In this document: one piece after another, positions 1 to 64,000 of the stretch | How the letters are laid out: every line of letters begins with the position of its first letter | How positions within the stretch are numbered: the first letter of the stretch is position 1 | Source of the DNA: Escherichia coli | GTDB lineage: Bacteria; Pseudomonadota; Gammaproteobacteria; Enterobacterales; Enterobacteriaceae | Strand: one strand, 5' to 3' | Length of the DNA stretch: 64,000 nucleotides | NCBI RefSeq assembly: GCF_029227855.1 | Contig: NZ_CP074357.1 | The notes under the pieces: generated by a model | Told to the model about the DNA's origin: nothing | Seen by the model: the letters and a program-made list of their open reading frames with translations, nothing else | Databases searched by the model: none | Made by a program: the position numbers and the translations under genes

Positions 1-95
1 CCTGGGCGAAATGCGCCTGGTAAGCAGAGTTTTTGAAATGTAAGGCCTTTGAATAAGACAAAAGGCTGCCTCATCGCTAACTTTGCAACAGTGCC
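1..95 (+). mobile_element. IS26 right-end fragment (partial, runs off window start)
   Basis: nt 1-43 encode the Tnp26 C-terminus (..[14 protein letters not shown]), nt 82-95 are the terminal IR TTTGCAACAGTGCC; identical to the right ends of the complete IS26 copies. Confidence 0.9.
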
Positions 96-540
96 CACTG
101 ATCCGCATGCCCGTTCCATACAGAAGCTGGGCGAACAAACGATGCTCGCCTTCCAGAAAACCGAGGATGCGAACCACTTCATCCGGGGTCAGCACCACCG
201 GCAAGCGCCGCGACGGCCGAGGTCTTCCGATCTCCTGAAGCCAGGGCAGATCCGTGCACAGCACCTTGCCGTAGAAGAACAGCAAGGCCGCCAATGCCTG
301 ACGATGCGTGGAGACCGAAACCTTGCGCTCGTTCGCCAGCCAGGACAGAAATGCCTCGACTTCGCTGCTGCCCAAGGTTGCCGGGTGACGCACACCGTGG
401 AAACGGATGAAGGCACGAACCCAGTGGACATAAGCCTGTTCGGTTCGTAAACTGTAATGCAAGTAGCGTATGCGCTCACGCAACTGGTCCAGAACCTTGA
501 CCGAACGCAGCGGTGGTAACGGCGCAGTGGCGGTTTTCAT
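96..540 (-). pseudogene. intI1: intI1 5' fragment (class 1 integron integrase), 3' part removed by IS26
   Basis: Sequence 96-540 is identical in register to the 5' part of the longer intI1 fragment at 30070-30867 (start codon complement at 538-540); abuts IS26 IR at 95/96. Confidence 0.9.
425..453 (+). promoter_or_regulatory. Pc cassette promoter, PcH1-type (-35 TGGACA, -10 TAAACT, 17-bp spacer)
   Basis: Hexamers read directly at 425-430 and 448-453 inside the intI1 5' end; Pc variant naming from established integron literature. Confidence 0.75.
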
Positions 541-686
541 GGCTTGTTATGACTGTTTTTTTGTACAGTCTATGCCTCGGGCATCCAAGCAGCAAGCGCG
601 TTACGCCGTGGGTCGATGTTTGATGTTATGGAGCAGCAACGATGTTACGCAGCAGGGCAGTCGCCCTAAAACAAAGTTAACCCAGG
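541..686 (+). other. attI1 region of class 1 integron 5'-CS (inactive P2: 14-bp spacer between TTGTTA and TACAGT)
   Basis: Identical to 30868-31010 except for the absence of a GGG triplet; first cassette begins after ..CAAAGTTA. Confidence 0.7.
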
Positions 687-1169
687 ATGAGAACCTTGAA
701 AGTATCATTGATGGCTGCGAAAGCGAAAAACGGCGTGATTGGTTGCGGTCCAGACATACCCTGGTCCGCGAAAGGGGAGCAGCTACTTTTTAAAGCATTG
801 ACCTACAATCAGTGGCTTCTGGTGGGTCGCAAGACGTTTGAATCTATGGGCGCACTCCCCAATAGGAAATACGCGGTCGTTACCCGCTCAGGTTGGACAT
901 CAAATGATGACAATGTAGTTGTATTTCAGTCAATCGAAGAGGCCATGGACAGGCTAGCTGAATTCACCGGTCACGTTATAGTGTCTGGTGGCGGAGAAAT
1001 TTACCGAGAAACATTACCCATGGCCTCTACGCTCCACTTATCGACGATCGACATCGAGCCAGAGGGGGATGTTTTCTTCCCGAGTATTCCAAATACCTTC
1101 GAAGTTGTTTTTGAGCAACACTTTACTTCAAACATTAACTATTGCTATCAAATTTGGAAAAAGGGTTAA
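687..1169 (+). CDS. dfrA14: trimethoprim-resistant dihydrofolate reductase, DfrA1/5/14 clade (likely dfrA14) gene cassette
   Basis: 160-aa ORF ..[63 protein letters not shown].. typical type A DHFR; first cassette after attI1; allele assigned from memory plus the known dfrA14-arr-2-cmlA5 array. Confidence 0.75.
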
Positions 1170-1279
1170 CAAAGCTATGCAATCGACGGCAAAAAGCTTC
1201 GTTCGCTTCGCGCACTACGCCTTTTCCGCGATTGATAGCGACGTTATGCAGCCAAATCCCAACAATTAAGGGTCTTAAA

Positions 1280-1732
1280 ATGGTAAAAGATTGGATTCCC
1301 ATCTCTCATGATAATTACAAGCAGGTGCAAGGACCGTTCTATCATGGAACCAAAGCCAATTTGGCGATTGGTGACTTGCTAACCACAGGGTTCATCTCTC
1401 ATTTCGAGGACGGTCGTATTCTTAAGCACATCTACTTTTCAGCCTTGATGGAGCCAGCAGTTTGGGGAGCTGAACTTGCTATGTCACTGTCTGGCCTCGA
1501 GGGTCGCGGCTACATATACATAGTTGAGCCAACAGGACCGTTCGAAGACGATCCGAATCTTACGAACAAAAAATTTCCCGGTAATCCAACACAGTCCTAT
1601 AGAACCTGCGAACCCTTGAGAATTGTTGGCGTTGTTGAAGACTGGGAGGGGCATCCTGTTGAATTAATAAGGGGAATGTTGGATTCGTTAGAGGACTTAA
1701 AGCGCCGTGGTTTACACGTCATTGAAGACTAG
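1280..1732 (+). CDS. arr-2: rifampicin ADP-ribosyltransferase Arr-2 gene cassette
   Basis: 150-aa product MVKDWIPISHDNYKQVQGPFYHGTKANLAIGDLLTTGF.. (Arr family); true start inside ORF 1142..1732. Confidence 0.9.
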   Translation: MVKDWIPISHDNYKQVQGPFYHGTKANLAIGDLLTTGFISHFEDGRILKHIYFSALMEPAVWGAELAMSLSGLEGRGYIYIVEPTGPFEDDPNLTNKKFPGNPTQSYRTCEPLRIVGVVEDWEGHPVELIRGMLDSLEDLKRRGLHVIED

Positions 1733-1924
1733 TCCTTTGCATAACAAAGCCATCAAACCGGACGCCAGAGATTCCGCGCCTGTTGCGCATGGCTTCGCCA
1801 TTTTATGCGCAATAGGCGCGCCACCCTGTCGCCGTTTATGGCGGCGTTGGGCGCACAATAAGGCTCCTCGCAGAGTTGCTTGAAAGTTGTTACGATTCAA
1901 ATTCAATCATGAGATAGTCAGCAG

Positions 1925-1954
1925 ATGAGCACTTCCAAGAACGCAGACAAGTAA
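1925..1954 (+). promoter_or_regulatory. cmlA leader peptide ORF (MSTSKNADK) of the translational attenuator
   Basis: 9-codon ORF atgagcacttccaagaacgcagacaagtaa upstream of the cmlA GTG start; known feature of cmlA cassettes. Confidence 0.7.
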
Positions 1955-2052
1955 GCCGCAGCAACCTTCATTTTTCGGTTGTTGCGGCGTTCTCATGAAT
2001 CCTTTTGCTCTACGGGAGCGCCGCCAAATCCTTTGTTCAAGGAGATGGTTTC

Positions 2053-2345
2053 GTGCGCTCAAAAAACTTTAGTTGGCGGTACTCCCTTGCCGCCACGGTG
2101 TTGTTGTTATCACCGTTCGATTTATTGGCATCACTCGGCATGGACATGTACTTGCCAGCAGTGCCGTTTATGCCAAACGCGCTTGGTACGACAGCGAGCA
2201 CAATTCAGCTTACGCTGACAACGTACTTGGTCATGATTGGTGCCGGTCAGCTCTTGTTTGGACCGCTATCGGACCGACTGGGGCGCCGCCCCGTTCTACT
2301 GGGAGGTGGCCTCGCCTACGTTGTGGCGTCAATGGGCCTCGCTCT
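2053..2345 (+). pseudogene. cmlA5: cmlA5-type chloramphenicol exporter, first ~98 codons only, truncated by IS26
   Basis: VRSKNFSWRYSLAATVLLLSPFDLLASLGMDMYLPAVPFMPNALGTTASTIQLTLTTYLVMIGAGQLLFGPLSDRLGRRPVLLGGGLAYVVASMGLAL then IS26 IR GGCACTGTTGCAAA at 2346. Confidence 0.9.
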
Positions 2346-3165
2346 GGCACTGTTGCAAATAGTCGGTGGTGATAAACTTATCATCCCCTTTTGCTGATGG
2401 AGCTGCACATGAACCCATTCAAAGGCCGGCATTTTCAGCGTGACATCATTCTGTGGGCCGTACGCTGGTACTGCAAATACGGCATCAGTTACCGTGAGCT
2501 GCAGGAGATGCTGGCTGAACGCGGAGTGAATGTCGATCACTCCACGATTTACCGCTGGGTTCAGCGTTATGCGCCTGAAATGGAAAAACGGCTGCGCTGG
2601 TACTGGCGTAACCCTTCCGATCTTTGCCCGTGGCACATGGATGAAACCTACGTGAAGGTCAATGGCCGCTGGGCGTATCTGTACCGGGCCGTCGACAGCC
2701 GGGGCCGCACTGTCGATTTTTATCTCTCCTCCCGTCGTAACAGCAAAGCTGCATACCGGTTTCTGGGTAAAATCCTCAACAACGTGAAGAAGTGGCAGAT
2801 CCCGCGATTCATCAACACGGATAAAGCGCCCGCCTATGGTCGCGCGCTTGCTCTGCTCAAACGCGAAGGCCGGTGCCCGTCTGACGTTGAACACCGACAG
2901 ATTAAGTACCGGAACAACGTGATTGAATGCGATCATGGCAAACTGAAACGGATAATCGGCGCCACGCTGGGATTTAAATCCATGAAGACGGCTTACGCCA
3001 CCATCAAAGGTATTGAGGTGATGCGTGCACTACGCAAAGGCCAGGCCTCAGCATTTTATTATGGTGATCCCCTGGGCGAAATGCGCCTGGTAAGCAGAGT
3101 TTTTGAAATGTAAGGCCTTTGAATAAGACAAAAGGCTGCCTCATCGCTAACTTTGCAACAGTGCC
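2346..3165 (+). mobile_element. IS26 (820 bp, both 14-bp IRs present)
   Basis: GGCACTGTTGCAAA at 2346-2359 and TTTGCAACAGTGCC at 3152-3165; no 8-bp target duplication (flanks ctcgctct / ggattgaa). Confidence 0.97.
2409..3113 (+). CDS. tnp26: IS26 transposase Tnp26 (234 aa from MNPFKG; ORF track gives 240-aa form from 2391), G184 wild type
   Basis: [41 protein letters not shown].. Confidence 0.95.
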   Translation: MNPFKGRHFQRDIILWAVRWYCKYGISYRELQEMLAERGVNVDHSTIYRWVQRYAPEMEKRLRWYWRNPSDLCPWHMDETYVKVNGRWAYLYRAVDSRGRTVDFYLSSRRNSKAAYRFLGKILNNVKKWQIPRFINTDKAPAYGRALALLKREGRCPSDVEHRQIKYRNNVIECDHGKLKRIIGATLGFKSMKTAYATIKGIEVMRALRKGQASAFYYGDPLGEMRLVSRVFEM

Positions 3166-3234
3166 GGATTGAATATAACCGACGTGACTGTTACATTTAG
3201 GTGGCTAAACCCGTCAAGCCCTCAGGAGTGAATC

Positions 3235-4140
3235 ATGACCGTAGTCACGACCGCCGATACCTCCCAACTGTACGCACTTGCAGCCCGACATGGGCTCAAG
3301 CTCCATGGCCCGCTGACTGTCAATGAGCTTGGGCTCGACTATAGGATCGTGATCGCCACCGTCGACGATGGACGTCGGTGGGTGCTGCGCATCCCGCGCC
3401 GAGCCGAGGTAAGCGCGAAGGTCGAACCAGAGGCGCGGGTGCTGGCAATGCTCAAGAATCGCCTGCCGTTCGCGGTGCCGGACTGGCGCGTGGCCAACGC
3501 CGAGCTCGTTGCCTATCCCATGCTCGAAGACTCGACTGCGATGGTCATCCAGCCTGGTTCGTCCACGCCCGACTGGGTCGTGCCGCAGGACTCGGAGGTC
3601 TTCGCGGAGAGCTTCGCGACCGCGCTCGCCGCCCTGCATGCCGTCCCCATTTCCGCCGCCGTGGATGCGGGGATGCTCATCCGTACACCGACGCAGGCCC
3701 GTCAGAAGGTGGCCGACGACGTTGACCGCGTCCGACGCGAGTTCGTGGTGAACGACAAGCGCCTCCACCGGTGGCAGCGCTGGCTCGACGACGATTCGTC
3801 GTGGCCAGATTTCTCCGTGGTGGTGCATGGCGATCTCTACGTGGGCCATGTGCTCATCGACAACACGGAGCGCGTCAGCGGGATGATCGACTGGAGCGAG
3901 GCCCGCGTTGATGACCCTGCCATCGACATGGCCGCGCACCTTATGGTCTTTGGTGAAGAGGGGCTCGCGAAGCTCCTCCTCACGTATGAAGCGGCCGGTG
4001 GCCGGGTGTGGCCGCGGCTCGCCCACCACATCGCGGAGCGCCTTGCGTTCGGGGCGGTCACCTACGCACTCTTCGCCCTCGACTCGGGTAACGAAGAGTA
4101 CCTCGCTGCGGCGAAGGCGCAGCTCGCCGCAGCGGAATGA
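3235..4140 (+). CDS. mph(A): macrolide 2'-phosphotransferase Mph(A)
   Basis: 301-aa product MTVVTTADTSQLYALAARHGLKLHGPLTVNELGLDYRIVIATVDDGRRWVLRIPRRAEV..; first gene after IS26 as in the canonical IS26-mph(A)-mrx-mphR(A)-IS6100 unit. Confidence 0.95.
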   Translation: MTVVTTADTSQLYALAARHGLKLHGPLTVNELGLDYRIVIATVDDGRRWVLRIPRRAEVSAKVEPEARVLAMLKNRLPFAVPDWRVANAELVAYPMLEDSTAMVIQPGSSTPDWVVPQDSEVFAESFATALAALHAVPISAAVDAGMLIRTPTQARQKVADDVDRVRREFVVNDKRLHRWQRWLDDDSSWPDFSVVVHGDLYVGHVLIDNTERVSGMIDWSEARVDDPAIDMAAHLMVFGEEGLAKLLLTYEAAGGRVWPRLAHHIAERLAFGAVTYALFALDSGNEEYLAAAKAQLAAAE

Positions 4141-5375
4141 GCGAACGTCGATATAGCCCGCTCGCGACGCTGTTCGCGGCGACCTTTCTCTTCCGGATCG
4201 GCAACGCGGTGGCGGCCCTCGCGCTTCCATGGTTCGTCCTGTCTCATACAAAGAGCGCGGCCTGGGCGGGCGCCACGGCCGCTAGCAGCGTCATCGCGAC
4301 CATCATCGGCGCGTGGGTTGGTGGTGGCCTCGTCGATCGGTTCGGGCGCGCGCCCGTCGCATTGATCTCGGGTGTGGTGGGCGGCGTGGCCATGGCGAGC
4401 ATCCCACTGCTCGATGCCGTTGGCGCCCTCTCGAACACTGGGCTGATCGCTTGCGTGGTGCTCGGTGCTGCGTTCGACGCACCCGGTATGGCCGCGCAGG
4501 ACAGTGAGCTGCCCAAACTCGGCCACGTCGCCGGGCTCTCCGTTGAGCGCGTCTCGTCACTGAAAGCGGTGATCGGGAACGTCGCGATTCTAGGTGGCCC
4601 GGCCCTTGGGGGGGCCGCAATCGGCCTGCTTGGCGCTGCGCCAACGCTCGGGCTGACGGCGTTCTGCTCCGTCCTTGCAGGTCTGCTCGGCGCGTGGGTG
4701 CTTCCCGCGCGTGCCGCTCGGACGATGACCACGACGGCGACTCTCTCCATGCGCGCCGGCGTCGCTTTTCTCTGGAGCGAACCCCTGCTGCGCCCTCTCT
4801 TTGGTATAGTGATGATCTTCGTGGGCATCGTTGGCGCCAACGGCAGCGTCATCATGCCTGCGCTGTTTGTAGATGCAGGACGCCAAGTAGCAGAGCTCGG
4901 GCTGTTCTCCTCAATGATGGGGGCTGGTGGTCTCCTTGGCATTGCCATTCATGCGTCGGTCGGCGCCCGGATATCAGCGCAGAACTGGCTGGCGGTGGCA
5001 TTTTGTGGCTCTGCGGTGGGCTCGCTTCTGCTTTCACAGTTGCCAGGCGTGCCGGTGCTGATGTTGTTGGGCGCGCTCGTGGGACTGCTGACCGGCTCAG
5101 TCTCTCCCATTCTCAACGCTGCCATCTACAACCGCACGCCGCCAGAACTTCTCGGCCGGGTACTCGGCACGGTCTCGGCGGTGATGCTGTCAGCCTCGCC
5201 CATGGTTATGCTTGCGGCCGGCGCGTTTGTCGACCTTGCTGGTCCGCTCCCTGGCCTCGTTGTATCGGCCGTGTTTGCGGGGCTCGTGGCTCTACTCTCG
5301 CTCCGTCTTCAATTTGCTACAATGGCGGCGGCAGCCACAGCCTCCGCCCCAACCCATACAGAAGGTGAACACTGA
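4137..5375 (+). CDS. mrx(A): MFS transporter Mrx(A) of the mph(A) operon
   Basis: 412-aa hydrophobic ORF overlapping mph(A) stop; multiple TM segments. Confidence 0.9.
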   Translation: MSERRYSPLATLFAATFLFRIGNAVAALALPWFVLSHTKSAAWAGATAASSVIATIIGAWVGGGLVDRFGRAPVALISGVVGGVAMASIPLLDAVGALSNTGLIACVVLGAAFDAPGMAAQDSELPKLGHVAGLSVERVSSLKAVIGNVAILGGPALGGAAIGLLGAAPTLGLTAFCSVLAGLLGAWVLPARAARTMTTTATLSMRAGVAFLWSEPLLRPLFGIVMIFVGIVGANGSVIMPALFVDAGRQVAELGLFSSMMGAGGLLGIAIHASVGARISAQNWLAVAFCGSAVGSLLLSQLPGVPVLMLLGALVGLLTGSVSPILNAAIYNRTPPELLGRVLGTVSAVMLSASPMVMLAAGAFVDLAGPLPGLVVSAVFAGLVALLSLRLQFATMAAAATASAPTHTEGEH

Positions 5376-5959
5376 TGCCCCGCCCCAAGCTCAAGTCCGA
5401 TGACGAGGTACTCGAGGCCGCCACCGTAGTGCTGAAGCGTTGCGGTCCCATAGAGTTCACGCTCAGCGGAGTAGCAAAGGAGGTGGGGCTCTCCCGCGCA
5501 GCGTTAATCCAGCGCTTCACCAACCGCGATACGCTGCTGGTGAGGATGATGGAGCGCGGCGTCGAGCAGGTGCGGCATTACCTGAATGCGATACCGATAG
5601 GCGCAGGGCCGCAAGGGCTCTGGGAATTTTTGCAGGTGCTCGTTCGGAGCATGAACACTCGCAACGACTTCTCGGTGAACTATCTCATCTCCTGGTACGA
5701 GCTCCAGGTGCCGGAGCTACGCACGCTTGCGATCCAGCGGAACCGCGCGGTGGTGGAGGGGATCCGCAAGCGACTGCCCCCAGGTGCTCCTGCGGCAGCT
5801 GAGTTGCTCCTGCACTCGGTCATCGCTGGCGCGACGATGCAGTGGGCCGTCGATCCGGATGGTGAGCTAGCTGATCATGTGCTGGCTCAGATCGCTGCCA
5901 TCCTGTGTTTAATGTTTCCCGAACACGACGATTTCCAACTCCTCCAGGCACATGCGTAA
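5375..5959 (+). CDS. mphR(A): TetR-family repressor MphR(A)
   Basis: 194-aa ORF overlapping mrx stop, N-terminal HTH region ..FTLSGVAKEVGLSRAALIQRFTNRDTLL.. Confidence 0.9.
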   Translation: MPRPKLKSDDEVLEAATVVLKRCGPIEFTLSGVAKEVGLSRAALIQRFTNRDTLLVRMMERGVEQVRHYLNAIPIGAGPQGLWEFLQVLVRSMNTRNDFSVNYLISWYELQVPELRTLAIQRNRAVVEGIRKRLPPGAPAAAELLLHSVIAGATMQWAVDPDGELADHVLAQIAAILCLMFPEHDDFQLLQAHA

Positions 5960-6396
5960 ACGGAGGTGTGCAGAGTCCCTGCGGCAGGCGACGAACACGA
6001 CCGTCGTCGATTAGTACCGGTACGGTCGGTGGTATCGAAGTCTTGATCACCACTCAGGTCTACGGCTTACAAATGGTGACCATCCCGATACTTGCGTCAG
6101 AGCACCGGGCCGATTCTTTGACAGTGAATCACTCCCGTAAGGTTGTGCCGGTGTGGGTGTCCCGGGTCGAGACGATACTCCGCCAATGCGCCCAGCAAAC
6201 AACCTGGCCATCGCAGGTGGTGGGGAGCGGTGTGGCGGATGAGTTGGACAAGTTGGTGTAGCAGCACGAGCACGGCGAGATAACATCGCAGGAGTTCGAC
6301 ATGCTCAAGAGACAGCTGATTGCGAATCGCGATGCAGATTCATAACCCGATTGCGGGTTGGCTTCACTCCACCATCACCGAGCAGACTAGCACGGC

Positions 6397-6718
6397 GGGC
6401 TCTGTTGCAAAGATTGGCGGCAGTCAGAGGTAGGCTGTCGCTCTGCGCCGATCAGGCGGCTGCTGCGAAATGGTGGTTGAGCATGCCCATGGCCTCCGTC
6501 AGCGCCGAGGGCCCAATGCCAAAAGCTCTCTCCACAAGGCGCACCTCGCCCCTGATGCCGGGCTGCAGGCACCAGGGGCGAGCCTGTCCTTTGCGCAGGG
6601 CTCGCATGACTTCGAATCCCTTGATCGTGGCATAGGCCGTGGGGATCGATTTGAAACCGCGCACCGGCTTGATCAGTATCTTGAGCTTTCCGTGATCGGC
6701 CTCGATCACGTTATTGAG
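6397..6718 (-). mobile_element. IS6100 remnant (IR plus 3' end of transposase), truncated by IS26
   Basis: IR GGCTCTGTTGCAAAGATTGGCGGCAGTCAGAGG at 6397; minus-strand frame gives IS6-family Tnp C-terminus ..[45 protein letters not shown].. Confidence 0.85.
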
Positions 6719-7500
6719 GGCACTGTTGCAAATAGTCGGTGGTGATAAACTTATCATCCCCTTTTGCTGATGGAGCTGCACATGAACCCATTCAAAGGCC
6801 GGCATTTTCAGCGTGACATCATTCTGTGGGCCGTACGCTGGTACTGCAAATACGGCATCAGTTACCGTGAGCTGCAGGAGATGCTGGCTGAACGCGGAGT
6901 GAATGTCGATCACTCCACGATTTACCGCTGGGTTCAGCGTTATGCGCCTGAAATGGAAAAACGGCTGCGCTGGTACTGGCGTAACCCTTCCGATCTTTGC
7001 CCGTGGCACATGGATGAAACCTACGTGAAGGTCAATGGCCGCTGGGCGTATCTGTACCGGGCCGTCGACAGCCGGGGCCGCACTGTCGATTTTTATCTCT
7101 CCTCCCGTCGTAACAGCAAAGCTGCATACCGGTTTCTGGGTAAAATCCTCAACAACGTGAAGAAGTGGCAGATCCCGCGATTCATCAACACGGATAAAGC
7201 GCCCGCCTATGGTCGCGCGCTTGCTCTGCTCAAACGCGAAGGCCGGTGCCCGTCTGACGTTGAACACCGACAGATTAAGTACCGGAACAACGTGATTGAA
7301 TGCGATCATGGCAAACTGAAACGGATAATCGGCGCCACGCTGGGATTTAAATCCATGAAGACGGCTTACGCCACCATCAAAGGTATTGAGGTGATGCGTG
7401 CACTACGCAAAGGCCAGGCCTCAGCATTTTATTATGGTGATCCCCTGGGCGAAATGCGCCTGGTAAGCAGAGTTTTTGAAATGTAAGGCCTTTGAATAAG
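6719..7500 (+). mobile_element. IS26 lacking the last 38 bp including the right IR
   Basis: Left IR at 6719; sequence matches IS26 up to ..CCTTTGAATAAG (7500) then diverges (gagagcatgaaaaacc..) instead of ACAAAAGGCTGCC..TTTGCAACAGTGCC. Confidence 0.85.
6782..7486 (+). CDS. tnp26: IS26 transposase Tnp26 (G184 wild type)
   Basis: Identical protein to the copy at 2409-3113. Confidence 0.95.
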   Translation: MNPFKGRHFQRDIILWAVRWYCKYGISYRELQEMLAERGVNVDHSTIYRWVQRYAPEMEKRLRWYWRNPSDLCPWHMDETYVKVNGRWAYLYRAVDSRGRTVDFYLSSRRNSKAAYRFLGKILNNVKKWQIPRFINTDKAPAYGRALALLKREGRCPSDVEHRQIKYRNNVIECDHGKLKRIIGATLGFKSMKTAYATIKGIEVMRALRKGQASAFYYGDPLGEMRLVSRVFEM

Positions 7501-7592
7501 GAGAGCATGAAAAACCTCGGGGCAGCCATCGAATGATGCCATCTACAGGGGTTAAAATAACCACCATCATTTCATAACAATACCTGCTGACT

Positions 7593-8183
7593 ATGAAGAT
7601 CTACGTCATCAAAATAGCAGTTCATGGAGTCAGTCCGATGGTCTGGCGTCGGCTGAGAATTGCTGCCGACACGTCACTGGCCGCGCTTCACTTCATTTTC
7701 CAGATAGTGCAGGGCTGGGGGGACGACCATCTCCATCAATTTCACATTTATGGCAAAGATTACGGTATCTCCTACGAAGGAGGCATCGGTTTTGTCGATA
7801 ATCCGTTCCGGGTCGTGATTGATGATTTTGCTTTTGATGCTGGCGATCGCTTTACCTATGAATACAATTTCTTTGAGCACTGGCTTCATGACATTCGTGT
7901 TGAGGCCATTTATGAAAACTCTACGCTGAAAGCGCCGTTTTGTATAAGCGGCCATGGTATGCCCGGAGCCACAGCTGCGGATGAGTTCGATAAAACCCTG
8001 GCGTTTCTTGAAGCTATCGTTAATGCGGATGATGAAACAACGGTCGGCGAGATCCGCCCTTTTGCTGACGACCTGGATGCTGTCAGGTTCAACCGCCACA
8101 AAATCAACCGGCAACTGAGCAGGCTCGACCTTGCATCTCCGGTACTGGAGCCTGAAGTTATCTGGCTGGGCCGTCGTCGCTGA
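7593..8183 (+). CDS. hypothetical protein, plasmid pRiA4b ORF-3-like family
   Basis: 196-aa ORF with the family-typical ..SPMVWRRLRI.. and ..HLHQFHI.. motifs (family recalled from memory). Confidence 0.6.
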   Translation: MKIYVIKIAVHGVSPMVWRRLRIAADTSLAALHFIFQIVQGWGDDHLHQFHIYGKDYGISYEGGIGFVDNPFRVVIDDFAFDAGDRFTYEYNFFEHWLHDIRVEAIYENSTLKAPFCISGHGMPGATAADEFDKTLAFLEAIVNADDETTVGEIRPFADDLDAVRFNRHKINRQLSRLDLASPVLEPEVIWLGRRR

Positions 8184-8319
8184 CTGATGTCTATAAAGGT
8201 ATACGTTTTCAGCATGCCTCTCAGATCCCCGAAAAAATGTCTATAAACCTCCCTAAATCAGTGTTTATGGATTATTCTTTAAATCTCTATGATGTTTAAA
8301 GACCTTCCGGAGGTTTTGC

Positions 8320-8892
8320 GTGCAATATGCCTACATCAGGGTAAGCTCGGCCGATCAGAATACGGCCCGTCAGGAAGAGGCATTGTCAAAGGCGGGTTTT
8401 CAGCCTGATAAAATTTGTGTTGAGCATGCCAGCGCGAAGGACACAAACCGCCCGGGGTTACAGGAACTCCTGGGGCAATTACGCCCTGGTGATACGCTTC
8501 TGGTTCATTCCATCGATCGCCTTTGCCGGAATATGTCGGATATGTGCGCTGTCACCACCCGGCTTCGTGACCAGGGCGTTACCCTTATTTTTCTGAAAGA
8601 GCAGCTGACGTTCAGCGCCGGCACAAACAATCCGATGCAGGAACTGCAGCTGCACATGATGTCGGCATTCAGCCAGTTTGAACGAGCCTTACTGAAGGAA
8701 AGGCAGGCCGACGGCATCGCCGCGAAAAAAGCACGGGGTGAAAAAACAGGGCGCCCCGGCGCCGATATCAAAAAGATCCAGGAAATTGACGCACTCAGAA
8801 GCAGAGGGGTCAGGCTCAGGATCGCCTGCGACCATGCGGGCCTTGGCGTTTCCACATATTATAAGCTTCGTCACCAGATGAACAACCAGTAG
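8320..8892 (+). CDS. serine recombinase (resolvase/invertase family)
   Basis: 190-aa ORF MQYAYIRVSSADQNTARQ.. with catalytic Ser motif and C-terminal HTH. Confidence 0.85.
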   Translation: MQYAYIRVSSADQNTARQEEALSKAGFQPDKICVEHASAKDTNRPGLQELLGQLRPGDTLLVHSIDRLCRNMSDMCAVTTRLRDQGVTLIFLKEQLTFSAGTNNPMQELQLHMMSAFSQFERALLKERQADGIAAKKARGEKTGRPGADIKKIQEIDALRSRGVRLRIACDHAGLGVSTYYKLRHQMNNQ

Positions 8893-8925
8893 CCGGGAGA
8901 TAGTCATCCACCACAGCAGGAGGCA

Positions 8926-10320
8926 ATGATGCAACTGACGCTCCAGATAGTCATCACCGATGAATCAGGCTCCAGTCGAACGGAGGAACTGATGACAATC
9001 CAGAAATCAGGGGAGACCCGGAACGACATCGGATTATCGGTGTCAGAATCCAAGCTGTTGCTGAATACGGTCCAGCAGTCGGTGGTCCAGCTGCAGGCAG
9101 ACGAATATACTCAACACCATATCCGGTGCCCTCACTGCCTTGCTGCGCGCAGAATCAAAGGCAAACAGAAAATACGGTACCGGACGCTGTTTGGCGTTAT
9201 TCCGGTATCCGGGCTTCGGGTGTACCGGTGCCGTTGTGAAGAGAGTGATACAAAGACAGTCAGTTTGCTCAGCGACTGGGCCGGCGATTATTCTCACCCG
9301 GCACTGAAATATATTGAAACCCGCTGGGCCTCGATGATCTCCTATGAAATGACGACTCGTCTGCTGAAAGATATTCTGCCGGTGGGCCACAGCCTGAATG
9401 CCTCAACGGTGAGGAATCATTTATGCCAGGTGGCGCAGCGTCTTGACGCTGAGGCTGAAGCTCATTCAGGTTTTCTTTCCGGCTGCCCCCGCGACTGGGG
9501 GAACCTGCCCAGGCCAGGAAAACCGCTTGTGGTGGGTATAGATGGTGGTTATGTTCGCGATCGGGATGACAAAAAGCGTAATTTTGAAATTATTGCCGGG
9601 AAGTCTTTTTCCGTTGGTGCGCCTGCTGACACCCGCCGCTTCGGTTTTGTTCAGAAGGATGACTGTCATCCGGAACGCAGGCTCATGACCCACCTTTCAG
9701 CGCAGGGAATGCAGGCCAACCAGCAGATATTTTTTCTGTCCGACGGCGCGGATAATCTCAGGGACCTCCAGTTCGGTATGTACCCTGAGTCAACGCATGT
9801 GCTGGACTGGTTTCATATCACCATGAGGCTGAAGGTGCTCATGCAATATGCCCGGGGACTGCTGGTATCAGATCCAGAGGCGGGGAGTAAAGTTCTGGCA
9901 CTGCTGGAAAGCATTAAACGATATCTCTGGCATGGCAATGTTGTCGCTGCGCTGGAACATATTGATAATTGCGTTATGTATTGCGATGACCCTGAACTCA
10001 GCTATCCTAGCCTGAAATCCCTGCAAAAACATCTGGATGAAATGTATACCTACATCCGGAATAATAAGATGATGATCCCAAACTACGGCGAAATGCGTCG
10101 GTACGGAGAGCCGGTATCAACCGCGTTTGTGGAATCCACGATCAATGAAGTGATCGCCAGACGAATGGCCAAAAAGCAGCAGATGCAGTGGAGCAGAAAA
10201 GGGGCTCATTATTTGTTACAGACCCGGACCGCCGTTTTGAATAACGAACTGCAGGATAAATTTGTCTGCTGGTATCCGGGTTTTCAAAGTGACGGGAAGG
10301 GACCAGCGATGGCAGCATAG
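8926..10320 (+). CDS. ISKra4-family transposase, ISKpn19-like (qnrS1-associated)
   Basis: 464-aa ORF; position next to qnrS1 matches the known ISKpn19-qnrS1 context (name from memory, not searched). Confidence 0.75.
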   Translation: MMQLTLQIVITDESGSSRTEELMTIQKSGETRNDIGLSVSESKLLLNTVQQSVVQLQADEYTQHHIRCPHCLAARRIKGKQKIRYRTLFGVIPVSGLRVYRCRCEESDTKTVSLLSDWAGDYSHPALKYIETRWASMISYEMTTRLLKDILPVGHSLNASTVRNHLCQVAQRLDAEAEAHSGFLSGCPRDWGNLPRPGKPLVVGIDGGYVRDRDDKKRNFEIIAGKSFSVGAPADTRRFGFVQKDDCHPERRLMTHLSAQGMQANQQIFFLSDGADNLRDLQFGMYPESTHVLDWFHITMRLKVLMQYARGLLVSDPEAGSKVLALLESIKRYLWHGNVVAALEHIDNCVMYCDDPELSYPSLKSLQKHLDEMYTYIRNNKMMIPNYGEMRRYGEPVSTAFVESTINEVIARRMAKKQQMQWSRKGAHYLLQTRTAVLNNELQDKFVCWYPGFQSDGKGPAMAA

Positions 10321-10630
10321 CTCACGCTGCCCCAATATTTTTTATGCTCTCCCCTATCACCTCCACATTTTTGCAACAGTGCCTTATAAATGGCAGCCTT
10401 ATGTTTACTTGCCAAGATGGGCTACCATATGATGTTTTATACTGAGCAATATTAATATTATCTTTAATGGAAAAATTAAGCCCACTAAGTGACCCACTGC
10501 TATATGGCTCTATTGTGAAGACGCCTGAGGGTAAAAATTTATACATGGTTGTCCCTATGTCTATTATTGCAAGGTTGACAATATTATTCGTTTTATAAAT
10601 TTGAGCGTTTAAAATCACACATCAAAGCAA

Positions 10631-11287
10631 TTAGTCAGGATAAACAACAATACCCAGTGCTTCGAGAATCAGTTCTTGCTGCCAGGCTGCAATTTTGATA
10701 CCTGATGTATCGACTTTGCGGGGATCTAAACCGTCGAGTTCGGCGTGGCATAAATTGGCACCCTGTAGGCTAAATTGCCCCCAGACATCTTCGGAAAAAA
10801 CACCTCGACTTAAGTCTGACTCTTTCAGTGATGCACCCGCTAGGTTCGTTCCTATCCAGCGATTTTCAAACAACTCACATTTTTCTAAACAAACCCTCTC
10901 CATATTGGCATAGGAAAGATTACATCCAGAAATAAATGCTGAGCAAAAGTACATACGATTACTCACTTGATGGGCAAAGTTTGTTCGGGAAAAGTTGGCA
11001 CCTTTTAAATCACACGCACGGAACTCTATACCGTAGCAATTGGCATTACTGAAGTTTGCCATCGCAAGTTGGCATTGTTGGAAACTTGCATCACGAAGAT
11101 CTGCGACATCAAAGTGGCAGCCTTCGATATCACCCTGTTCAATGAACTTGCAGTTGACGAATGTCGTATCACGCAAGTTAGCACGTCGAAAGTCGCTGCG
11201 AATGAATGTGCAAGCGGTGAAGGTGAGATCACTTAAGTCTTTATGTGAAAAGTTGTGGTGCCGATATGTATGATTGTAGGTTTCCAT
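10631..11287 (-). CDS. qnrS1: quinolone resistance pentapeptide-repeat protein QnrS1
   Basis: 218-aa product METYNHTYRHHNFSHKDLSDLTFTACTFIRSDFRRANLRDTTFVNCKFIEQGDIEGCHF.. Confidence 0.95.
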   Translation of the reverse strand: METYNHTYRHHNFSHKDLSDLTFTACTFIRSDFRRANLRDTTFVNCKFIEQGDIEGCHFDVADLRDASFQQCQLAMANFSNANCYGIEFRACDLKGANFSRTNFAHQVSNRMYFCSAFISGCNLSYANMERVCLEKCELFENRWIGTNLAGASLKESDLSRGVFSEDVWGQFSLQGANLCHAELDGLDPRKVDTSGIKIAAWQQELILEALGIVVYPD

Positions 11288-11654
11288 GAGTACTCCTTGT
11301 TGAAAGGAGGGCTAGACTACCATTATACATATGCCAAGACATTAAAATAAAAGCCTGTTACATCAACACATTACAACCCCTCAATTTACCTGTTTTAAGT
11401 GGTCAAATTGGCGCGTAGAGCGCCTATCGCTCTTGCATTGGCACGCGGCCCTGTTGAAAAAAGTTATTCGCTTTAGATAGGGTTAGGAGAGCCGTGCTTC
11501 GCCGGTAAAAAATCGGACTATCCGACGCAGGGCGGACTCATCGGCGGAGAAGCAAACTTTGACTATATCTCCCTACACTTGGAAGAGGGCTAGACTGGCC
11601 CCATAGATCACCAGACACTTCGACTCTCTTAAAATAAGAGGTAGTCTTGGAACT

Positions 11655-12050
11655 ATGTTTAATACCAGTCAGAACGATAAGATGGTTGAAGTGTTATCAG
11701 GACCTGAGCGGCGTCGGCGTCGTACACCGCAGGAAAAAATTGCCATTATTCAGCAGACTATGGAGCCCGGTATGACCGTGTCTCATGTCGCGCGCCTGCA
11801 TGGCATCAATGCAAACCAGATATTCAAATGGCGCAAGCAATATTAAGACGGTTCACTGACGGCTGTTGCATCGGGCGAGGAAGTGGTGCCGGCCTCCGAA
11901 CTCGCTGCCGCCAATAAGCAAATTCGCGAACTCCAGCGCCTTCTGGGCAAAAAGACGATGGAAGCCGAGATACTCAAAGAGGCCGTGGAGTTCGGCCGGG
12001 CAAAAAAATGGATTGCGCATGCGCCCTCGTTGCCTGGGAACGACGAATAA
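11655..12050 (+). pseudogene. IS2-like orfA with in-frame TAA at codon 64
   Basis: [70 protein letters not shown].. ; stop at 11844-11846 where IS2 has Gln. Confidence 0.7.
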
Positions 12051-12163
12051 GCGACGTTTGCAGAAGTCTTGGCGTGTCGCGTGCGCAGTTGAGCATTCGG
12101 GTTCACCGGCCATCTGACTGACAGGATCGCAGACGGCAGCCCCGTTCTGACGATACCACCGTA

Positions 12164-12697
12164 TTGTCCCGGATAAACATGGCGGTGGCTGACCTGCCGA
12201 CGTATGGTTATCGCCGTGTGTGGGCGCTGCTGCGACGGGAGTCGGAGCGGGACGGCCTGCCTGTGGTTAATGCAAAGCGGGTGTATCGCATTATGAGAAC
12301 GCATAATCTGCTTCTTGAACGTAAACCCGCTGATCCTTGCCGTAAGCGGGCCCATAAGGGGCGCGTAGCAGTAGCGGAAAGTAACCGGCGCTGGTGCTCA
12401 GATGGCTTTGAGTTCCGCTGTGATAATGGCGAAAAGCTGCGGGTGACCTTCGCGCAGGACTGCTGCGACAGGGAGATCATTGACTGGGCAGCGAGCACCG
12501 GAGGCTATGACAAAGAAACGGTGCAGGATGTCATGCTGGGTGCGGTGGAAAAACGCTTCGGAAGGCAGTTGCCAACAGTGCCGGCGTTCGCCCGGTTGCT
12601 GGGACTGGAGCCTTGTACGACAGCAGTGCGAAGCCCGGAAAGCAATGGCATAGCAGAAAGCTTCGTGATGACGATAAAACGGGACTACATCAGCATC
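12164..12697 (+). pseudogene. IS2-like orfB (DDE integrase core) truncated at ..DYISI by Tn2; in-frame TGA upstream at 12116-12118
   Basis: ..[67 protein letters not shown] matches IS2 InsD from memory. Confidence 0.75.
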
Positions 12698-12739
12698 AGG
12701 ATTTTAGGGGTCTGACGCTCAGTGGAACGAAAACTCACG

Positions 12740-15536
12740 TTAAGCAACGTTTTCTGCCTCTGACGCCTCTTTTAATGGTCTCAGATGTCCTTTGGTCACC
12801 AGTTCTGCCAGCGTGAAGGAATAATGGCCGAGCATATTGATATGTCCGTGGCAAAGCGGGGAGAGGCGTGCGATATCTTCATCATTCAGTGTTTCACCCT
12901 GCGCCCGGAGATGATCCAGGGCTGCCTGCATATAAATAGTGTTCCATAACACGACGGCGTTAGTGACCAGCCCCAGTGTGCCCAGTTGATCTTCCTGACC
13001 GTCGGTATATCGTTTTCTTATCTCACCTTTTTGACCGTGACAGATGGCTCTGGCAACGGCATGGCGACTTTCTCCCCGATTAAGCTGGGTCAGAATGCGC
13101 CGGCGGTAATCTTCATCATCAATATAATTAAGCAGATACAGCGTTTTGTTGATGCGCCCCACTTCAATGATTGCCTGAGTCAGTCCGGAAGGACGTTCAC
13201 TTTTCAGCAATGAACGGACCAGCACTGAAACCTGTACTTTGCCCAGCTTCAGGGAGCCAGCGGTCCGGATCATTTCGTCCCACTGAAGGACTATTTTTCG
13301 GGGATCTGATTGCCCTCTGGCAATATCATTCAGCACGCCATAGTCGGCATCATGGTCCATTCGCCAGAAAACCGAAGCACCGGCATCAGCCAGGCGTGGA
13401 GAAAACTGGTATCCCAGCAGCCAGAAAAGGCCAAAGACAAGTTCGCTGGCACCTGCTGTATCGGTCATAATTTCGGTTGGATTCAGCCCGGTCTCCTGTT
13501 CCAGAAGACCTTCCAGCACAAAGATAGAGTCCCTCAGCGTCCCCGGTATAACGATGCCATGAAAGCCGGAATACTGATCGGACACAAAGTTGTACCAGGT
13601 GATCCCTCTGTTATTACCAAAGTATTTGCGGTTCGGTCCGGCATTGATTGTTCTGACTGGCGTAACAAAGCGCATTCCATCTGCAGATGCCACTTCTCCT
13701 CCACCCCATATCTGTGCCAGTGGCAGCGTTGCCTGAAAATCAACCAGTCTGGCATTAGCGCTGGTGATAGTTTCAGCCCGCAGATAGTTCGCTTTTGTCC
13801 AGTTCAGCCGGTGTCGGGTCAGTGCAGGAACATTTGATCTGATCAGTGGTTCCAGACCGATATTGCAGGCTTCAGCCATCAGCACGGCGCTGATGCTGAC
13901 GGGCAGATCATCAACTCTGGCACTGGCTTCACTAGCATGGAAAAACTCATCAGCAAATCCGGTATGGGCGTTAATTTCGAGCAGCAACTCCGTTAAATCC
14001 ACCGGAGGGAGTAGATCACTGATCATTTTGCTCAGTCGTTTCAGACTGTCCGGCTCATCAAGACTGGCGAGGGGAGAAATTGTCAACCGGGGCTTCGGGC
14101 CAGAAACATCGAGTTCGACAGCCTCATTTTCGCAAAGACGTGCAGCAACCTGTCTGTAACGACTATCAAGCTGATGACCCAGAGATTTTATTGCTTCCTG
14201 CGGGTCTGTCGGGTGCCCCAAAGAACGATAAACCTTAATCCGGTTTGCCTGCCAGTCAGCACCCTGTAGTAATCTTGCACGAGGATCTCCCCACCGGTTA
14301 CTGCCGGTAACGTAGACATCCCTCCGCCTCAGACTATCCTGCAGTTTACTGAGAAAGCAGAGCGTGTATCCCCTGCGGGTGATATGTTTTTCCTTGTTAA
14401 TCACCAGCCGTTTCCATGACCGACTGATAATTTCCGTTGGTGCGTCGTCAAAAAACTGCCGCCGTGAGCTGAACTCCCGGCTGAGGTAGTCACAGGCATT
14501 CAGAGTGGTAACCCCGGCAGGTGCGGATGAAAATTTAACGGTATTCAGCAGATGGGGCAGGAAACGACGAACGCGCCCGTACTGCTCCACCATTTCTTCA
14601 TGAAAATTATCGTCTGAGGGCCGGGCAATTTCACGGACAAGCGTGATGATTTCAGCCAGCTTTTGCCTTGGGATGTAGCTGAACACCTCAGCACGAATCG
14701 ATTCGTCCGGTGTTTCTTCTTTCAGCAGGTACGAACATGCGCTGGCGAGCGCCAATGCAGATTTATCCAGATCCTTCAGCGAGCGGAGCCGTTTTTTCTG
14801 CCCAATCTTTCTGGCGTCACGGATGATAACGGCCAGCATGGCGTCCAGAACGTCCAATGCATCATCCAGCGCCAGCGTTTCCCATGCAAGGACAAAGGCA
14901 ACCAGAACCGCCATCCTTTTCTGCGGTGACATCCTGGCAATATTGAACACCGAAGTCATACCAGCATAACGTGCGAGATTTTTCAGGCGCACAGCCGGGA
15001 GTGTACTCAGGTTTTCAGCATGCAGGCCAAAATCGTTCAGAGTTTTCCAGCGTTCAATTGCTTCATTAAACGCCGGACCACTGATGGTCACAGGGCCCTT
15101 TTTCAGTGATTCCAGTAAAGACAGGCGGCTGCAATCAGTTGGCCCCAGCAGCATCTCCAGCTGTGAACGCTGTTCGGCTGACGGTATCAGTGCCAGTTTG
15201 TTCCACAGGCGCAACGTCGCCTTTTCCCTTACCTCTGAAATCAACCGGGTCAGCGTAGTGGCTCCGGGGAGAATAATACGATGTTGCATAAGCCACCCTG
15301 TCGCCAGATCGAAAAGCAGGCCAGGACGTTCGTTGCTTATCCAGCTCCGGGTATATAAAAGACGGGTAAGGCGAAATGTCCAGGGCCAGGCAAATTCACG
15401 ATACTGATAGTGCTGACGTATCAGCGCTGCATGCTCACGGCGGGTATTTTCCCTCTGACCGTATTCTGCAAGAACGGTGATATCACGAATCCCGAGCTGT
15501 CTGGCGGTAAAATGCCGGACGCCGGAAGGAATATGA
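12740..15536 (-). pseudogene. tnpA: Tn2 tnpA, 3' portion (interrupted by ISEcp1 unit)
   Basis: Minus-strand frame encodes Tn3 TnpA from ..IPSGVRHFTAR.. to the C-terminus ..KEASEAENVA. Confidence 0.9.
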
Positions 15537-15548
15537 CCTGGGACCTAC

Positions 15549-15881
15549 GTGCGCCCGCACCGACACCCTCACACCTTCGAGCTACTGTTGCCATTAAGGG
15601 GTCGTTTCGTGGTGCTGAATTTTGACGATCGGGGTACCGTCACCCATCGGGCGATATTGGGGGAAACCTGTACGGTGCTGGAGATGGCCGCAGGAACCTG
15701 GCATGCCGTGCTGTCGCTGGATACCGGTGGCATAATTTTTGAAGTAAAACACGGTGGCTATCAACCCGTGGCTGCCGATGACTATGCGCACTGGGCTCCA
15801 GCGGAAGGAGAACCAGGAACCACGGAGCTTATGGCCTGGTATGCGCAAGCGCAGGTGGGCGACAGCACTTTTGCCGTCTAA
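15549..15881 (+). CDS. wbuC: cupin-fold WbuC (orf477), truncated form usually found downstream of blaCTX-M-15-like genes
   Basis: 110-aa ORF (GTG start) immediately downstream of and opposite to blaCTX-M. Confidence 0.7.
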   Translation: MRPHRHPHTFELLLPLRGRFVVLNFDDRGTVTHRAILGETCTVLEMAAGTWHAVLSLDTGGIIFEVKHGGYQPVAADDYAHWAPAEGEPGTTELMAWYAQAQVGDSTFAV

Positions 15882-15927
15882 GGCGATAAACAAAAACGGA
15901 ATGAGTTTCCCCATTCCGTTTCCGCTA

Positions 15928-18507
<2,580 letters not shown>

Positions 18508-18721
18508 TATGATTCATATCGGTGAGGAAGGTGCCCAGAAAACGGACACATCCAATTTGCAGGGCAATGCCCAGACGGTTGTGATCACCTCTGCTTTTTC
18601 CGATAAATTCCTTGTCTGCTTCATCAAGGTGAAAATATCGTGCCAGCTGAAGCTCATCCGGTTCACCGGTGAATCTGCCATAGCTTTCAGTCTGCTCAGT
18701 GGTCAGAAAGTCAACGGGCAT
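18508..18721 (-). pseudogene. tnpA: Tn2 tnpA, 5' portion (first ~71 codons)
   Basis: [71 protein letters not shown] then ISEcp1 IRL. Confidence 0.9.
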
Positions 18722-18782
18722 ATCGGCCTCCCTGCCTGACGGGCATTTAGTAACATTTTTCCAACCGTACGAAATGTTATAA

Positions 18783-19442
<660 letters not shown>

Positions 19443-19612
19443 TACGCCTATTTTTATAGGTTAATGTCATGATAATAATGGTTTCTTAGACGTCAGGTGG
19501 CACTTTTCGGGGAAATGTGCGCGGAACCCCTATTTGTTTATTTTTCTAAATACATTCAAATATGTATCCGCTCATGAGACAATAACCCTGGTAAATGCTT
19601 CAATAATATTGA

Positions 19613-20485
<873 letters not shown>

Positions 20486-20810
20486 CTGTCAGACCAAGTT
20501 TACTCATATATACTTTAGATTGATTTAAAACTTCATTTTTAATTTAAAAGGATCTAGGTGAAGATCCTTTTTGATAATCTCATGACCAAAATCCCTTAAC
20601 GTGAGTTTTCGTTCCACTGAGCGTCAGACCCCTGTTAAAAGCAGCTCACGGGGAACGCGTCAGTCCGGCTTCATAACGGGTCGGCTGGCAGCATCTGACT
20701 CAGCAAAAGACCGGGCGCTGTGAGCGGAAATATGGCCGGTTTTCGCCAGAACCCGGTTCCACGCAGAATTACACCTGCACTGAATATACCGCTTCTGGCG
20801 TCGATTTTTT

Positions 20811-20863
20811 CTGCTCCCCTGCAGCATGAGGCTCTGTAAGGCAGCCTGCTGCAAGGGGAGCAG
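20811..20863 (+). promoter_or_regulatory. long imperfect hairpin (16-17-bp stem) just upstream of the PBP gene
   Basis: CTGCTCCCCTGCAGCA ..20-nt loop.. TGCTGCAAGGGGAGCAG read directly; no following T-tract. Confidence 0.4.
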
Positions 20864-20875
20864 ACTCCAGCGAAA

Positions 20876-22624
20876 ATGATAAAAAACTCCGCGATGAAAA
20901 ATAAACAAAGTATTCGCCCGTCATCACCTGAGAAGGGATTCAGCAACGTCAGATATAATATTCTTCTTGCCGGTATCGCATTAATCTTTATCGTGCTGGT
21001 TGCCAGGCTCACCGGACTTCAGCTTTTTGACCACGCTGTCCTGGAAAATGCGGCTGACCGTCGATCCGTACGGACACTTGCACTGCCAGCACAGCGCGGA
21101 ACCCTGACCGATCGTTACGGCGTTGTTCTCGCCATGAGCGTGCCGGCACGTGACATCATTGCTGATCCAAAACGCATCGCTGCCGCTCATCCGGACTTCG
21201 CGGAAGCCAGATGGGCTTTTCTGGCCGACTTGCTGGATATCACGCCTGAGGAACTTCGCAGAACTATTCAAGATAATTCGGACAAGGAATTCCTGTTTCT
21301 GAAGAAAAAGTCGCCCCTGTCATTGTCCAGGGCCGTGTCACAGCTGCATCTGCCGGGCATAAGTCAGAAATACAATGAAAATCGCTACTATCCGCTGGGT
21401 GAGGCATCAGCCTCGCTCATTGGTGTGACCGGTGCCGAAAATAGAGGGCTGAGTGGTATTGAGCAGAGCTTTAACACCGTTCTGAGAAAGGACTTCGGGG
21501 TGAAAAAAATACGCAAAAACGCCAGGGGGGGCGTCATCAGCGTGATCCAGTATGACGCTCCGGAAACTGCACCGGCGATCAGGCTGAGTATTGACAGTGT
21601 GCTTCAGTATATTGTTTACAGCCGGTTAAGGGAGGGGGTCGAGCAACATCACGCCCAGTCAGGCGCTGCGGTGCTTGTCAGCGTAAACACCGGCGAAATT
21701 CTGGCTATGGCATCCTATCCGTCGTTTAATCCCAACCGTTTTTCCGGTGCCACTTCCGCTGAAATGCGTAACGTGGCGATTAATGACAGCTTTGAGCCGG
21801 GTTCAACGGTTAAACCCTTCGTCATTCTTGAAGGCCTGCGCCGCCATATTATCAGCAGCAGCACGCTTCTTGACACAAGGCCGTTCAGGGTTGACGGCCA
21901 TCTTATCCGGGACGTGGGATACTGGCCGGCGCTGACGCCGACCGGCATACTTCAGAAATCCAGTGATACCGGAGTTTCACATATTGCCCTGGCGATGCCT
22001 TCGGATGCGCTGGTAAAAACGTATTCATCCTTCGGGCTGGGAAAACCGACAGGGCTGGGCCTTCCCGGTGAAAGTACTGGTTACTTTCCGTTCAGTCGCC
22101 ATCGATGGGCTGATATTGAGCGCGCCACCTTCGCTTTTGGCTACGGCCTCCGGGTAACCCCGCTCCAGTTAGCCAGAGCCTATGCCACTCTCGGGGCCTG
22201 TGGCGTTTATCATCCGTTATCCGTTACACGGTTATCCGCGCCGGTGTACGGTGAGCAGGTGGCGGACCCGAAGCTTGCCGATGCTGTAATCAGAATGATG
22301 GAAAGTGATGTGTTACCCGGCGGAAGTGGCGTAAGGGCAGCTGTACCGGGCTACCGTCTGGCAATAAAAACCGGAACCGCAGAGAAGTTAGGTGCCGGTG
22401 GAAAATATGACGGGGGGCATATTACCTATACGGCAGGCGTCGCGCCGGCGAGCCGTCCTGAAGTGGCACTGGTTGTGGTTATTAACAATCCCAAAGCGGG
22501 ACAGCATTTTGGTGGCTCAGTGGCGGCGCCTGTCTTCGGCCAGATTATCGGTCCGGTGCTTACCCGGCTGAAGATTGCACCGGATGCTTTACGTGCTCCG
22601 GTGGTACACCGACAGTCCGGCTGA
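20876..22624 (+). CDS. class B penicillin-binding protein, FtsI/PBP3-like transpeptidase
   Basis: 582 aa, N-terminal TM helix, ..EPGSTVKPF.. (SXXK), ..LQKSSDTG.. (SSN position reads SSD), ..KTGTAE.. (KTG); aligns by eye to E. coli FtsI. Confidence 0.85.
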   Translation: MIKNSAMKNKQSIRPSSPEKGFSNVRYNILLAGIALIFIVLVARLTGLQLFDHAVLENAADRRSVRTLALPAQRGTLTDRYGVVLAMSVPARDIIADPKRIAAAHPDFAEARWAFLADLLDITPEELRRTIQDNSDKEFLFLKKKSPLSLSRAVSQLHLPGISQKYNENRYYPLGEASASLIGVTGAENRGLSGIEQSFNTVLRKDFGVKKIRKNARGGVISVIQYDAPETAPAIRLSIDSVLQYIVYSRLREGVEQHHAQSGAAVLVSVNTGEILAMASYPSFNPNRFSGATSAEMRNVAINDSFEPGSTVKPFVILEGLRRHIISSSTLLDTRPFRVDGHLIRDVGYWPALTPTGILQKSSDTGVSHIALAMPSDALVKTYSSFGLGKPTGLGLPGESTGYFPFSRHRWADIERATFAFGYGLRVTPLQLARAYATLGACGVYHPLSVTRLSAPVYGEQVADPKLADAVIRMMESDVLPGGSGVRAAVPGYRLAIKTGTAEKLGAGGKYDGGHITYTAGVAPASRPEVALVVVINNPKAGQHFGGSVAAPVFGQIIGPVLTRLKIAPDALRAPVVHRQSG

Positions 22625-22688
22625 ACAGAGCCTGTTTACTCATTATTTATCTATTATTACTTAACTTAATTTTAAAAAGGATATTAAT

Positions 22689-23546
22689 ATGAAAAAGATC
22701 CGCCTTATTATAATCTCTTTACTGGCTGGAATGTGTACTCCAGCATTATCTACACCAGTCAATGTTACTGATACAATACAAAGCACAGAAGACCATATCA
22801 AAGGTCGGGTTGGTTTTACTGAAATAGACTTTTTATCCGGGAAGGTTCTGAGTAGTCATCGCCGTGAAGAACGTTTTCCTATGATGAGCACATTCAAAGT
22901 TTTGTTATGTGGAGCAATATTAGTACGTGTTGATAAAGGGCTTGAACAACTTGAACGCCGAATTACCTATAATAAGCATGACCTGGACGACTATTCTCCA
23001 CTAACCAGTCAGCACATTGCAGATGGAATGACGGTTTCTGAGTTATGCAATGCTGCCATTACCACCAGTGATAACACTGCTGCAAATTTATTGCTATCAA
23101 CTATTGGCGGGCCGGAGGGATTAACTCATTTTCTGCGTAGCACTGGTGATAGTTATACAAGGCTTGATCGACACGAACCCAGCCTTAATGAGGCGAAGCC
23201 TGGCGATGAGCGTGATACCACCACTCCGGCAGCGATGGCTCAAACGCTACAAAAATTGTTAAACGAAAGTGTACTTACAGAAAAATCTCGAAAAAAATTA
23301 ATAAGCTGGATGCAGGAAGATAAAGTCGGCGGGCCTCTGTTCCGCTCTGTACTGCCAGCTGGCTGGATGATAGCGGATAAAACAGGAGCAGGTGATCACG
23401 GATCTCGGGGCATCGTTGCACTGTTGGGCCCCGGAGGCAAGCCATCTCGTATAGTAGTCCTGTATATTACAAATACTCATTCATCTATGAATGAACTCAA
23501 CGAGCATATTGCAGGGATCGGAGATTCAGTAATTAAGAACTGGTAA
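22689..23546 (+). CDS. blaLAP-2: class A beta-lactamase LAP (LAP-2 is the allele usually linked to qnrS1)
   Basis: 285 aa TEM-like: ..[17 protein letters not shown].., ..SDNTAANLL.., ..[12 protein letters not shown].., ..[12 protein letters not shown].. Confidence 0.8.
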
Positions 23547-23557
23547 TATATTTACAG

Positions 23558-34074: not shown

Positions 34075-34938
34075 ATGATACCTAATAGCGAAAATAAAAG
34101 AGTATGGTTTATTACCGGAGCAAGCAAGGGGCTTGGCTATGCTTTTACATGCGCCGCCTTGAAAGCCGGGGATAAAGTTGTTGCAGTTGCAAGGACTATC
34201 GATAATTTGGCGAAGCTAGAAGAAACATATCAAGAGAGCTTACTGCCATTAAACCTCGATGTTACAGATAGGGAGGCTGTTTTTTCTACGGTTGAAACAG
34301 CAGTTAAACATTTCGGTAGGCTTGATATTGTTGTTAATAATGCGGGTATCATGACTATGGGTATGATTGAAGAACTAAACGAATCCGATGCTCGGAAACT
34401 AATGGACACAAACTTTTTTGGAGCTCTTTGGGTTTGTCAGGCAGTGATGCCCTATTTGAGGTCGCAGCGTTCTGGACATATCATACAGATTACAAGCATT
34501 GGCGCTATTATCTCGGGTCCGATGTCTGGTATTTACAGTGCAAGTAAATTTGCGCTGGAAGGAATGAGTGAAGCCTTAGCAAAAGAAGCGGAACATTTCG
34601 GAGTGAAACTCACTATGGTGGAACCAGGAGGATATTGGACAGATTTATACACTTCGATGAGTTACAGCAATCCATTAGATTCATACGGTACACTGCGCGA
34701 TGAGCTGGCGAAACAGTATTCCGAAGATTCGGTCGATAGTGATCCTTCCTTGGCAGCGGAAGCCCTTATGAAATTAGTAGCCAGCAATAATCCGCCTTTG
34801 AGGCTTATCCTTGGCAGCATGGTATACGATTTGGCGATGGATACCTTAAAAGCACGGATGGCTACCTGGGAAGAATGGGAAGCTGTTAGCCGTGCATCAG
34901 AAAAGGCTATTCCTGCACCGGAGAGATATGGAGTATAA
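34075..34938 (+). CDS. short-chain dehydrogenase/reductase (SDR) family oxidoreductase
   Basis: 287 aa with TGASKGLG cofactor motif and YSASK catalytic motif. Confidence 0.8.
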   Translation: MIPNSENKRVWFITGASKGLGYAFTCAALKAGDKVVAVARTIDNLAKLEETYQESLLPLNLDVTDREAVFSTVETAVKHFGRLDIVVNNAGIMTMGMIEELNESDARKLMDTNFFGALWVCQAVMPYLRSQRSGHIIQITSIGAIISGPMSGIYSASKFALEGMSEALAKEAEHFGVKLTMVEPGGYWTDLYTSMSYSNPLDSYGTLRDELAKQYSEDSVDSDPSLAAEALMKLVASNNPPLRLILGSMVYDLAMDTLKARMATWEEWEAVSRASEKAIPAPERYGV

Positions 34939-34975
34939 TACCAAACATGGTTTTTGAGGCAAGGACGAAACTATC

Positions 34976-35221
34976 ATGAAAATTGAAATTATGGAATATA
35001 ACCCGGATTGGACAAAGAATTTTGAAGAAGAGAAAATAAAATTGCTCCATTTTTTCGGTTCTCATGCCGTAGCCATTGAACATATCGGAAGCACGGCGAT
35101 ACCCAATCAACGGGCGAAACCGGTTATAGATATATTTATTGGCGTTTCGCCTTTTGCTGAACTACCTTTTATCAGCGCATTTTTAATGCAAAGGAGTATC
35201 ACCACACTCCGACAGATATGA
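34976..35221 (+). pseudogene. GrpB-family protein, N-terminal fragment
   Basis: 81-aa ORF MKIEIMEYNPDWTKNFEEEKIKLLHFFGSHAVAIEHIGSTAIPNQRAKPVIDI.. about half normal length. Confidence 0.45.
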
Positions 35222-35689
35222 CAGGCAGATATTTGTTTGCAAAATATACAAATGAAGTTTGGACCCATAATCTTCTTGCTTTGGTGTAGGTATAATACCC
35301 AAAAACGAAGTTTATGCGGAACAGGATAACACCTCGAAATCGGAGTTTATATGGCTTCGTGGGGGAGTTATGTGTTTGAGCTTTGTCGCATTAACGCGAA
35401 TCAGGGGTTGACGGCAGAAATAGACTGGAATTACACTTCTTGGAGTCGGCGTTGCCGGAAAATTCTGATTGGATTAGTTGTTCGGGGTGCGAAAACAGTC
35501 GTAGTTCGGGGAAAAAACCGAATTTTGACCCAAAACCGCGAAAAACTCGAAATGACAGTTCCTATCAGTTTTCATAATGAATTAAAACAAAAAAATTAGG
35601 CTGCAAAGATAGGGAAAATGTGTCAATTTGCGTAAGTGATAATTAGTCAATTAAGATAAATGCTACTTTTGTAATCAAAGCAAAATGAT

Positions 35690-36481
35690 ATGAGCAAGAT
35701 TTTTGGAATCGTAAATATAACCACCGATAGTTTTTCCGATGGAGGACTTTATTTAGATACAGATAAGGCAATTGAGCATGCTCTGCATTTGGTTGAAGAT
35801 GGAGCAGATGTGATTGATTTGGGAGCCGCTTCCAGTAATCCTGATACAACTGAAGTGGGCGTTGTGGAAGAAATCAAAAGACTCAAACCTGTCATTAAGG
35901 CTTTAAAAGAAAAAGGCATTTCTATTTCTGTTGATACATTTAAACCTGAGGTTCAGAGTTTTTGCATAGAACAAAAGGTTGATTTTATTAATGATATTCA
36001 AGGTTTTCCTTATCCTGAGATTTATTCAGGCTTGGCAAAGTCAGATTGCAAACTTGTGTTGATGCACTCCGTTCAGCGAATTGGTGCAGCTACTAAAGTT
36101 GAAACGAATCCGGAAGAGGTTTTTACTTCCATGATGGAATTTTTTAAAGAAAGAATTGCTGCTTTAGTTGAGGCTGGTGTAAAGCGTGAACGAATTATTC
36201 TTGATCCGGGTATGGGCTTCTTTTTAGGCTCTAATCCAGAAACATCTATTCTTGTTTTGAAGCGTTTCCCTGAAATTCAAGAAGCTTTTAATTTGCAAGT
36301 AATGATTGCAGTGTCACGGAAATCATTCTTAGGTAAAATAACTGGAACCGATGTGAAATCTCGTTTAGCACCAACTCTTGCAGCAGAAATGTATGCATAC
36401 AAAAAAGGTGCAGATTATCTCCGCACCCATGATGTTAAGTCTTTATCAGATGCCTTGAAAATATCCAAAGCCCTAGGTTAG
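35690..36481 (+). CDS. sul3: sulfonamide-resistant dihydropteroate synthase Sul3
   Basis: 263 aa MSKIFGIVNITTDSFSDGGLYLDTDKAIEHALHLVEDGADVIDLGAASSNPDT..; AT-rich like its flanks. Confidence 0.9.
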   Translation: MSKIFGIVNITTDSFSDGGLYLDTDKAIEHALHLVEDGADVIDLGAASSNPDTTEVGVVEEIKRLKPVIKALKEKGISISVDTFKPEVQSFCIEQKVDFINDIQGFPYPEIYSGLAKSDCKLVLMHSVQRIGAATKVETNPEEVFTSMMEFFKERIAALVEAGVKRERIILDPGMGFFLGSNPETSILVLKRFPEIQEAFNLQVMIAVSRKSFLGKITGTDVKSRLAPTLAAEMYAYKKGADYLRTHDVKSLSDALKISKALG

Positions 36482-36702
36482 TTTTATTTTTTTAGCTTTC
36501 TAAATGAATATGCTATACTTGCTCTGAAGTTGTGTTGGCGTACTTGACTTAGGTCTGGATCTTTCGAACTGTTACTAAGAGGGTAATCATAGCCAAACAT
36601 AAACTGGAAATGTCCTAATTCTAAACCTGTTCCAATACCTACACTATGGTGATGCTGCCAACTTACTGATTTAGTGTATGATGGTGTTTTTGAGGTGCTC
36701 CA

Positions 36703-36978
36703 GTGGCTTCTGTTTCTATCAGCTGTCCCTCCTGTTCAGCTACTGACGGGGTGGTGCGTAACGGCAAAAGCACCGCCGGACATCAGCGCTATCTCTGCTC
36801 TCACTGCCGTAAAACATGGCAACTGCAGTTCACTTACACCGCTTCTCAACCCGGTACGCACCAGAAAATCATTGATATGGCCATGAATGGCGTTGGATGC
36901 CGGGCAACCGCCCGCATTATGGGCGTTGGCCTCAACACGATTTTCCGCCATTTAAAAAACTCAGGCCGCAGTCGGTAA
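36703..36978 (+). CDS. insA: IS1 InsA
   Basis: 91 aa [43 protein letters not shown].. Confidence 0.9.
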
Positions 36979-37400
36979 CCTCGCGCATACAGCCGGGCAG
37001 TGACGTCATCGTCTGCGCGGAAATGGACGAACAGTGGGGATACGTCGGGGCTAAATCGCGCCAGCGCTGGCTGTTTTACGCGTATGACAGGCTCCGGAAG
37101 ACGGTTGTTGCGCACGTATTCGGTGAACGCACTATGGCGACGCTGGGGCGTCTTATGAGCCTGCTGTCACCCTTTGACGTGGTGATATGGATGACGGATG
37201 GCTGGCCGCTGTATGAATCCCGCCTGAAGGGAAAGCTGCACGTAATCAGCAAGCGATATACGCAGCGAATTGAGCGGCATAACCTGAATCTGAGGCAGCA
37301 CCTGGCACGGCTGGGACGGAAGTCGCTGTCGTTCTCAAAATCGGTGGAGCTGCATGACAAAGTCATCGGGCATTATCTGAACATAAAACACTATCAATAA
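36897..37400 (+). CDS. insB: IS1 InsB frame (expressed as InsAB' by frameshift)
   Basis: 167-aa ORF overlapping insA in the -1 frame. Confidence 0.85.
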
Positions 37401-37443
37401 GTTGGAGTCATTACCGGAGAATTGTATCATTAACAGTCTAGTT

Positions 37444-38109
37444 CTAACGACTACCACTTTTAAGTATGTATTGAGCCAGTTTTATATTCAGGCACACCAT
37501 ATTGCACTCTAGCTCTTTCATCATTCTTGAAGAACTCTTAATTAAGTATTCTTCAAGTGGGCCAGCATATGCCCCTGATGTCACGATCGTTAGTTGCGTA
37601 AGAGGATGAGTCAAACTCTCAATGCCCTTCAGGATGTCATTCTGGACAGCAGCAATATAAACAGGCGAAGCCGCAATCAAATATTCATCATTCGGGCTGG
37701 ACTGCATTAACTGGCTTATAGTTGCGCAACGGTTATGCTTACCTAGTGATTTTGTGATGGCTTTCCACCAGAGATCATGCCTGAATGGTACTTGATGAAA
37801 TGTCGCCTCGTAAGAGGGCACCCGATCTCGACTATTTAAAAACCCCATCCCGGCAGAGATTATCCACAACTCCAGATTTCTGGTTGAGTTTAAAATTTCC
37901 TTTGCCGTAGACCAGTGATTACCTGAATACAAGGACAATGCCGGTACCGCCTGATTACTTCTGGCGTCGTCTACAATGTTACTCCAGGCATATGCTGCGT
38001 CGTCCGGGGTTTGTTTTGGATCTATGTCCAATGTCGGCCAGACGTGGCCCTGATGATTCTTGCCCTTTGTACAGGAAGTGATTAAGTGTACTGAGCGTTC
38101 AGAGAACAT
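37444..38109 (-). CDS. hypothetical protein (221 aa)
   Basis: ORF track; second gene of a two-gene minus-strand unit; no motif recognised. Confidence 0.5.
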   Translation of the reverse strand: MFSERSVHLITSCTKGKNHQGHVWPTLDIDPKQTPDDAAYAWSNIVDDARSNQAVPALSLYSGNHWSTAKEILNSTRNLELWIISAGMGFLNSRDRVPSYEATFHQVPFRHDLWWKAITKSLGKHNRCATISQLMQSSPNDEYLIAASPVYIAAVQNDILKGIESLTHPLTQLTIVTSGAYAGPLEEYLIKSSSRMMKELECNMVCLNIKLAQYILKSGSR

Positions 38110-38166
38110 TATCTTCCTTACATACCCATAGAACAGCTTTCTAAGAACGGTGGGCTCGCCTGAAAA

Positions 38167-38547
38167 TTACAAATCAGCCCCTTTCACGGCATCATTTTGA
38201 TTCTTCGCGTCTGCCCCCAGTAAGATGACCGGTTTTCTGCATGACAGTGTTATTCCTAACAAACGCAACACAAAACCACGCCAGCCAGAGCAAATTTTTT
38301 CATTTGCTGCGTAAAGCCTATTGTTTTCTCTTTTAAGCTTCGCCCACTCGTTACAGAGGGTAACATCATCAAGCGCTGTTATATGCTTCGCCTCACCTTC
38401 GACGATAACGGTATGGATACCGTATGCTGTAAATCTCATACTATTTTCCAGAACCCAGTTGCGGTATTCGTCGAGTCCACCTTCGGAACCGGTAGCTCTG
38501 CGCCACATTTCAATTTGCTTGTGTGATGGGTCAAGTGTACTTGTCAT
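38167..38547 (-). CDS. hypothetical protein (126 aa)
   Basis: ORF track; first gene of the same unit, reading away from the 630-bp IR-rich intergenic region. Confidence 0.5.
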   Translation of the reverse strand: MTSTLDPSHKQIEMWRRATGSEGGLDEYRNWVLENSMRFTAYGIHTVIVEGEAKHITALDDVTLCNEWAKLKRENNRLYAANEKICSGWRGFVLRLLGITLSCRKPVILLGADAKNQNDAVKGADL

Positions 38548-39177
38548 TGAAGCCTCGTCTCAGCGATAACGCTTGAAATAGCCCGCTTTGGTCATCATGA
38601 AATTAGCCATCTGACTGGCGATTTGATTGTATCTTACTCATAGTGCCCTACCTATAGGTTAAAAAGGGGCATTTTCGCTTTATAGCGTGTTCAGCAGCAT
38701 CAATCCTCCCAAGAAAGGCTGGCTTATTAAGCCGGTCCATCATTTTCTGTATATCTCTCATCAATTTTTATATCCGCCCTGGAGTGCACCGTTCAAGCAC
38801 ACCGATTAGGCAGATAGTCACTAGTTAACTCTTTACTAGTGACTAAATTCCATTGATATACGTGACAACGTCACGTCATGAAAGCTTATAAATGCCTATT
38901 TTTCATACAATGGGATTTAATTAGGAGTAAATCCCATAGGCTTACATAAGGATGACAATTAAAAGCGTTAAATATCAACCAGATAGAATGATTACCCCCA
39001 ATTAATGGGCTCATCACATTATTTCACTGGCTGGGGTTATTGCTGGCATATCTGAAAGTGCTAATATGTTAGTCATTAGTAATTAGTAAAGCCTTTACTA
39101 AACGCGTTTCTACGTAAATTCTATAGGTTTTATAGTGTCCTACCTTTGCTCAAATCAAAATGTTCTGACATACCAAA

Positions 39178-40008
39178 ATGGAGTGTAAAATGACTCAAAA
39201 CCAGGGTTCTGAGCCAGTACCGGCGAGCCGGACAGGGCAGCTCATCAGCGCCCGGGATATGGCCATGCAGAAATTCGAAGAAGGGATGCGGTTAATCTCG
39301 GAAGCGTCGGAACTGTGCGGTCTCTCTCTCTTCACCAGCAGAATTATGCAGCCCAACGCATTTGGTCTTCCGTCGTCACTGGATCGCACCATCGAGGAGG
39401 GGCGTAAGGAAATTGACCGTAAAACGTGGAAAAGGCTCTTTGAAGAAACAGGTATGGACCGGTACTGGAACCATAAGCAAAAAGAAGCCTTTAACGAATC
39501 CCTTCGTACGGATCCGCCCGTCGCTTCCCTGGAGATTGTTAAGGGAACATTACAGCATGCACTGGCTAACAGACGAGACACCCTTGCAGAAGGTTTCGTT
39601 GATGTTCTCAACAAGCTTGACCGAAGTTTCAAAAGCAATGCCAGGCAATATACAATGCCAAAAAAGCTTGTTCTTCGGGGGATTTTTCCTGGTGTGAACG
39701 TGCTGAGGTACAACGGTTTCTCGCAGGACAATCACTTTTGTTTACGCGACTTTGAGAATATTGTATGCATCTGTTCTGATACTCCAACACCTGCAACCGG
39801 CGGTGGGCTGAGTATGGTCGACAGGCTGACGGCCATGAGAAATACAGAATTCACAGGCGAGGTCAGTGATGAGAATGGCTGGCGGTGTCGCCTGTTTGAG
39901 AATGGAAACGTTCATATTTGCATCGACAGTATCTCGCTTCTGAATGCTCTGAACGATCTTATCAGCATATATTTTGCAAACCAGCTTCCGGCCGCAGGAA
40001 AAAAATGA
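39178..40008 (+). CDS. hypothetical protein (276 aa)
   Basis: ORF track; stop overlaps start of the downstream coiled-coil gene (ATGATG at 40005). Confidence 0.6.
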   Translation: MECKMTQNQGSEPVPASRTGQLISARDMAMQKFEEGMRLISEASELCGLSLFTSRIMQPNAFGLPSSLDRTIEEGRKEIDRKTWKRLFEETGMDRYWNHKQKEAFNESLRTDPPVASLEIVKGTLQHALANRRDTLAEGFVDVLNKLDRSFKSNARQYTMPKKLVLRGIFPGVNVLRYNGFSQDNHFCLRDFENIVCICSDTPTPATGGGLSMVDRLTAMRNTEFTGEVSDENGWRCRLFENGNVHICIDSISLLNALNDLISIYFANQLPAAGKK

Positions 40009-41210
40009 TGATTGAAAATGATAAAGAAAAAAGCCTGAACGATGCTACCCCGCCAGAGGTGCAGAATGACATCCGCAGCGAATCCACTGAAAAATCAAAG
40101 GAAATGGGTCGTTCAAGGTACTCATCTATCGCGATGATCGATTACTTCAATGCAATCGAACGTCTGTGCAAAGAGAAAGAAATTAACCCGGAAAATATCG
40201 ATCTGAGCTTCAAAGTTCACTGGCTCAGAAACGCTGTTGGCGGCTCGTTTGCAAGGTCACAGGAGATGTTCGCGGAGTACCAGAAGTATGTTAAAGAGGT
40301 TCCTGAAGAGGCCCGTTACCTGGATATACCCGATGAGGTAAAGGTTGCACTCGGCGATATTATCTCGTACATCACCTGGCACTACCGTAGAAGCTATACC
40401 GCAATACAGAATGATAGTGTTAAAAAAGCTGAAGCACGTAGCATGCAGCTGGAGGAGGAGGTAACGCAGCTGTTACAGCGGCTTGAGCAAAGCGCTACCG
40501 ATATGGATGAGCTGAAACTTGAGAATCAGGCACTACAGGGTCGATTAGAGATCCGGGACAGTACCGTCAAGGAGTTAGAAACAAGGCTGAATGTTGCCGA
40601 AGCAGAACTCGAAACCTGCCATCACCAGTTAGATAGCACACGGCATGAATTGAGCCTCGCACAGCAGTCAAATGACTCACTCTCCCAGCAACTGGCTGAA
40701 CGTAAAACAGAGATCGCTGGTCACCTTGAATATCAAAAAAAGCTGAACGAAGAGATCAACACGCAGCGTTCTGATAACGCCGGTCTTTCCAGACAATGCG
40801 ACCAGTTAAGTCAGACTGTGTCAGATACAAAGGCAGAGAGGGACAGGTTTGAACAGGAATTGATTGCTGCACAGAACCTTTGTACTGAGCTGAAAAGTGC
40901 ACTGTCCGGGAAAGAGGGTGACCTGGTGGCGGTGAATGCCGAGCTTACTGAACTCCATAAACTAAACGAGTCGCTGAGCGCCGACCTGAATAAAGTAACT
41001 TTGGTCAGCCAGGGCTATGAAGCGGAAGTGGCTGAACAAAGCAATGAACTCAAAACGCTCCAGGCCAAAGTAATGAAGCTGGAAGCTACCCTGGAGGCGG
41101 AGAAAACAATCTCAGAATCCCTAAAAGGCACCATTGATACATTAACTGGTGCAATGGCAGGGGGAGGTACTGGAAAGTCAAAACAGCCGCGTAGCAGAAA
41201 AACATCATGA
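40005..41210 (+). CDS. coiled-coil protein, KfrA-like architecture
   Basis: ~401 aa from MMIENDKEKS; long heptad-like Q/E/L-rich segment ..LEEEVTQLLQRLEQSATDMDELKLENQALQGRLEIRDSTVKELETRLNVAEAELE..; start uncertain. Confidence 0.55.
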   Translation: MMIENDKEKSLNDATPPEVQNDIRSESTEKSKEMGRSRYSSIAMIDYFNAIERLCKEKEINPENIDLSFKVHWLRNAVGGSFARSQEMFAEYQKYVKEVPEEARYLDIPDEVKVALGDIISYITWHYRRSYTAIQNDSVKKAEARSMQLEEEVTQLLQRLEQSATDMDELKLENQALQGRLEIRDSTVKELETRLNVAEAELETCHHQLDSTRHELSLAQQSNDSLSQQLAERKTEIAGHLEYQKKLNEEINTQRSDNAGLSRQCDQLSQTVSDTKAERDRFEQELIAAQNLCTELKSALSGKEGDLVAVNAELTELHKLNESLSADLNKVTLVSQGYEAEVAEQSNELKTLQAKVMKLEATLEAEKTISESLKGTIDTLTGAMAGGGTGKSKQPRSRKTS

Positions 41211-41273
41211 TAAATGAAGCCAGGTTGATACACTTCTCTGCATCCCCTGGCACATAAGAACTTCTGCGGACAT

Positions 41274-41477
41274 TCAGCCCGTCCGCAGGAGTTTTCGTCC
41301 TTCAGTCAACAAATGCACTACCTTTTTTGAGTCTCCACTTTCCAGAGCAGAAAACACGTTACCGATTCTACCAACAGCTTGTATCTGAGTGATAACCCCA
41401 GTCTTGTAATCATCTAGGATCCCTGACAGGAAAGCGTTCAGTTTTGTCTGTTCGCTTAGCGAAAGCATGTAGGACAT
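41274..41477 (-). CDS. hypothetical small protein (67 aa)
   Basis: ORF track; immediately downstream of the 439-aa gene in the same orientation. Confidence 0.4.
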   Translation of the reverse strand: MSYMLSLSEQTKLNAFLSGILDDYKTGVITQIQAVGRIGNVFSALESGDSKKVVHLLTEGRKLLRTG

Positions 41478-41489
41478 TTTTTCTCCATT

Positions 41490-42809
41490 TTAAGCAGGTG
41501 TGTCAGTTGAAAGAGGTTTGCGTGATTCTGGAAAATGAGGCAGCACCATAGTTTCAGATGCTGTGGTCGCATCCCAGTGCCACCATCCATAAGGCCCATA
41601 TTCACGGTTGTAATAATCTTTTTTGAGTTGCTTTCGGGCCAGATAAGCAGGAGTGGCCATACCAAATACTTCCATCGGGAACGGCTTATCGCTTTTTGTG
41701 TCGAGCAGGTAGAAGTCAGGGAACACCTCACTAATACTCGCATCATAACGCATGGGCTTAACGTACTGCCGGTGCTCTGCATCCAGCTTTTCTGCAACAA
41801 CCGCCTCATAGGAGGAGTCCAGAGGTATCCAGTTCTCGCTAACGTGCATCAGCACAATTTGATGAGCTCTTACAGAAGGGCCTCTGCCGGTTACCGCAGC
41901 TGGTGACGTCAACGCAAAGACAACTATTTTCGCCCCGGATTTCCATGCTGCGTACTCCGATGAAAATCGTTTCTTTACGCTATCCCAATGGACTTCTGAA
42001 TTGAAAAAAATCAGCGGTAGCCCCCCAAAATTCCGCAGGGGTAAAAATTTAAGTGGCTTCTCATGCTTTTCAGCATCGTAGCGAGGTAAAACTGACAGGA
42101 GCATGAGACGTTTATCACTCATCGCCTGTGATGAAAGACGCTGAATTTGCGACTGAGCGACAGGTTGTTTCGGGTCAGGTACACCAATGAATAAATGGTC
42201 ACCTATGCAGGCTCTGCCGGTACGAATTTGTTTAGCGGTTTCAAGCAGACGATACCGTACCAGTGAATCGTTACGTTTCCCTGCCATTTTCGGGTACCAG
42301 ACATTCAGACCAGACTCTGTCCACAAAAGACTAAGCAAGCCCAGGAGGGTCATTGAGGCCTGACCTCCTTCTGGTCGCTGAACATGGGGCAGGGGAGGCA
42401 CTTCTGATTTTTCAGGAGGATCTTTCTCTGTCATACCGATACCGAGCCTTACAGCCATATCACCTTCGGTTGTAATCCGGACCACACCACTCGCATATCC
42501 TTTCAGGCCGGTATGCCGGGCATCAAGGGAGAAGAATACACAGGAAGGATCATGCTCAATGCCCGTGTTAGCGGCTTTGACGAGAATAAAGGCATCACCG
42601 TTCGGTAAAGCACGAACATAAAGTCGCTTTTCTCCTTTTCCACGACATCCGCAGGTGATGACTGATTTTTGACCTGAGGTGTGGTGTGCCTTTTTAAGAG
42701 CCGACTGCCACCCTTTAGCAAACTCATCCTGCGTTTGAAAGTCAGGTGAATACCTTTTGACGTTTGGATCGTCGTCGTAAGCAATCATCACTGCGAATTT
42801 TTGGCTCAT
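41490..42809 (-). CDS. hypothetical protein (439 aa), partner of the Dcm-like methyltransferase
   Basis: ORF with AGGAGA ribosome-binding site 6 nt upstream; no catalytic motif assignable by eye. Confidence 0.65.
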   Translation of the reverse strand: MSQKFAVMIAYDDDPNVKRYSPDFQTQDEFAKGWQSALKKAHHTSGQKSVITCGCRGKGEKRLYVRALPNGDAFILVKAANTGIEHDPSCVFFSLDARHTGLKGYASGVVRITTEGDMAVRLGIGMTEKDPPEKSEVPPLPHVQRPEGGQASMTLLGLLSLLWTESGLNVWYPKMAGKRNDSLVRYRLLETAKQIRTGRACIGDHLFIGVPDPKQPVAQSQIQRLSSQAMSDKRLMLLSVLPRYDAEKHEKPLKFLPLRNFGGLPLIFFNSEVHWDSVKKRFSSEYAAWKSGAKIVVFALTSPAAVTGRGPSVRAHQIVLMHVSENWIPLDSSYEAVVAEKLDAEHRQYVKPMRYDASISEVFPDFYLLDTKSDKPFPMEVFGMATPAYLARKQLKKDYYNREYGPYGWWHWDATTASETMVLPHFPESRKPLSTDTPA

Positions 42810-42831
42810 AGTAGTCTCCTAAACAGGAAGT

Positions 42832-42999
42832 TTAATATCCCAACCAGAGCAACACTTCCTGAGCGTCATACTGTTCCTTTACGCCCATGTCGCTAAAGAA
42901 TTCTTCGAAATCTGTTTCGGGAACGCAATGCCTGGACAGTTCTTGTAATGCTCGTTCTTTAGATACCGTCTCACCTTCAGCTGATTCGAAATACGTCAT
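42832..42999 (-). CDS. hypothetical small acidic protein (55 aa)
   Basis: Hand-translated: MTYFESAEGETVSKERALQELSRHCVPETDFEEFF..; below ORF-track size cutoff; sits between methyltransferase and 439-aa gene. Confidence 0.3.
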   Translation of the reverse strand: MTYFESAEGETVSKERALQELSRHCVPETDFEEFFSDMGVKEQYDAQEVLLWLGY

Positions 43000-43059
43000 G
43001 GTTGACCTCTGACATTATTACAACAATCTTAAGCATTTAAATTGATGAAGGAGCTCAGG

Positions 43060-44529
43060 TCAGCTGACTTCGTCGTAAAACTGCCGCAAGCGCTGGGAGG
43101 CTGCAAATTCAATTCGTGACTTCAGCAGTTTGGCGACGGCCGCAAAGACATCAACGACCACGGAGTTCCCAAACTGTCTGTAAGCCTGTGTATTGGACAC
43201 AGGGATACGGAAAACACTTTCCCCGGGTTTATCGAAGCCCATTAGCCTGCTGCATTCACGTGGCGTTAGCATGCGTGGCCGACGGTCCATGTTGTATGTG
43301 TTATGGAAATCAGTTTCTCCCAGTTCATGAGACCAGCCCCGATCAATAAGAATTTCAGATCCGTCTTTCATATAGCGGCTTGAGAGGGTTCTGGTGACAC
43401 TATTAACATTGGAAGGATCTACTAGTCCAAAACCAAAACCATTGCCTTTTGCCGCATGTTTCTTTGCATAGTTGTATAAGTACTCCCAGAGTTTAGGGGA
43501 GAGGATGTATTTACTATCTACGCTCGGATCCAGTAAATCTGAGAGAGAAGGGCGCTTGTCCGGATAAAAGTCTTTAATGTCTCTCAGAGTAAAACCGTCT
43601 TTCAGACGTAGGTCGCGGCGAAAACCAATAAGGACGATACGTTCACGGTGCTGGGGTCGGAAATGACGGCCATCGATGACTTTAGGATCATCCGCGCCCG
43701 TGCTTTCGCTGTTTGCGACGTCGTAGCCAAGCTCATCGAGCGTTTTCATGATGATGTTAAAGGTATTACCCTTATCGTGACTCTTCAGATTTTTTACGTT
43801 TTCCAGAACAAAAATTGCAGGTTGTTTTGCCCGGATGATCCTGGCCACATCAAAGAAGAGCGTACCCTGAGTGTCGCACTCGAAACCGTGTTTGCGACCC
43901 ATAGAGTTCTTTTTACTGACACCGGCGATGCTGAATGGCTGGCATGGAAATCCCGCAAGAAGAACATCATGATCCGGGATAGAGGCATCGATAAATTTGT
44001 ATGCCTCGTCATCAGTAACCTCGGGCCGGTTGCTAAGAGTGATGTCACGGATGTCTGAATTGAAGCGGTGCTCGTTCTCATCGCAATACCAGTTCGCCCG
44101 GTAAGTACGGCTGGAATAAGTATTCCATTCGCTCGTGAAAAGACATTTACCACCGATGGCATCAAATCCGCTTCGCAGTCCACCTATCCCTGCAAACAGA
44201 TCGATAAAGCTAAAGTGCCTGTCCTCATAATCAGCAGGTCGTGAAGGTATTAAAGTCTGTAGATAGCGTCCATCTGCGATACTCAGCTCACAATGCTCAG
44301 GTATGCATGTAACCTGACGTTTAAGGGATGCACGGGACCAATTACTGCCATTTTCATCATTTAATACCTGAGCCAGATATTTCAGGTCATAAATGGTCGA
44401 AGCTGTTAACAAAGTTTTGTGGATCAGAGATGGTGTTTTATCCACATCATTCAGGTCTGTCTCAAGATCATGAGTGTAACGTTTCATCCAAACTCTCTCA
44501 GGAATAATATCTTTGAGATAGATTAACAC
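43060..44529 (-). CDS. DNA cytosine-5 methyltransferase, Dcm / M.EcoRII family
   Basis: 489 aa; motif [11 protein letters not shown], motif [10 protein letters not shown], motif [17 protein letters not shown]; colinear with E. coli Dcm by eye. Confidence 0.9.
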
Positions 44530-44662
44530 GCTTAATTTGGATTATTTTTTGGTTCAGGTTCTAAATTTATTGTGATTATTCTGCCTTTAAGTTGCAAAAA
44601 GATTGGTTTTAAGCCCGCCCATGAAATAATGACTTGTTAAAATACTGCCTGTAAATAGGCTT

Positions 44663-45217
44663 GTGGATACATGTCTGTACTCAACAAATCAAGGTGAAAT
44701 GATGTTTTTTTTAACAAAGTTACTTTTGCCCATCATGATTGTTGTATTCCCAGTGGCGTCCTGGGGGAACTCAACAACTTTTGAGGCAAAGGTGGTTAAG
44801 ATTGTTGACGGTGACACCATAACTGCGTTGGATGCTCAAAACACAACCATCAAAATACGGATGTATGGTATAGACGCTCCTGAATCTAAACAGGCTTTTG
44901 GCCAAAAAGCAAAACAGGCCTTAACCACAGCTATAGCAACTAAAATCGTTACCGTGATAGACCATGGTACGGATATCTATGGCCGTATGTTAGGTACCAT
45001 CTGGTTAGATGGATATGATATCAATGCCTCTATGGTGGACAGTGGATATGCGTGGGTTTATCGGTTCGAAGATAACGCCATTGTCCCTGGCTATATCAAA
45101 TATGAATCCGCAGCACAAAAGGAGGCAAAAGGGTTATGGGCAGACACCAACCCTGTCCCACCATGGCAGTGGAGACAGGCAAACGAAAAGCCCAGAAAGG
45201 TGAAAGAGAAGAAATAA
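44663..45217 (+). CDS. secreted SNase-like (thermonuclease-family) nuclease
   Basis: Signal-peptide-like N-terminus (probable start MMFFLTKLL at 44699); ..VKIVDGDTITALD.., ..RMYGIDAPE.., ..YGRMLGTIW.. resemble staphylococcal nuclease. Confidence 0.75.
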   Translation: MDTCLYSTNQGEMMFFLTKLLLPIMIVVFPVASWGNSTTFEAKVVKIVDGDTITALDAQNTTIKIRMYGIDAPESKQAFGQKAKQALTTAIATKIVTVIDHGTDIYGRMLGTIWLDGYDINASMVDSGYAWVYRFEDNAIVPGYIKYESAAQKEAKGLWADTNPVPPWQWRQANEKPRKVKEKK

Positions 45218-45219
45218 CC

Positions 45220-46116
45220 ATGATGAAAGAGCCTCATCCGTTACTTCAGTTGGTACTAAACGATTCCGGTCGTCTAACCATGCCTGTTTATTATAGAGAT
45301 CAACAGTATTGCCCGACTTGCCTTACAAAGGTGTTGAAGAGTGAGGATGGAAGTTTGGCGCACCTCGGGGAAATAAATCAAAATACATGTAGACCTTCTA
45401 TTTCAGTAGTTGTGACAAAAGCAATTATTGAAATGTTATGTGACGGGGAAAAAATATATGTAAATCCAATACGACACCGAGGCCGGGTGCTGGCACCCTC
45501 AGTAATTTTTTCTCCCGACACTCACACTTTCAAACCGTTTATAAATACAGACTATCAGCCTGTGGGAGCAAACTGGAAAAGTGAAAAGGGATATAAACTC
45601 GGTCTGTTTTATCTCAAAGATCGAGCCAACTCTATCAATAAAGAGGAATTTGATTTCATTGCCGTTATAGACCCTGAGGCAATGCAGAAAGAATTTATTT
45701 CGGCCTGGTCTGAGGTTGATGAAAAAAATCCATTGGAAACGCTGAAGCAGATCTTACGATCTAAAAACAACTCTTCTTTATGGGTAAAATGGCCTGGCAA
45801 AATTGAGCATGCGCAAAAAGGAAATTACAACGAAAATTACTGGTTCGATTATCAATCTGATAATCAGGAAGTGAACTGTACGGTCTCTGTTGTAGGTATC
45901 GAAGGTAACAGTTCCGGTGAGACAATTTATAGATTGCAAACTTTGCTAAAGCGTAAGCTCAATGAATATCAACTGGTTCGGTCTTTAGGGACTATTATGC
46001 TTCTTGATAATACCGGGAATATGATTCCATCAAACCATCCTTATTTTGAAGTCATCTCAAAAGCATGTATAAATGGAGTGCGTGACTTTGTTCGTCAAAA
46101 CCCGTGGGTAGTCTGA
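45220..46116 (+). CDS. hypothetical protein (298 aa)
   Basis: ATGATG start 3 nt after nuclease stop (ORF track begins earlier at 45136). Confidence 0.55.
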   Translation: MMKEPHPLLQLVLNDSGRLTMPVYYRDQQYCPTCLTKVLKSEDGSLAHLGEINQNTCRPSISVVVTKAIIEMLCDGEKIYVNPIRHRGRVLAPSVIFSPDTHTFKPFINTDYQPVGANWKSEKGYKLGLFYLKDRANSINKEEFDFIAVIDPEAMQKEFISAWSEVDEKNPLETLKQILRSKNNSSLWVKWPGKIEHAQKGNYNENYWFDYQSDNQEVNCTVSVVGIEGNSSGETIYRLQTLLKRKLNEYQLVRSLGTIMLLDNTGNMIPSNHPYFEVISKACINGVRDFVRQNPWVV

Positions 46117-46163
46117 CGGTCAACTATAAAGCATAATATAATTAGTAATAACAAGGAACAGAC

Positions 46164-46571
46164 ATGAATGAAAACTCAGTAATCTTAATAAGTTTATTTT
46201 GGTTTTTTTTGGGATCGAGTGTTGTAGCTGGTTTTATGGATGCATCATTATATTGCTGGATTTTTGCAGCCATAAGCGCATTGTTTCTTCTTTCGGTGAT
46301 ACAAACACCAAAGGAGTTAACGGTATCTATTAGTCATATGACAAGCAAAACGCTGATCTCAAAGACAGATGATGGATACACATTTAGCATTTCACCTTAC
46401 GGAGACGGGTACCGCTTATCAGTCTCGCCTGAAAATCGTCACAATGGTACCCAAAGCTTTGACGGCTGGTTCCCACGTTTTTTTTCCGAACCACAGTATG
46501 CCAAATCATCTTTAACTAAATTTCTCGGTGAGTCCTTAGTATGGGAAGAAGATTCAAGTAATGCTCTATGA
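46164..46571 (+). CDS. hypothetical membrane protein (135 aa)
   Basis: Two N-terminal hydrophobic segments. Confidence 0.5.
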   Translation: MNENSVILISLFWFFLGSSVVAGFMDASLYCWIFAAISALFLLSVIQTPKELTVSISHMTSKTLISKTDDGYTFSISPYGDGYRLSVSPENRHNGTQSFDGWFPRFFSEPQYAKSSLTKFLGESLVWEEDSSNAL

Positions 46572-46616
46572 GATTACTTATTATAAATTTTTCTATTAAT
46601 CTCCATGGAGTGATAT

Positions 46617-46871
46617 ATGAATTTGGCCTATTTTTTATTTTTGTCTATAACTGTTATGCTTACGAGCTTTATTATTAAATCACTTGTCGTATTGGTAAAG
46701 TTCAAATTACTTCGTGATGAACGTCTCGAATATACCAGCAATAAAAATATTGATGAGATGTACGATTTAATGAATGCGAAGGAAGAAATCCTCATAAGGC
46801 ATCATAAGCAGATGTTGGCATTGCATCTTTCACTATTAATATTCGTTCTATTTATTGCTTACATTTACTAA
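46617..46871 (+). CDS. hypothetical small membrane protein (84 aa)
   Basis: Hydrophobic N- and C-terminal segments. Confidence 0.45.
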   Translation: MNLAYFLFLSITVMLTSFIIKSLVVLVKFKLLRDERLEYTSNKNIDEMYDLMNAKEEILIRHHKQMLALHLSLLIFVLFIAYIY

Positions 46872-47196
46872 AAATAATTTTATTCAACATTTCAACAAAG
46901 GGTTTTCAATGGAAAGCTTCGAAACTGAACAAATGATTCAATATGCTTTCTACATAAATATCGTAATAACGACTGGTTTGGCATGGTTTTGCTTGCGGTC
47001 AGGATTGCATTACAATTTTTTCAGAAAAGCAGAGAGTGCCAGAACAAAAGGGCTGAGTAGTACCTCTACTGAACACGGTCCAGCAATAGTGAGACTAAAG
47101 AAGCTACAAGCATTAGTAGATTTTATTAGTAACTGTGCTTTTCTAATCCTTTCAATTGGCACAGCTTATATTTTGTATGTTTGGAGCCACAGTTAA
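46855..47196 (+). CDS. hypothetical small membrane protein (probable start at MESFETEQ)
   Basis: Two hydrophobic segments; start uncertain. Confidence 0.4.
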   Translation: MLTFTKNNFIQHFNKGFSMESFETEQMIQYAFYINIVITTGLAWFCLRSGLHYNFFRKAESARTKGLSSTSTEHGPAIVRLKKLQALVDFISNCAFLILSIGTAYILYVWSHS

Positions 47197-47232
47197 CTCA
47201 TACGAGGTAACTTCGGCAGGTAACAACTTCTA

Positions 47233-47463
47233 ATGCAGGACTTTAATAACTCTAAGGGATTCTACATGAAAAAAGACGATCTAATTACGCGTTGTAAATT
47301 ACTTAAAGGCGAACGCGATGAGTCTATCTTTACCATATTAATTGGGATAGTAGTAAAGCTGGGGCTGGTAGGCCTGGCATTCTATCTGTTGCTTGGTTCC
47401 ACGATTGATTGGTCAAGCTGGAAAACTTATGCCGCCATGTTGATCTTGGGAGCATTTCTCTAA
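47233..47463 (+). CDS. hypothetical small membrane protein (76 aa)
   Basis: C-terminal hydrophobic segments. Confidence 0.4.
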   Translation: MQDFNNSKGFYMKKDDLITRCKLLKGERDESIFTILIGIVVKLGLVGLAFYLLLGSTIDWSSWKTYAAMLILGAFL

Positions 47464-47799
47464 AATCTTGAACCTTTTTTCACTCATTACAAGCCATGAC
47501 CTAGTGCGTAGATCATACGATCTTTAAACCTTATGTCATTGATTTATAAGTACATATAACAAAGATTATGTTAAATACTGTATGTATGTACAGCATCAAC
47601 AGTTGCCCCCCTCATATTGAGGTAATTGCTACATTCATACCACTATTCTTCTTATAGTATCGACATCCTGAATTATTGCACCCTACTGCTTTGTCTTTAG
47701 CTGTTCCGAATTAAAATTCATTGCTCAATTTGGATCACATGACGATCAGCGTATTCCTTTGCTTTATCAAAGTTAAGTTTTTAAAACATAAGATATGTA

Positions 47800-48261
47800 A
47801 TGACAAATTCTCAATCTGATTTTCCTTTGAACGATCAAAATTTTCAGGCAGATTTGCTGAAAATCAAAAAGGTTTTCGCCGACCTTATAACGCAGGCATC
47901 AGATGGTAAGATACCCATAAGGTCTTCTCATGTACACGGCTTACACCATTTCGAGGAGCTCTACATCCGGGCAAGAGCAGGCATGTGTTCGGTCCTGGGA
48001 TATCCGGTCATGGTTGTTTCAACTATCTCAGTTAAAGAGCCCGGCACAGGCATTTTTAGAGCGCTTCTTGCAGAATTGAAATGTATTGCAGATGAACAAA
48101 ATTACATTTTGAAAATTGAAAATGTACTGCCTCCCCTATTCCGCAAATACCTTATTCAAGAAGGTTTTGTTTTCCCAGGTGAACCTTGGATGTGTGGTTC
48201 CGGCTATTGGTTTAAGAACCCACAAGTACTTCATGAAAATATTGAGTTATTATCTGTTTAA
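47800..48261 (+). CDS. hypothetical protein, possibly GNAT-like acetyltransferase
   Basis: 153 aa; ..VKEPGTGIFRALL.. fits the K/R-x-x-G-x-G/A acetyl-CoA motif loosely. Confidence 0.45.
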   Translation: MTNSQSDFPLNDQNFQADLLKIKKVFADLITQASDGKIPIRSSHVHGLHHFEELYIRARAGMCSVLGYPVMVVSTISVKEPGTGIFRALLAELKCIADEQNYILKIENVLPPLFRKYLIQEGFVFPGEPWMCGSGYWFKNPQVLHENIELLSV

Positions 48262-48290
48262 GTCGATCTAACAATTTCACTGGAGCTAAC

Positions 48291-48698
48291 ATGTCCCCGG
48301 AATTGGTATCAGACATTGCAAGAGTGGCGCATGAAAAGCTACTTTCAATTTTAACGGAGTGCGGCATAGAGAAGACGGCAGGCACTTGCCTTTTTGCAAG
48401 CTATCTTGTGTGTTATTTAGCAAAAACTAAAGGTCTAGATGCTGTTGTCCGTGGGGGTAACGGTGCAGATGATGGCGGTATATTTATAGAGTGTGGTGGC
48501 TTTGGCCATTATTGGTGTGAGTTGAATTTCGAAGAAGTGCAATATTATATTGACATCACTTCCGAACAGTTTGGGTTTCATCCATACATAGTGAAACTCG
48601 CCAACGATATAACAGGATGGCCTCGATATATTCCTGGTGATCAGGAAACGGTCGATAGTCATTTAGAACAATTATTACGCGACGGCTATACAGAATAG
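48291..48698 (+). CDS. hypothetical protein with Cys/His/Asp pattern
   Basis: 135 aa; ..GTCLFASY.., ..GHYWCE.., ..YIDIT.. could form a thiol-hydrolase triad. Confidence 0.45.
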   Translation: MSPELVSDIARVAHEKLLSILTECGIEKTAGTCLFASYLVCYLAKTKGLDAVVRGGNGADDGGIFIECGGFGHYWCELNFEEVQYYIDITSEQFGFHPYIVKLANDITGWPRYIPGDQETVDSHLEQLLRDGYTE

Positions 48699-48748
48699 GC
48701 TGCGTATACCCTATCGCAGCCTTTCAGGCTCTTAACCCTTGTGACCTG

Positions 48749-49276
48749 TTAACGGAACCACTCAGGATGACGCTGCCGATCAACTTTGATAACCTGCGAA
48801 TTAAATTCAACGACATCCGCTGGAGTAAGCATTAATTCATCAGGATTTACAATAAATGGTCTTAAAACCACTTCGCCACCGTCTTCTTTTGCACCGTAGA
48901 TATTAATAAGAAAGTGCAGTCGTTGATTTCCTTCAGCATTGCGTTGCCATTCTCTAAAAGTCAAAGTTTGTTTAATATAGTTTGTTAAAAGAAATGCGAA
49001 TTCAGATTCTTCCGTTTGTGAGATACCGATTTTGTTAGACATTTTTTTTAGTATCTTTCCGAGCATGGACACACAGGCATCTAGACTTAACGATGTTGAA
49101 ATTTTGGTCGTATTAAAATCCTCCTGCGAAAGTGAAATCATCCATGTATTATCTTTATGATAGTCGGTAATATAAATAAAATGAGATGTAAAAGGCGTTG
49201 AGTGATTGAACTCTCCTAAGTTCCATCCATACTGACTCACTGTATTTGAGCTAAGTTCTTTGTCGGTAATGTTCAT
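48749..49276 (-). CDS. hypothetical protein (175 aa)
   Basis: ORF track; convergent with the 47800-48698 pair. Confidence 0.5.
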   Translation of the reverse strand: MNITDKELSSNTVSQYGWNLGEFNHSTPFTSHFIYITDYHKDNTWMISLSQEDFNTTKISTSLSLDACVSMLGKILKKMSNKIGISQTEESEFAFLLTNYIKQTLTFREWQRNAEGNQRLHFLINIYGAKEDGGEVVLRPFIVNPDELMLTPADVVEFNSQVIKVDRQRHPEWFR

Positions 49277-49442
49277 AATTCATACCTTTCGATAAAGTCT
49301 GTAATGATAATTAGCTATCTCAAAGGACCAGAACAACTCTTGAAATAACCACACTCGAAGAATTTATCATATTGAACACCCCTACCTAATAACCTTGCCG
49401 ACTTAATAAATCACAATAGCCCTCCCCTGACATTTTAAAATG

Positions 49443-49829
49443 CTACTTGAATTTTTGATAGCTTATGGTTGTTTTATGTTCTTTGTGATACGCATATGTC
49501 ATCTTCTCTTTCCAGTACCAATCTTGTAGATCCTGCAAGTCTAGCCCATTTTTCTCACGTATGCTTTCGTGTAATTCGCTAAGCGCGAGTTTATCATTAG
49601 GTTTATAAATGGCTAATTTTTCTTCAAATAAATCCAGCCAACGTTTCCCCATCTTACGACGCAAAACAAACACCATCGTGATAAATGTAATGAAATGCAC
49701 AGCAATTAGTTCCAACTTATGCGATTGCTGACCAGATAAAATTACTATTGTAACAACAGGGATGGCCGTATATAAAGCAATCAAAGCGACCATAAGTTGG
49801 TATGGTTTTTCCCGTATTACCATGTTCAT
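49443..49829 (-). CDS. hypothetical membrane protein (128 aa)
   Basis: Two predicted TM helices; start lies 40 bp from the Tn1721 IR. Confidence 0.45.
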   Translation of the reverse strand: MNMVIREKPYQLMVALIALYTAIPVVTIVILSGQQSHKLELIAVHFITFITMVFVLRRKMGKRWLDLFEEKLAIYKPNDKLALSELHESIREKNGLDLQDLQDWYWKEKMTYAYHKEHKTTISYQKFK

Positions 49830-49902
49830 GGGTAAACCAGAGGACGCTACTGCTTGCCAAAATCTTAAAGGGGAGCCCGCAGAATTCGGAAAAAATCGTA
49901 CG

Positions 49903-51700
49903 CTAAGGTTTTCCGGGCATCCGTAAGGGCCGAAACTTCCCGTCTTCCAGTCTGCGGCTCTGCCGCCAGACGTAATCGCCGGTTAGGTTGATGTGCTCCC
50001 AGCCCAGCGGCGACAGGAATTGCAGCAGCTCGCCGTCCACCGGCTTGCCGGCCTCGACCAACCCCTGGGTGGCGCGTTCCAGGTACACCGTGTTCCACAG
50101 CACGATAGCCGCCGTCACCAGGTTGAGGCCGCTGGCCCGGTAGCGCTGCTGCTCGAAGCTCCGATCCCTGATTTCCCCAAGGCGGTTGAAGAACACCGCC
50201 CTGGCCAGCGAGTTGCGCGCCTCACCTTTGTTCAGGCCGGCATGCACGCGGCGGCGCAGTTCAACACTTTGCAGCCAGTCCAGGATGAACAGCGTGCGCT
50301 CGATCCGGCCCAGCTCGCGCAGGGCCACGGCCAGTCCGTTCTGGCGCGGGTAGCTGCCGAGCTTGCGCAGCATCAGCGAGGCGGTGACGGTGCCCTGCTT
50401 GATCGAGCTGGCCAGGCGCAGGATGTCGTCCCAGTGGGCACGCACGTGCTTGATGTTCAGGGTGCCGCCGATCAGCGGGCGCAACGTCGGGTAGGCTTGC
50501 ACGCCCTGCGGCACGTACAGCTTGGTTTCGCCGAGGTCGCGGATGCGCGGCGCGAAGCGGAAGCCTAGCAGGTGCATCAGGGCAAAGACGTGATCGGTGA
50601 AGCCGGCCGTGTCGGTGTAGTGCTCCTCGATCCGCAGGTCGGACTCGTGGTACAGCAGGCCGTCGAGCACATAGGTGGAATCGCGGACGCCGACATTCAC
50701 CACGCGGGTGCTGAACGGCGCGTACTGGTCGGAGATATGGGTATAGAACAGCCGTCCCGGCTCGCTACCGTACTTCGGGTTGACGTGCCCGGTGCTCTCG
50801 CCCCGGCCACCCGCGCGGAAGCGCTGGCCATCGGAGGATGAGGTCGTGCCGTCGCCCCAGTGGGCGGCAAAGGCGTGGCGATACTGGTGGTTGACCAGCT
50901 CGGCCAAGGCCGCCGAATAGGTTTCGTCGCGGATGTGCCAGGCTTGCAGCCAGGACAGCTTGGCGTAGGTCAGGCCGGGGCTCGACTCGGCCATCTTGGT
51001 CAGCCCGAGGTTGATCGCATCACCGAGGATTGCGGACAGCAGCAACGTCCTGTCTTTGGCCTCGGCCCCGTCCTTCAAGTGGGTGAAGTGGCGGCTGAAG
51101 CCCGTCCAGTCGTCCACGTCCATCAGCAGTTCGGTGATCTTGATGCGCGGCAGTAACTGGCTGGTTTGGTCGATCAGCGCCTGCGCCCGATCCGGCACCG
51201 CCGCATCCAGCGGGGTGATTTTCAGCCCTGACTCGGTGAGGATGGCATCGGGCAGCTCGTTGTCCTTGGCCAGGCGGGTGACGGTGGCCAACTGCTCGTC
51301 CAGCAGCTGCAAACGCTCTTCCAGGTACTGGTCGCTGTTCGGGTTGATCGCCAGGGGCAGGGCCTGCTCGCGCTTGAGTGCGGCGAACTTCTCGGCCGGC
51401 AGCAGGTAGTCGTCGAAGTCGCGGAACTGCCGCGAGCCCTTGACCCAGATGTCGCCGGAGCGCAGGGCGTTCTTCAGCTCGGACAGGGCGCAGATTTCGT
51501 AGAATTTCCGGTCGAGGCCTTCCGGGGTGATCACCAGCGGCTTCCAGCGCGGCTTGATGAAGGCCGTGGGTGCATCGGCCGGCACCTTGCGCAGGTTGTC
51601 GGCGTTCATCTCACGCAGGGTCTGCACGGCTGCCAGCACGCCTTGCGCGGCCGGCCCGTGCTGTTCCCCAACTTTTCGCTCGGCGAAGAGTATGAACATG
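49903..51700 (-). pseudogene. tnpA: Tn1721 tnpA' (3' portion of transposase gene)
   Basis: 606-aa ORF ending ..[11 protein letters not shown]; 5' boundary approximate. Confidence 0.8.
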
Positions 51701-52050
51701 CGCCGCCGGCGACGAATCGCCAAATCTCACCGTATCTCCCGAGCGGACGATTTCGCACCGGTCTGCCCGTCGAAGGGCTTGCGATCGAACGGGGCGACCT
51801 TTTCTATGCATGTCCGCGAGCCAGCGTCTTTTATGGCACGGCGCTCGACGCCGACCTTCGGACGCGCGGCGTAAGCACGCTTGTCATGGCCGGGATAAGC
51901 ACCACCGGCGTTGTTCTTTCAAGCGTCGCCTGGGCTAGTGATGCGGACTACGACGTGCGTTTGGTCCAGGACTGCTGCTACGACCCGGATCGGGATGCCC
52001 ACGAAGCTCTGTTGCGTTCCGGGTTCGGCGGACGTGTACAGGTCGTGTAA
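51643..52050 (+). pseudogene. isochorismatase-family hydrolase, C-terminal fragment
   Basis: ..STLVMAGISTTGVVLSSVAWASDADYDVRLVQDCCYDPD..; N-terminus missing. Confidence 0.4.
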
Positions 52051-52187
52051 TTTTCGGGCCTCGCATGATCGCGGCCATAGCCGCAGGTGGATTGGTGCGA
52101 GGCAGGGCCAGTCCAAGTCAGGGTGCGGTCATCGCGGCGCCTGCAACTCTCAAAAACCCATCGCCGTAGCGGAGGTCTTGTAATCGC

Positions 52188-53072
52188 ATGTCATTACGCA
52201 CGCCCGATTTATTGTTCACAGCGATAGCACCTGCCATTTGGGGCAGCACCTACATTGTCACCACCCAATACCTGCCGAACTTCTCACCGATGACGGTCGC
52301 GATGCTGCGGGCGTTGCCGGCGGGTTTATTGCTCGTGATGATCGTCCGACAGATTCCAACGGGAATCTGGTGGATGCGCATCTTCATCCTCGGCGCACTT
52401 AATATTTCGCTATTCTGGAGCTTGTTGTTTATTTCGGTCTACCGCCTGCCGGGCGGGGTCGCGGCGACGGTAGGCGCTGTGCAGCCGCTGATGGTCGTGT
52501 TCATCTCTGCCGCTCTGCTAGGTAGCCCGATACGATTGATGGCGGTCCTGGGGGCTATTTGCGGAACTGCGGGCGTGGCGCTGTTGGTGTTGACACCAAA
52601 CGCAGCGCTAGATCCTGTCGGCGTCGCAGCGGGCCTGGCGGGGGCGGTTTCCATGGCGTTCGGAACCGTGCTGACCCGCAAGTGGCAACCTCCCGTGCCT
52701 CTGCTCACCTTTACCGCCTGGCAACTGGCGGCCGGAGGACTTCTGCTCGTTCCAGTAGCTTTAGTGTTTGATCCGCCAATCCCGATGCCTACAGGAACCA
52801 ATGTTCTCGGCCTGGCGTGGCTCGGCCTGATCGGAGCGGGTTTAACCTACTTCCTTTGGTTCCGGGGGATCTCGCGACTCGAACCTACAGTTGTTTCCTT
52901 ACTGGGCTTTCTCAGCCCGGGGACCGCCGTGTTGCTAGGATGGTTGTTCTTGGATCAGACGCTGAGTGCGCTTCAAATCATCGGCGTCCTGCTCGTGATC
53001 GGGAGTATCTGGCTGGGCCAACGTTCCAACCGCACTCCTAGGGCGCGTATAGCTTGCCGGAAGTCGCCTTGA
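52188..53072 (+). CDS. pecM: EamA-family transporter PecM
   Basis: 294-aa polytopic membrane protein convergent with tet(A) as in Tn1721. Confidence 0.8.
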   Translation: MSLRTPDLLFTAIAPAIWGSTYIVTTQYLPNFSPMTVAMLRALPAGLLLVMIVRQIPTGIWWMRIFILGALNISLFWSLLFISVYRLPGGVAATVGAVQPLMVVFISAALLGSPIRLMAVLGAICGTAGVALLVLTPNAALDPVGVAAGLAGAVSMAFGTVLTRKWQPPVPLLTFTAWQLAAGGLLLVPVALVFDPPIPMPTGTNVLGLAWLGLIGAGLTYFLWFRGISRLEPTVVSLLGFLSPGTAVLLGWLFLDQTLSALQIIGVLLVIGSIWLGQRSNRTPRARIACRKSP

Positions 53073-53103
53073 CCCGCATGGCATAGGCCTATCGTTTCCA
53101 CGA

Positions 53104-54303
53104 TCAGCGATCGGCTCGTTGCCCTGCGCCGCTCCAAAGCCCGCGACGCAGCGCCGGCAGGCAGAGCAAGTAGAGGGCAGCGCCTGCAATCCATGCCCAC
53201 CCGTTCCACGTTGTTATAGAAGCCGCATAGATCGCCGTGAAGAGGAGGGGTCCGACGATCGAGGTCAGGCTGGTGAGCGCCGCCAGTGAGCCTTGCAGCT
53301 GCCCCTGACGTTCCTCATCCACCTGCCTGGACAACATTGCTTGCAGCGCCGGCATTCCGATGCCACCCGAAGCAAGCAGGACCATGATCGGGAACGCCAT
53401 CCATCCCCGTGTCGCGAAGGCAAGCAGGATGTAGCCTGTGCCGTCGGCAATCATTCCGAGCATGAGTGCCCGCCTTTCGCCGAGCCGGGCGGCTACAGGG
53501 CCGGTGATCATTGCCTGGGCGAGTGAATGCAGAATGCCAAATGCGGCAAGCGAAATGCCGATCGTGGTCGCGTCCCAGTGAAAGCGATCCTCGCCGAAAA
53601 TGACCCAAAGCGCGGCCGGCACCTGTCCGACAAGTTGCATGATGAAGAAGACCGCCATCAGGGCGGCGACGACGGTCATGCCCCGGGCCCACCGGAACGA
53701 AGCGAGCGGGTTGAGAGCCTCCCGGCGTAACGGCCGGCGTTCGCCTTTGTGCGACTCCGGCAAAAGGAAACAGCCCGTCAGGAAATTGAGGCCGTTCAAG
53801 GCTGCCGCGGCGAAGAACGGAGCGTGGGGGGAGAAACCGCCCATCAGCCCACCGAGCACAGGTCCCGCGACCATCCCGAACCCGAAACAGGCGCTCATGA
53901 AGCCGAAGTGCCGCGCGCGCTCATCGCCATCAGTGATATCGGCAATATAAGCGCCGGCTACCGCCCCAGTCGCCCCGGTGATGCCGGCCACGATCCGCCC
54001 GATATAGAGAACCCAAAGGAAAGGCGCCGTCGCCATGATGGCGTAGTCGACAGCAGCGCCGGCCAGCGAGACGAGCAAGACCGGCCGCCGCCCGAAACGA
54101 TCCGACAGCGCGCCCAGCACAGGTGCGCAGGCAAATTGCATCAACGCATACAGCGCCAGCAGAATGCCATAGTGGGCGGTGACGTCGTTCGAGTGAACCA
54201 GATCGCGCAGGAGGCCCGGCAGCACCGGCATAATCAGGCCGATGCCGACAGCGTCGAGCGCGACAGTGCTCAGAATTACGATCAGGGGTCTGTTGGGTTT
54301 CAC
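53104..54303 (-). CDS. tet(A): tetracycline efflux pump Tet(A)
   Basis: 399 aa from (V)KPNRPLIVILSTVALDAVGIGLIMPVLPGLLRDL.. ending ..RRGLWSGAGQRADR. Confidence 0.9.
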   Translation of the reverse strand: MKPNRPLIVILSTVALDAVGIGLIMPVLPGLLRDLVHSNDVTAHYGILLALYALMQFACAPVLGALSDRFGRRPVLLVSLAGAAVDYAIMATAPFLWVLYIGRIVAGITGATGAVAGAYIADITDGDERARHFGFMSACFGFGMVAGPVLGGLMGGFSPHAPFFAAAALNGLNFLTGCFLLPESHKGERRPLRREALNPLASFRWARGMTVVAALMAVFFIMQLVGQVPAALWVIFGEDRFHWDATTIGISLAAFGILHSLAQAMITGPVAARLGERRALMLGMIADGTGYILLAFATRGWMAFPIMVLLASGGIGMPALQAMLSRQVDEERQGQLQGSLAALTSLTSIVGPLLFTAIYAASITTWNGWAWIAGAALYLLCLPALRRGLWSGAGQRADR

Positions 54304-54408
54304 GTCTGGCCTCCGGACCAGCCTCCGCTGGTCCGATTGAACGCGCGGATTCTTTATCACTGATAAGTTGGTGGACATATTATGTTTATCAGTGATAAAG
54401 TGTCAAGC

Positions 54409-64000: not shown

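Follow-up and report, generated by a model that had tools for sequence, protein, structure and literature searches.

The linkage of qnrS1, ISEcl2 and blaLAP is long known: Poirel et al. in 2007 reportedly named ISEcl2, an insertion sequence of the IS3 family, upstream of qnrS1 and linked to blaLAP. The element has been placed 303 bp upstream of qnrS1 (PMC9044524) and the name ISEcl2 has been applied to it (PMC5027574, PMC7319535), and other papers label the element beside qnrS1 and blaLAP-2 as ISEcl2, ΔISEcl2 or 'putative IS2'. Excerpts of two papers describe IncHI2 plasmids with the region considered here, and its left half appears there as a 'qnrS1-IS3-Tn3-orf-blaCTX-M-55' unit, carried by IncHI2 plasmids and by others (PMC8093823, PMC9396133). 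What is labelled 'IS3' in this unit corresponds to the left copy described below, whereas a second inverted fragment, the overlap and the inactivating lesions are without mention in these excerpts. pSal016 (NZ_CP069382) has a blaLAP-2-ΔISEcl2-IS26 junction in common with our sequence.

In this study, we analyzed a 64-kb stretch of an Escherichia coli contig (NZ_CP074357.1), hereafter the window, which carries two partial copies of this element in opposite orientation. Our preferred reading, to which we give a probability of about 85%, is that both fragments are pieces of ISEcl2, a defective insertion sequence of the IS2 group (IS3 family), that the complete form is a fixed spacer between qnrS1 and blaLAP-2, that its lesions were fixed before it spread, and that two separately eroded modules merged to give the present layout. 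The fragments are an ordinary, already described relic of resistance plasmids; added here are the deletion in the catalytic core, an intact sister of 95% identity, the presence of the lesions in all copies and a probable route of merger.

Two partial copies of ISEcl2

The left copy opens with TAGACTGGCCCC, which resembles the left end of IS2, and breaks off in the middle of orfB, and the right copy runs from the right end ...GGGTCAAATCCA at 23558 to 24674/24675, where it is cut by the IS26 terminal repeat GGCACTGTTGCAAA (Table 1). The initial annotation had described two truncated, inverted and overlapping copies that are identical in the overlap, which was borne out by our comparison: 11756-12698 is the reverse complement of 23732-24674 over 943 nt with 0 mismatches. 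A repeat search reported 946 nt; the 3 extra nucleotides (2/3 matching, 1 mismatch) represent a chance match to the IS26 end. A perfect inverted repeat of 943 nt cannot arise by chance. Joined together, both copies gave a composite element of 1,282 bp, whose two ends agree at 24/40 positions and whose only BLAST matches in the whole window were these two copies.

We assigned the composite to ISEcl2 on the basis of its position upstream of qnrS1 and of the naming in PMC5027574 and PMC7319535. Specifically, the composite is found upstream of qnrS1 in the window, with exactly 303 bp between its left end and the start codon, and it was identified as ISEcl2 because this is the published position. 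The annotation also stated that one copy abuts qnrS1 and the other blaLAP, and the distances agree with it (303 bp to the qnrS1 start, 11 bp to the blaLAP-2 stop); its statement that both genes are normally linked through a single IS holds as well, the complete 1,282-bp form being found between them in other plasmids. Known ISEcl2 and the window share this position beside qnrS1 and blaLAP-2, and the 1,282-bp form is 100% identical across plasmids; on this assignment by position and naming, the only differences are the truncations at nt 1108 (Tn2-type junction) and nt 166 (IS26).

The nearest classical element is IS2 (IS2A of E. coli K-12, 1,331 bp, insC/insD), with which the composite aligned end to end at 68.9% nucleotide identity. 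The two share IS2-type terminal inverted repeats (left TAGACTGG..., right ...AAATCCA in the IS2A alignment), the arrangement of orfA and orfB, an A-rich slippery site, the domain content and, before the deletion described below, the size. In contrast, identity reaches only this 68.9%, and IS2 is intact and mobile. After the A7 run, orfB continues in the -1 frame, a layout also seen in IS2 and in an intact relative from Salmonella. Conceptually repaired products matched the Pfam domains HTH_Tnp_1, HTH_21, rve and rve_3. In addition, the NCBIfam model transpos_IS3 was matched with 168.1 bits (cut-off 160); the best NCBIfam match was the IS2 TnpB subfamily, with 415 bits, below its cut-off of 597.

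Table 1. Features of the window related to the two ISEcl2 copies.
Feature	Position	Strand	Remarks
qnrS1	10631-11287	-	Start codon 303 bp from ISEcl2 left end
Left partial ISEcl2 copy	11591-12698	+	Element nt 1-1108 (left end, orfA, ~60% of orfB); 100% identical to complete copies in other plasmids/genomes
Left terminal inverted-repeat region	11591-11630	+	TAGACTGGCCCCATAGATCACCAGAC...; aligned to IS2 IRL
orfA remnant (HTH_Tnp_1)	11682-12050	+	Broken by TAA at 11844-11846, codon 55
Perfect inverted repeat, 943-nt arm	11756-12698		Partner arm 23732-24674; arms bracket 11,033 bp
A7 slippery run	12002-12008	+	orfA/orfB overlap; conserved -1 frameshift site; IS2 has A6G
8-bp filler	12699-12706	+	GGATTTTA; between ISEcl2 nt 1108 and Tn2-type IRL
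Tn2/Tn3-type blaTEM-1 transposon	12707-20632		38-bp IRs 12707-12744 and 20595-20632; tnpA split by ISEcp1-blaCTX-M-55-orf477
ISEcp1-blaCTX-M-55-orf477 (WbuC) transposition unit	15537-18507		Within Tn2-type tnpA
blaLAP-2	22689-23546	+	Stop codon 11 bp from ISEcl2 right end
Right partial ISEcl2 copy	23558-24674	-	Element nt 166-1282; TAA 24584-24586, TGA 24309-24311, deletion site 23851/23852, right end 23558
IS26	24675-25494		Cuts right ISEcl2 copy at element nt 165/166

Inactivating lesions and intact relatives

Three lesions were identified in ISEcl2, each present in both copies. First, codon 55 of orfA is TAA; the corresponding codon is CAG (Gln) in IS2A and GAA (Glu) in the nearest intact relatives. 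Second, orfB contains a TGA (12119-12121 on the plus strand in the left copy) at a position occupied by TGG (Trp) in IS2 and in all close relatives. The annotation had reported these codons as departures from the Gln and Trp of IS2, which is accurate with respect to IS2A, but the nearest intact relatives have Glu at the TAA position. Third, an in-frame deletion of 51 bp, which the annotation had not noticed, interrupts orfB (12578/12579 in the left copy). The deleted segment encodes ..ESLEWLTDNGSAYRAHETR.., and IS2 retains these 51 bp, encoding VEWLTDNGSCYRANETRQ. Four comparators keep them: IS2, the Salmonella relative, a remnant in CP089863 (91% identical) and, in a different plasmid context, a right-end fragment with 97.5% identity.

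The catalytic cores of IS3-family transposases and of retroviral-type integrases are characterized by a DD(35)E spacing. By this spacing, the Asp of TDNGS, which is encoded in the lost segment, is the second catalytic residue; counted on the Salmonella transposase P0001, the Glu of IAESF follows it 36 positions later. The deletion also shortens the D-to-E spacing. Consistent with loss of the second catalytic Asp, the Pfam rve match of ISEcl2 covers only profile positions 3-66 of 102, versus 3-102 in the Salmonella relative. Judged from its sequence, ISEcl2 cannot be expected to make a transposase, because of the TAA at codon 55, the TGA at the Trp codon and the 51-bp deletion: it has neither the uninterrupted orfA and orfAB frames nor the complete DD(35)E triad of a functional insertion sequence.

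A protein search with the repaired OrfB retrieved a 401-aa IS3-family transposase of Salmonella (P0001) with 90% identity, followed by relatives from Erwinia, Citrobacter and Pantoea at ~85%. The P0001 gene sits in a 1,333-bp element of Salmonella enterica that is 95.2% identical to ISEcl2 at the nucleotide level (LN890522.1 segment, 1437-2769). This sister shares an identical right end and the A7 site with ISEcl2, and differs from it in being intact, with GAA, TGG and the 51 bp all in place. It was found in several chromosomal contexts, and 2/4 inspected insertions showed clean 5-bp target duplications (AAATG/AAATG and GTTTG/GTTTG). The varied contexts and target duplications indicate that the sister is mobile; ISEcl2 therefore represents a decayed branch of a family that still moves elsewhere. 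The sister is named only 'IS3 family transposase' in the sources, and one of its insertions appears to interrupt proQ. The 91%-identical CP089863.1 relative (segment 2498-3070) is itself decayed: it carries in-frame TAG codons, has separately lost 11 bp in the SNGIAES region, and adjoins another IS2-like left end.

The lesions of ISEcl2 are not confined to the window. Many plasmids, and E. coli genomes too, carry complete 1,282-bp ISEcl2 with 100% identity. It was located between qnrS1 and blaLAP-2 in the canonical-module records examined, and PGAP marks it there as a pseudogene with the note 'IS3 family transposase; programmed frameshift; internal stop'. We further compared a 331-nt query in which both stops had been changed to sense codons with plasmid records. 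It matched 1,578 records, none of them at more than 99.4% identity (329/331); therefore both stops are present in every matching record and none of the 1,578 carries a repaired one. Judged by the annotation's own criterion, the stop codons are the natural sequence of every copy in the plasmid and genome records compared, and thus their sharing by the two fragments is not special to the window.

The surroundings of ISEcl2 are as constant as its lesions. Among the matches listed from 2,149 and 1,030 records, near-identical left ends all keep the qnrS1-side flank, near-identical right ends all keep the blaLAP-2 flank or are truncated, and no near-identical copy with new flanks was seen, so that the occurrence in different genomic contexts typical of a functional insertion sequence was not found among them. 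In addition, the 5-bp target-site duplication of the IS2 group of the IS3 family is absent at complete ISEcl2, whose flanks are AGGGC versus CTGTA. The same flanks, the lack of target duplication and the universal lesions together suggest that ISEcl2 has not moved by itself since it became fixed in this locus. The fragments differ in how far they are eroded: copies with a left end stop at nt 1108, 815, 724, 711, 250 or 149, and the right-end copy starts at nt 166.

Continued activity of ISEcl2, in which readthrough or recoding would overcome the stops and its own transposition would have produced the copies, would agree with the conserved A7 frameshift site and the conservation of both terminal repeats. 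We nevertheless regard it as extremely improbable: the 51-bp deletion takes out the second catalytic Asp, the constant flanks and missing target duplication just described speak against it, and each copy in the window is without one end. Moreover, TAA is not known to serve for recoding in enterobacteria. On our preferred reading, all three lesions would have been fixed before ISEcl2 spread, and the element would have travelled solely as a passenger on IS26, ISKpn19, Tn3-type elements and plasmids. The annotation had proposed that the element was inactivated before it was duplicated and moved passively. Inactivation first and passive movement are supported by the identical complete copies, the unrepaired stops, the internal stop in the PGAP annotation and the loss of the Asp, but 'duplicated' is better read as a merger of modules.

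Origin of the two-copy layout

The region is arranged in the order ISKpn19, qnrS1 (-), ISEcl2 nt 1-1108, the filler and the Tn2/Tn3-type IRL, continuing with the split tnpA, tnpR, blaTEM-1, IRR, a PBP gene and blaLAP-2 (+), and ending with ISEcl2 nt 1282 to 166 inverted, IS26 and aac(3)-IId. Two known modules account for it. On the left, 10351-15536 together with 18508-20634 is 100% identical to a pK91-type module of S. Typhi, the only difference being the ISEcp1 unit, which is bordered by a 5-bp target duplication: the sequence of pK91 segment 9045-9049 occurs in the window at 15532-15536 and again at 18508-12. On the right, 18727-24674 is identical to the canonical Tn2-PBP-blaLAP-2-ISEcl2 module and has exactly the same IRR-PBP junction. 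The two matches overlap within Tn2 at 18727-20632, and the flanks of Tn2 (TTTTA and TGTTA) form no target duplication. Both parental junctions are common, being found in at least 511 and at least 411 records, respectively. The combination is rarer, with 44 records for the 20-kb arrangement and 63 for the blaLAP-2-ΔISEcl2-IS26 junction; most of them are IncHI2 plasmids from Salmonella and E. coli.

These matches suggest that a pK91-type qnrS1-ΔISEcl2-Tn2 module, cut at nt 1108 beside the Tn2-type IRL, and a canonical module, cut at nt 166 by IS26, were eroded separately. Homologous recombination in the shared Tn2 would have joined them in a first step; in a second, insertion of IS26 with an adjacent deletion would have removed ISEcl2 nt 1-165 and a second qnrS1. 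Merger followed by truncation by IS26 looks like the simplest route. The shared Tn2 stretch is identical in both parents and holds no distinguishing SNPs by which the crossover could be placed, and the predicted intermediate with two inverted copies of qnrS1 was not found. Two further points count against this explanation. The absence of a target duplication at complete ISEcl2 leaves its placement between qnrS1 and blaLAP-2 unexplained, and so is the 8-bp filler. The filler matches neither ISEcl2 nor Tn2, and the same 8 bp occurs in every pK91-type junction examined; no matching target duplication was found in the Tn2 flanks of pK91 and of canonical plasmids, and pKP58-3 is without Tn2 altogether.

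The layout could instead have arisen within one plasmid lineage by an in-situ inverted duplication of a single ISEcl2 segment, through template switching or mediated by IS26 or a Tn element, with no merger at all. The perfect identity of the overlap would be expected from such an event, and the middle of the region is indeed the canonical module inverted; however, all copies everywhere are identical, so identity of the overlap is uninformative on recent duplication, and the left junction with its filler occurs alone in the at least 511 records without blaLAP-2, including pK91. One round of replicative inversion within the plasmid, driven by Tn2 or IS26, was rejected, as it predicts an overlap of 5 or 8 bp, not of 943 bp, together with a second copy of the transposon. 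Duplication in situ is therefore an unlikely account of the layout. Even less can be said for an error of assembly by repeat collapse or chimeric joining. Repeats of ~1 kb can confuse short-read assemblies, and nothing more specific speaks for it; 44 complete plasmid records, independent of one another and spread over several genera, show the identical 20-kb arrangement, and the 63 records with the blaLAP-2-ΔISEcl2-IS26 junction weigh against it too, which makes its probability negligible.

Present role of the fragments

Each fragment in the window is without one end and the retained ends bracket no segment, so the fragments are presumably inert as insertion sequences. All that they provide today is a 943-bp inverted homology flanking 11 kb of DNA with blaCTX-M-55, blaTEM-1 and blaLAP-2. 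Such homology can drive rearrangement, and in one related plasmid a blaCTX-M-55 unit is tandemly duplicated at these repeats. This plasmid, pKP9650-1 (IncHI2; NZ_CP122390.1 95000-125000, segment 11030-24601), carries three direct ISEcl2 fragments, one of them cut at both ends (nt 166-1108) and flanked on either side by an identical IS26-blaCTX-M-55-ΔTn2 unit of ~6.1 kb. The tandem duplication would fit unequal crossing-over within the 943-bp overlap. pMTY18780-2 likewise shows tandem IS26-ISEcl2(166-1108)-ΔTn2 units.

The doubly cut nt 166-1108 fragment was present in only four records. The isomer expected from inversion, with complete ISEcl2 and a nt 166-1108 fragment beside Tn2, was not found among these four. 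pKP9650-1 and pMTY18780-2 were considered as flip isomers and rejected, being products of tandem duplication; another record with the doubly cut fragment (L017) was rejected as well, its context being an unrelated IncC one.

There is a slim chance that complete ISEcl2 might be moved non-autonomously, in trans, by the Salmonella sister, and RecA-dependent inversion between the 943-bp arms would regenerate a complete copy for this. Both terminal repeats are retained in complete ISEcl2, the right ends of the two elements are identical, and the left ends differ at 3 positions within the first 26 nt. If this were true, dead ISEcl2 would not be wholly inert in Salmonella strains that carry the sister.

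On our preferred reading, the 'IS3/ISEcl2' boxes drawn in maps of qnrS1, blaLAP-2 and blaCTX-M-55 would denote a dead relic that never moves by itself, and the spread of these genes would therefore be owed to IS26, ISKpn19, Tn3-type elements and plasmids. The truncation points, nt 1108 beside Tn2 and nt 166 beside IS26, are useful as lineage markers. Beyond such bookkeeping the finding means little.

The window as a whole is a typical resistance mosaic built by IS26, with arr-2, cmlA, aac(3)-IId and other genes. Seven copies of IS26 were located in its 64 kb (2346-3165, 6719-7500, 24675-25494, 29250-30069, 32850-33669, 56908-57727 and 58713-59532), and the copy at 6719 is missing its last 38 bp. 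A 14-bp IS26-like motif at 10370-10383 was rejected as an IS26 remnant, the match being to the terminal repeat only, without any IS26 body. Finally, at 10351 the window is without 468 bp between ISKpn19 and qnrS1 that are present in a comparator record (L003, 6634-7101).

Follow-up and report, generated by a model that had tools for sequence, protein, structure and literature searches.

The DNA analysed here, referred to as the window, is a stretch of 64,000 nucleotides of Escherichia coli contig NZ_CP074357.1, in which a Tn2-type element lies between a qnrS1 segment on the left and a blaLAP-2 segment on the right. ISKpn19 (7500–10352, +; 2,853 bp) bounds the qnrS1 segment on the left; it has 27-nt terminal inverted repeats at 7500–7526 and 10326–10352 and genes for a pRiA4b-ORF3-like product, a recombinase and an ISKra4-family transposase. 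The same sequence is found at 100% identity in more than 1,700 plasmids, where it is annotated as an ISKpn19-family transposase, and its IRL adjoins a truncated IS26 at 6719–7500. Next come qnrS1 (10631–11287, −), taken from the ORF list and 100% identical to qnrS1 of the collinear plasmid pCFSA1096, and an IS2-like element truncated to positions 1–1108 of 1,282 (copy 1; 11591–12698, +), as determined by local BLAST against the full copy in locus L002. The full copy of 1,282 bp has the ends TAGACTGGCCCC... and ...GGGTCAAATCCA and carries depositor annotations as IS3 family, insD or IS2. The truncated element has been named ΔISEcl2 (PMC5027574), and it is called ISEcl2-like here after that description rather than after an ISfinder entry. 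A second copy (23558–24674, −; positions 1282 to 166), located by repeat comparison and local BLAST, is inverted relative to the first and cut by IS26 (24675–25494). Together with 11753/11756–12698 it makes a perfect inverted repeat of 943–946 bp; IS positions 166–1108 are thus present on both sides of Tn2, and copy 2 is unbroken at 1108/1109.

Perfect 38-bp inverted repeats, both GGGGTCTGACGCTCAGTGGAACGAAAACTCACGTTAAG, are located at 12707–12744 and 20595–20632 and are the sole such pair in the window, with none expected from shuffled sequences. The element that they delimit (12707–20632) is 7,926 bp long, including a 2,971-bp ISEcp1 unit in tnpA. Boundary reading, repeat search and shuffles define the IRL at the tnpA end (12707–12744, +) and the IRR at the bla end (20595–20632, −); the first-pass annotation had swapped these labels, placing the IRR at 12707. 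The 3′ portion of tnpA up to the ISEcp1-unit insertion (12745–15536, −) is 100% identical to positions 1–2830 of the Tn2 of locus L003 and pHP2, and the remainder of the transposon (18508–20594, +), which includes the res region, to positions 2826–4950. Annotation from pCFSA1096 places the tnpA 5′ fragment at 18503–18721 (−), tnpR at 18885–19442 (+) and blaTEM-1 at 19625–20485 (+). After removal of the ISEcp1 unit, the element is 100% identical to the 4,950-bp Tn2 of L003 and pHP2, with the organisation tnpA-res-tnpR-blaTEM and the blaTEM-1b allele; the bla gene of pHP2 was typed as blaTEM-1B (PMC9118779). It is named Tn2 through this identity and through literature usage, in which the CTX-M-55 context of this kind bears that name, rather than by Tn1/Tn2/Tn3 reference sequences.

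The ISEcp1-blaCTX-M-55-orf477Δ unit (15537–18507, −; 2,971 bp) was delimited by comparison with the uninterrupted Tn2, and its genes were mapped from pCFSA1096: orf477/WbuC (15549–15881, +), blaCTX-M-55 (15928–16803, −) and ISEcp1 tnp (17059–18321, −). It shows all the features of an ISEcp1 transposition unit, namely an IRL at one end (the terminus ...CTGACGTAGAATCTAGG is the reverse complement of the ISEcp1 IRL), a captured downstream gene and a 5-bp duplication, TATGA, at 15532–15536 and 18508–18512. Because this unit splits tnpA at 15536/18508 and leaves no intact transposase, the window Tn2 is incapable of autonomous transposition.

On the right, the DNA beyond 20632, which the first-pass annotation had regarded as unrelated, consists of the last 44 bp of ampH (20633–20676, +), recognised from the uninterrupted target in 27 plasmids and from the end of the coding sequence at position 6046 of L002. 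It is followed by a gene for a penicillin-binding transpeptidase (PBP; 20894–22624, +) and by blaLAP-2 (22689–23546, +), both assigned from the ORF list, the pCFSA1096 annotation and the ancestral module.

Direct reading of positions 12690–12750 gives ...TCAGCATCA followed by GGATTTTA and GGGGTCTGACGCTCAGTGGAACGAAAACTCACGTTAAG at the left boundary, and around 20632 the sequence is ...CTTAACGTGAG...GTCAGACCCC followed by TGTTAAAAGCAGC. The 5-bp flanks of Tn2, TTTTA (12702–12706) and TGTTA (20633–20637), differ by one base; therefore no target duplication surrounds the window copy, and re-inspection agreed on this point with the first-pass annotation. Between the truncated IS2-like element and Tn2 lie the 8 bp GGATTTTA (12699–12706, +). 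IS2-like copy 2 and the full-length copy in L002 both run past the base equivalent to 12698 as TGCCGAAACC, and therefore GGATTTTA belongs at that point to neither the IS nor Tn2, as had been claimed.

The same 8 bp had also been taken for filler made at the junction, a view contradicted by a comparison of empty IncX1 loci (L011/L012), pHP2 (L010) and the window. Empty IncX1 backbones (OW967202, CP055715) read ...CCTCTGGGG GGATTTTA TGGGTGTT with a single copy of the 8-mer. In pHP2 the order is ...CCTCTGGGG GGATTTTA, ISKpn19...ΔISEcl2, GGATTTTA, Tn2, TTTTA TGGGTGTT; the two 8-mers are exactly 5,668 bp apart and bracket the ISKpn19-qnrS1-ΔISEcl2 segment, and Tn2 sits inside one of them with a perfect TTTTA duplication. 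Since the 8-mer is single in the empty backbone and duplicated in pHP2, the "filler" is IncX1 target DNA that was carried along, and its last 5 bp are a genuine Tn2 duplication there. By this comparison, GGATTTTA is the 8-bp duplication produced when the ISKpn19-qnrS1-ΔISEcl2 segment inserted into an IncX1 backbone, and TTTTA at 12702–12706 is the left-hand repeat of the duplication originally made by Tn2. Other copies of GGATTTTA in the window and the fetched loci were considered as a source; they are internal to IS26 and a Tn1721-related stretch, and none is at a junction. Matches of 7/8 inside the Tn2 IRR (GGATTTTG) and at the inverted ISEcl2 end (GGATTTGA) were put down to chance, given the exact IncX1 source. 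The ΔISEcl2-GGATTTTA-Tn2 IRL junction occurs in at least 513 plasmids, where the IRR flanks are of at least five different kinds, and qnrS1-ΔISEcl2-8bp-Tn2::ISEcp1-CTX-M-15/55 with other IRR flanks exists independently, representing the left parent type. A backbone-GGATTTTA-ΔISEcl2 arrangement without Tn2, that is, the qnrS1 segment with an empty Tn2 site, was found in none of the PLSDB plasmids.

How the qnrS1 segment entered IncX1 is a question of its own. In pHP2 the ISKpn19 IRL is itself the segment boundary, and the 8-bp duplication brackets the whole 5,668-bp segment; the other ISKpn19 copies examined (L014–L016) have no duplication around ISKpn19 alone, and when the left 8-mer of ISKpn19 was sought downstream in every fetched locus, it was repeated only in pHP2. 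It is possible, although we give it somewhat less than an even chance, that ISKpn19 moved itself together with 2.8 kb (qnrS1 and 1,108 bp of ISEcl2) into IncX1 by one-ended, ISEcp1-like transposition with an 8-bp duplication, that Tn2 then entered the duplication, and that all IncF, IncI, IncHI2 and other copies descend from that one event. One-ended transposition of this type by ISKpn19 is not described in the literature examined. If this were true, the 8-bp scar would mark the birthplace of the globally spread qnrS1-ΔISEcl2-Tn2 module.

The right flank has a different history. In 27 plasmids the uninterrupted target within ampH reads ...CCGCTCC TGTTA AAAGCAGC, and this native TGTTA belongs, in the uninterrupted ancestral module, to the 3′ end of ampH, which lies upstream of PBP-blaLAP-2. 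TGTTA at 20633–20637 would be the right-hand repeat of another Tn2 target duplication, distinct from that of TTTTA. The claim that the two flanks of the window Tn2 did not come from one simple insertion thus held good, with two different native targets traced. The IRR-TGTTA-PBP junction is present in about 83 plasmids, including L007, L008 and L009, in which IS26 truncates Tn2 from the tnpA side, with two different cut points among them, and ISEcl2-qnrS1-ISKpn19 remains whole downstream; the PBP-linked Tn2 of L008 has no ISEcp1 unit. Neither the reciprocal ampH...TGTTA-IRL junction, searched with a chimeric query, nor the presumed parent, a complete Tn2 in ampH with TGTTA on both sides, was found among the 72,556 plasmids of PLSDB and 5,426 complete E. 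coli genomes. Searches of GTDB genomes and JGI metagenomes for the exact pattern gave no hit but were uninformative, the positive control (the IRR-PBP junction) being absent there too.

Taken together, the window Tn2 is probably a recombinant of two copies, each end of which carries the scar of a different 5-bp-duplicating insertion, and the joining of two Tn2 copies by recombination within Tn2 is the most likely event. Two partial copies of the qnrS1/LAP-2 module are brought together here in inverted orientation. The course of events may be pictured as follows. The 5,668-bp ISKpn19-ΔtnpR-qnrS1-ΔISEcl2(1–1108) segment entered an IncX1 backbone and duplicated GGATTTTA, and Tn2 then inserted into the copy on the ISEcl2 side, duplicating TTTTA; both steps are seen in present-day plasmids, as the product, ΔISEcl2-GGA-TTTTA-Tn2-TTTTA-backbone, persists in pHP2-like IncX1 plasmids. 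Another Tn2, seen as a separate structure, would have inserted at TGTTA at the 3′ end of ampH in the ancestral ampH-PBP-blaLAP-2-ISEcl2-qnrS1-ISKpn19 module. Recombination between the two transposons, which we infer, would have linked the IncX1-scarred IRL half, already with its ISEcp1-blaCTX-M-55 unit, to the ampH-scarred IRR half, either homologously in the 2.1 kb that separates the ISEcp1 unit from the IRR or through TnpR at res. Finally, IS26 cut the second ISEcl2 copy at position 166, as is visible in the window. The window-type structure would be a simple single-crossover product of the left-parent and right-junction forms, and from a comparison of L006-type and L008-type parents the crossover would have to lie within 18513–20632. 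No SNP mosaic marks a crossover, all compared Tn2 segments being 100% identical. IncX1 would be the birthplace as judged from present-day plasmids rather than from dated ancestors.

A single replicative transposition could also have made these junctions, in which the qnrS1-linked, IncX1-scarred Tn2, with tnpA then intact, entered the ampH TGTTA of a second module copy. It may have involved two molecules and a cointegrate that stayed unresolved, or a single molecule and the deletion outcome; either would directly leave ΔISEcl2-8bp-Tn2-TGTTA-PBP and would place the IS26-truncated forms (L007–L009) and the ISEcp1 unit at a later stage, as derivatives. Tn3-family replicative transposition does go through cointegrates, the exact joint between the IRR and the ampH target makes this junction a true transposition product, and the absence of the reciprocal ampH...TGTTA-IRL junction from PLSDB and the E. 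coli genomes is what a deletion or a lost cointegrate half predicts. That absence carries little weight, since the forms that survive have lost this side to IS26. However, an extra recombination would be needed to put the ISEcp1-blaCTX-M-55 unit at the TATGA site known from other Tn2 copies, and the PBP-linked Tn2 of L008 lacks the unit. In addition, Tn3-family transposition immunity disfavours targets on a molecule that already carries the transposon, and TnpR resolves cointegrates efficiently. We therefore regard the one-step route as unlikely.

Far less probable is the intramolecular transposition proposed in the first-pass annotation, by which a Tn2 internal to a single qnrS1-ISEcl2-blaLAP-2-PBP module inverted PBP-blaLAP-2. 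In its favour, PBP and blaLAP-2 lie in inverted orientation with respect to qnrS1 (10631–11287), and the two Tn2 junctions have the order and orientation of the first copy when an inversion product is worked out on paper for the ancestral module (L002). Such an event should nevertheless split ISEcl2 only once, whereas both copies contain positions 166–1108, with no break at 1108/1109 in copy 2; this presence of 943 bp of the IS on either side excludes a simple in-place inversion. The second inverted Tn2 that it calls for was looked for, and not even a fragment is present within the 64-kb window. Moreover, the left junction is no clean joint of IS and Tn2: it includes 8 bp of IncX1 DNA, and in IncX1 plasmids lacking blaLAP-2 the Tn2 at this junction has a perfect target duplication. 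Inversion models drawn on paper, one for the IRR flank of L003 and one for that of the window, predicted flanks other than those observed. What survives of the proposal is a recombination-type event through Tn2 that joined qnrS1 to PBP-blaLAP-2, the latter being part of a second, separately derived module copy. It is hardly conceivable that the flanks stem from one simple insertion whose 5-bp duplication was later point-mutated, or that the arrangement is an assembly artefact across a repeat. The two 5-mers are indeed one base apart, but each is native to its own empty site, GGATTTTA-TGGG in IncX1 and CC-TGTTA-AAAGC in ampH, the sequences beyond them are unrelated, and about 45 complete plasmids, sequenced independently, carry the very same 11.4-kb arrangement.

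Recombination between two Tn2 copies, the preferred reading, adds little biological surprise to a region already known as a widely circulating resistance mosaic (qnrS1, blaCTX-M-55, blaTEM-1, blaLAP-2), and recombination between copies routinely yields Tn2 with non-matching flanks. The mosaic is fixed and inherited both vertically and horizontally, and has no function of its own. Its value lies in the scars, which serve as exact markers of lineage: descendants of one insertion event in IncX1 can be recognised by GGATTTTA beside the Tn2 IRL, and those of one insertion in ampH by TGTTA beside the IRR, and the two combined make the spread of the modules traceable across plasmid types. With the 943-bp perfect inverted repeat and IS26, the region may still be able to flip or rearrange by homologous recombination or IS26 activity.

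The 11.4-kb structure is 100% identical in the roughly 45 plasmids mentioned above, mostly of 200–330 kb, and two carriers, pCFSA1096 and pSal016, have IncHI2 replicons. pCFSA1096 (NZ_CP033347.2) is 100% identical over window positions 11300–22700 and collinear over 1–30069; it has a 468-bp ΔtnpR fragment by the right end of ISKpn19, in contrast to the window, which is without it and is rearranged beyond 30069. The gene order qnrS1-ΔIS3/ISEcl2-Tn3(Tn2)-orf477-blaCTX-M-55-ISEcp1 has been described in IncHI2 plasmids such as pSal016 (PMC9396133), and no discussion of the Tn2 flanks or the 8 bp was found in the published descriptions of the qnrS1-blaCTX-M-55 IncHI2 region that were examined. The pHP2-type IncX1 plasmids (NZ_MH121702; Shigella flexneri KJ201886 and CP020088) share with the window the ISKpn19-qnrS1-ΔISEcl2(1108)-GGATTTTA-Tn2 IRL junction and carry an identical 4,950-bp Tn2 with blaTEM-1B, intact, with TTTTA on both sides and with the IRR leading into the IncX1 backbone. 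Unlike the window, they have neither the ISEcp1 unit nor PBP-blaLAP-2. In the ancestral-type module ampH-PBP-blaLAP-2-ISEcl2-qnrS1-ISKpn19 (E. hormaechei NZ_CP030350), with which the IS26-bounded LAP-2/qnrS1 transposons (PMC4635468) are grouped, PBP, blaLAP-2, ISEcl2 and qnrS1 are 100% identical to those of the window, but there is one complete IS, the ancestral gene order and no Tn2. Tn6292, proposed as a Tn3-family unit transposon comprising qnrS1-ΔISEcl2 with an ISKpn19 insertion (PMC5027574), has the same ISKpn19, resolvase fragment, qnrS1 and ΔISEcl2 as the window. In contrast to that model, the segment in pHP2 is bounded by the ISKpn19 IRL itself, with a duplication of 8 bp rather than the 5 bp of the Tn3 family. 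Hybrid Tn1/Tn2/Tn3 copies in resistance regions, with intact IRs and non-matching 5-bp flanks, were reportedly explained by Partridge and Hall, for the blaTEM transposons, through inter-copy recombination; compared with such hybrids in general, the window copy has no mosaic inside the transposon, and both of its original target sites are identified.

The Tn2-type element is delimited by a perfect pair of 38-bp Tn3-family inverted repeats at 12707–12744 and 20595–20632, with no others in the 64-kb window (0 expected from shuffles), and totals 7,926 bp. The transposon itself accounts for 4,950 bp, 100% identical by local BLAST to the copies in NZ_LR213454 (L003) and pHP2 (NZ_MH121702), and carries a 2,971-bp ISEcp1-blaCTX-M-55-orf477 unit (15537–18507) with its own 5-bp duplication, TATGA. 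Since the 3′ end of tnpA lies next to the repeat at 12707, that terminus is by convention the IRL; the first-pass annotation, which called it the IRR, had the label swapped. The left junction (12688–12718) reads ...CATCAGCATCA/GGATTTTA/GGGGTCTGACGC... and the right one (20623–20645) ...GTCAGACCCC/TGTTAAAAGCAGC.... The flanking 5-mers differ (TTTTA versus TGTTA), and therefore this Tn2 copy lacks a target duplication, as that annotation had stated.

The sequence to the left of the 8 bp (12699–12706, GGATTTTA) is a 1,282-bp IS3-family element, named ISEcl2 in the literature (PMC5027574). Copy 1 (11591–12698) comprises positions 1–1108, whereas copy 2 (23558–24674) is inverted downstream of blaLAP-2 and comprises positions 1282 to 166, IS26 truncating it at 24675; the two form a perfect inverted repeat of 943–946 bp. 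Beyond position 1108, both copy 2 and the complete element of NZ_CP030350 (L002) read TGCCGAAACC. The 8 bp is therefore not IS sequence there, in keeping with the earlier view that it is foreign to the IS2-like element. An independent Tn2-ISEcl2 junction is present in NZ_CP125196.1 (2085–2200), in which the IRR meets ISEcl2 at window-equivalent 12405, in the orientation opposite to that of the window's junction.

The origin of the 8 bp was settled by a three-way comparison of empty IncX1 backbones, pHP2 and the window. The empty backbones OW967202 and CP055715 carry the 8-mer as a single copy, ...CCTCTGGGG GGATTTTA TGGGTGTTAACG.... pHP2 reads ...CCTCTGGGG GGATTTTA/ISKpn19 ... ΔISEcl2 ...CATCA GGATTTTA/Tn2/TTTTA TGGGTGTTAACG..., with the same Tn2 between a perfect TTTTA duplication and an 8-bp direct repeat bracketing a 5,668-bp segment from the ISKpn19 IRL to ISEcl2 position 1108. 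A query of the Tn2 IRR plus TTTTA matched a group of 41–68-kb E. coli, Shigella and Salmonella plasmids with a flank like the pHP2 IncX1 backbone, the pHP2-like members being ~47.7 kb. The "filler" is IncX1 target DNA, and in its last five bases the left side of the original Tn2 duplication survives; Tn2 inserted into the right-hand copy of the 8-bp repeat, after the 5,668-bp segment. Our best guess for the cause of the 8-bp duplication is ISKpn19 acting one-ended; elements of its family, ISKra4, typically give 8–9-bp repeats. The junction of ISEcl2 position 1108, the 8 bp and the IRL is shared by at least 513 plasmids, with five different IRR flanks in five examples. No plasmid in the PLSDB collection has ISEcl2 ending at 1108 beside any other neighbour, which argues for a single origin.

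The right flank is resolved by L002, an E. hormaechei plasmid with ampH-PBP-blaLAP-2-ISEcl2 (complete)-qnrS1-ISKpn19 and no Tn2, PBP being the penicillin-binding transpeptidase gene. Its uninterrupted target reads ...CCGCTCC TGTTA AAAGCAGCTCAC..., so the window's right flank is the final 44 bp of ampH, to which TGTTA is native. Upstream of PBP-blaLAP-2, L002 1–6046 holds the ampH, LysR regulator, MBL-fold hydrolase and c-di-GMP phosphodiesterase genes of the ancestral-type plasmids, a set that may be part of the chromosomal source of blaLAP. The IRR-TGTTA-PBP junction was found in ~83 PLSDB plasmids. Its history is separate from those of the left junction and the ISEcp1 insertion, because it stands alone in three loci (L007–L009), where IS26 has cut away the tnpA side of Tn2, at two different points, and ISEcl2-qnrS1-ISKpn19 is complete downstream, and because the Tn2 of L008 lacks the ISEcp1 unit.

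Three forms occur independently in the database: qnrS1-ΔISEcl2-8bp-Tn2 with tnpA intact (pHP2, L003, L004); the same structure with an ISEcp1-blaCTX-M-15/55 unit inserted at TATGA and flanks that vary on the IRR side (L005, L006 and, of the 60 matches listed among 120 records for the 11.4-kb query, 15 that align just as far as the IRR); and Tn2(IRR)-PBP-blaLAP-2-ISEcl2-qnrS1 (L007–L009). The window type is most likely the product of a single crossover between the second and third forms, the exchange point lying within 18513–20632; IS26 then truncated the second ISEcl2. Tn2 copies of this lineage must have recombined with one another in any case, as the ISEcp1 unit lies at the identical TATGA site in copies with differing IRR flanks (L005, L006 and the window). 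All Tn2 segments compared are identical, and for this reason homologous and res-specific recombination are indistinguishable.

That the transposon did not arrive by simple insertion thus holds, each 5-mer being native to a different empty site, and so does the proposal that a recombination event joined the qnrS1 and PBP-blaLAP segments. The intramolecular inversion of PBP-blaLAP proposed with it does not. On paper, in-place inversion within one ancestral module gives both Tn2 junction orientations, yet it predicts an IS split once without overlap, whereas 943 bp of IS lie on both sides; it also predicts a second inverted Tn2 at 1108/1109, where ISEcl2 copy 2 is continuous, and it is ruled out as well by the IncX1 DNA at the left junction. 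No second Tn2 fragment is present in the window; the first-pass annotation had suggested seeking a second inverted copy elsewhere on the replicon. In the main rival reading, the qnrS1-linked Tn2 transposed replicatively straight into ampH, and either the cointegrate stayed unresolved or DNA within the molecule was deleted. This fits the absence of a reciprocal ampH...TGTTA/IRL junction from both PLSDB and the E. coli genomes; GTDB and metagenome scans missed the positive-control junction too, and are uninformative. However, the ISEcp1 unit would have to be brought in by a further step, and we consider this route unlikely for that reason. A point-mutated duplication (TTTTA versus TGTTA) is excluded by the two empty sites, each of which natively carries its own 5-mer, and an assembly artefact by the occurrence of the identical 11.4 kb in ~45 independent plasmids.

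Several neighbouring junctions were also observed. Directly right of ISKpn19 (10351–10353), a 468-bp 3′ part of a resolvase gene (GGTCGTATGG...GTAGTAC) is missing from the window and retained in pCFSA1096, pHP2 and all other qnrS1 loci compared; the gap looks like a deletion beginning exactly at the ISKpn19 end. An IS26 copy without its terminal 38 bp (6719–7500) abuts the ISKpn19 IRL (...GGCCTTTGAATAA/GGAGAGC), as in L004 and L005, and internal IS26 sequence abuts the opposite end of ISKpn19 in L016; no target duplication was seen at these junctions. Between ISKpn19 and qnrS1 (10355–10383), every qnrS1 locus retains an IS26-IR-like remnant (...TTTTTGCAACAGTGCC), suggesting that the ancestral module underwent an old IS26 event. 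The 40 bp beside the Tn2 IRR in L003 (14958–14997, TAAAAGAACTTTCCGCTAAGCGATAGACTG...) match exactly, in reverse complement, those beside the ISKpn19 IRL (minus strand) in L008, so that two element ends share strB-side sequence; paper models of inversion failed to explain this. IS26 is present in the window as seven full-length copies and one fragment. One of the seven (58713–59532, inverted) bounds the block 58712–64000, which matches pCFSA1096 at 100% and is inverted relative to the collinear block 1–30069.

Mismatched Tn2 flanks are a routine result of recombination between copies. The gene order of the region has been published, for the IncHI2 plasmid pSal016, as qnrS1-IS3-Tn3-orf-blaCTX-M-55-ISEcp1 (PMC9396133). 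The published descriptions examined for this region mention neither the Tn2 flanks nor the 8 bp. The 8-bp IncX1 duplication as the source of the latter is a minor addition to them, and the scar is a handy lineage marker. The overall structure is an ordinary mosaic, already known: the whole arrangement is 100% identical in the IncHI2 plasmid pCFSA1096 and, among the matches listed, in ~45 other plasmids, mostly of 200–330 kb.

Follow-up and report, generated by a model that had tools for sequence, protein, structure and literature searches.

The gene immediately upstream of blaLAP-2 in the E. coli DNA analysed here (the window, 64,000 nt) is probably an intact alternative penicillin-binding protein 3 (PBP3) gene of the SSD type, which came from an older blaLAP island, is mainly a passenger on plasmids and has a function that can be predicted by analogy. 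We call it ftsI2. The window carries the following features around it.

20597-20634, minus strand: 38-bp terminal inverted repeat of Tn3, outer end of a Tn3 remnant with tnpR and blaTEM-1; its sequence is the reverse complement of the Tn3 repeat GGGGTCTGACGCTCAGTGGAACGAAAACTCACGTTAAG
20635-20676, plus strand: 3' end of ampH, last 42 nt including the stop codon, cut by Tn3; aligns with the intact ampH of record L001
20811-20863, plus strand: long hairpin between ampH and ftsI2, made up of a 17-bp stem, a single bulge and a short inner stem
20876-22624, plus strand: ftsI2-type class B PBP gene (alternative PBP3), 582 aa from the ATG at 20876
20954-21019, plus strand: predicted N-terminal membrane anchor YNILLAGIALIFIVLVARLTGL, hydrophobic, aligning with the transmembrane segment of E. 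coli FtsI
21803-21814, plus strand: STVK motif with the catalytic Ser and Lys, aligning with E. coli S307-K310
21959-21967, plus strand: SSD replacing SSN, with the Asp codon GAT at 21965-21967
22367-22375, plus strand: KTG motif, with KTGT aligning with E. coli K494-T497
22625-22688, plus strand: AT-rich 64-bp spacer between ftsI2 and blaLAP-2
22689-23546, plus strand: blaLAP-2, class A beta-lactamase gene
23595-24266, minus strand: ORF, IS3-family (IS2-like) transposase remnant downstream of blaLAP-2
24720-25442, plus strand: IS26 transposase gene, just past the right boundary of the common LAP fragment; its translation is Tnp26

The ftsI2 product is a full-length class B, PBP3-like paralogue, as the original prediction had proposed. 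Pfam models assigned PBP_dimer (PF03717) to residues 70-224 and Transpeptidase (PF00905) to residues 263-558, and in a phmmer search of the PDB the product matched E. coli FtsI (7onw, E = 1.4e-159). Within an ungapped stretch of this alignment, LQKSSNVGVSKLALAMPS of the plasmid protein stands against LQKSSDTGVSHIALAMPS of E. coli FtsI, and where FtsI-like class B PBPs carry SXN with Asn, the plasmid protein reads SSD, its Asp facing E. coli N361. The predicted substitution is therefore present, the E. coli motif quoted in the original prediction (LQKSSNVG) is correct, and the alignment reveals no intact SXN elsewhere in the protein. S307, K310, S359 and K494-T-G of E. coli FtsI are all kept in the alignment, as are R23, S61, R167, E193 and R210. 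Where E. coli has Y511, Y540 and Y541, the residues that make up the beta-lactam pocket's aromatic wall, the plasmid protein has H, H and F, and a His co-substituted with the Asp occupies the position of E. coli K366. The RefSeq start is the second in-frame ATG at 20894, giving 576 aa; position 20811, originally given as the start of the feature, is that of the hairpin, and the gene begins at 20876 or 20894. The dN/dS between the plasmid gene and its Enterobacter cancerogenus orthologue was 0.18, which shows that ftsI2 has been under purifying selection and functionally constrained.

The plasmid protein shares with E. coli FtsI (PBP3) its fold, its architecture, the SXXK and KTG motifs and the pedestal residues, but differs from it in the SSD motif, in overall sequence (48.2% identity over 564 aa), in gene location and in scoring 617.4 bits with the NCBIfam FtsI model (NF011685), below the cut-off of 737. 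In a gene-order comparison with E. coli K-12, the dcw position is defined by ftsL and murE, whereas the neighbours of ftsI2 are the ampH remnant and blaLAP-2. Sequence comparison places ftsI2 as an intact member of the alternative PBP3 (FtsI2/PBP3*) group of Enterobacterales, which comprises non-dcw second FtsI copies, and as a new, mobile member of that group. The published definition of an alternative PBP3 asks for 45% identity or more, with coverage of 90% or more, to both PBP3 and PBP3SAL (PMC12516126). Besides its match to E. coli FtsI, the plasmid protein is 47.9% identical over 559 aa to a PBP3SAL-like protein, and it is an extra copy, plasmid-borne and outside dcw, in E. coli hosts that retain their own ftsI. 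The PBP3SAL-like reference proteins came from loci found by exact look-up of E. coli CspC, which led to the order cspC-PBP-rlmA (locus A). These proteins are 581 aa long, carry S300-TVK and S352-S-D354, show 63.7% and 61.2% identity to E. coli FtsI, and match PBP3SAL/PBP3PARA by the published descriptions (PMC5736910, PMC11586514, PMC13251458). A docking paper on Salmonella 'PBP3a' (PMC12447407; Lys303, Ser352, Asp354) was set aside as evidence because it calls the protein a kinase.

A neighbour-joining tree, the only tree type built, with bootstraps computed as unrooted splits, grouped the plasmid/E. cancerogenus pair with the non-dcw FtsI2 paralogues of Erwinia, Pantoea, Kosakonia and Pectobacterium in 100% of replicates. 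The pair forms a separate long branch, with 92% support for the remaining FtsI2 paralogues without it. Locus A grouped with canonical FtsI (93%), while a split uniting the plasmid protein with locus A received 0% and monophyly of all SSD proteins 7%. ftsI2 neither clusters with PBP3SAL-type genes nor lies between cspC and rlmA. By tree and gene context, ftsI2 belongs to a deep-branching lineage allied to the paralogues of Erwiniaceae, Kosakonia and Pectobacterium and is not an orthologue of PBP3SAL. The closest relatives are the FtsI2 (PBP3*) proteins of Erwinia, Pantoea, Duffyella, Kosakonia and Pectobacterium (58-62% identity), which like the plasmid protein read SSD, and HFGG instead of YYGG; the plasmid/E. 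cancerogenus pair differs from them in also having His at the E. coli Y511 position. These chromosomal FtsI2 genes stand alone, for example upstream of mdtABC-like RND genes, and the close relatives examined on Erwinia, Citrobacter sp., Kosakonia and RIT692 chromosomes all lie alone outside dcw. In the literature searched, no member of the plasmid gene's own clade has been studied.

The altered active-site motif mentioned in the original prediction is not peculiar to the plasmid copy. All 120 of the closest listed homologues, a set saturated by Erwiniaceae, read SSD, and so do both chromosomal locus A proteins, which share with the plasmid protein the motif GILQKSSDTGVSH, where Asp replaces Asn and His replaces Lys. 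Among 150 diverse FtsI-like cluster representatives, SSN was found in 130, SSQ in 16 and SSD in 4. In a 50%-cluster library, enterobacterial FtsI/FtsI2 form a single cluster represented by the plasmid ftsI2 protein itself. In the paper on PBP3SAL the motif is given as 'SXN/D' (PMC5736910); Asp as a hallmark of alternative PBP3s comes from the present analysis and is absent from the published definition. Because the closest homologues and the cspC-PBP-rlmA proteins uniformly read SSD, Asp is the normal residue of the alternative PBP3 group and not a lesion. The Asp, D358 in the 576-aa numbering, together with the His at the E. coli K366 position, H363, is a candidate pH switch, since protonated Asp can substitute for Asn as a hydrogen-bond donor; no such role was found in the literature searched. 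All the alternative PBP3s examined have this Asp and His, and they fall into two clades that stay apart in the tree; the recurrence points to a simple structural basis for acid dependence.

The gene context fits the original view of a mobile relic of an older blaLAP setting. blaLAP-2 lies immediately downstream of ftsI2, as stated there, scores 676.5 bits with the NCBIfam blaLAP model (cut-off 600), and is annotated as LAP-2 with 100% identity in plasmid records. On its left the LAP fragment is bounded by the Tn3 repeat; homology to p34399 begins at 20631/20635, and positions 20631-24677 of the window are 99.98% identical to that plasmid. The intact L001 ampH (6882-8042) scores 444.6 bits with the AmpH equivalog model against a cut-off of 266. 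The ancestral island has the arrangement PenR/AmpR-like LysR <-> ampH - ftsI2 - (porin) - blaLAP. It is complete on Enterobacter plasmids of about 106 kb, and a 92% version occurs on an E. cancerogenus contig (L002), with a porin gene between ftsI2 and bla; no ordinary FtsI adjoining a blaLAP relative was found. These comparisons indicate that ftsI2 reached the plasmid within this older ampH-ftsI2-(porin)-blaLAP island. Tn3 has cut away the left side of the island and IS26 the right side, so that 42 nt of ampH, the spacer, ftsI2 and blaLAP-2 remain. The window carries the blaLAP-2-qnrS1 module of Enterobacterales plasmids (99.98-100% identity), in which blaLAP-2, an IS2 element, qnrS1 and IS26 have been described (PMC4635468). 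Where a published map includes the PBP gene of the module, it bears the name FtsI with no further remark (PMC8949098). A putative ftsI::ftsI2 hybrid gene lies at a junction in record L003 (ENA ERZ773397).

In 110 of 439 plasmid records, 80% or more of the region was present. Of 72,556 plasmid records about 110 contained intact ftsI2, as did 27 of 5,426 complete E. coli genomes, and the carriers are conjugative multidrug-resistance plasmids of Klebsiella, Salmonella, E. coli, Enterobacter and Shigella. Most blaLAP-2-qnrS1 plasmids keep only the 3' part of the gene: judged from evenly spaced tblastn rows, about 28% of some 408 plasmid copies were full-length, about 21% were cut at codon 121, by IS26, and about 46% at codon 219. 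The small intact share argues that the plasmids spread independently of ftsI2, and because most copies are truncated, the gene would today be mainly a passenger of blaLAP-2/qnrS1. Matches in E. coli genomes fell only into identity bands of at least 99% and of 60-80%, indicating that the species has no native ftsI2. A peptide-pattern scan of one genome per species across 100,044 species yielded no chromosomal progenitor, only relatives of up to 62% identity. A metagenomic LAP-like gene (79%) was rejected as a progenitor context; it follows a GMC oxidoreductase gene, with no PBP gene.

The hairpin upstream of ftsI2 proved to be real, with arms CTGCTCCCCTGCAGCA and TGCTGCAAGGGGAGCAG, the 3' arm containing AAGGGGAG, but it ends 12 nt before the ATG at 20876 and not 13 as first reported. 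Its region has a minimum free energy of -44.6 kcal/mol against -31.4 ± 3.4 for shuffled sequences (z = -3.9; none of 200 as stable). It lies in the native 199-bp ampH-ftsI2 spacer and has no further copy within the window. A rho-independent terminator was rejected, since the stem is followed by ACTCCAGCGAAAATG with no T-run and a T6 run lies 5' of the stem; a terminator scan made no call there. Rfam offered only a weak isrG hit (18.8 bits, where the gathering cut-off is 100), and a known RNA family was likewise discarded. The hairpin is partly degraded in E. cancerogenus L002, with no compensatory changes, and this one diverged orthologue gave no covariation support. Scanning and inspection of the sequence identified no convincing promoter or Shine-Dalgarno sequence upstream of either ftsI2 ATG, and the plasmid copy lacks a motif that three related chromosomal genes have kept at about -90.

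Salmonella PBP3SAL (STM1836) and Klebsiella pneumoniae PBP3PARA (ftsI2) are the characterized proteins most like the plasmid one, being second, non-dcw PBP3s of the same domain layout that coexist with canonical FtsI. They differ from it in clade, in sequence (47-48% identity) and in context: both are chromosomal, located between cspC and rlmA and acid/OmpR-regulated, whereas plasmid ftsI2 follows ampH in an island whose regulator is PenR/AmpR-like. The PBP3SAL enzyme is active: it complements ftsI(ts) under acid conditions and is labelled by Bocillin at pH 5.8 and not at 7.4, while its affinity for PBP3-binding beta-lactams is low (PMC5736910); deletion of Klebsiella ftsI2 alters beta-lactam MICs at low pH (PMC13251458). 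Acid-preferring division and beta-lactam binding, with induction by acid/OmpR, are known only for these two proteins (PMC5736910, PMC13251458). The plasmid protein probably functions as a septal DD-transpeptidase and would dock with FtsW as FtsI does. By analogy with PBP3SAL/PBP3PARA, which share the Asp, it probably also prefers acidic pH and binds PBP3-targeting beta-lactams poorly. Such a transfer of function would draw on the shared motif and the paralogue status and not on orthology, because of the low identity and the separate clade, and on the same analogy an effect of ftsI2 on beta-lactam susceptibility is plausible.

Other explanations differ in how they read the Asp and the gene's origin. 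If the Asn-to-Asp change had abolished transpeptidase activity and penicillin binding, ftsI2 would encode a catalytically dead, decaying pseudo-enzyme, an idea that the near invariance of the SXN Asn in the cluster representatives (130/150) might encourage. We regard it as very improbable, given that Asp is fixed across the paralogues (120/120), that it is also found in the proteins of the PBP3SAL type, PBP3SAL itself being able to divide cells and to bind Bocillin (PMC5736910), and that the reading frame is intact with a low dN/dS. The notion of an ordinary ftsI that came out of the dcw cluster of the species where blaLAP originated has next to nothing to recommend it beyond the name 'cell division protein FtsI' in some depositors' annotation. 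Canonical FtsI proteins of Enterobacterales are reported to be 80-100% identical (PMC12516126), against 48% to E. coli FtsI here; the protein scores under the FtsI cut-off, its gene adjoins ampH and bla without ftsL or murE, and the tree places it with the non-dcw paralogues.

A more serious rival holds that ftsI2 is a selected mobile tolerance or resistance determinant, a beta-lactam-insensitive and especially acid-active septal transpeptidase for hosts without FtsI2, kept because it lowers susceptibility to PBP3-targeting drugs. The presence of the intact gene, native upstream region included, in some 110 plasmid records and in 27 complete E. coli genomes, the purifying selection, the missing native copy in E. 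coli and the H/H/F residues at the Y511/Y540/Y541 positions would all suit this role, as would the low beta-lactam affinity and low-pH influence on MICs of the Asp-sharing relatives (PMC5736910, PMC13251458). Yet about three quarters of the plasmid copies are 5'-truncated while blaLAP-2 is intact, the expression signals before the two ATGs are unclear, no resistance function is assigned to the gene by AMRFinder-based annotation, and the literature searched reports no phenotype and no prior analysis of the gene beyond an 'FtsI' arrow on a plasmid map (PMC8949098). We therefore consider this reading unlikely, and a passenger of the SSD type remains the preferred explanation. Broader and quite unlikely is the proposal that the ancestral island was a beta-lactam-responsive cell-wall defence operon (PenR/AmpR-like regulator, ampH, acid-active low-affinity PBP3, porin, class A bla), from which plasmid ftsI2 would confer mobile septation under PBP3-targeting beta-lactams through an Asp/His pH switch. 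If it were true, E. coli, Shigella and Salmonella could septate despite aztreonam, ceftazidime or cefiderocol in acidic niches such as urine or phagosomes, and resistance-gene catalogues would currently miss a Gram-negative counterpart of mecA.

The parallel with MecA/PBP2a, the low-affinity PBP of staphylococci, is one of concept, an extra class B PBP on mobile DNA beside beta-lactam resistance functions. Homology between the two is at the class B PBP level only (24-50 bits with NCBIfam mec models, whose cut-offs are 750-1490). Alternative PBP3s have so far been described as chromosomal, in Salmonella, Klebsiella and other Enterobacterales, whereas the present one is plasmid-borne. If expressed and PBP3SAL/PBP3PARA-like, it would be an unlisted transferable modifier of low-pH susceptibility to PBP3-targeting beta-lactams. 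If inert, the gain is one of annotation, the gene being an FtsI2-type passenger and neither 'FtsI' nor a mutated PBP3. The GC content of ftsI2 is 54.5%, compared with 43.7% for blaLAP-2.

The original prediction of a mobile ftsI-like penicillin-binding protein (PBP) gene immediately upstream of blaLAP-2 was borne out: the gene, here called ftsI2, is real and intact, and only small coordinate corrections were needed. The features of the region are as follows.

18849-19442, tnpR of the Tn3 remnant
19625-20485, blaTEM-1 of the Tn3 remnant
20635-20676, last 42 nt of ampH, all of ampH that survives in the window
20811-20863, hairpin in the ampH-PBP spacer, 17-bp stem with one bulge
20876-22624, + strand, PBP (ftsI2) open reading frame, 582 codons
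21803-21814, STVK motif, intact
21965-21967, Asp codon GAT in place of the Asn of SXN
22367-22375, KTG motif, intact
22689-23546, blaLAP-2 (NCBIfam blaLAP score 676.5 bits, threshold 600), separated from the PBP gene by a 64-bp AT-rich spacer

A second in-frame ATG at 20894, the start used by RefSeq records, gives a protein of 576 aa. The product carries the class B PBP pedestal (PF03717) and transpeptidase (PF00905) domains, and its best solved-structure match is E. coli FtsI (E 1.4e-159). The alignment with it runs without gaps through the second active-site motif, reading LQKSSNVGVSKLALAMPS in E. coli FtsI and LQKSSDTGVSHIALAMPS in the plasmid protein, and thus confirms Asp for Asn at the SSN position. 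All residues checked that matter for FtsI function are kept, namely the catalytic triad residues and R23, S61, R167, E193 and R210, the last five being important in FtsI genetics.

The altered motif, SSD, nevertheless marks an enzyme type that is already known. It was found in all 120 closest proteins (best matches in a 5.8-billion-cluster database; 106 SSDIG and 14 SSDTG), which beyond the plasmid copies come from Erwinia, Pantoea, Duffyella, Kosakonia, a Citrobacter sp. and Pectobacterium. At the loci inspected, the gene of these relatives lies alone outside the dcw cluster, in an Erwinia example upstream of mdtABC-like genes; these are second copies of PBP3, for which García-del Portillo's laboratory uses the names PBP3* and FtsI2 (PMC12516126). 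PBP3SAL-type proteins were retrieved through an exact look-up of E. coli CspC, leading to contigs with the order cspC-PBP-rlmA, and the cspC-rlmA interval is the published location of Salmonella PBP3SAL (PMC5736910). At 581 aa, and with Ser300 as catalytic residue, these proteins agree with what is published on PBP3SAL (PMC11586514). Their identities to E. coli FtsI, 63.7% and 61.2%, fit the published values of 63% (PBP3SAL) and 61% (Klebsiella PBP3PARA), and LQKSSDTG (S352-S-D354) is present in both. Among 150 FtsI-like representatives of 50%-identity clusters, the SXN motif was SSN in 130, SSQ in 16 and SSD in 4. Asp is therefore rare across FtsI at large and fixed in the enterobacterial alternative PBP3s; it is a family character of the latter and no lesion. 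The alternative PBP3s also share (E. coli numbering) Val356 to Ile, Val362 to Thr or Ile, and Lys366 to His, the His being present in all those examined. The 16 SSQ representatives in the alignment of 150 (P0241-P0389) are diverse, and two of the SSD representatives (P0289 and P0340) are non-enterobacterial; substitutions of the SXN Asn therefore recur outside Enterobacterales. When ~15 billion proteins are clustered at 50% identity, just two representatives exceed 50% identity to the query, the plasmid LAP-2-linked protein itself (P0002) and a 262-aa Serratia fragment (P0256, 66%); in that cluster set the distinction between FtsI and FtsI2 is masked.

The plasmid protein is 48% identical to E. 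coli FtsI, 58-62% to the Erwiniaceae/Kosakonia/Pectobacterium paralogues and 92% to its counterpart on a contig of Enterobacter cancerogenus. Neighbour-joining trees (a distance method only; 500 bootstraps, support as unrooted splits) placed the plasmid/E. cancerogenus pair together with the Erwiniaceae-type paralogues in 100% of replicates, as their sister in 92%, and grouped the PBP3SAL-type proteins with canonical FtsI in 93%. The plasmid protein shares SSD and His366 with the PBP3SAL/PBP3PARA-type proteins, to which it is 47-48% identical, and falls outside their grouping; in practice, then, the plasmid gene is an alternative PBP3 without being an orthologue of PBP3SAL. All SSD proteins formed a single clade in only 7% of replicates. 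Taken at face value, this would mean that Asp was gained twice, or lost once in canonical FtsI; the Ile/Asp/Thr/His signature that the SSD proteins have in common would instead speak for a single origin of that segment. No characterised member of the plasmid protein's own clade was found in searchable papers. The plasmid gene is labelled 'FtsI' without comment in some plasmid maps (PMC8949098), and reviews of alternative PBP3s make no mention of plasmids; both a mobile FtsI2 and the universal Asp/His of alternative PBP3s are apparently undescribed.

The plasmid protein most likely partners FtsW at the septum in the manner of FtsI. Solved PBP3-beta-lactam complexes show the ligand's acyl-amide carbonyl accepting a hydrogen bond from the SXN Asn. 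Asp could replace Asn as donor when protonated but not when charged, and with His in place of the nearby Lys there is a further group titrating near pH 6; for these reasons we propose that the Asp/His pair would render acylation pH-dependent, a candidate pH switch that was not found in the literature searched. In E. coli FtsI, Y511, Y540 and Y541 form an aromatic wall around the side chain of the beta-lactam; the plasmid protein has His, His and Phe at the equivalent positions, which could further alter drug binding. HF for YY at 540/541 is shared with the Erwiniaceae-type clade, and His at Y511 occurs only in the plasmid/E. cancerogenus pair among the alternative PBP3s examined. The best guide to function is given by the two characterised enzymes that share the Asp. 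PBP3SAL rescues E. coli ftsI(ts) at acid pH, is labelled by Bocillin-FL at pH 5.8 and not at pH 7.4, and has low affinity for several beta-lactams directed at PBP3 (PMC5736910). In Klebsiella, ftsI2 is induced ~10-fold at low pH, where its loss alters beta-lactam MICs (PMC13251458). By analogy with these enzymes, an effect of the plasmid gene on beta-lactam susceptibility is plausible.

The gene had also been suspected to be a relic of a blaLAP progenitor context, and it is indeed the leftover of an older LAP island. The fragment shared among plasmids begins at 20635, straight after the 38-bp end of the Tn3 remnant, and stops at 24677, just short of IS26. On the ~106-kb mobilizable Enterobacter plasmids of the p34399 type, the same DNA (99.98% identity) extends leftward into a larger block with the order MBL-fold hydrolase, HTH, DUF6622, divergent LysR, complete ampH, PBP gene, blaLAP-2, IS2 and qnrS1. 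Among NCBIfam models the LysR scores highest with PenR, a beta-lactamase regulator, though at 352 bits it stays under the cut-off of 625; with 444.6 bits, ampH is an AmpH equivalog. The E. cancerogenus contig (QGAL01000019.1) carries the block at ~92% nucleotide identity. In its 6614-7882 stretch, a gene for an OmpC/PhoE-like porin (43% G+C) separates the PBP gene from a LAP-like bla (88% amino acid identity); the last ~53 bp of ftsI2 are duplicated and flank the porin gene on both sides. The 92% variant also occurs on a Cedecea sp. contig (JBBCOZ010000040.1), where a deletion has removed the PBP gene together with most of the porin gene and ampH is frameshifted. The theme of a PenR/AmpR-like LysR divergent from ampH, with ftsI2, a porin gene in some, and a class A beta-lactamase, was noted on p34399 (5737-8042) and on these two contigs. 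Since four island proteins handle beta-lactams or D-Ala-D-Ala, the gene content suggests a co-regulated cell-wall defence unit.

The adjacency of PBP gene and bla is old, related versions being carried by the E. cancerogenus variant and by a second, decayed junction of PBP 3' end, spacer and bla 5' end on p34399 (NZ_CP010385.1, 95-423; 74% identity). This decayed copy lies 8 kb upstream of the intact ftsI2-blaLAP-2, and its bla start codon is mutated. Composition breaks sharply in the window, from 54.5% G+C in ftsI2 (20894-22624) to 43.7% in blaLAP-2 (22689-23546; GC3 35.7%). The PBP gene, ampH and LysR have 54-57% G+C, and blaLAP-2 and the porin gene ~43%, so bla and the porin gene have another origin and were added to an ampH-ftsI2 backbone. 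Between the LAP-2-linked and E. cancerogenus versions, dN/dS values were 0.18 (PBP gene), 0.19 (bla) and 0.16 (ampH), so the PBP gene has evolved in the way of a working gene. Scanning 100,044 species, each represented by one genome, yielded no relative above 62% identity. A metagenome contig (ENA ERZ27247416 k141_192703) holds a 79% LAP-like class A beta-lactamase gene with no PBP alongside; the gene directly upstream of it encodes a GMC-family oxidoreductase. This beta-lactamase may be a chromosomally encoded relative of the LAP lineage.

The predicted hairpin upstream of the PBP gene is likewise real (MFE of the region -44.6 kcal/mol, z -3.9; none of 200 shuffles as stable), its 3' end lying 12 nt short of the first ATG. 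No other copy occurs within the window, and the sole Rfam match, isrG, is weak (18.8 bits against a gathering cut-off of 100). A classical terminator was ruled out because no T-run follows the stem. The 3' arm holds AAGGGGAG 15 nt before the first ATG, too long a distance for a normal Shine-Dalgarno. In the E. cancerogenus orthologue the hairpin is present and weaker, with changes that break pairs and none that are compensatory. With low confidence, we suggest that the hairpin acts between the ampH and PBP cistrons as a stabiliser or an attenuator. About 90 nt upstream of chromosomal ftsI2 in Erwinia, Kosakonia and RIT692 (contigs L004 ~5912, L008 ~5303, L018 ~3907) there is a common CGAAyyGAAACACAGTT, which resembles an OmpR half-site and could be a regulator site; neither the plasmid gene nor the genes of the cspC-rlmA locus have it upstream.

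The 2,960-bp PBP-bla segment had matches in 439 plasmid records, mainly from Klebsiella, Salmonella, Escherichia and Enterobacter, with only 110 of them holding at least 80% of it. Near-identical copies of the PBP gene numbered ~408 by tblastn. In rows sampled evenly along the tblastn ranking, ~28% were full length, ~21% began at codon 121 straight after IS26, and ~46% began at codon 219, an unannotated remnant on common ~87-kb IncFII K. pneumoniae plasmids; blaLAP-2 was complete in every plasmid copy inspected. This fits a PBP gene that is a passenger of the blaLAP-2/qnrS1 module, the plasmids' success being independent of it; where the gene is full length, as in the window, it may have an effect. 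Among 5,426 complete E. coli genomes, 34 carried the gene, 27 of them at full length, mostly on plasmids and at least one on the chromosome. No native E. coli ftsI2 was detected among these genomes, since beyond the copies of at least 99% identity the only matches were chromosomal ftsI at 60-80%. The E. coli WCHEC050613 chromosome (NZ_CP019213.3, 2515664-2517394) holds a full-length, 100% identical copy (H81), so the module has also left plasmids.

A metagenome contig (ENA ERZ773397 NODE_992, 1-4542) reads rsmH, ftsL, an ftsI/ftsI2 fusion, blaLAP-2, IS2, qnrS1 and plasmid genes. The fusion joins native ftsI codons 1-~309 in frame with plasmid ftsI2 (100% identical) from STVK onward, with the switch falling inside 26 nt around the codons for STVK (TTTGAGCCGGGTTCAACGGTTAAACC); the fusion is more likely an assembly chimera than a real recombinant mosaic PBP3. 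In the window, an aminoglycoside 3-N-acetyltransferase-like open reading frame to the right of IS26 (25735-26619) and an IS transposase breaking Tn3 tnpA on the left side (17059-18321), both seen by eye, are typical mosaic features of multiresistance regions.

Follow-up and report, generated by a model that had tools for sequence, protein, structure and literature searches.

The 64,000-nt stretch of Escherichia coli DNA analyzed (hereafter the window) contains a block of ~12.4 kb (37416-49869) that spans from the end of an IS1 copy to a Tn1721-type repeat. Direct inspection of the terminal repeats placed the left boundary at the IS1 (36648-37415), the terminal repeat of which (...AAGTTGGAGTCATTACC) stops at 37415, and the right boundary at a 38-bp Tn1721/Tn21-type terminal inverted repeat (GGGGAGCCCGCAGAATTCGGAAAAAATCGTACGCTAAG; 49870-49907). 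These limits, 37415 and 49870, are exactly those of the original prediction, which had also noted correctly that the IS1 lacks a target duplication: its 9-bp flanks are unlike (CTACACTAT versus GGAGAATTG). The block was expected to be more AT-rich than the modules at its sides. Its GC content is 0.428, versus 0.636 in the 6 kb to its right and 0.516 in the whole window; however, the sul3 module on the left (0.400) is as AT-rich as the block, so the contrast is limited to the right side. The block contains 18 ORFs, the number anticipated, in about six transcription units rather than five. The RefSeq annotation of an identical plasmid covers 15 of them; two of the three that are missing (67 aa and 95 aa) have conserved counterparts in IncHI1 plasmids. 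An experimental test of any gene of the block was not found in the searchable literature.

The gene closest to the IS1 (37444-38109, minus strand) codes for a 221-aa protein with a strong match to the PADLOC model for DpdC (PDLC02818; E=4e-59, profile positions 3-233 of 319) and a match to Pfam DUF6884 (2e-6). The motifs described for DUF6884, CxxxK and SAG-x-G (PMC11701544), were invariant or nearly so among 15 homologues (C13 and K17; S85, A86, G87 and G89). DpdC belongs to the Dpd 7-deazaguanine restriction-modification system, and its biochemistry is the conversion of preQ0-DNA into ADG-DNA (PMC10164549). The plasmid protein, however, is about 90 residues shorter than the DpdC profile (221 aa versus 319 positions), and neither dpdA (TGT-like) nor dpdB (ParB-like), nor dpdD-K, lay near the gene in any of six loci (L001, L002, L005, L007, L008 and L009). 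Neither the block nor the ten backbone genes upstream gave a PADLOC match to any further Dpd component. Proteins of this ~221-aa plasmid-borne group are present in 3023 plasmids, including IncL/M plasmids of the size of pOXA-48. The gene can be described as an orphan DpdC/YaaA-like gene with intact motifs that codes for a putative DNA base-flipping enzyme; the protein would probably flip a DNA base and then chemically alter or sense it. Upstream of it lies a 126-aa ORF (38167-38547, minus strand), annotated in RefSeq, with no match in PADLOC, NCBIfam, PHROGs or Pfam; only some 40 of its residues are conserved in IncHI1, and at another position.

Two plus-strand genes follow, coding for a stand-alone DUF4942 protein (272 aa; 39190-40008), which has no structural relative, and for a coiled-coil protein (401 aa; 40005-41210). 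They overlap by ATGA, which indicates translational coupling. The 401-aa protein matched coiled-coil types only (SMC, crescentin, and the coiled-coil regions of LmuB and JetC), and its IncHI1 counterpart, at the same position, is 42% identical. Of the three folds recognized in the original prediction, those of Dcm and of the SNase were recovered in the searches described below, while the KfrA-like one held only in that the protein is a long coiled coil. KfrA of IncP plasmids is likewise encoded on a plasmid backbone and has a small N-terminal domain followed by a long alpha-helical coiled coil. In contrast to KfrA, the 401-aa protein has no KfrA_N or other detected DNA-binding domain (the Pfam scan returned coiled-coil families only), and its gene is coupled to that for DUF4942, which is not known to be part of the kfrA operon. 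A terminator-like stem-loop (41264-41288, scored on the minus strand; 9-bp stem with six GC pairs) separates this operon from the convergent one that follows.

This convergent operon, transcribed from the minus strand, contains dcm, orf55, the DUF1173 gene and orf67, in this order and with intergenic gaps of 12-60 nt; the arrangement is kept in IncHI1, in IncHI2 and in a chromosomal copy. The first gene (43060-44487) codes for a 475-aa Dcm-type DNA cytosine-5 methyltransferase that scored 846 bits with NCBIfam NF007772 (cut-off 710) and, among PADLOC models, best with that for orphan methyltransferases (3e-206). Its translation contains the catalytic motifs FAGIGG, PCQPFS and LENVKN (FxGxG, PCQ and ENV). 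E. coli Dcm and M.EcoRII belong to the same NCBIfam subfamily, a membership that suggests a CCWGG specificity. The block shows no depletion of CCWGG sites (25, versus ~15 expected). No restriction gene that could be the partner of dcm is adjacent to it. The same is true of the orphan dcm of plasmid pKAZ3, which confers a ~2700-fold protection from EcoRII (PMC11602122). Nor is the dcm of the block followed by a vsr, as orf55, DUF1173 and orf67 come after it instead. The Dcm of the block would methylate CCWGG on both the plasmid and the host chromosome, and it is proposed that EcoRII-type enzymes of new or current hosts would therefore be unable to cut the plasmid. Among the functions proposed here, that of Dcm is the only one with an experimental precedent.

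The second gene, orf55 (42832-42999), codes for an acidic protein (55 aa, pI 4.2) and corresponds to SMR0164 of R478. It matched phrog_25588 over its full length (2e-24); its phage homologues are PhiM1 gp01 (Pectobacterium), located as the first gene past the terminal repeat, and PGT2 gp02 (Escherichia). The PhiM1 record itself names SMR0164 as the homologue of the 55-aa gene. Its kinship to the first early gene of PhiM1-like phages makes orf55 a candidate early anti-defence gene, the product of which probably also counters host defence. The last gene of the operon, orf67 (41274-41477), is a basic 67-aa ORF with no family match; its IncHI1 counterpart, which is annotated, is 60% identical.

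The 439-aa DUF1173 protein (41490-42809) carries a putative zinc site of the Cys2-His-Cys type near its N terminus, a middle region that gave OB-fold-like matches, and a C-terminal domain with the restriction-endonuclease-like alpha/beta fold of PD-(D/E)XK nucleases. This domain shares its fold, and a conserved E...PD...E plus Lys, with nucleases of the Vsr, RAP, VRR-NUC and Hjc types. Residues E335, D365, D370 and E380 were 94-99% conserved. The canonical ExK lysine is missing, since the protein reads E380-V-F, with Phe at the x-K position; K351 or K396 (94-98% conserved) could substitute for it. Laganeckas et al. had already predicted the PD-(D/E)XK fold, in a study that called the family inactive (PMC3045609). 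DUF1173 would probably be active as a metal-dependent nuclease that binds zinc and acts on DNA intermediates of mobile elements.

Two other possibilities were considered for this putative nuclease. Dcm and DUF1173 might form an undescribed restriction-modification-like pair in which Dcm marks self and DUF1173 cuts unmethylated (or methylated) DNA, as the co-transcription of the two genes throughout the IncHI copies and the chromosomal one, together with the nuclease fold and its conserved acidic residues, would allow. However, DUF1173 had no adjacent methyltransferase in any of the five loci inspected outside the IncHI lineage (a Klebsiella IncFIB plasmid, a Pseudomonas IncP-type plasmid, an IncFII/R plasmid and two integrase-linked elements). 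Further, it is also found in Pseudomonas and Acinetobacter, genera that are not known to have Dcm, and the methyltransferase itself is best scored as an orphan, which makes such a pair most unlikely. Alternatively, DUF1173 might stand in functionally for Vsr and nick the T:G mismatches that arise from deaminated 5-methylcytosine of the plasmid Dcm. We consider this very unlikely. The likeness to Vsr is at the level of the fold, at which other PD-(D/E)XK families score equally; the conserved E, D, E and K are the classical PD-(D/E)XK residues, whereas the active site of Vsr is of the Asp/His type; and only in the IncHI lineage is DUF1173 linked to dcm. A type II restriction-modification system was also considered for the locus and rejected, DUF1173 being the sole nuclease-like neighbor of the methyltransferase and unlinked to it in those five loci.

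Divergent from dcm, a plus-strand gene (44702-45217) codes for a 171-aa protein of the staphylococcal nuclease (SNase) fold, named 'thermonuclease family protein' in RefSeq. It matched NCBIfam EcnA and NucI under their equivalog cut-offs, as well as PHROG endonuclease families, and Pfam SNase is recorded for its 75%-identical homologue in L007. A signal-like hydrophobic segment starts at residue 1; the protein is predicted to be secreted and would degrade DNA outside the cytoplasm. Tightly linked to the nuclease gene is orf298 (298 aa; 45220-46116, plus strand), which had no match in the PDB or in any profile library searched. Its IncHI1 counterpart, in the corresponding position, is 52% identical; orf298 matches 1555 plasmid records, nearly all of them large enterobacterial plasmids of IncHI size.

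The right-hand 3.7 kb appear to code for small membrane proteins and ORFans. Four small plus-strand ORFs (135, 84, 95 and 65 aa; 46164-47463) have the lowest GC content (0.30-0.41), hydrophobic, transmembrane-like segments in a Kyte-Doolittle scan, and no family matches; weak conservation in IncHI1 was seen for the 135-aa and the 95-aa ORF. A pair of ORFs follows on the same strand (153 and 135 aa; 47800-48698), with no match in Pfam, the PDB, PADLOC or NCBIfam. The 135-aa family of this pair occurs in 2090 plasmids, including Pseudomonas megaplasmids, and a 44%-identical homologue of the 153-aa protein adjoins a DUF6884 gene in a Klebsiella plasmid. GNAT-like and Cys-His-Asp motifs were read in the pair by eye only. 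The last two ORFs (48749-49829, minus strand), both annotated in RefSeq, code for a 175-aa protein and a 128-aa protein with two hydrophobic segments; neither had family matches.

A megablast search with the block identified 1254 matching plasmid records, 615 of which cover at least 80% of it. The best matches listed were 100% identical over the full length and corresponded to conjugative plasmids from Escherichia, Salmonella and Enterobacter; the full-length identical matches, numbering in the hundreds, are conjugative IncHI2/HI2A (MOBH, MPF_F) plasmids of 150-350 kb. The repHI2 replication and Tra genes are present on the matching plasmids. One exemplar, NZ_LT795115 (typed IncHI2A, MOBH, MPF_F), is colinear with the window over 37410-51419. 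As judged from the best matches listed, gene order and the right-hand junction are also those of the reference type of IncHI2 backbone, represented by R478 of Serratia marcescens and by ST3-type plasmids from E. coli and Salmonella. At least 188 plasmids have an identical IS1 junction, and another IncHI2 plasmid is identical to the window at the Tn1721-type junction and over the next 1.5 kb; the two junctions are inherited within an IncHI2 lineage. The block is an ordinary, unrearranged piece of IncHI2 backbone. It matches this known backbone gene for gene, but the backbone itself is not well annotated, 11 of the 15 annotated CDS of the block being labeled 'hypothetical protein'.

The original prediction had left two options, a backbone of unidentified type or cargo from a low-GC donor. 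The first holds, the type being IncHI2/HI2A. A genomic island delivered between mobile-element ends might be suggested by the GC content of 0.428 and by the presence of such ends on both sides. However, low GC is the rule for IncHI core genes, those of IncHI1 reportedly having a lower GC content than the accessory genes (PMC5390554); it is the native composition of IncHI backbones. In addition, IncHI2 plasmids without this IS1 run uninterrupted from the block into further backbone genes. In one of them (L001) the backbone goes on with genes for 151-aa and 78-aa proteins, an Sfh-type H-NS, an HNH protein, a helicase and HipA, DNA that is absent from the window, where the IS1 cuts the backbone off immediately past the DUF6884 gene. 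The adjacent sfh/H-NS side was removed or displaced by the IS1, and the absence of a target duplication fits a deletion or rearrangement rather than the delivery of a block. Gene order, moreover, is conserved in IncHI1 at 35-81% identity. Cargo is thus an extremely improbable explanation, and is effectively already refuted.

This conservation was found for 11-12 of the 18 ORFs, which are in the same order in the IncHI1 plasmid pRHB17-C02_2 and in the E. coli chromosomal copy at those amino-acid identities; the block therefore predates the split between IncHI1 and IncHI2. In IncHI1 (R27 family), the region beside the H-NS-like gene has the order known from IncHI2: H-NS, DUF6884, DUF4942, coiled-coil protein, a ~70-aa ORF, DUF1173, a 56-aa ORF and Dcm, with the SNase and a ~310-aa ORF divergent. 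The left 8.7 kb (37444-46116) form a core with a gene order kept across IncHI1 and IncHI2, while the right-hand 3.7 kb mostly lack a counterpart in IncHI1, where just the 135-aa and 95-aa ORFs have matches, and weak ones. As judged from sequence, every recognizable domain in the left 8.7 kb points to DNA transactions.

The block might also be the leading region of the plasmid, the first part to enter the recipient, and an anti-defence island as defined by Samuel et al. 2024. In that study, orphan methyltransferases were enriched in leading regions (PMC11541004), and the block carries one, along with the homologue of a phage first early gene (orf55); psiA is located ~4 kb from DUF1173 in a related MOBH plasmid of Klebsiella. 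However, the nearest transfer gene, trhI, is ~55 kb away, and the ter operon, hha and tus separate it from the block; profile searches found no ssb, psiB, ardA or klcA in the block; and its genes do not share one direction of transcription. A leading region is therefore unlikely.

The block had been singled out as the most likely site for an undescribed system, but a discrete system was not supported. With PADLOC-DB v2, and all required components considered together, no complete defence system was found in the block; the matches were isolated ones (the DpdC-like protein, the methyltransferase, the SNase, and coiled-coil noise to LmuB/JetC). The DUF1173, DUF6884, DUF4942 and 135-aa families are each found on their own in thousands of unrelated plasmids and form no fixed set. 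We infer that the left core is best read as a DNA-protection/establishment gene set rather than one machine. About half of the ORFs are uninformative, so the term 'DNA protection' is based on five or six genes. Taken as a whole, the block is very probably native IncHI2 (R478-type) backbone with no inserted island, carrying such a gene set. Its sequence was already known, with most of its genes lacking an assigned function; to these, the present analysis adds the putative zinc site and predicted PD-(D/E)XK nuclease fold of DUF1173, the phage homology of orf55, and the orphan DpdC-like gene.

The block lying between IS1 and the Tn1721-type end (positions 37416–49869) was compared over its whole length, by megablast, with 72,556 plasmids. 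Matches were found in 1254 plasmid records, 615 of which covered at least 80% of the block; the best 30 of the 1254 showed full coverage at 100% identity and corresponded to plasmids of 150–290 kb. The matching records were mostly typed as conjugative, and their main hosts were Escherichia, Salmonella and Enterobacter. One exemplar, NZ_LT795115, is typed as IncHI2A, MOBH and MPF_F. The original prediction had left two origins open, plasmid backbone of an unidentified type or cargo from a low-GC donor; the full-length identical matches among the best 30 records, together with the IncHI2A exemplar, settle the matter in favor of backbone, of a known type, and against a low-GC donor. The block is carried by IncHI2-type plasmids with its gene order conserved, and it is, with near certainty, an ordinary and correctly delimited stretch of IncHI2 backbone. 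Its sequence was already known and has been deposited hundreds of times. About 55 kb, including the ter operon, hha and tus, separate the block from trhI, the closest transfer gene; that the block is a leading-region island is one of the weaker explanations. Transfer of IncHI plasmids works best at 25–30 °C.

Both limits of the block could be read directly. IS1 (36648–37415) bounds it on the left, its terminal repeat finishing at 37415, while a 38-bp inverted repeat of the Tn1721/Tn21 type (GGGGAGCCCGCAGAATTCGGAAAAAATCGTACGCTAAG) starts at 49870 on the right. The 9-bp flanks of IS1 differ from each other (CTACACTAT versus GGAGAATTG), so the element lacks a target duplication, as had been proposed. 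At least 188 plasmids share this IS1 junction in identical form. Plasmids without this IS1 continue leftward into genes coding for 151-aa and 78-aa proteins, an H-NS-family protein, HNH proteins, a UvrD-like helicase and HipA; none of these genes was present in the window when it was compared with L001, an IncHI2 plasmid of this kind. Since the backbone into which the IS1-free plasmids continue is missing here, IS1 marks a deletion or rearrangement rather than the delivery of the block. At the other end, positions 37410–51419 of the window were colinear with NZ_LT795115, and since colinearity runs through to 51419, the junction at the Tn1721-type end was inherited.

The DNA that starts at the Tn1721-type repeat is present twice in the window (49869–51419 and 55357–57727); the second copy leads into IS26, and positions 24454–26824 of L001 are 100% identical to it and also match the window from 49869 onward. 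IS26 is scattered across the window in no fewer than eight copies, some complete and some partial, from about 1, 2345, 6719, 24671, 29250, 32843, 56908 and 58713, which indicates a multiresistance region built by IS26. Directly left of IS1 (34075–36481) are two ORFs; by eye, that of 287 aa resembles a short-chain dehydrogenase and that of 263 aa Sul3 (MSKIFGIVNITTDSF). Their 40% GC module had no match in any of the loci compared, including L001 and L006, a second stretch of IncHI2 backbone.

The GC content of the block is 42.8%, that of the next 6 kb rightward 63.6%, and that of the whole window 51.6%. The block had been described as more AT-rich than the modules flanking it; this held on the right but not on the left, where the sul3 module (40.0% GC) is equally AT-rich, so the contrast is one-sided. 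The low GC content might suggest foreign cargo. However, in IncHI1 plasmids the GC content of the core genes is reported to be significantly below that of the accessory genes (PMC5390554), so the AT-richness of the block needs no foreign donor. The same genes were found in the same order, with 35–81% amino-acid identity, in the IncHI1 plasmid CP057714 and in a copy on the chromosome of E. coli OU349849. The shared order comprises H-NS, DUF6884, DUF4942, a coiled-coil protein of about 405 aa, an ORF of about 70 aa, DUF1173, a 56-aa ORF and Dcm, followed by the divergent SNase gene and an ORF of about 310 aa. As IncHI1 keeps this order, the core (37444–46116) predates the split between IncHI1 and IncHI2; the right-hand 3.7 kb (46164–49829) is largely IncHI2-specific. 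With the backbone uninterrupted in plasmids lacking IS1 and the core order shared with IncHI1, the foreign-cargo explanation is rejected. A Klebsiella MOBH plasmid carries homologues of the DUF6884, 153-aa, SNase, DUF1173 and H-NS genes within about 6 kb, so that these genes show a tendency to be carried jointly by plasmids of the MOBH type. In the chromosomal copy, the gene past the SNase operon (L007, 16071–16855) showed a faint match to SMODS, the CBASS-type nucleotidyltransferase.

The block contains 18 plausible ORFs, the number originally proposed, although arranged in about six transcription units rather than five. RefSeq annotates 15 of the 18 in an identical plasmid, and two of the other three are kept in a diverged relative. 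Scans for Rfam families, repeats, promoters and terminators returned nothing beyond chance-level repeats, one plausible terminator and a sub-threshold match to the hammerhead ribozyme HH9 (39203–39267, minus strand; E = 0.12, 22 bits where the gathering score is 52). The latter falls within the DUF4942 gene, at its 5′ end, and is most likely due to chance.

The predicted Dcm-family methyltransferase (43060–44487, minus strand) was confirmed, scoring 846 bits against NCBIfam NF007772 (cut-off 710) and containing the FAGIGG, PCQPFS and ENV motifs; its best PADLOC class was that of orphan methyltransferases. A plasmid-borne dcm, that of pKAZ3, provides about 2700-fold protection from EcoRII (PMC11602122). 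CCWGG is not avoided in the block, which has 25 sites versus about 15 expected. The dcm gene heads a four-gene operon with intergenic gaps of 60, 22 and 12 nt, at the end of which lies a terminator-like stem-loop (41264–41288). The second gene, orf55 (42832–42999), codes for an acidic 55-aa protein (pI 4.2; 13 Asp/Glu versus 4 Lys/Arg) matched across its full length by phrog_25588. Homologues occur in two phages of the Autographiviridae: in Pectobacterium phage PhiM1 the homologue is gp01, which comes first past the terminal repeat, and in Escherichia phage PGT2 it is gp02. In T7, of the same family, that first-gene position is occupied by the anti-restriction protein Ocr; Orf55 can thus be considered an anti-defence candidate by position, and no more than that.

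The third gene of the operon codes for a DUF1173 protein (Pfam, 6e-39), for which 1170 relatives were retrieved when 1.84 billion representative proteins were scanned in full. Alignment of 110 of these relatives showed C53, C55, H86 and C90 to be invariant, and E335, K351, D365, D370, E380 and K396 to be 94–99% conserved. The AlphaFold2 model was confident (pLDDT 93, pTM 0.91), and a fold search with it gave PD-(D/E)XK folds as top matches (RAP domains, 6.7; Vsr, 6.5; I-Bth0305I, 6.2), followed by VRR-NUC and Hjc; matches to some OB folds were also obtained. This fold was predicted for DUF1173 in 2011, with the active site viewed as not conserved (PMC3045609). The predicted model confirms that fold. 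The alignment leads us to revise the view of the active site: conservation holds for the putative catalytic acidic residues and fails just at the position of the canonical lysine. DUF1173 was present in 3315 of the 72,556 plasmids. Its fold likeness to Vsr and its place in the dcm operon could suggest a restriction partner for Dcm or a dedicated Vsr substitute. In the five loci read outside the IncHI lineage, however, DUF1173 is solitary, with partition, umuDC, integrase or H-NS/SNase genes as neighbors, which argues against both roles and makes them the weaker explanations. The neighborhoods of distant DUF1173 homologues contained no conserved partner, only integrases and other mobile-element genes.

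The first protein of the core (37444–38109) matched the PADLOC DpdC profile (4e-59) and, weakly, Pfam DUF6884. The CxxxK and SAGxG motifs, described for the YaaA-like DUF6884 family (PMC11701544), varied little or not at all among 15 homologues. DpdC converts preQ0-DNA into ADG-DNA with no need of DpdA or DpdB (PMC10164549). The protein of the block, however, falls about 90 residues short of the matched profile, and at the six loci read neither dpdA nor dpdB was found beside its gene. Its group, made up of plasmid-borne proteins of about 221 aa, is present in 3023 plasmids, among them IncL/M plasmids the size of pOXA-48, and we classify it as a putative orphan DpdC-like enzyme. The idea that the essential orf19/orf20 of pOXA-48 correspond to the DUF6884 operon was rejected, as they lie beside nuc, on the opposite side of the plasmid map. 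In an IncL/M plasmid (L008, 7520–10153) the homologue is third in an operon, after the gene for a 395-aa protein that bears the annotation RelB/DinJ-family antitoxin and an overlapping 90-aa helix-turn-helix gene, a context unlike that in IncHI. In Klebsiella pKP2509-MCR (L009, 1591–7683), a complete Type I restriction-modification system plus a SprT-like protease lies about 1.3 kb from the orphan homologue, one fragment of which RefSeq names ‘tgtA5 cluster protein 2’.

The DUF4942 gene is translationally coupled to that of the 401-aa coiled-coil protein. The latter had been called KfrA-like; the coiled coil stands, but neither a KfrA_N nor any other DNA-binding domain was detected in it. A methyltransferase role for DUF4942 was discarded, there being no SAM-binding motifs and no fold match; in longer relatives DUF4942 is only the partner domain of a methyltransferase. 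Neither DUF1173 nor DUF4942 had a solved structural relative spanning the whole protein. The SNase-fold protein (44702–45217) has a hydrophobic N-terminus, and 2 nt past its gene begins a 298-aa ORF, relatives of which were detected nowhere but in the enterobacterial plasmids matching it, which are large and of IncHI size. None of the right-hand ORFs had a match in any library: neither the four small ones, whose hydrophobic segments are transmembrane-like, nor the 153-aa/135-aa pair, the 175-aa ORF and the 128-aa ORF, the last with two hydrophobic segments. By eye, the 153-aa protein (pair at 47800–48698) shows a GNAT-like PGTGIFRALL motif and the 135-aa protein a Cys...His...Asp pattern (AGTCLF, GHYW, YIDIT) recalling papain or transglutaminase-like enzymes; library and PDB searches supported neither guess. 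The 135-aa family was found in 2090 of the 72,556 plasmids.

If the window held an undescribed system, the block had been considered its likeliest site. PADLOC, run on the 18 ORFs plus ten upstream backbone genes, identified no complete defence system; matches of the 401-aa protein to LmuB and JetC were rejected as coiled-coil noise. Most ORFs went unmatched, 11 of the 18 finding nothing in NCBIfam, PHROGs or Pfam (proteins were scanned concatenated through GS linkers, and ‘Serglycin’ matches are linker artefacts). A PDB sequence search with six proteins gave no match, and the literature searched on DUF1173, DUF4942, DUF6884 and the genes of the IncHI2 backbone contained no functional study. 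With no complete PADLOC system, and DUF1173 solitary outside IncHI, a discrete system in the block is not supported. On the backbone part missing from the window, a 679-aa UvrD-like helicase of L001 (5736–8626) strongly matched the PADLOC GajB and DRT-helicase profiles (about 1e-51); it is co-transcribed with a gene for a 284-aa Cys-rich protein with no family match, and the pair could be a helicase-based module.

The recognizable domains of the core all concern DNA. That the core is a loose set of genes for DNA protection or establishment, not one machine, is a tentative reading to which we give somewhat less than an even chance. Dcm would pre-methylate CCWGG sites against EcoRII-type enzymes, for which there is good precedent, while Orf55, judging by position, may oppose another defence. 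DUF1173, from its fold and residues, is probably a nuclease, dependent on metal, whose substrates are DNA intermediates of mobile elements; the DUF6884 protein, from its motifs, probably works on a flipped base, and the SNase would act extracytoplasmically. It seems unlikely that the IncHI-conserved core is an undescribed establishment or anti-defence module made of uncharacterized plasmid gene families, and we similarly doubt that it hides at least one new anti-defence or DNA-processing activity common to thousands of plasmids. Were the module reading true, DUF1173, on some 3300 sequenced plasmids, would have zinc-dependent nuclease activity and a new architecture, the 55-aa protein would be a new anti-restriction factor common to IncHI plasmids and, as their first early gene, PhiM1-like phages, and the orphan DpdC-like enzyme, on about 3000 plasmids including pOXA-48-type IncL/M, would chemically edit a DNA base, evading or disarming host immunity.

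As a sequence feature, the block carries little weight, being a stock part of a very common type of multidrug-resistance plasmid; what it offers is a reminder that the IncHI2 backbone is poorly understood. The DUF1173, DUF6884/DpdC-like and 135-aa families each occur in more than 2000 plasmids, with functions predicted at most, and the dearth of solved structural relatives and of functional studies characterizes the plasmid gene pool as a whole rather than the window. IncHI2 plasmids are reported to carry mcr-1, blaCTX-M and similar genes; if any of these families aids plasmid survival on entry into a new host, it would bear on the spread of such resistance genes.

Follow-up and report, generated by a model that had tools for sequence, protein, structure and literature searches.

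What is the purpose of a long, repeat-rich gap between two divergently oriented sets of genes on a resistance plasmid? The gap considered here lies in a window of 64,000 nucleotides (the whole stretch of DNA that was analysed), which is part of an IncHI2 multidrug-resistance plasmid. IncHI2 plasmids are major carriers of mcr-1, ESBL, and metal-resistance genes, and more than 1100 sequenced plasmids carry the same spacer. Our analysis suggests that the spacer most likely serves as a conserved on/off switch controlling a previously uncharacterised two-gene operon of IncHI resistance plasmids. The unannotated gap is thus turned into a testable map with one well-supported promoter, four predicted operators, and one candidate regulator, and the DUF4942 "leading-region" gene family becomes tied to a rare KfrA-like coiled-coil protein. 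The layout is as follows.

37444-38109, DpdC-like gene, which comes after the 126-aa open reading frame on the left side
38167-38547, minus strand, 126-aa open reading frame, the first leftward gene
38548-39189, intergenic spacer of 642 bp, 38% G+C
39190-40008, plus strand, gene for a DUF4942 protein of 272 aa, first gene of the rightward operon
40005-41210, plus strand, gene for a coiled-coil protein of 401 aa, the candidate autoregulator

The two rightward genes overlap by 4 bp. The spacer measures 642 bp if the DUF4942 gene begins where RefSeq places it (39190, with a good GGAG 5 nt before it) and 630 bp if the first in-frame ATG (39178) is taken.

Inverted repeats of the spacer

All inverted repeats listed in a preliminary description of this DNA were found, together with a fourth palindrome (B) that it had missed. 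The direct repeat TAGTG(C/T)CCTACCT that it had reported is also present in two copies, but the second coordinate was off by one.

38640-38653, plus strand, first copy of the direct repeat ATAGTG(C/T)CCTACCT, ATAGTGYCCTACCT; the second copy is at 39132-39145
38814-38846, O1 (block A), palindrome TAGTCACTAGT-N9-ACTAGTGACTA with half-sites TAGTmA and TkACTA; 11-bp arms at 38815-38825 and 38835-38845, 9-nt spacer
38860-38876, B, ACGTGAC-AAC-GTCACGT
38910-38937, C, palindrome ATGGGATTTA-N8-TAAATCCCAT; 10-bp arms at 38910-38919 and 38928-38937, 8-nt spacer
39070-39101, O2 (block E), TAGTCAt-TAGTAAt-TAGTAA followed by inverted TTTACTAA; palindrome TTAGTAAAG-C-CTTTACTAA, arms at 39083-39091 and 39093-39101

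Counting perfect inverted repeats with arms of at least 7 bp and loops of at most 12 nt, nested ones included, the spacer holds 10, compared with 0.8 ± 1.2 expected from 1000 dinucleotide-preserving shuffles, none of which attained that count (P<0.001). An 11-bp arm was attained in 0.5% of shuffles. With at most one mismatch allowed, the 64-kb window has three occurrences of TAGTCACTAGT, all inside the spacer, a result seen in 0 of 100 shuffles. The weakest item is the direct repeat: 7 of 100 shuffles contain two or more matches to its pattern. Conservation of this repeat outside IncHI2 was not found, and its copies are IncHI2-specific and probably do not form a functional pair.

Several apparent resemblances were set aside. 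The excess of CTGGGATTTA in the window is due to seven IS26 copies and is unrelated to palindrome C. O1 (ACTAGTTAACT) resembles the trp operator, but its ACTAGT spacing differs and is not kept in relatives. A motif resembling MqsA boxes at 38650-38659 (ACCTATAGGT) sits in the non-conserved part of the spacer, as does a terminator-like hairpin at 38717-38737 that came from a consensus promoter/terminator scan.

A conserved block that accompanies the rightward operon

Ten diverged loci carry the same order, O1-B-TAnnAT/C-P2-O2-F, in front of the DUF4942 and coiled-coil pair. P2 is the promoter candidate described below, and block F is a further conserved element.

39110-39122, block F, CTACGTAAATTCT; conserved, consensus CTrYGTGAATTCT

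The loci comprise IncHI2 (two lineages), IncHI1A, IncHI1B, and six metagenomic or genomic relatives; the coiled-coil proteins of the relatives are 26-42% identical to that of the window over their full length. Beyond IncHI2, conservation is limited to the right-hand ~320 bp of the spacer (38805-39125). Genes for DUF4942, DUF1173, a Dcm methylase, and an SNase are neighbours at all loci, whereas the leftward neighbour varies among an IS110 element, an FRG-domain gene, an unknown open reading frame, and an hns operon. The spacer had been described as driving divergent operons; its conserved part does accompany the rightward operon, but the changing leftward neighbour does not fit the other half of that description. 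The motifs are absent elsewhere in ~190 kb of IncHI2 DNA (the 64-kb window and about 125 kb more).

These data bear on the possibility that the region is merely an A+T-rich, H-NS-silenced spacer and insertion hotspot in which the repeats arose by chance or were left behind by mobile elements. The G+C content dips to 34-35%, an hns gene lies farther downstream on the left side, and Tn2, IS26, and Tn7-like insertions are found in the spacers of sister plasmids, all of which would suit such a region. The repeat excess nevertheless persists against composition-preserving shuffles, order and position are conserved over ten diverged loci with compensatory change, and the three characterised insertions all fall outside the 38805-39125 core. 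The comparative data largely refute this reading, and we regard it as very unlikely.

An origin of transfer, which the preliminary description had also offered, is scarcely credible. The spacer is A+T-rich with several inverted repeats, as an oriT could be, but the conserved block goes with the DUF4942 operon every time and not with transfer genes. A search for relaxase, coupling-protein, or accessory genes within ±20 kb found none, and the closest transfer genes (trhI/trhN/trhU) are ~62 kb off in a sister plasmid. Within the same ±20 kb there are no par genes either, which speaks against the partition site that had been proposed. The absence of relaxase and par genes nearby leaves both the oriT and the centromere readings unsupported.

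The palindromes themselves evolve in distinct ways. All ten diverged loci have the core of B, GTGAC-N3-GTCAC, and its arms do not vary among them. C has conserved arms around a loop that varies freely, with a loop variant even within IncHI2. Four pairs of C are altered on both arms, a number reached by 0 of 500 shuffles; an example is ATGCGATATAAT..ATTATATTGCAT at the P0018 locus. O2 likewise shows four pairs altered on both arms (reached by 5 of 500 shuffles) and reads TCATAAC-AAA-GTTATGA at the P0018 locus. Slid controls of the test collapse for both C and O2. O1 and O2 use one common half-site, with dyad centres 262 bp apart, and their similarity is higher within than between loci (permutation P=0.02). 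At the most diverged locus, both have changed from AGTAA/TTACT to ATAAC/GTTAT. A shared half-site that shifts in parallel argues for a module-encoded binder co-evolving with its sites.

Candidate promoters and a proposed control mechanism

Two promoter candidates fall within the conserved block.

38906-38911, plus strand, P1 candidate, -10-like hexamer TACAAT
39040-39067, plus strand, P2 candidate, -35 TTGCTG (39040-39045), 16-nt spacer, extended -10 TG-C-TAATAT (39059-39067)

P2, whose extended -10 sequence is TGCTAATAT, is the best-scoring plus-strand candidate within the spacer; a consensus promoter scan of the spacer at a stricter threshold returned no promoter. Sigma-70 promoters of the extended -10 class have TGnTAnnnT with conserved A2 and T6 and a TTG-type -35 at a distance of 16-18 nt; predicted P2 fits this pattern, with TTGCTG at 16 nt. 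TGnTAnnnT occupies one and the same alignment column in seven of eight non-redundant loci. The predicted start is at ~39072-39075, such that O2 spans about +1 to +30 relative to it. The putative P1 box is TAnnAT-like in seven of nine aligned sequences and keeps A2 and T6 in all nine; it has no good -35 and shares 2 nt with palindrome C.

Taken with the footprints in ten loci and the compensatory dyads, the conserved extended -10 favours the operator-rich control region among the options first put forward. We consider that 38805-39125 is probably the cis-regulatory region of the DUF4942 and coiled-coil operon of IncHI-type plasmids, as judged from sequence comparison. Transcription would start from the sigma-70 promoter P2 (TTGCTG-16-TGCTAATAT, 39040-39067), with a possible upstream, activator-dependent start at the conserved TACAAT box of P1 (38906-38911). 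We infer that the four dyad-symmetric sites are protein operators. At O2, three 7-bp TAGTAA repeats lie on the predicted P2 start, where a dimeric repressor, once bound, would stand in the way of RNA polymerase. O1, with the half-site it shares with O2, lies 262 bp farther upstream (about 25 helical turns) and could cooperate with O2 through looping or bridging. C (38910-38937) adjoins the candidate P1 -10 box, and B, ~45-50 bp upstream of the putative P1 start near 38918, may be recognised by a factor of unchanging specificity. The likeliest binder of O1 and O2 would be the coiled-coil protein encoded in the operon itself, which would repress its own expression as KfrA does and so probably autoregulate the operon.

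Compensatory changes in a palindrome would suit a nucleic-acid hairpin equally well. The palindromes could be stem-loops of the 5'-UTR or 5' terminus that affect mRNA stability or translation, or structures in single-stranded DNA, such as a single-stranded DNA promoter or a primosome-assembly site, at entry into a recipient. The latter variant is proposed because DUF4942 is a leading-region gene family: distant DUF4942 homologues are found in an IncI-type plasmid beside ardA, two genes from oriT/nikA, and in an IncL/M plasmid together with ssb and an antirestriction gene. Folded as single-stranded DNA, both strands give four local hairpins (z = -5.0 and -4.8), and the compensatory changes preserve the stems. 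However, O1 and B are upstream of both candidate promoters and would thus be outside the mRNA, and in C and O2 the left arm itself contains the predicted start. Both the shortness of the stems and their A+T-richness speak against hairpins, as does the 1-nt centre of O2, and a hairpin leaves the direct repeats of O2 unexplained. The minimum-energy fold has local hairpins only, without an O1:O2 stem. An Rfam search gave no family match; a sub-threshold hammerhead hit within the DUF4942 coding region was taken as chance. As for an F-type (Frpo-like) single-stranded DNA promoter, the folds contain no long imperfect hairpin with -35 and -10 boxes, and the boxes are in unpaired stretches. A hairpin function for the palindromes is one that we consider unlikely.

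The coiled-coil protein and its relation to KfrA

The candidate regulator has a helical N-terminal head (aa ~40-140) followed by a coiled coil of ~250 aa. In an AlphaFold model, helices span 110-270 and 276-385, mostly with pLDDT >90, a prediction that gives the long α-helical coiled-coil tail of the KfrA family. The tail matches only generic coiled-coil or SMC-like proteins, fold matches are weak, a PDB sequence search returned no match, and the head domain, used as query in a word-indexed protein search, retrieved fragments only. Proteins of this kind are rare, with ~17 sequence clusters among 1.8 billion representatives in an exhaustive HMMER search.

That the protein is KfrA-like, as suggested in the preliminary description, holds for its architecture of helical head and long coiled coil, but at the sequence level the claim is weakly supported. 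Neither the window protein nor eight relatives match Pfam PF11740 (KfrA_N), even at E<=10. An hhalign comparison of an 8-sequence head profile with 121 KfrA heads scored 23.2 (P=0.003, probability 10%, 78 colinear columns); column shuffles scored 11.2 ± 2.3, with 1 of 800 at the observed score, and the reversed profile scored 8.6. This weak colinear match to KfrA_N takes in the G-G-S-F turn motif. The linkage typical of KfrA (korA-incC-korB, kfrB/kfrC) is absent near the coiled-coil gene. On these models, the architecture appears KfrA-like, and membership in the KfrA family is unproven.

The closest parallels are the KfrA autoregulators of IncP-1 and IncU plasmids (RK2, R751, and RA3), which share a globular helical N-terminal head, a long coiled-coil tail, and short repeats over the gene's own promoter (here a predicted one) (PMC7783346). 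The arrangements differ in that here the coiled-coil gene is second, behind DUF4942, whereas kfrA is found beside korA-incC-korB, kfrB, or kfrC. The operators also differ: five 9-nt repeats form one block in RA3, and RK2 has just one inverted repeat, compared with two distant clusters and two unrelated palindromes here. The KorA/KorB/KorC regulons of IncP-1 plasmids likewise have several palindromic operators crowded round promoters in one spacer, but those operators recur at many promoters plasmid-wide, whereas each motif here is unique to one spacer.

Stable maintenance of RA3 is helped by the binding of KfrA to its operators (PMC7783346), which can be counted in favour of the region being a centromere-like or maintenance site. 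A KfrA-like protein would assemble there by bridging or as a filament, with transcription control secondary. Two clusters with the same half-site 262 bp apart, and a DNA-binding-type head joined to a long coiled coil, would be compatible with such a site. There are no adjoining parA/parB or parM/parR genes, however; only about seven half-sites are present, in two small clusters and not in an array; the sites partly coincide with a conserved promoter; and the motif is absent elsewhere. We hold a centromere-like role to be quite unlikely.

Returning to the control-region reading, a second type of autorepressor provides a comparison. TlpA of the Salmonella virulence plasmid is a coiled-coil, temperature-sensing autorepressor whose N-terminal DNA-binding part represses its own promoter, and IncHI plasmids are thermoregulated. 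By description, TlpA and the protein considered here are alike in being plasmid-borne and mostly coiled-coil. In a microarray paper on temperature and plasmid R27, the genes at this position are not obviously among the temperature-responsive ones. One can imagine an undescribed IncHI-specific module in which a KfrA/TlpA-like protein bridges the O1 and O2 clusters 25 helical turns apart, so that an operon for establishment or anti-defence is turned on when the plasmid enters a cell, or by temperature, and later turned off, with GTGAC-N3-GTCAC docking a second conserved factor; we offer this elaboration as speculative and improbable.

A transposon target site in the predicted operon leader

39136-39140, TGTCC, empty target site of a Tn7-like tnsABCD sil/pco element, within the operon's predicted 5' UTR

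In many sister plasmids, a silver/copper-resistance transposon sits in this same spacer region. The window plasmid has the empty site, and filled sister plasmids show a 5-bp duplication of TGTCC, as in pSH16G2457 and pR18.0234_299k. The element has TGT...ACA ends, TnsB-type repeats, tnsA, tnsB, tnsC, and a TnsD-family gene; ends, gene content, and 5-bp duplication are those of Tn7-like transposition into a target site. The Tn7-like sil/pco element on IncHI2 and its move to yhiN have already been published (PMC8417528). The plasmid site was considered as a mimic of the chromosomal one, the 3' end of yhiN, which the element uses at 675 E. coli chromosomal places; this idea was set aside because window positions 39020-39140 show no similarity to the yhiN end.

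In many IncHI2 plasmids an element of ~68 kb parts P2 and O2 from the genes. This separation counts against the region acting as the operon's promoter and operators, and it implies that the promoter-gene link is dispensable for plasmid survival. Sitting in the operon's 5' leader, the element would leave the genes uncoupled from their native control in many clinical plasmids. In its ends, tns genes, and 5-bp duplication, the sister-plasmid element is like the Tn7/pco/sil elements of pMG101, R478, and relatives.

A conserved, probable promoter region upstream of the DUF4942 operon

The 3.2-kb stretch surrounding the spacer (38548–39189) is 100% identical to many 150–280-kb plasmids of Salmonella, E. 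coli, and Enterobacter, typed as IncHI2/IncHI2A, MOBH, and MPF_F, with 1177 matching plasmid records in total. We lean toward reading this spacer as an operator-rich promoter region for the rightward operon, which is probably autoregulated by its own KfrA-like coiled-coil protein; our confidence in the identity of the binder is lower than in the regulatory reading.

Features around the spacer (RefSeq)
37444–38109, minus strand: 221-aa gene
38167–38547, minus strand: 126-aa hypothetical gene
Between leftward and rightward genes: spacer, no annotated feature
Start at 39190, plus strand: DUF4942 gene
40005–41210, plus strand: "coiled-coil domain-containing protein" gene

Alignment of the upstream regions of ten loci carrying the DUF4942/coiled-coil gene pair revealed one common architecture.

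Elements of the upstream region, from the alignment of ten loci
O1, 38814–38846: TAGTmA/TkACTA palindrome
B, 38860–38876: GTGAC-N3-GTCAC, in 10 of 10 loci
TAnnAT box (candidate −10 box P1), 38906–38911: overlaps palindrome C (38910–38937) by 2 nt
P2, 39040–39067: predicted promoter with a TGnTAnnnT extended −10
O2, 39070–39101: TAGTAA repeats, two direct and one inverted
F, 39110–39122: CTrYGTGAATTCT block

In a position-weight scan, the extended −10 of P2 is the top-ranked plus-strand promoter candidate in the window and occupies an identical alignment column in seven of eight non-redundant loci. Substitutions on both arms preserve the symmetry of palindromes C and O2, the loop of C is variable even among IncHI2 plasmids, and O1 and O2 have a common half-site and drift together. 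The R478-like IncHI2 lineage matches the spacer at ~91%; IncHI1A and IncHI1B plasmids match it in islands only, those islands being the palindromes. The spacer motifs were not found in the remaining window or in ~125 kb of further IncHI2 DNA.

All of the inverted repeats listed in the preliminary description are found in the spacer, along with a fourth palindrome that it did not list, ACGTGAC-AAC-GTCACGT. Perfect short-loop inverted repeats exceed their level in dinucleotide-preserving shuffles about tenfold; of 1000 such shuffles, none reached the observed count, and 0.5% reached an 11-bp arm. TAGTCACTAGT occurs three times in the 64-kb window, each time inside the spacer. The reported direct repeat, ATAGTGYCCTACCT, is present but statistically weak.

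Of the functions proposed for this region earlier, an operator-rich control region is the best explanation, given conserved palindromes and a predicted promoter upstream of the rightward operon. An origin of transfer is not supported, as a search of the neighborhood (±20 kb) found no relaxase or coupling-protein genes and the nearest transfer genes lie ~62 kb away in a sister plasmid; nor is a centromere or partition site, with no partition genes near the spacer. The palindromes could instead act as hairpins in single-stranded DNA or transcript. Folded as single strands, the region does give four local hairpins (z about −5), but the long hairpin of an F-type single-stranded DNA promoter is not formed in these folds, and a transcript started at P1 or P2 would not include O1 or B. 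We consider such hairpins less plausible than a role for the operon in plasmid establishment. Distant DUF4942 homologues (~23% identity) occur in IncL/M (L022, 4965–5825) and IncI-gamma/K1 (L023, 4956–5804) plasmid loci, neither beside a coiled-coil partner gene; one of them, ygfB, lies close to ardA and two genes away from nikA/oriT, and the other adjoins Hha, antirestriction, and ssb genes. An establishment role is plausible because these homologues are leading-region genes.

The coiled-coil protein as candidate autoregulator

The 401-aa protein has a predicted helical head of ~100 residues and, after it, a confidently predicted coiled coil of ~250 residues. An exhaustive HMMER search of 1.8 billion proteins returned only 17 cluster representatives with this head domain, and eight aligned relatives are 26–42% identical to the protein over their full length. 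A profile of eight heads is colinear with 121 KfrA heads over 78 columns (P=0.003), including the G-G-S-F turn motif; one of 800 column-shuffled profiles scored as high, and the reversed profile scored far lower. The earlier label "KfrA-like" holds for the head and coiled-coil architecture, but membership in the KfrA family is unproven. KfrA_N was not detected with Pfam or NCBIfam, whose matches are generic coiled-coil or SMC-like only. Because KfrA assignment itself rests on architecture and KfrA proteins autorepress via repeats in their own promoters (PMC7783346), the protein plausibly works like KfrA.

Gene neighborhood

Loci were retrieved for six further full-length members, and in every locus examined the DUF4942 gene sits next to the coiled-coil gene. 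The genes that usually follow encode DUF1173, a small ORF, Dcm methylase, and SNase; the left-hand neighbor varies (IS110, an FRG-domain gene, an unknown ORF, or an hns operon). In the window this downstream module spans 41274–46116 (also L014, L016, and L019) and accompanies the pair in most relatives, with the DUF1173 protein, a ~55-aa ORF, and the Dcm-type cytosine methylase on one strand and an SNase-like nuclease and ~300-aa ORF on the other. R0154 of R27, a "cytosine methylase" and putative counterpart of the window Dcm gene, is reported to be induced 4.7-fold at 25 °C (R27 temperature microarray paper).

To the left, the 221-aa DUF6884 protein strongly matches DpdC (PADLOC E=4e-59), which belongs to the 7-deazaguanine DNA-modification (Dpd) system, and an IncHI1B homologue of the 126-aa protein is annotated "tgtA5 cluster protein 2". 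With no dpdA or dpdB near the DpdC-like gene in the window, the two genes look like an orphan DpdC-like pair on the plasmid backbone.

Insertions in the spacer

Homology to many IncHI2 plasmids stops at 39136–39141 because of a Tn7-like element with ends TGTCCGAGGACAATAAAGTTGTA...ACA, flanked by a 5-bp duplication, TGTCC. The element carries tnsA, tnsB, tnsC, a TnsD-family gene, and the sil and pco operons, and reaches ~68 kb with later resistance-gene inserts.

39136–39140: empty target site of the Tn7-like sil/pco element (also L003 6594, L008 ~986, L009 ~33880)

The empty site of the window lies inside the predicted 5′ leader of the rightward operon, and in many IncHI2 plasmids the insertion cuts the operon off from its predicted promoter. 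Homology is also broken near 38637 by a Tn2/blaTEM-1 insertion and near 38749 by an IS26 junction; all three breakpoints fall outside the conserved core (38805–39125). In the R478-like lineage (L002), identity to the window is ~91% in the spacer left of the transposon and 100% on the DUF4942 side, suggesting a recombination boundary there. On E. coli chromosomes, the same element is found at the 3′ end of yhiN in 675 places, and comparison of the plasmid target site with yhiN found no yhiN-like sequence there. Both the element itself and its relocation from an IncHI2 plasmid to yhiN have already been published (PMC8417528).

Other sequence features

A ~90-nt sequence occurs seven times in the window (2967, 7340, 25296, 29871, 33471, and 57529, plus strand; 58902, minus strand). 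We take it to be IS26, which would make a large share of the window a mosaic resistance region. A perfect 10-bp palindrome, ACCTATAGGT (38650–38659), lies where the spacer is not conserved and resembles MqsA-type ACCT-N2-4-AGGT boxes; half of it, CTATAGGTT, is found again at 39121–39129. A 38-aa ORF (38648–38764, minus strand) overlaps a terminator-like hairpin at 38717–38737 (GGCTGGCTTATTAAGCCGGTC plus a T-rich tail), both in the left part of the spacer, which is specific to IncHI2 and not conserved in IncHI1. An Rfam hammerhead HH9 match inside the DUF4942 coding region (39203–39267, minus strand; E=0.047) scores 22 bits, below the gathering score of 52, and is probably due to chance.

What the first reader, a model, noticed from the sequence alone, without database searches (positions are those of the whole stretch)
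44663..47463. Secreted SNase-like nuclease co-transcribed with a 298-aa unknown and four small membrane proteins
The nuclease has a signal-peptide-like N-terminus and staphylococcal-nuclease-like motifs. The next gene starts 3 nt after its stop, followed by four short ORFs each with predicted transmembrane segments, all on the same strand with small gaps. A periplasmic or exported nuclease coupled to membrane components could be an exclusion or DNA-degradation function, a nuclease/immunity arrangement, or plasmid-entry related. None of this is assignable from sequence alone.
Basis: inference. Interest (0 to 1): 0.5.

Follow-up and report, generated by a model that had tools for sequence, protein, structure and literature searches.

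The report
IncHI plasmid exported nuclease operon
This is backbone DNA of a common IncHI2 resistance plasmid: an ordinary exported staphylococcal-type nuclease gene that is always paired with an uncharacterised 298-aa protein, while the small membrane-protein ORFs after it are variable, dispensable passengers rather than parts of one machine.

Summary
The ORFs exist as described. The stretch is IncHI2 plasmid backbone, found in more than 1,100 sequenced plasmids. The nuclease (44699-45217) is a true SNase-family enzyme. Its catalytic and Ca2+-binding residues are intact, and its N-terminal export signal is conserved in every relative examined. The 298-aa gene starts 2 nt after the nuclease stop. 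This pairing (gap -8 to +17 nt) holds in about ten lineages, down to 20% identity of the 298-aa protein, and all eight lineages examined have an extended -10 promoter motif 57-70 nt upstream. The two-gene operon is therefore real and conserved.

The 298-aa protein belongs to a tiny orphan family (25 clusters among 1.84 billion). It has no Pfam, PDB-sequence or convincing fold match, and its function is unknown.

The "four small membrane proteins" are not conserved partners. The first is a chimera made by a 530-bp deletion. The set differs between IncHI2 lineages and is absent, replaced or on the opposite strand in others. The last ORF is interrupted by IS elements in natural plasmids.

SNase genes without this partner sit on at least 5,000 plasmids. 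Verdict: an ordinary plasmid periplasmic nuclease plus an orphan partner; the six-gene system idea is not supported.

The parts
43060..44529 (-). Orphan Dcm-type DNA cytosine-5 methyltransferase, transcribed divergently from the nuclease. RefSeq places the start at 44487. It is part of the conserved block DUF4942 - ~400-aa hypothetical - DUF1173 - small ORF - dcm | nuclease - P298.
   Evidence: NCBIfam PRK10458 matches at 846 bits, above its cut-off. The same divergent arrangement is seen in IncHI1, IncHI2 and metagenomic relatives.
44635..44643 (+). Predicted extended -10 promoter element (TGTTAAAAT) for the nuclease operon.
   Evidence: The motif TGnTAnAAT lies 57-70 nt upstream of the nuclease ATG in all 8 lineages compared, although the rest of the spacer cannot be aligned. 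Chance expectation is about 0.02 per 250 nt. It is the only + strand match between 44300 and 48000. This is a prediction, not a mapped transcription start.
44699..45217 (+). Exported SNase-family (thermonuclease) nuclease, 171-172 aa. Residues 1 to about 22 form a Sec-type signal peptide. The ribosome-binding site AAGGTGA lies at 44689-44695.
   Evidence: Pfam SNase E 5e-24. Matches PDB SNase structures at E 1e-10. Catalytic and Ca2+ residues are conserved. Signal-like hydrophobic N-terminus, conserved in function but divergent in sequence across lineages. RefSeq annotates it as a thermonuclease family protein.
45220..46116 (+). P298: an orphan 298-aa protein with no signal peptide or transmembrane segment. 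It has an N-terminal CxxC...H...C zinc-ribbon-like motif, 6 Cys and pI 7.0, and is translationally coupled to the nuclease.
46164..46571 (+). 135-aa chimeric ORF. Residues 1-56 are the first two transmembrane helices of a 104-aa membrane ORF. These are fused, after a 530-bp deletion at 46331/46332, to a complete 77-aa soluble ORF whose own ATG is at 46338.
   Evidence: pK29/R478-type plasmids carry 530 extra bp here, encoding the rest of the 104-aa ORF and an 85-aa membrane ORF. The 77-aa protein stands alone with 55% identity in a distant lineage, L010. There is no microhomology at the junction.
46617..46871 (+). 84-aa ORF with a predicted two-helix membrane hairpin. It is found only in IncHI2 and is usually not annotated by RefSeq.
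   Evidence: Hydropathy. tblastn finds it only in IncHI2 plasmids at 99% identity or more, with no diverged homologues. It is identical in both IncHI2 lineages, so coding selection cannot be tested.
46909..47196 (+). 95-aa ORF with a predicted two-helix membrane hairpin (listed as 113 aa from TTG 46855).
   Evidence: Hydropathy. A 35%-identity homologue with the same architecture lies downstream of the nuclease pair in a divergent IncHI lineage, L008, and in 219 plasmid records.
47266..47463 (+). 65-aa ORF (76 aa from ATG 47233) with one strong hydrophobic helix. It is dispensable.
   Evidence: Hydropathy and a better ribosome-binding site at 47266. Only 84% aa identity between the two IncHI2 lineages, pN/pS about 0.6. 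Interrupted by IS903B at 47378-47386 and by IS10/ISVsa5 at 47366-47374 in natural plasmids.

Best explanation
Shown:
- The locus is conserved IncHI (HI1/HI2) conjugative-plasmid backbone.
- Its functional unit is a two-gene operon. This is a Sec-exported, catalytically competent SNase-family nuclease gene translationally coupled to an orphan protein (P298) that has no export signal.
- The operon is probably driven by its own extended -10 promoter and is divergent from an orphan Dcm methyltransferase.
- The small ORFs downstream are lineage-specific, rearranged and dispensable cargo. They may be read through from the operon but are not part of it.

Inferred mechanism:
- The pre-nuclease crosses the inner membrane by Sec, loses its signal peptide and folds with Ca2+ in the periplasm.
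- There it non-specifically cuts DNA or RNA that reaches the envelope, such as free or foreign DNA. This would benefit the plasmid by limiting entry of rival DNA or by digesting extracellular DNA.
- P298 is presumed to stay in the cytoplasm and to be made in step with the nuclease. It most likely acts on the nuclease's production or safety, for example by holding or silencing the precursor before export.
- This last step is the weakest. It rests only on conserved gene coupling.
For: Plasmid identity:
- 1,143 plasmid records match, mostly IncHI2A/MOBH.

Nuclease:
- Pfam SNase and PDB alignments with all catalytic residues.
- Signal peptides are conserved in function but not in sequence, and the mature protein has no Cys.

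Pairing:
- SNase is followed by a P298-family gene, with a gap of -8 to +17 nt, in the window, L003, L004, L005, L008, L010, L011, L017, L019 and L020.
- This holds while P298 identity falls to 20% and nuclease identity to 46%. In L019 it holds without the dcm/DUF1173 neighbours.

Promoter:
- TGnTAnAAT lies 57-70 nt upstream in 8 of 8 lineages, against about 0.02 expected by chance.

P298:
- It has no signal peptide or transmembrane segment, and it has 6 Cys with a CxxC motif. These features fit a cytoplasmic location.

Small ORFs not conserved:
-.

Precedent:
- An element-encoded, envelope-located SNase-type nuclease that degrades plasmid DNA in transit is YokF (bioRxiv 10.1101/2025.10.26.684598).
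Against: - No experiment or paper on this gene pair was found.
- No export, activity or transcript data exist, so the biological role of the nuclease is a guess.
- SNase homologues occur on at least 5,000 plasmids. On IncC and Klebsiella IncFIB plasmids they have no P298 nearby, so P298 is not needed for a plasmid SNase to be tolerated.
- Distant P298-like proteins (25% identity or less) stand alone in an IncT plasmid, where no SNase was found in 150 of its 156 kb, and next to parAB in a Klebsiella plasmid.
- P298 is neutral in charge and larger than known nuclease inhibitors.
- An IS3-family element sits between the promoter/ribosome-binding site and the nuclease ATG in two natural plasmids. 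Operon expression is therefore dispensable for plasmid persistence.
Confidence: 0.5

Rival explanations
1. P298 has its own function unrelated to the nuclease, for example a DNA- or protein-binding backbone factor of MOBH plasmids. It merely shares an operon with the nuclease, and the nuclease works alone as on other plasmids.
For: - Stand-alone P298-like genes occur in an IncT plasmid and in a Klebsiella MOBH plasmid; in the latter the gene sits directly after parA-parB.
- SNase occurs alone on IncC and IncFIB plasmids.
- The two proteins are predicted to sit in different compartments.
Against: - Immediate adjacency or overlap with SNase persists through divergence to 20% identity and through changes in the neighbouring genes.
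- That is unusual for functionally unrelated genes on mosaic plasmids.
Confidence: 0.28
2. One reading: a six-gene system in which the exported nuclease works with P298 and four small membrane proteins as an exclusion, DNA-degradation or entry device.
For: - The genes share one strand with short gaps and no predicted terminator between 45217 and 47463.
- All four small ORFs have hydrophobic segments.
- The 95-aa ORF has a 35% homologue downstream of the pair in another IncHI lineage.
Against: - The first ORF is a deletion chimera.
- R478-type plasmids have a different set of six small ORFs.
- The L010, L011, L017, L019, pHCM1 and Leclercia lineages lack them.
- The 84-aa ORF has no diverged homologue and is mostly unannotated.
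- IS insertions split the last ORF in natural plasmids.
- No hits in PADLOC, NCBIfam or Pfam.
Confidence: 0.06
3. The nuclease serves plasmid maintenance or DNA processing inside the cell, like the SNase-like ParB of the RK2/RP4 parCBA multimer-resolution operon, rather than acting in the periplasm.
For: - RK2/RP4 ParB is a plasmid-borne Ca2+-dependent nuclease (Grohmann 1997 and Johnson 1999, seen only as titles in the reference list of PMC3089641); that it is an SNase homologue is from my own knowledge.
- A P298-like gene follows parAB in one Klebsiella plasmid.
Against: - No resolvase or parC-like gene adjoins the pair in any lineage; the neighbours are dcm and variable cargo.
- A cleavable-looking signal peptide is conserved in all lineages.
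- IS disruption of the operon's expression signals is tolerated.
Confidence: 0.08

Closest known systems
Staphylococcal nuclease / thermonuclease family (Pfam PF00565; S. aureus Nuc)
   Same: - Full-length SNase domain (E 5e-24).
- About 30% identity to mature S. aureus nuclease.
- D21, R35, D40, E43, Y85, R87 and Y113 conserved.
- Secreted via an N-terminal signal.
   Different: - Encoded on a Gram-negative conjugative plasmid, so export would end in the periplasm.
- Substitutions T41A, K84I and Y115F.
- A basic C-terminal tail.
- Always followed by the P298 gene in this clade.
RK2/RP4 ParB, a Ca2+-dependent nuclease of the parCBA operon
   Same: A plasmid-backbone nuclease in Gram-negative bacteria. 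That ParB is an SNase homologue is from my own knowledge; the two papers' titles, as cited, name only a Ca2+-dependent nuclease.
   Different: The operon partners differ. There is no ParA resolvase or ParC here; instead there is an orphan 298-aa protein and a divergent dcm.
YokF of the B. subtilis SPbeta prophage (bioRxiv 10.1101/2025.10.26.684598)
   Same: An SNase-domain nuclease encoded by a mobile element, with a signal peptide. It is located at the envelope, where it degrades plasmid DNA in transit.
   Different: YokF is Gram-positive and membrane-anchored, carries a fused C-terminal 'TNase modulator' domain, and acts on nanotube-mediated exchange. Here any modulator would be a separate protein without an export signal, and no activity is known.
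Nuclease-inhibitor pairs (barnase-barstar, Anabaena NucA-NuiA, colicin DNase-Im)
   Same: An exported or secreted nuclease gene next to a gene for a protein lacking an export signal, with tight coupling and a faster-evolving partner (nuclease 74% vs P298 52%; 47% vs 20%).
   Different: - These comparators are taken from my own knowledge.
- They are small dedicated inhibitors of other nuclease folds.
- P298 is 298 aa, neutral in charge, and occurs without SNase in some plasmids, while SNase occurs widely without it.
- No binding was tested.
Phospholipase-D-family periplasmic Nuc of IncN pKM101 and similar plasmids
   Same: Functional analogue: a non-specific nuclease with a signal peptide in the backbone of a conjugative plasmid (my own knowledge). 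The IncT plasmid that has a lone P298-like gene carries a PLD-family gene near its relaxase.
   Different: Unrelated fold and chemistry (EDTA-resistant HKD enzyme versus Ca2+-dependent SNase).

Membership tests
SNase / thermonuclease (PF00565) | Significant match to the SNase OB-fold domain over its full length | tested here: met
   Pfam E 5.3e-24 over model positions 1-107 of 107. phmmer matches 282 PDB SNase chains, best E 1.3e-10.
SNase / thermonuclease (PF00565) | Ca2+ ligands D21 and D40 (T41 acts through its backbone) and catalytic R35, E43 and R87 | tested here: met
   All are conserved in the window protein and in nine relatives. T41 is Ala, but the ligand is the backbone carbonyl.
SNase / thermonuclease (PF00565) | Ca2+-dependent DNase/RNase activity | not testable with these tools
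   Needs an enzyme assay.
Sec-exported periplasmic protein | N-terminal signal peptide: a positive n-region, a hydrophobic h-region and small residues at -3/-1 | tested here: met
   K7 followed by LLLPIMIVVFPV, then VAS/SWG (Kyte-Doolittle 2.27). Homologues have VFA|A, VNA|A and VLA|G sites. No SignalP-type tool was available, so the cleavage site is not fixed.
RK2/RP4 par (parCBA) multimer-resolution operon | Nuclease gene flanked by a parA resolvase and parC in one operon | tested here: not met
   The neighbours are dcm (divergent) and P298. No resolvase adjoins the pair in any lineage.
Nuclease-immunity/inhibitor pair | Obligate co-occurrence of the nuclease and its protector | tested here: not met
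   SNase occurs without P298 on IncC and Klebsiella IncFIB plasmids. A P298-like gene occurs on an IncT plasmid with no SNase in the 150 of 156 kb scanned. Within the paired clade, co-occurrence is complete.
Nuclease-immunity/inhibitor pair | Direct binding and inhibition of the nuclease by the partner | not testable with these tools
   Only monomer structure prediction without coordinates was available. Needs co-expression or pull-down.
Known anti-phage defence systems (PADLOC) | Match of the components to defence-system models | tested here: not met
   Only the SNase domain hits a generic SNc+LTD model (E 3e-11). P298 and all the small ORFs have no hit.
Any described protein family, for P298 | Sequence or fold similarity to a characterised family | tested here: not met
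Conserved multi-gene system including the small membrane ORFs | Conservation of the small ORFs with the nuclease across lineages | tested here: not met
   They are rearranged between IncHI2 lineages, absent in IncHI1/pHCM1, Leclercia, L010, L011, L017 and L019, and hit by IS elements.

The most novel reading that the evidence does not exclude
The SNase-P298 pair is a previously unrecognised two-component plasmid module. In it, an orphan zinc-ribbon protein lacking an export signal specifically controls, inhibits or chaperones an exported SNase. P298 would then be the first protein partner or inhibitor described for the SNase fold. The module would act as a periplasmic 'degrade incoming DNA' barrier that IncHI plasmids use against rival mobile DNA.
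Probability: 0.12. Interest if true: 0.6.

Novelty: new member of a known kind. Interest (0 to 1): 0.3.

Why it matters
IncHI1 and IncHI2 plasmids are major carriers of multidrug, colistin and heavy-metal resistance in Salmonella, E. coli and Enterobacter. This operon is in their conserved backbone, yet no paper on it was found. If the exported nuclease limits entry of other DNA or digests extracellular DNA, it would bear on plasmid competition, transformation and biofilm behaviour of these hosts. The strictly conserved orphan partner is a tractable lead for a new SNase accessory factor. As it stands, the nuclease is one of thousands of plasmid SNase genes, and the membrane-protein "system" is not real, so the finding is largely ordinary.

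Tried and rejected
P298 family and fold searches, all without a match to any characterised family:
- Pfam, NCBIfam, PADLOC and PHROGs on P298 and the small ORFs.
- A PDB sequence-profile search with the P298 alignment.
- Foldseek against AFDB50 returned only the protein's own relatives. That list includes a 473-aa UniProt entry, H9THC4, that fuses the nuclease and P298. The two genes lie in different frames, so I take this entry to be a frameshift artefact.
- A PD-(D/E)xK nuclease reading of the central alpha/beta domain was rejected, because no acidic residues are conserved there across the extended family.
- A DNA-mimic inhibitor idea was rejected, because P298 has pI 7.0.

Other tests:
- dN/dS between the two IncHI2 lineages was uninformative, with only 0-4 differences per gene apart from the last ORF.
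- The sigma-70 and terminator scan gave counts no higher than in shuffled sequence.
- Rfam found no RNA family between 44 and 48 kb.
- The region after 47463 folds no better than shuffles.
- Seven full-text literature searches found nothing on the function of this gene pair. One of them, for 'EcnA' (the NCBIfam name of the nearest curated nuclease family), returned only plant papers.
- A linker-fused co-fold of nuclease and P298 was considered and dropped. The tool returns no coordinates or PAE, so an interface could not be judged.
Full report
**What is there**

Window 44.4-47.7 kb matches 1,143 plasmid records by megablast. Nearly all are large conjugative IncHI2A/MOBH plasmids of E. coli, Salmonella, Enterobacter and Klebsiella, for example pSTM6-275 at 100% identity. 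Window 39136-55322 is colinear with pSTM6-275; upstream lies a resistance region rich in IS26. The finding therefore sits in conserved IncHI2 backbone.

**The nuclease**

- The ORF 44663-45217 carries a full SNase domain (Pfam PF00565, E 5e-24).
- It aligns with S. aureus nuclease structures at E about 1e-10.
- D21, R35, D40, E43, Y85 and R87 are all conserved. T41 is Ala, K84 is Ile and Y115 is Phe.
- The realistic start is ATG 44699/44702, behind an AAGGTGA ribosome-binding site.
- The N-terminus (MMFFLTKLLLPIMIVVFPVASWG) is a Sec-type signal by hydropathy.
- Nine other SNases (seven paired with P298, two not), down to 41% identity, keep a signal peptide of different sequence, with VFA|A, VNA|A or VLA|G sites.
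- The mature part has no cysteine.

Export to the periplasm is thus well supported by sequence, but it has not been shown experimentally.

**The nuclease-P298 pair is the conserved unit**

The 298-aa gene starts 2 nt after the nuclease stop. The same order, with a gap of -8 to +17 nt, was found in these lineages:

| Lineage | Locus |
|---|---|
| R478/pK29-type IncHI2 | L003 |
| Divergent Leclercia IncHI2 (86% nt) | L004 |
| IncHI1 pHCM1 | L005 |
| Citrobacter lineage | L008 |
| Metagenomic contigs | L010, L011, L017, L019, L020 |

- P298 identity falls to 20% in L017 and L019, and nuclease identity to 46%.
- L019 keeps the pair but lacks the usual dcm and DUF1173 neighbours.
- P298 evolves faster than the nuclease (52% vs 74% between IncHI1 and IncHI2; 20% vs 47% in L017).
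- The dcm-nuclease spacers cannot be aligned between lineages. Even so, all eight examined have TGnTAnAAT, an extended -10 motif, 57-70 nt upstream of the nuclease ATG. About 0.02 would be expected by chance per spacer.
- In the window this motif is at 44635-44643. It is the only such motif on the + strand between 44.3 and 48 kb.

I read this as a dedicated promoter for a two-gene operon. That is a prediction.

**What P298 is**

- It has no signal peptide or transmembrane segment, six cysteines, a CxxC...H...C motif near the N-terminus and pI 7.0.
- Pfam, NCBIfam, PADLOC, PHROGs and a PDB profile search give nothing.
- An exhaustive profile search of 1.84 billion cluster representatives finds only 25 proteins. 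The word-indexed search finds 34.
- Those I could place are from enterobacterial plasmids, or from contigs with the same dcm/DUF1173/SNase context.
- An AF2 model reached pLDDT 80.5 once remote relatives were added to the alignment.
- It predicts an N-terminal beta-hairpin region, a central alpha/beta domain, and a C-terminal four-stranded meander packed against a long helix.
- Foldseek against AFDB50 finds only uncharacterised relatives.

The biochemical function is therefore unknown.

**Limits of the linkage**

- SNase homologues occur on at least 5,000 of 72,556 plasmids.
- On IncC plasmids the SNase gene is followed by an HU gene. On Klebsiella IncFIB plasmids it lies next to DUF1173 and is followed by an H-NS gene. 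No P298 remnant is present in either.
- Conversely, distant P298-like proteins (25% identity or less, hhalign probability 97-98%) stand alone. One is in an IncT plasmid, where tblastn finds no SNase in 150 of its 156 kb. Another follows parAB in a Klebsiella MOBH plasmid.
- The IncT versions lack the N-terminal CxxC region.

So the pairing defines one clade and is not an absolute dependence. This weakens a strict toxin-immunity reading.

**The small ORFs**

- Hydropathy confirms hydrophobic helices in all four, but they are not a conserved set.
- Compared with R478/pK29-type plasmids, the window lacks 530 bp at 46331/46332.
- That deletion removes an 85-aa membrane ORF and the C-terminal half of a 104-aa membrane ORF. 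It fuses the first 56 residues of the 104-aa ORF, in frame, to a 77-aa soluble ORF.
- The 77-aa protein exists on its own at 55% identity in the distant lineage L010, so the unfused state is ancestral.
- About 674 records carry the deleted form and about 455 the undeleted form. Both versions persist widely.
- The 84-aa ORF has no diverged homologue and is usually not annotated.
- The 95-aa ORF does have 35%-identity homologues in a related IncHI lineage.
- The last ORF differs by 16% at the protein level between the IncHI2 lineages, with pN/pS about 0.6.
- It is split by IS903B at 47378-47386 and by IS10 at 47366-47374 in natural plasmids.
- In other lineages the pair is followed by soluble ORFs (L010), an opposite-strand gene (L011, L017), other genes (L019) or IS elements (pHCM1, Leclercia).
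- No terminator was detected, so read-through is possible.

Functional coupling of these ORFs to the nuclease is not supported.

**Dispensability of the operon itself**

In two Klebsiella IncHI2 plasmids an IS3-family element sits at 44697-44700. This separates the nuclease ATG from its ribosome-binding site and predicted promoter. Expression of the operon is therefore not needed for the plasmid to persist.

**Mechanism**

Shown by sequence:
- an intact SNase with a conserved export signal;
- a conserved two-gene arrangement;
- a conserved promoter-like motif.

Inferred:
- The enzyme acts in the periplasm as a Ca2+-dependent non-specific nuclease on nucleic acid that reaches the envelope.
- P298, which has no export signal, is tied to its production or safety.

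The nearest precedents are these:
- the RK2/RP4 ParB nuclease (papers cited; that it is SNase-like is from my own knowledge);
- the PLD-type periplasmic Nuc of IncN plasmids (my own knowledge);
- the SNase-type YokF of the SPbeta prophage, which degrades plasmid DNA at the membrane.

No paper on the IncHI genes was found.

**Verdict**

The nuclease is ordinary. The pairing with an orphan protein is real, conserved and, as far as my searches show, undescribed, but it is of modest interest. The proposed coupling to four membrane proteins is not supported.

Noticed in passing
window 46331/46332 (L003 5933-6462): There is a clean 530-bp deletion, with no microhomology at the junction, relative to R478/pK29-type IncHI2 plasmids. 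It separates two widespread IncHI2 lineages (about 674 vs 455 records) and creates the chimeric 135-aa ORF.
   Followed up: yes
window 39178-44529 and loci L004, L005, L008, L011, L017, L020: A conserved backbone block lies upstream of the nuclease: DUF4942 protein, a ~400-aa coiled-coil-like protein, then on the opposite strand a small ORF, DUF1173 (439 aa), a 55-aa ORF and an orphan Dcm methyltransferase. The DUF1173 protein has a weak PADLOC hit (PDC-S68, E 8e-5). This may be an anti-restriction or defence-related island.
   Followed up: partly
AFDB/UniProt H9THC4; P0033 and P0034: Public entries of 473, 193 and 191 aa join SNase sequence to P298 sequence. In the window the two genes are in different frames, so these are probably frameshift or assembly artefacts rather than natural fusions.
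   Followed up: partly
window 47800-48261 and 48291-48698 (+), 48749-49276 and 49443-49829 (-): These are further hypothetical backbone ORFs with no family match. The 135-aa one (48291-48698) is 93% identical in a lineage whose P298 is only 52% identical (L008). That makes it much more conserved than its neighbours.
   Followed up: no
window 25609-25678; 630-702 and 30960-31035: Rfam matches RNA-OUT (IS10 antisense RNA, 98.8 bits) and two attI/AAC_AAD leader elements of class 1 integrons.
   Followed up: no
window 2346-3165, 6719-7500, 24675-25494, 29250-30069, 32850-33670, 56908-57727, 58713-59532: Seven IS26-sized segments of about 820 bp at 99.6-100% identity show that the backbone is flanked by an IS26-mosaic resistance region. 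In this window the region replaces the pco/sil copper-silver island found in pSTM6-275.
   Followed up: no
window 49869-51419 and 55357-56907: A 1.55-kb segment of the Tn3-family transposase region appears to be present twice in the same orientation. Both stretches map to the same part of pSTM6-275 (L001 17470-19020).
   Followed up: no
L027 (NZ_CP110525.1), equivalent to window 44697-44700: An IS3-family element is inserted between the ribosome-binding site and the ATG of the nuclease gene in two Klebsiella IncHI2 plasmids. This probably silences or rewires the operon.
   Followed up: partly
L021 45726-46361 (IncT plasmid NZ_OL908907.1): The IncT plasmid that carries a lone P298-like gene has a phospholipase-D-family gene near its MobH relaxase and no SNase in the 150 of 156 kb that were scanned. 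The PLD-family product may be a Nuc-like nuclease, which would be a possible functional substitute.
   Followed up: no
L008 7255-7868 and window 46617-47196: The small ORFs downstream of the pair in two IncHI lineages share an architecture even where sequence similarity is low or absent. Each has an N-terminal hydrophobic helix, a charged loop of about 35-40 residues and a C-terminal hydrophobic helix. They may form a family of small hairpin membrane proteins of unknown role.
   Followed up: partly

Follow-up and report, generated by a model that had tools for sequence, protein, structure and literature searches.

Two small adjacent genes of the window (the whole stretch of 64,000 nucleotides that was analyzed), ORF A and ORF B, are members of new, uncharacterized families within known superfamilies, and both are common on large plasmids. 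In structural models, A is predicted to have the GNAT acetyltransferase fold in a minimal form and B to be a small transglutaminase-like enzyme with conserved Cys, His, and Asp residues, and we are highly confident of each of these fold assignments taken on its own. Our preferred reading, which we hold tentatively and consider nearly as probable as its negation, is that A and B are cotranscribed, separable cytoplasmic enzymes that modify proteins and would serve plasmid establishment or manipulation of the host.

The initial annotation had singled out a 153-aa ORF and a 135-aa ORF just downstream as a possible acetyltransferase paired with a Cys/His/Asp protein on a resistance plasmid. Both ORFs exist as described and are separated by a 29-nt spacer (48262-48290) (Table 1). 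Because both are annotated in RefSeq (each as "hypothetical protein"), recur in 1073 plasmid records, keep their motifs in diverged homologues, and give AlphaFold models with high pLDDT, we conclude that they are genuine genes and not chance ORFs. The records in question are PLSDB entries that contain a 1.8-kb stretch with both genes; they come from E. coli, Salmonella, Enterobacter, and Klebsiella and are mostly conjugative plasmids of 200 to 350 kb. Counted separately, A is present in ~1,700 sequenced plasmids and B in ~2,100. The resistance-plasmid setting was also borne out: the plasmid is of type IncHI2, and sil/pco, tet(A), and class 1 integrons lie close by. In pSTM6-275 (IncHI2A, MOBH, MPF_F), both genes lie in a backbone segment that has a Tn7-like sil/pco island on one side and a transposon with tet(A) and a class 1 integron on the other, and their neighbors are DUF4942, DUF1173, a Dcm methylase, a thermonuclease, and several small unknown ORFs. 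Across the loci bearing A or B, the neighbors include DUF1173, thermonuclease, Dcm methylase, H-NS, PLD, pol III theta, umuDC, Hok, and Fic.

Table 1. Coordinates of the features discussed, numbered from the first nucleotide of the window
Feature	Position	Strand	Length	Accession	Remarks
Promoter-like cassette ..CATTGATTTATAAGTACATATAAC..GATTATGTTAAAT	47523-47576	+			Conserved element upstream of A; putative promoter role
Near-consensus LexA (SOS) box TACTGTATGTATGTACAGCA	47576-47595				~205 nt upstream of the A ATG; putative, sequence-based
ORF A	47800-48261	+	153 aa	WP_000185304.1	Predicted minimal GNAT-fold protein
A codons K79-G84 (KEPGTG)	48034-48051	+			Loop between strand 70-78 and helix 85-100; position of GNAT motif A in the model
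ORF B ribosome-binding site GGAG	48282-48285	+			Read from sequence; 5 nt before ATG
ORF B	48291-48698	+	135 aa	WP_000074418.1	Predicted minimal transglutaminase-like/papain-like Cys-His-Asp enzyme
B codon C33 (TGC)	48387-48389	+			Predicted nucleophile, N terminus of helix 33-46; invariant (n = 105)
B codon H73 (CAT)	48507-48509	+			G-H-Y-W-C-E motif, start of strand 73-80; invariant (n = 105)
B codon D88 (GAC)	48552-48554	+			D-I-T-x-x-Q-F-G motif, end of strand 83-88; at least 90% conserved (n = 105)
Stem-loop GGCTGCG-N10-CGCAGCC, then TTTC	48698-48721				Between convergent B and 175-aa ORF; likely terminator

Neither protein matched Pfam, NCBIfam, or PADLOC models, the last being a library of defense systems whose coverage leaves out anti-defense. 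Profile searches of the PDB gave no significant match for A, B, or a third family, designated C and described below, and an Rfam scan of 47200-49400 returned nothing. Literature searches on these protein accessions, on IncHI2 with LexA, and on GNAT plus transglutaminase-like proteins of conjugative plasmids found nothing relevant. As read from the sequence, a hydrophobic N terminus is absent from both A and B. Word-indexed searches retrieved few relatives of either protein. The family search therefore used a single profile built from concatenated A and B homologues, run against a representative library of 1.84 billion proteins, and gave 283 matches at an E value of ≤0.001. Among the best 150 of these 283, most corresponded to the B half, as single proteins of ~140 aa, and ~15 corresponded to the A half; no protein matching both halves was present among those 150.

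For A, 13 diverse sequences sharing 33 to 50% identity were aligned, and the same motifs are kept throughout, with R57, V70, V72, G84, F86, L90, K94, K105, E107, V109, R115, L118, and F123 invariant (n = 13). With this alignment as input, AlphaFold2 produced a model with a pLDDT of 91.5 and a pTM of 0.86, comprising a helix at residues 13-35, strands at 40-44, 51-59, and 70-78, a helix at 85-100, a strand at 103-109, a helix at 112-120, and a strand at 133-137. All of the top 50 Foldseek matches to the model are GNATs. Among those of similar size, the anti-CRISPR acetyltransferase AcrVA5 (PDB 6iuf) matches best, and the toxins TacT, AtaT, and GmvT are also among the structural matches. Like the GNAT superfamily in general (NatD/Naa40, Naa50, PaiA, and these toxins), the model of A has the beta4-alpha3-beta5-alpha4-beta6 core on a mixed beta-sheet, with a G-x-G loop between beta4 and alpha3, and A carries an E-G-F-type motif B: the stretch ENV...FRKYLIQEGF occupies the beta5-alpha4 position of that motif. 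The segment ..VKEPGTGIFRALL.. (residues 78-90), which the initial annotation had taken as loosely GNAT-like, falls where the model predicts the G-x-G loop of a GNAT core.

The model also departs from the canonical topology. Unlike canonical GNATs, A is predicted to be missing beta1 and alpha2 (our numbering, from the model), its N-terminal part being modeled as one helix and two strands, and it ends in a conserved C-G-S-G-Y-W motif. Pfam and NCBIfam GNAT models gave no match to the A protein of the window at E values up to 1. A single family member of the 13 matches Acetyltransf_1, at an E value of 0.0059, below the threshold, and in PHROGs A matches only families of unknown function, weakly (E ~0.003). 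On the model, A represents a new family of GNAT-fold proteins that has no Pfam entry and that the sequence models fail to recognize.

GNAT motif A, Q/R-x-x-G-x-G/A, lies between beta4 and alpha3 and binds the CoA pyrophosphate, and the Tyr of alpha4 is the general acid in many GNATs. In the corresponding loop, all 13 A-family members carry G84 and most carry G82, and the first position is K or another residue in place of Q or R; the alpha4 Tyr position is Y or F. Because Lys stands in place of the motif A Q/R and the alpha4 position varies, A could be noncatalytic, a dead GNAT-fold binding protein serving, for example, as an inhibitor of or immunity factor for the neighboring cysteine enzyme or a host protein. 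We consider this improbable. Homologues at 33 to 50% identity retain the G-x-G loop, E107, R115, and the E-G-F motif, as cofactor binding and catalysis would demand, and AcrVA5, which has the same minimal size, is an active acetyltransferase that acetylates Cas12a (bioRxiv 10.1101/2021.11.16.468554). AcrVA5 is a minimal GNAT anti-CRISPR of mobile elements, similarly small, whose fold A is predicted to share; at 12 to 14% identity, no sequence homology between the two is detectable. A further differs from AcrVA5 in its extra 35-residue N-terminal helix and its C-terminal motif.

A GNAT fold on a multiresistance plasmid, with AAC(2'), AAC(6'), and AAC(3) structures among its distant structural matches, could also belong to an AAC-like, antibiotic-modifying acetyltransferase, one of the two functions that the initial annotation had raised. 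We find this hardly credible. No NCBIfam or AMR model matched A, and the AMRFinder/RGI predictions in PLSDB flag only its neighbors (tet(A), dfrA12, aadA2, and pco). A is a backbone gene held in common with jumbo phages, and its predicted substrate-binding N-terminal arm, lacking beta1 and alpha2, is cut down to one helix and two strands. The other proposed function, that of a toxin component, fares little better. With TacT, AtaT, and GmvT among the structural matches and two small adjacent genes in a plasmid setting, A might be a plasmid-stabilizing GNAT toxin and B its antidote. Unlike those toxins, however, A has no RHH antitoxin partner: no RHH/DUF1778 antitoxin was present among the neighboring ORFs, and neither A nor B has a DNA-binding domain. 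A occurs alone in jumbo phages and several plasmids, B occurs mostly without A, and the N-terminal half of A is predicted to be incomplete by comparison with canonical GNATs. We thus rejected a GNAT toxin-antitoxin system, on the grounds that an antitoxin is missing and that A occurs alone, and regard this reading as very unlikely.

The B family is larger and more diverse. Its alignment holds 105 sequences at 25 to 55% identity with the same motifs kept; C33, G55, G56, H73, and W75 are invariant, and G31, G63, G72, Y74, D88, T90, D92, Q93, F94, and G95 are nearly so (n = 105). The Cys, His, and Asp that the initial annotation had proposed as a thiol-hydrolase triad are thus conserved (C33 and H73 in all, D88 in at least 90%). 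The AlphaFold2 model (pLDDT 96.1, pTM 0.89) packs a nucleophile helix on an antiparallel sheet and places the three residues in the order and on the elements that are canonical for a transglutaminase/papain core, as judged from element positions only. The same annotation had suggested a fold-level check of both proteins, and the AlphaFold models and Foldseek matches gave a positive answer for each. The transglutaminase-like superfamily has the motifs G-x-C-x-x-F-A, H-a-W-x-E, and D-p-T, reportedly described by Makarova, Aravind, and Koonin in 1999. The motifs G-T-C-L-F-A-S, G-H-Y-W-C-E, and D-I-T-x-x-Q-F-G of B mirror these. An invariant Gly/Asp-rich loop, R-G-G-D/N-G-x-x-D-G-G (residues 54-63), is specific to B.

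Pfam Transglut_core, Transglut_core3, and related models gave no match to the B protein of the window. Sub-threshold matches were seen in 3 + 3 + 5 + 1 of the 105 family members, with Tox-PLDMTX, Transglut_core, and Transglut_core3 among the models met. Judged from its model, B adds to the transglutaminase-like clan a new family that has no Pfam entry and lies below the sequence-model thresholds. Its structural matches include effector deamidases and proteases, and we compared it with the papain/transglutaminase-fold effectors SseI, SpvD, PMT C3, OspI, Ceg10, LapG, and protein-glutaminase. Unlike those effectors, B carries neither a secretion signal nor a delivery domain and is also found on plasmids and chromosomal islands of nonpathogens, and its similarity to them is much lower than that within their families. 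With Atu2299 (PDB 2hly) and the lasso-peptide B2-type transglutaminase-like proteases (Transglut_core3), B shares 15% identity. Unlike the lasso B2 proteases, B has no lasso cyclase, RRE, or precursor gene nearby, and its Gly/Asp-rich loop is not known from B2 proteases. A role as a lasso-peptide B2 leader peptidase was rejected, since neither a cyclase nor an RRE/B1 protein nor a precursor was found among the annotated or scanned neighbors and since B homologues have no conserved neighbor. The genome scan behind this last result used an 11-sequence alignment; it placed B homologues in Pseudomonas, Burkholderia, Hydrogenophaga, Rhodanobacter, Sphingomonas, Rhizobiales, and one Saccharibacteria MAG, and clustering of all ORFs within 3.5 kb revealed no shared neighbor. 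The classes of AACs, GNAT toxins, and lasso-peptide proteases include neither A nor B, since one defining feature of each of these was looked for and none was found.

Whether A and B function as a pair, as the initial annotation supposed, is a question on which their distribution bears directly. The A-to-B order is kept, with a 29- to 33-nt gap, between the IncHI2 plasmid of the window and IncHI1-type plasmids (L003 and Salmonella p08-4425.1), at 50% identity for A and 57% for B. Each gene is nonetheless frequent without the other. At 90 to 95% identity, B occurs in 401 plasmid records and A in one, and about 400 plasmids carry B without A. In all four genome contigs examined with B at 93% identity (Superficieibacter, Pseudocitrobacter, Huaxiibacter, and Atlantibacter), there is no A ORF, and a 223-aa ORF and an 85-aa membrane protein precede B. 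In the Klebsiella IncFIB/IncHI1B plasmid CP138698, homologues of A and B are ~95 kb apart. Jumbo phages of Erwinia, Dickeya, and Yersinia (53 records) carry A homologues with 37 to 41% identity; B had no match in phage records, and a scan of IMG/VR viral contigs for relatives of A found none. A also stands alone in L007, L052, L053, and L054/55. On this distribution, we reject an obligate A-B pair.

What A often does have beside it is a member of family C, proteins of ~135 to 155 aa with the motifs E-C-D-G, P-H-x-W, D-Y-R-L-R-M-W, and P-H-G, in which Cys, His, and Asp follow in the same order as in B and at similar spacing. Profile comparison does not establish homology of C to B: hhalign aligns the His motif alone, with a probability of 0.3% with 3 sequences and 7% with 31, and 6 of the 31 C members have sub-threshold matches to Transglut_core3. 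Family C is spread over 2257 plasmids of many genera. The order is C to A in Klebsiella IncHI1B plasmids and in L050/L051, in the latter with a 4-nt overlap; it is C-A-B in the IncHI1-type plasmid L003 and A to C in L002. Distant C members occur without A, and some plasmids that carry C yielded no A. In IncH-type plasmids, A usually adjoins a Cys/His/Asp protein, either B or C.

Alternatively, A may work together with B, or with C, in a functional module of two enzymes that both act on the same target or of which one writes a modification that the other erases; examples would be an acyl-lysine writer with an amidase or, as in DarT/DarG, a toxin and an antidote that are both enzymes. A lies next to a Cys/His/Asp protein in 5 of ~10 A-bearing lineages (IncHI2/IncHI1, L003, IncHI1B, L050/L051, and L002), which speaks for a degree of functional coupling and against complete independence, and the variable gene order and the two different families in the partner position keep a functional link alive. 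The sub-threshold Transglut_core3 matches in family C point the same way. Against this, each family is far more often found alone, as the solitary copies of A, the plasmids with B or C and no A, and the widely separated pair on IncHI1B plasmids attest, and no A-B or A-C fusion was present among the best 150 of the 283 profile matches. Moreover, because all of the linked cases are IncH-type plasmids, inherited synteny is a sufficient explanation of the adjacency. On balance, we regard a two-enzyme module as unlikely and prefer to treat A and B as separable enzymes.

That the two genes are nevertheless transcribed together in IncHI2 plasmids is suggested by the flanking sequences. A gap of 336 nt precedes A and contains the promoter-like cassette. 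The window from 47200 to 47576 is 98% identical to L002 4136-4511 and ~81% identical to L003 2686-2737; in both L002 and L003, the conserved element precedes other genes. The TTATGTTAAAT element is also found upstream of an operon in IncHI1B plasmids in which a 104-aa protein, C, the A homologue, and a 218-aa protein follow one another. A simple sigma-70 scan found no strong plus-strand site at the cassette. Downstream, the stem-loop after B folds at -16.5 kcal/mol (z = -3.46), and 0 of 200 shuffled sequences folded as well. As no terminator-like site was detected between A and B in the scan, cotranscription of the two genes is probable. The short spacer with its GGAG and the A-to-B order shared by IncHI2 and IncHI1 are further signs of an operon.

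The putative LexA box directly follows the conserved element (..GATTATGTTAAAT), and the 98% identity between the window and L002 ends at this box, at position 47576. The pattern CTGT-N8-ACAG has 3 matches in the window against 0.54 expected, and one of these, at 551-570, matches the intI1 LexA site. The box TACTGTATGTATGTACAGCA has a rough heterology index of 5.5, within the functional range of the E. coli SOS boxes used for comparison. In a Klebsiella IncHI1B plasmid, a perfect box, GACTGTATATATATACAGTG, lies at L048 3116, in the equivalent place upstream of the operon with C and A. L002, L003, and L006 lack the box, and the idea that it is common to all A loci was dropped, as it is present in two of the five plasmid lineages examined. 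It is therefore plausible that the A-B transcript of IncHI2 is under SOS control, though such control would not be universal.

From these features, we infer the following cofactor use, chemistry, and targets for A and B as separable modules of no obligate two-part system. Transcription would start ~220 to 260 nt upstream of A, at a promoter with a LexA operator, and would end at the hairpin after B. A, built of one N-terminal helix and a b-b-b / G-x-G loop / a-b-a-b core, would bind acyl-CoA in the cleft of the G-x-G loop, alpha3, and alpha4, by way of the K79-G84 loop and the helix that begins at R115, and would move the acyl group onto an amine of a macromolecular target. This target would be a protein lysine or N terminus or, less likely, an aminoacyl-tRNA; the inactivation of Cas12a by AcrVA5 offers a parallel. 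To our knowledge, the Enterobacteriaceae that host IncHI plasmids do not usually carry Cas12a, so any target of A would differ from that of AcrVA5. In B, attack of C33 on the carbonyl of an amide or peptide would give a thioester, and H73 and D88 would help to resolve it, resulting in cleavage, deamidation, or acyl transfer on a protein substrate.

The biological role that we propose for these separable enzymes is the modification of host or defense proteins, which may help the plasmid (or, in the case of A, the jumbo phage) to establish itself. The case for such an anti-defense or establishment role is one of context. AcrVA5 is the closest size-matched analogue of A, and A is common to plasmids and jumbo phages; B matches effector deamidases and proteases; and the genes lie among methylases, nucleases, H-NS, pol III theta, umuDC, and toxin-antitoxin genes. 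The locus itself, between the sil/pco island and the resistance transposon, is not demonstrably part of a leading region. A bolder version, which we judge improbable, is that a minimal GNAT and an interchangeable transglutaminase-like enzyme make up an unrecognized SOS-controlled two-enzyme module of large conjugative plasmids. The partner of A would then be B in IncHI2/IncHI1 and C in IncHI1B and its relatives, with the GNAT half shared with jumbo phages. Such a module would combine acetylation with deamidation or cleavage of a host immunity or nucleoid protein, or would act as a writer/eraser (toxin/antidote) pair, and would represent a new class of establishment or anti-defense system.

Plasmids of the IncHI2, IncHI1, and IncHI1B types rank among the major carriers of mcr-1, ESBL, carbapenemase, and typhoid resistance genes, and much of their 200- to 300-kb backbone is still annotated as "hypothetical." Here, two such backbone genes gain testable biochemical identities, and a third, possibly related family, C, is flagged. 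Nothing here points to a role for A or B in antibiotic resistance, and even if A does not act like AcrVA5, a suspected hidden resistance or toxin gene is struck off the list. If A does resemble AcrVA5 in its action and inactivates a host protein enzymatically, at sub-stoichiometric amounts, then large plasmids and jumbo phages would have in A a common candidate anti-defense or host-takeover factor.

The region upstream of ORF A, which encodes a minimal GNAT-fold protein, contains a recurrent element of ~55 bp, and different genes stand downstream of its copies in the window and in the related plasmid loci L002 and L003. The homology of the window to L002 (98%) stops exactly at the start of a candidate LexA box (47576), which suggests either a joint formed by recombination or a promoter carried on a portable cassette. 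The box in L048 occupies a position equivalent to that in the window. Three other related loci lack the box. Directly preceding the predicted A promoter region is a run of four small ORFs, for which no family match was found.

Two further sequences of the LexA type are present in the window. The first, GACTGTTTTTTTGTACAGTC at 551-570, is the same as the sequence of comparison locus L001 (20505) between intI1 and dfrA12, and it matches the LexA site in the integrase promoter of class 1 integrons. Because of this match, a class 1 integron is probably located at the start of the window. The second, TACTGTGTTTACATACAGTC at 59984-60003, is the third match to the pattern CTGT-N8-ACAG, with a heterology index of 8.6, a rough score against E. 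coli LexA boxes. It sits in a region of IS26, a truncated LysR gene, and a gene for a 404-aa MFS efflux protein, apparently floR-like, and may have arisen by chance.

Coordinates of features in the window and in comparison loci
Feature	Location	Strand	Remarks
Recurrent ~55-bp element, CATTGATTTATAAGTAC.TATAAC...GATTATGTTAAAT	window 47523-47576; L002 4459-4511; L003 2686-2737		
Candidate LexA box, near-consensus	window 47576-47595		Upstream of ORF A; sequence match
Perfect LexA box	L048 3116-3135		Klebsiella IncHI1B plasmid, upstream of operon with A homologue; sequence match
Four small ORFs (135, 84, 113, 76 aa)	window 46164-47463	+	Hydrophobic segments
B loop, R-G-G-D/N-G-x-x-D-G-G	window 48450-48479		B residues 54-63; invariant in B family
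175-aa ORF	window 48749-49276	-	Convergent with B
128-aa ORF	window 49443-49829		
606-aa ORF	window 49903-51723	-	Tn3-family transposase type
Family C members	L006 4500-4967; L003 4866-5321; L002 6660-7070; L050 2591-3004		Adjoin A homologues
A homologue and RNA 2'-phosphotransferase pair	L046 5001-5444 and 6322-6858; L047 2483-2923 and 4220-4765		

ORF B, by predicted fold a minimal transglutaminase-like/papain-like enzyme, also occurs without A. Four genome contigs (L010-L013, from Superficieibacter, Pseudocitrobacter, Huaxiibacter, and Atlantibacter) carry B at 93% identity, with A replaced upstream by a 223-aa ORF with a lipoprotein-like N terminus and an 85-aa membrane protein (e.g., L011 3872-4801). 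About 400 PLSDB plasmids have B at the ~93% identity level. The invariant B loop resembles a single calcium-binding turn (GGxGxD) of the RTX type. The convergent 175-aa ORF is kept beside B, including in the contigs lacking A, and gave only weak matches (Pfam iSTAND, E 0.031; PADLOC PDC-M24A, E 0.0094). Just past the 128-aa ORF, this segment of the plasmid backbone is bounded by the transposase ORF.

In several IncH-type plasmids, A homologues are adjoined by a third uncharacterized family, of Cys/His/Asp proteins (family C), found in 2257 plasmids and displaying the motifs E-C-D-G, P-H-x-W, D-Y-R-L-R-M-W, and P-H-G. Since 6 of its 31 members weakly match Transglut_core3, family C is probably another minimal transglutaminase-like enzyme.

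A homologues are also encoded by the jumbo phages compared, Yersinia phage fHe-Yen9-02 and Erwinia phage Y3. In both, an RNA 2'-phosphotransferase (Tpt1/KptA-like) gene lies three to four annotated coding sequences downstream, and a radical-SAM/MoaA-like gene is nearby. This proximity may be plain synteny or may hint at an RNA-related target.
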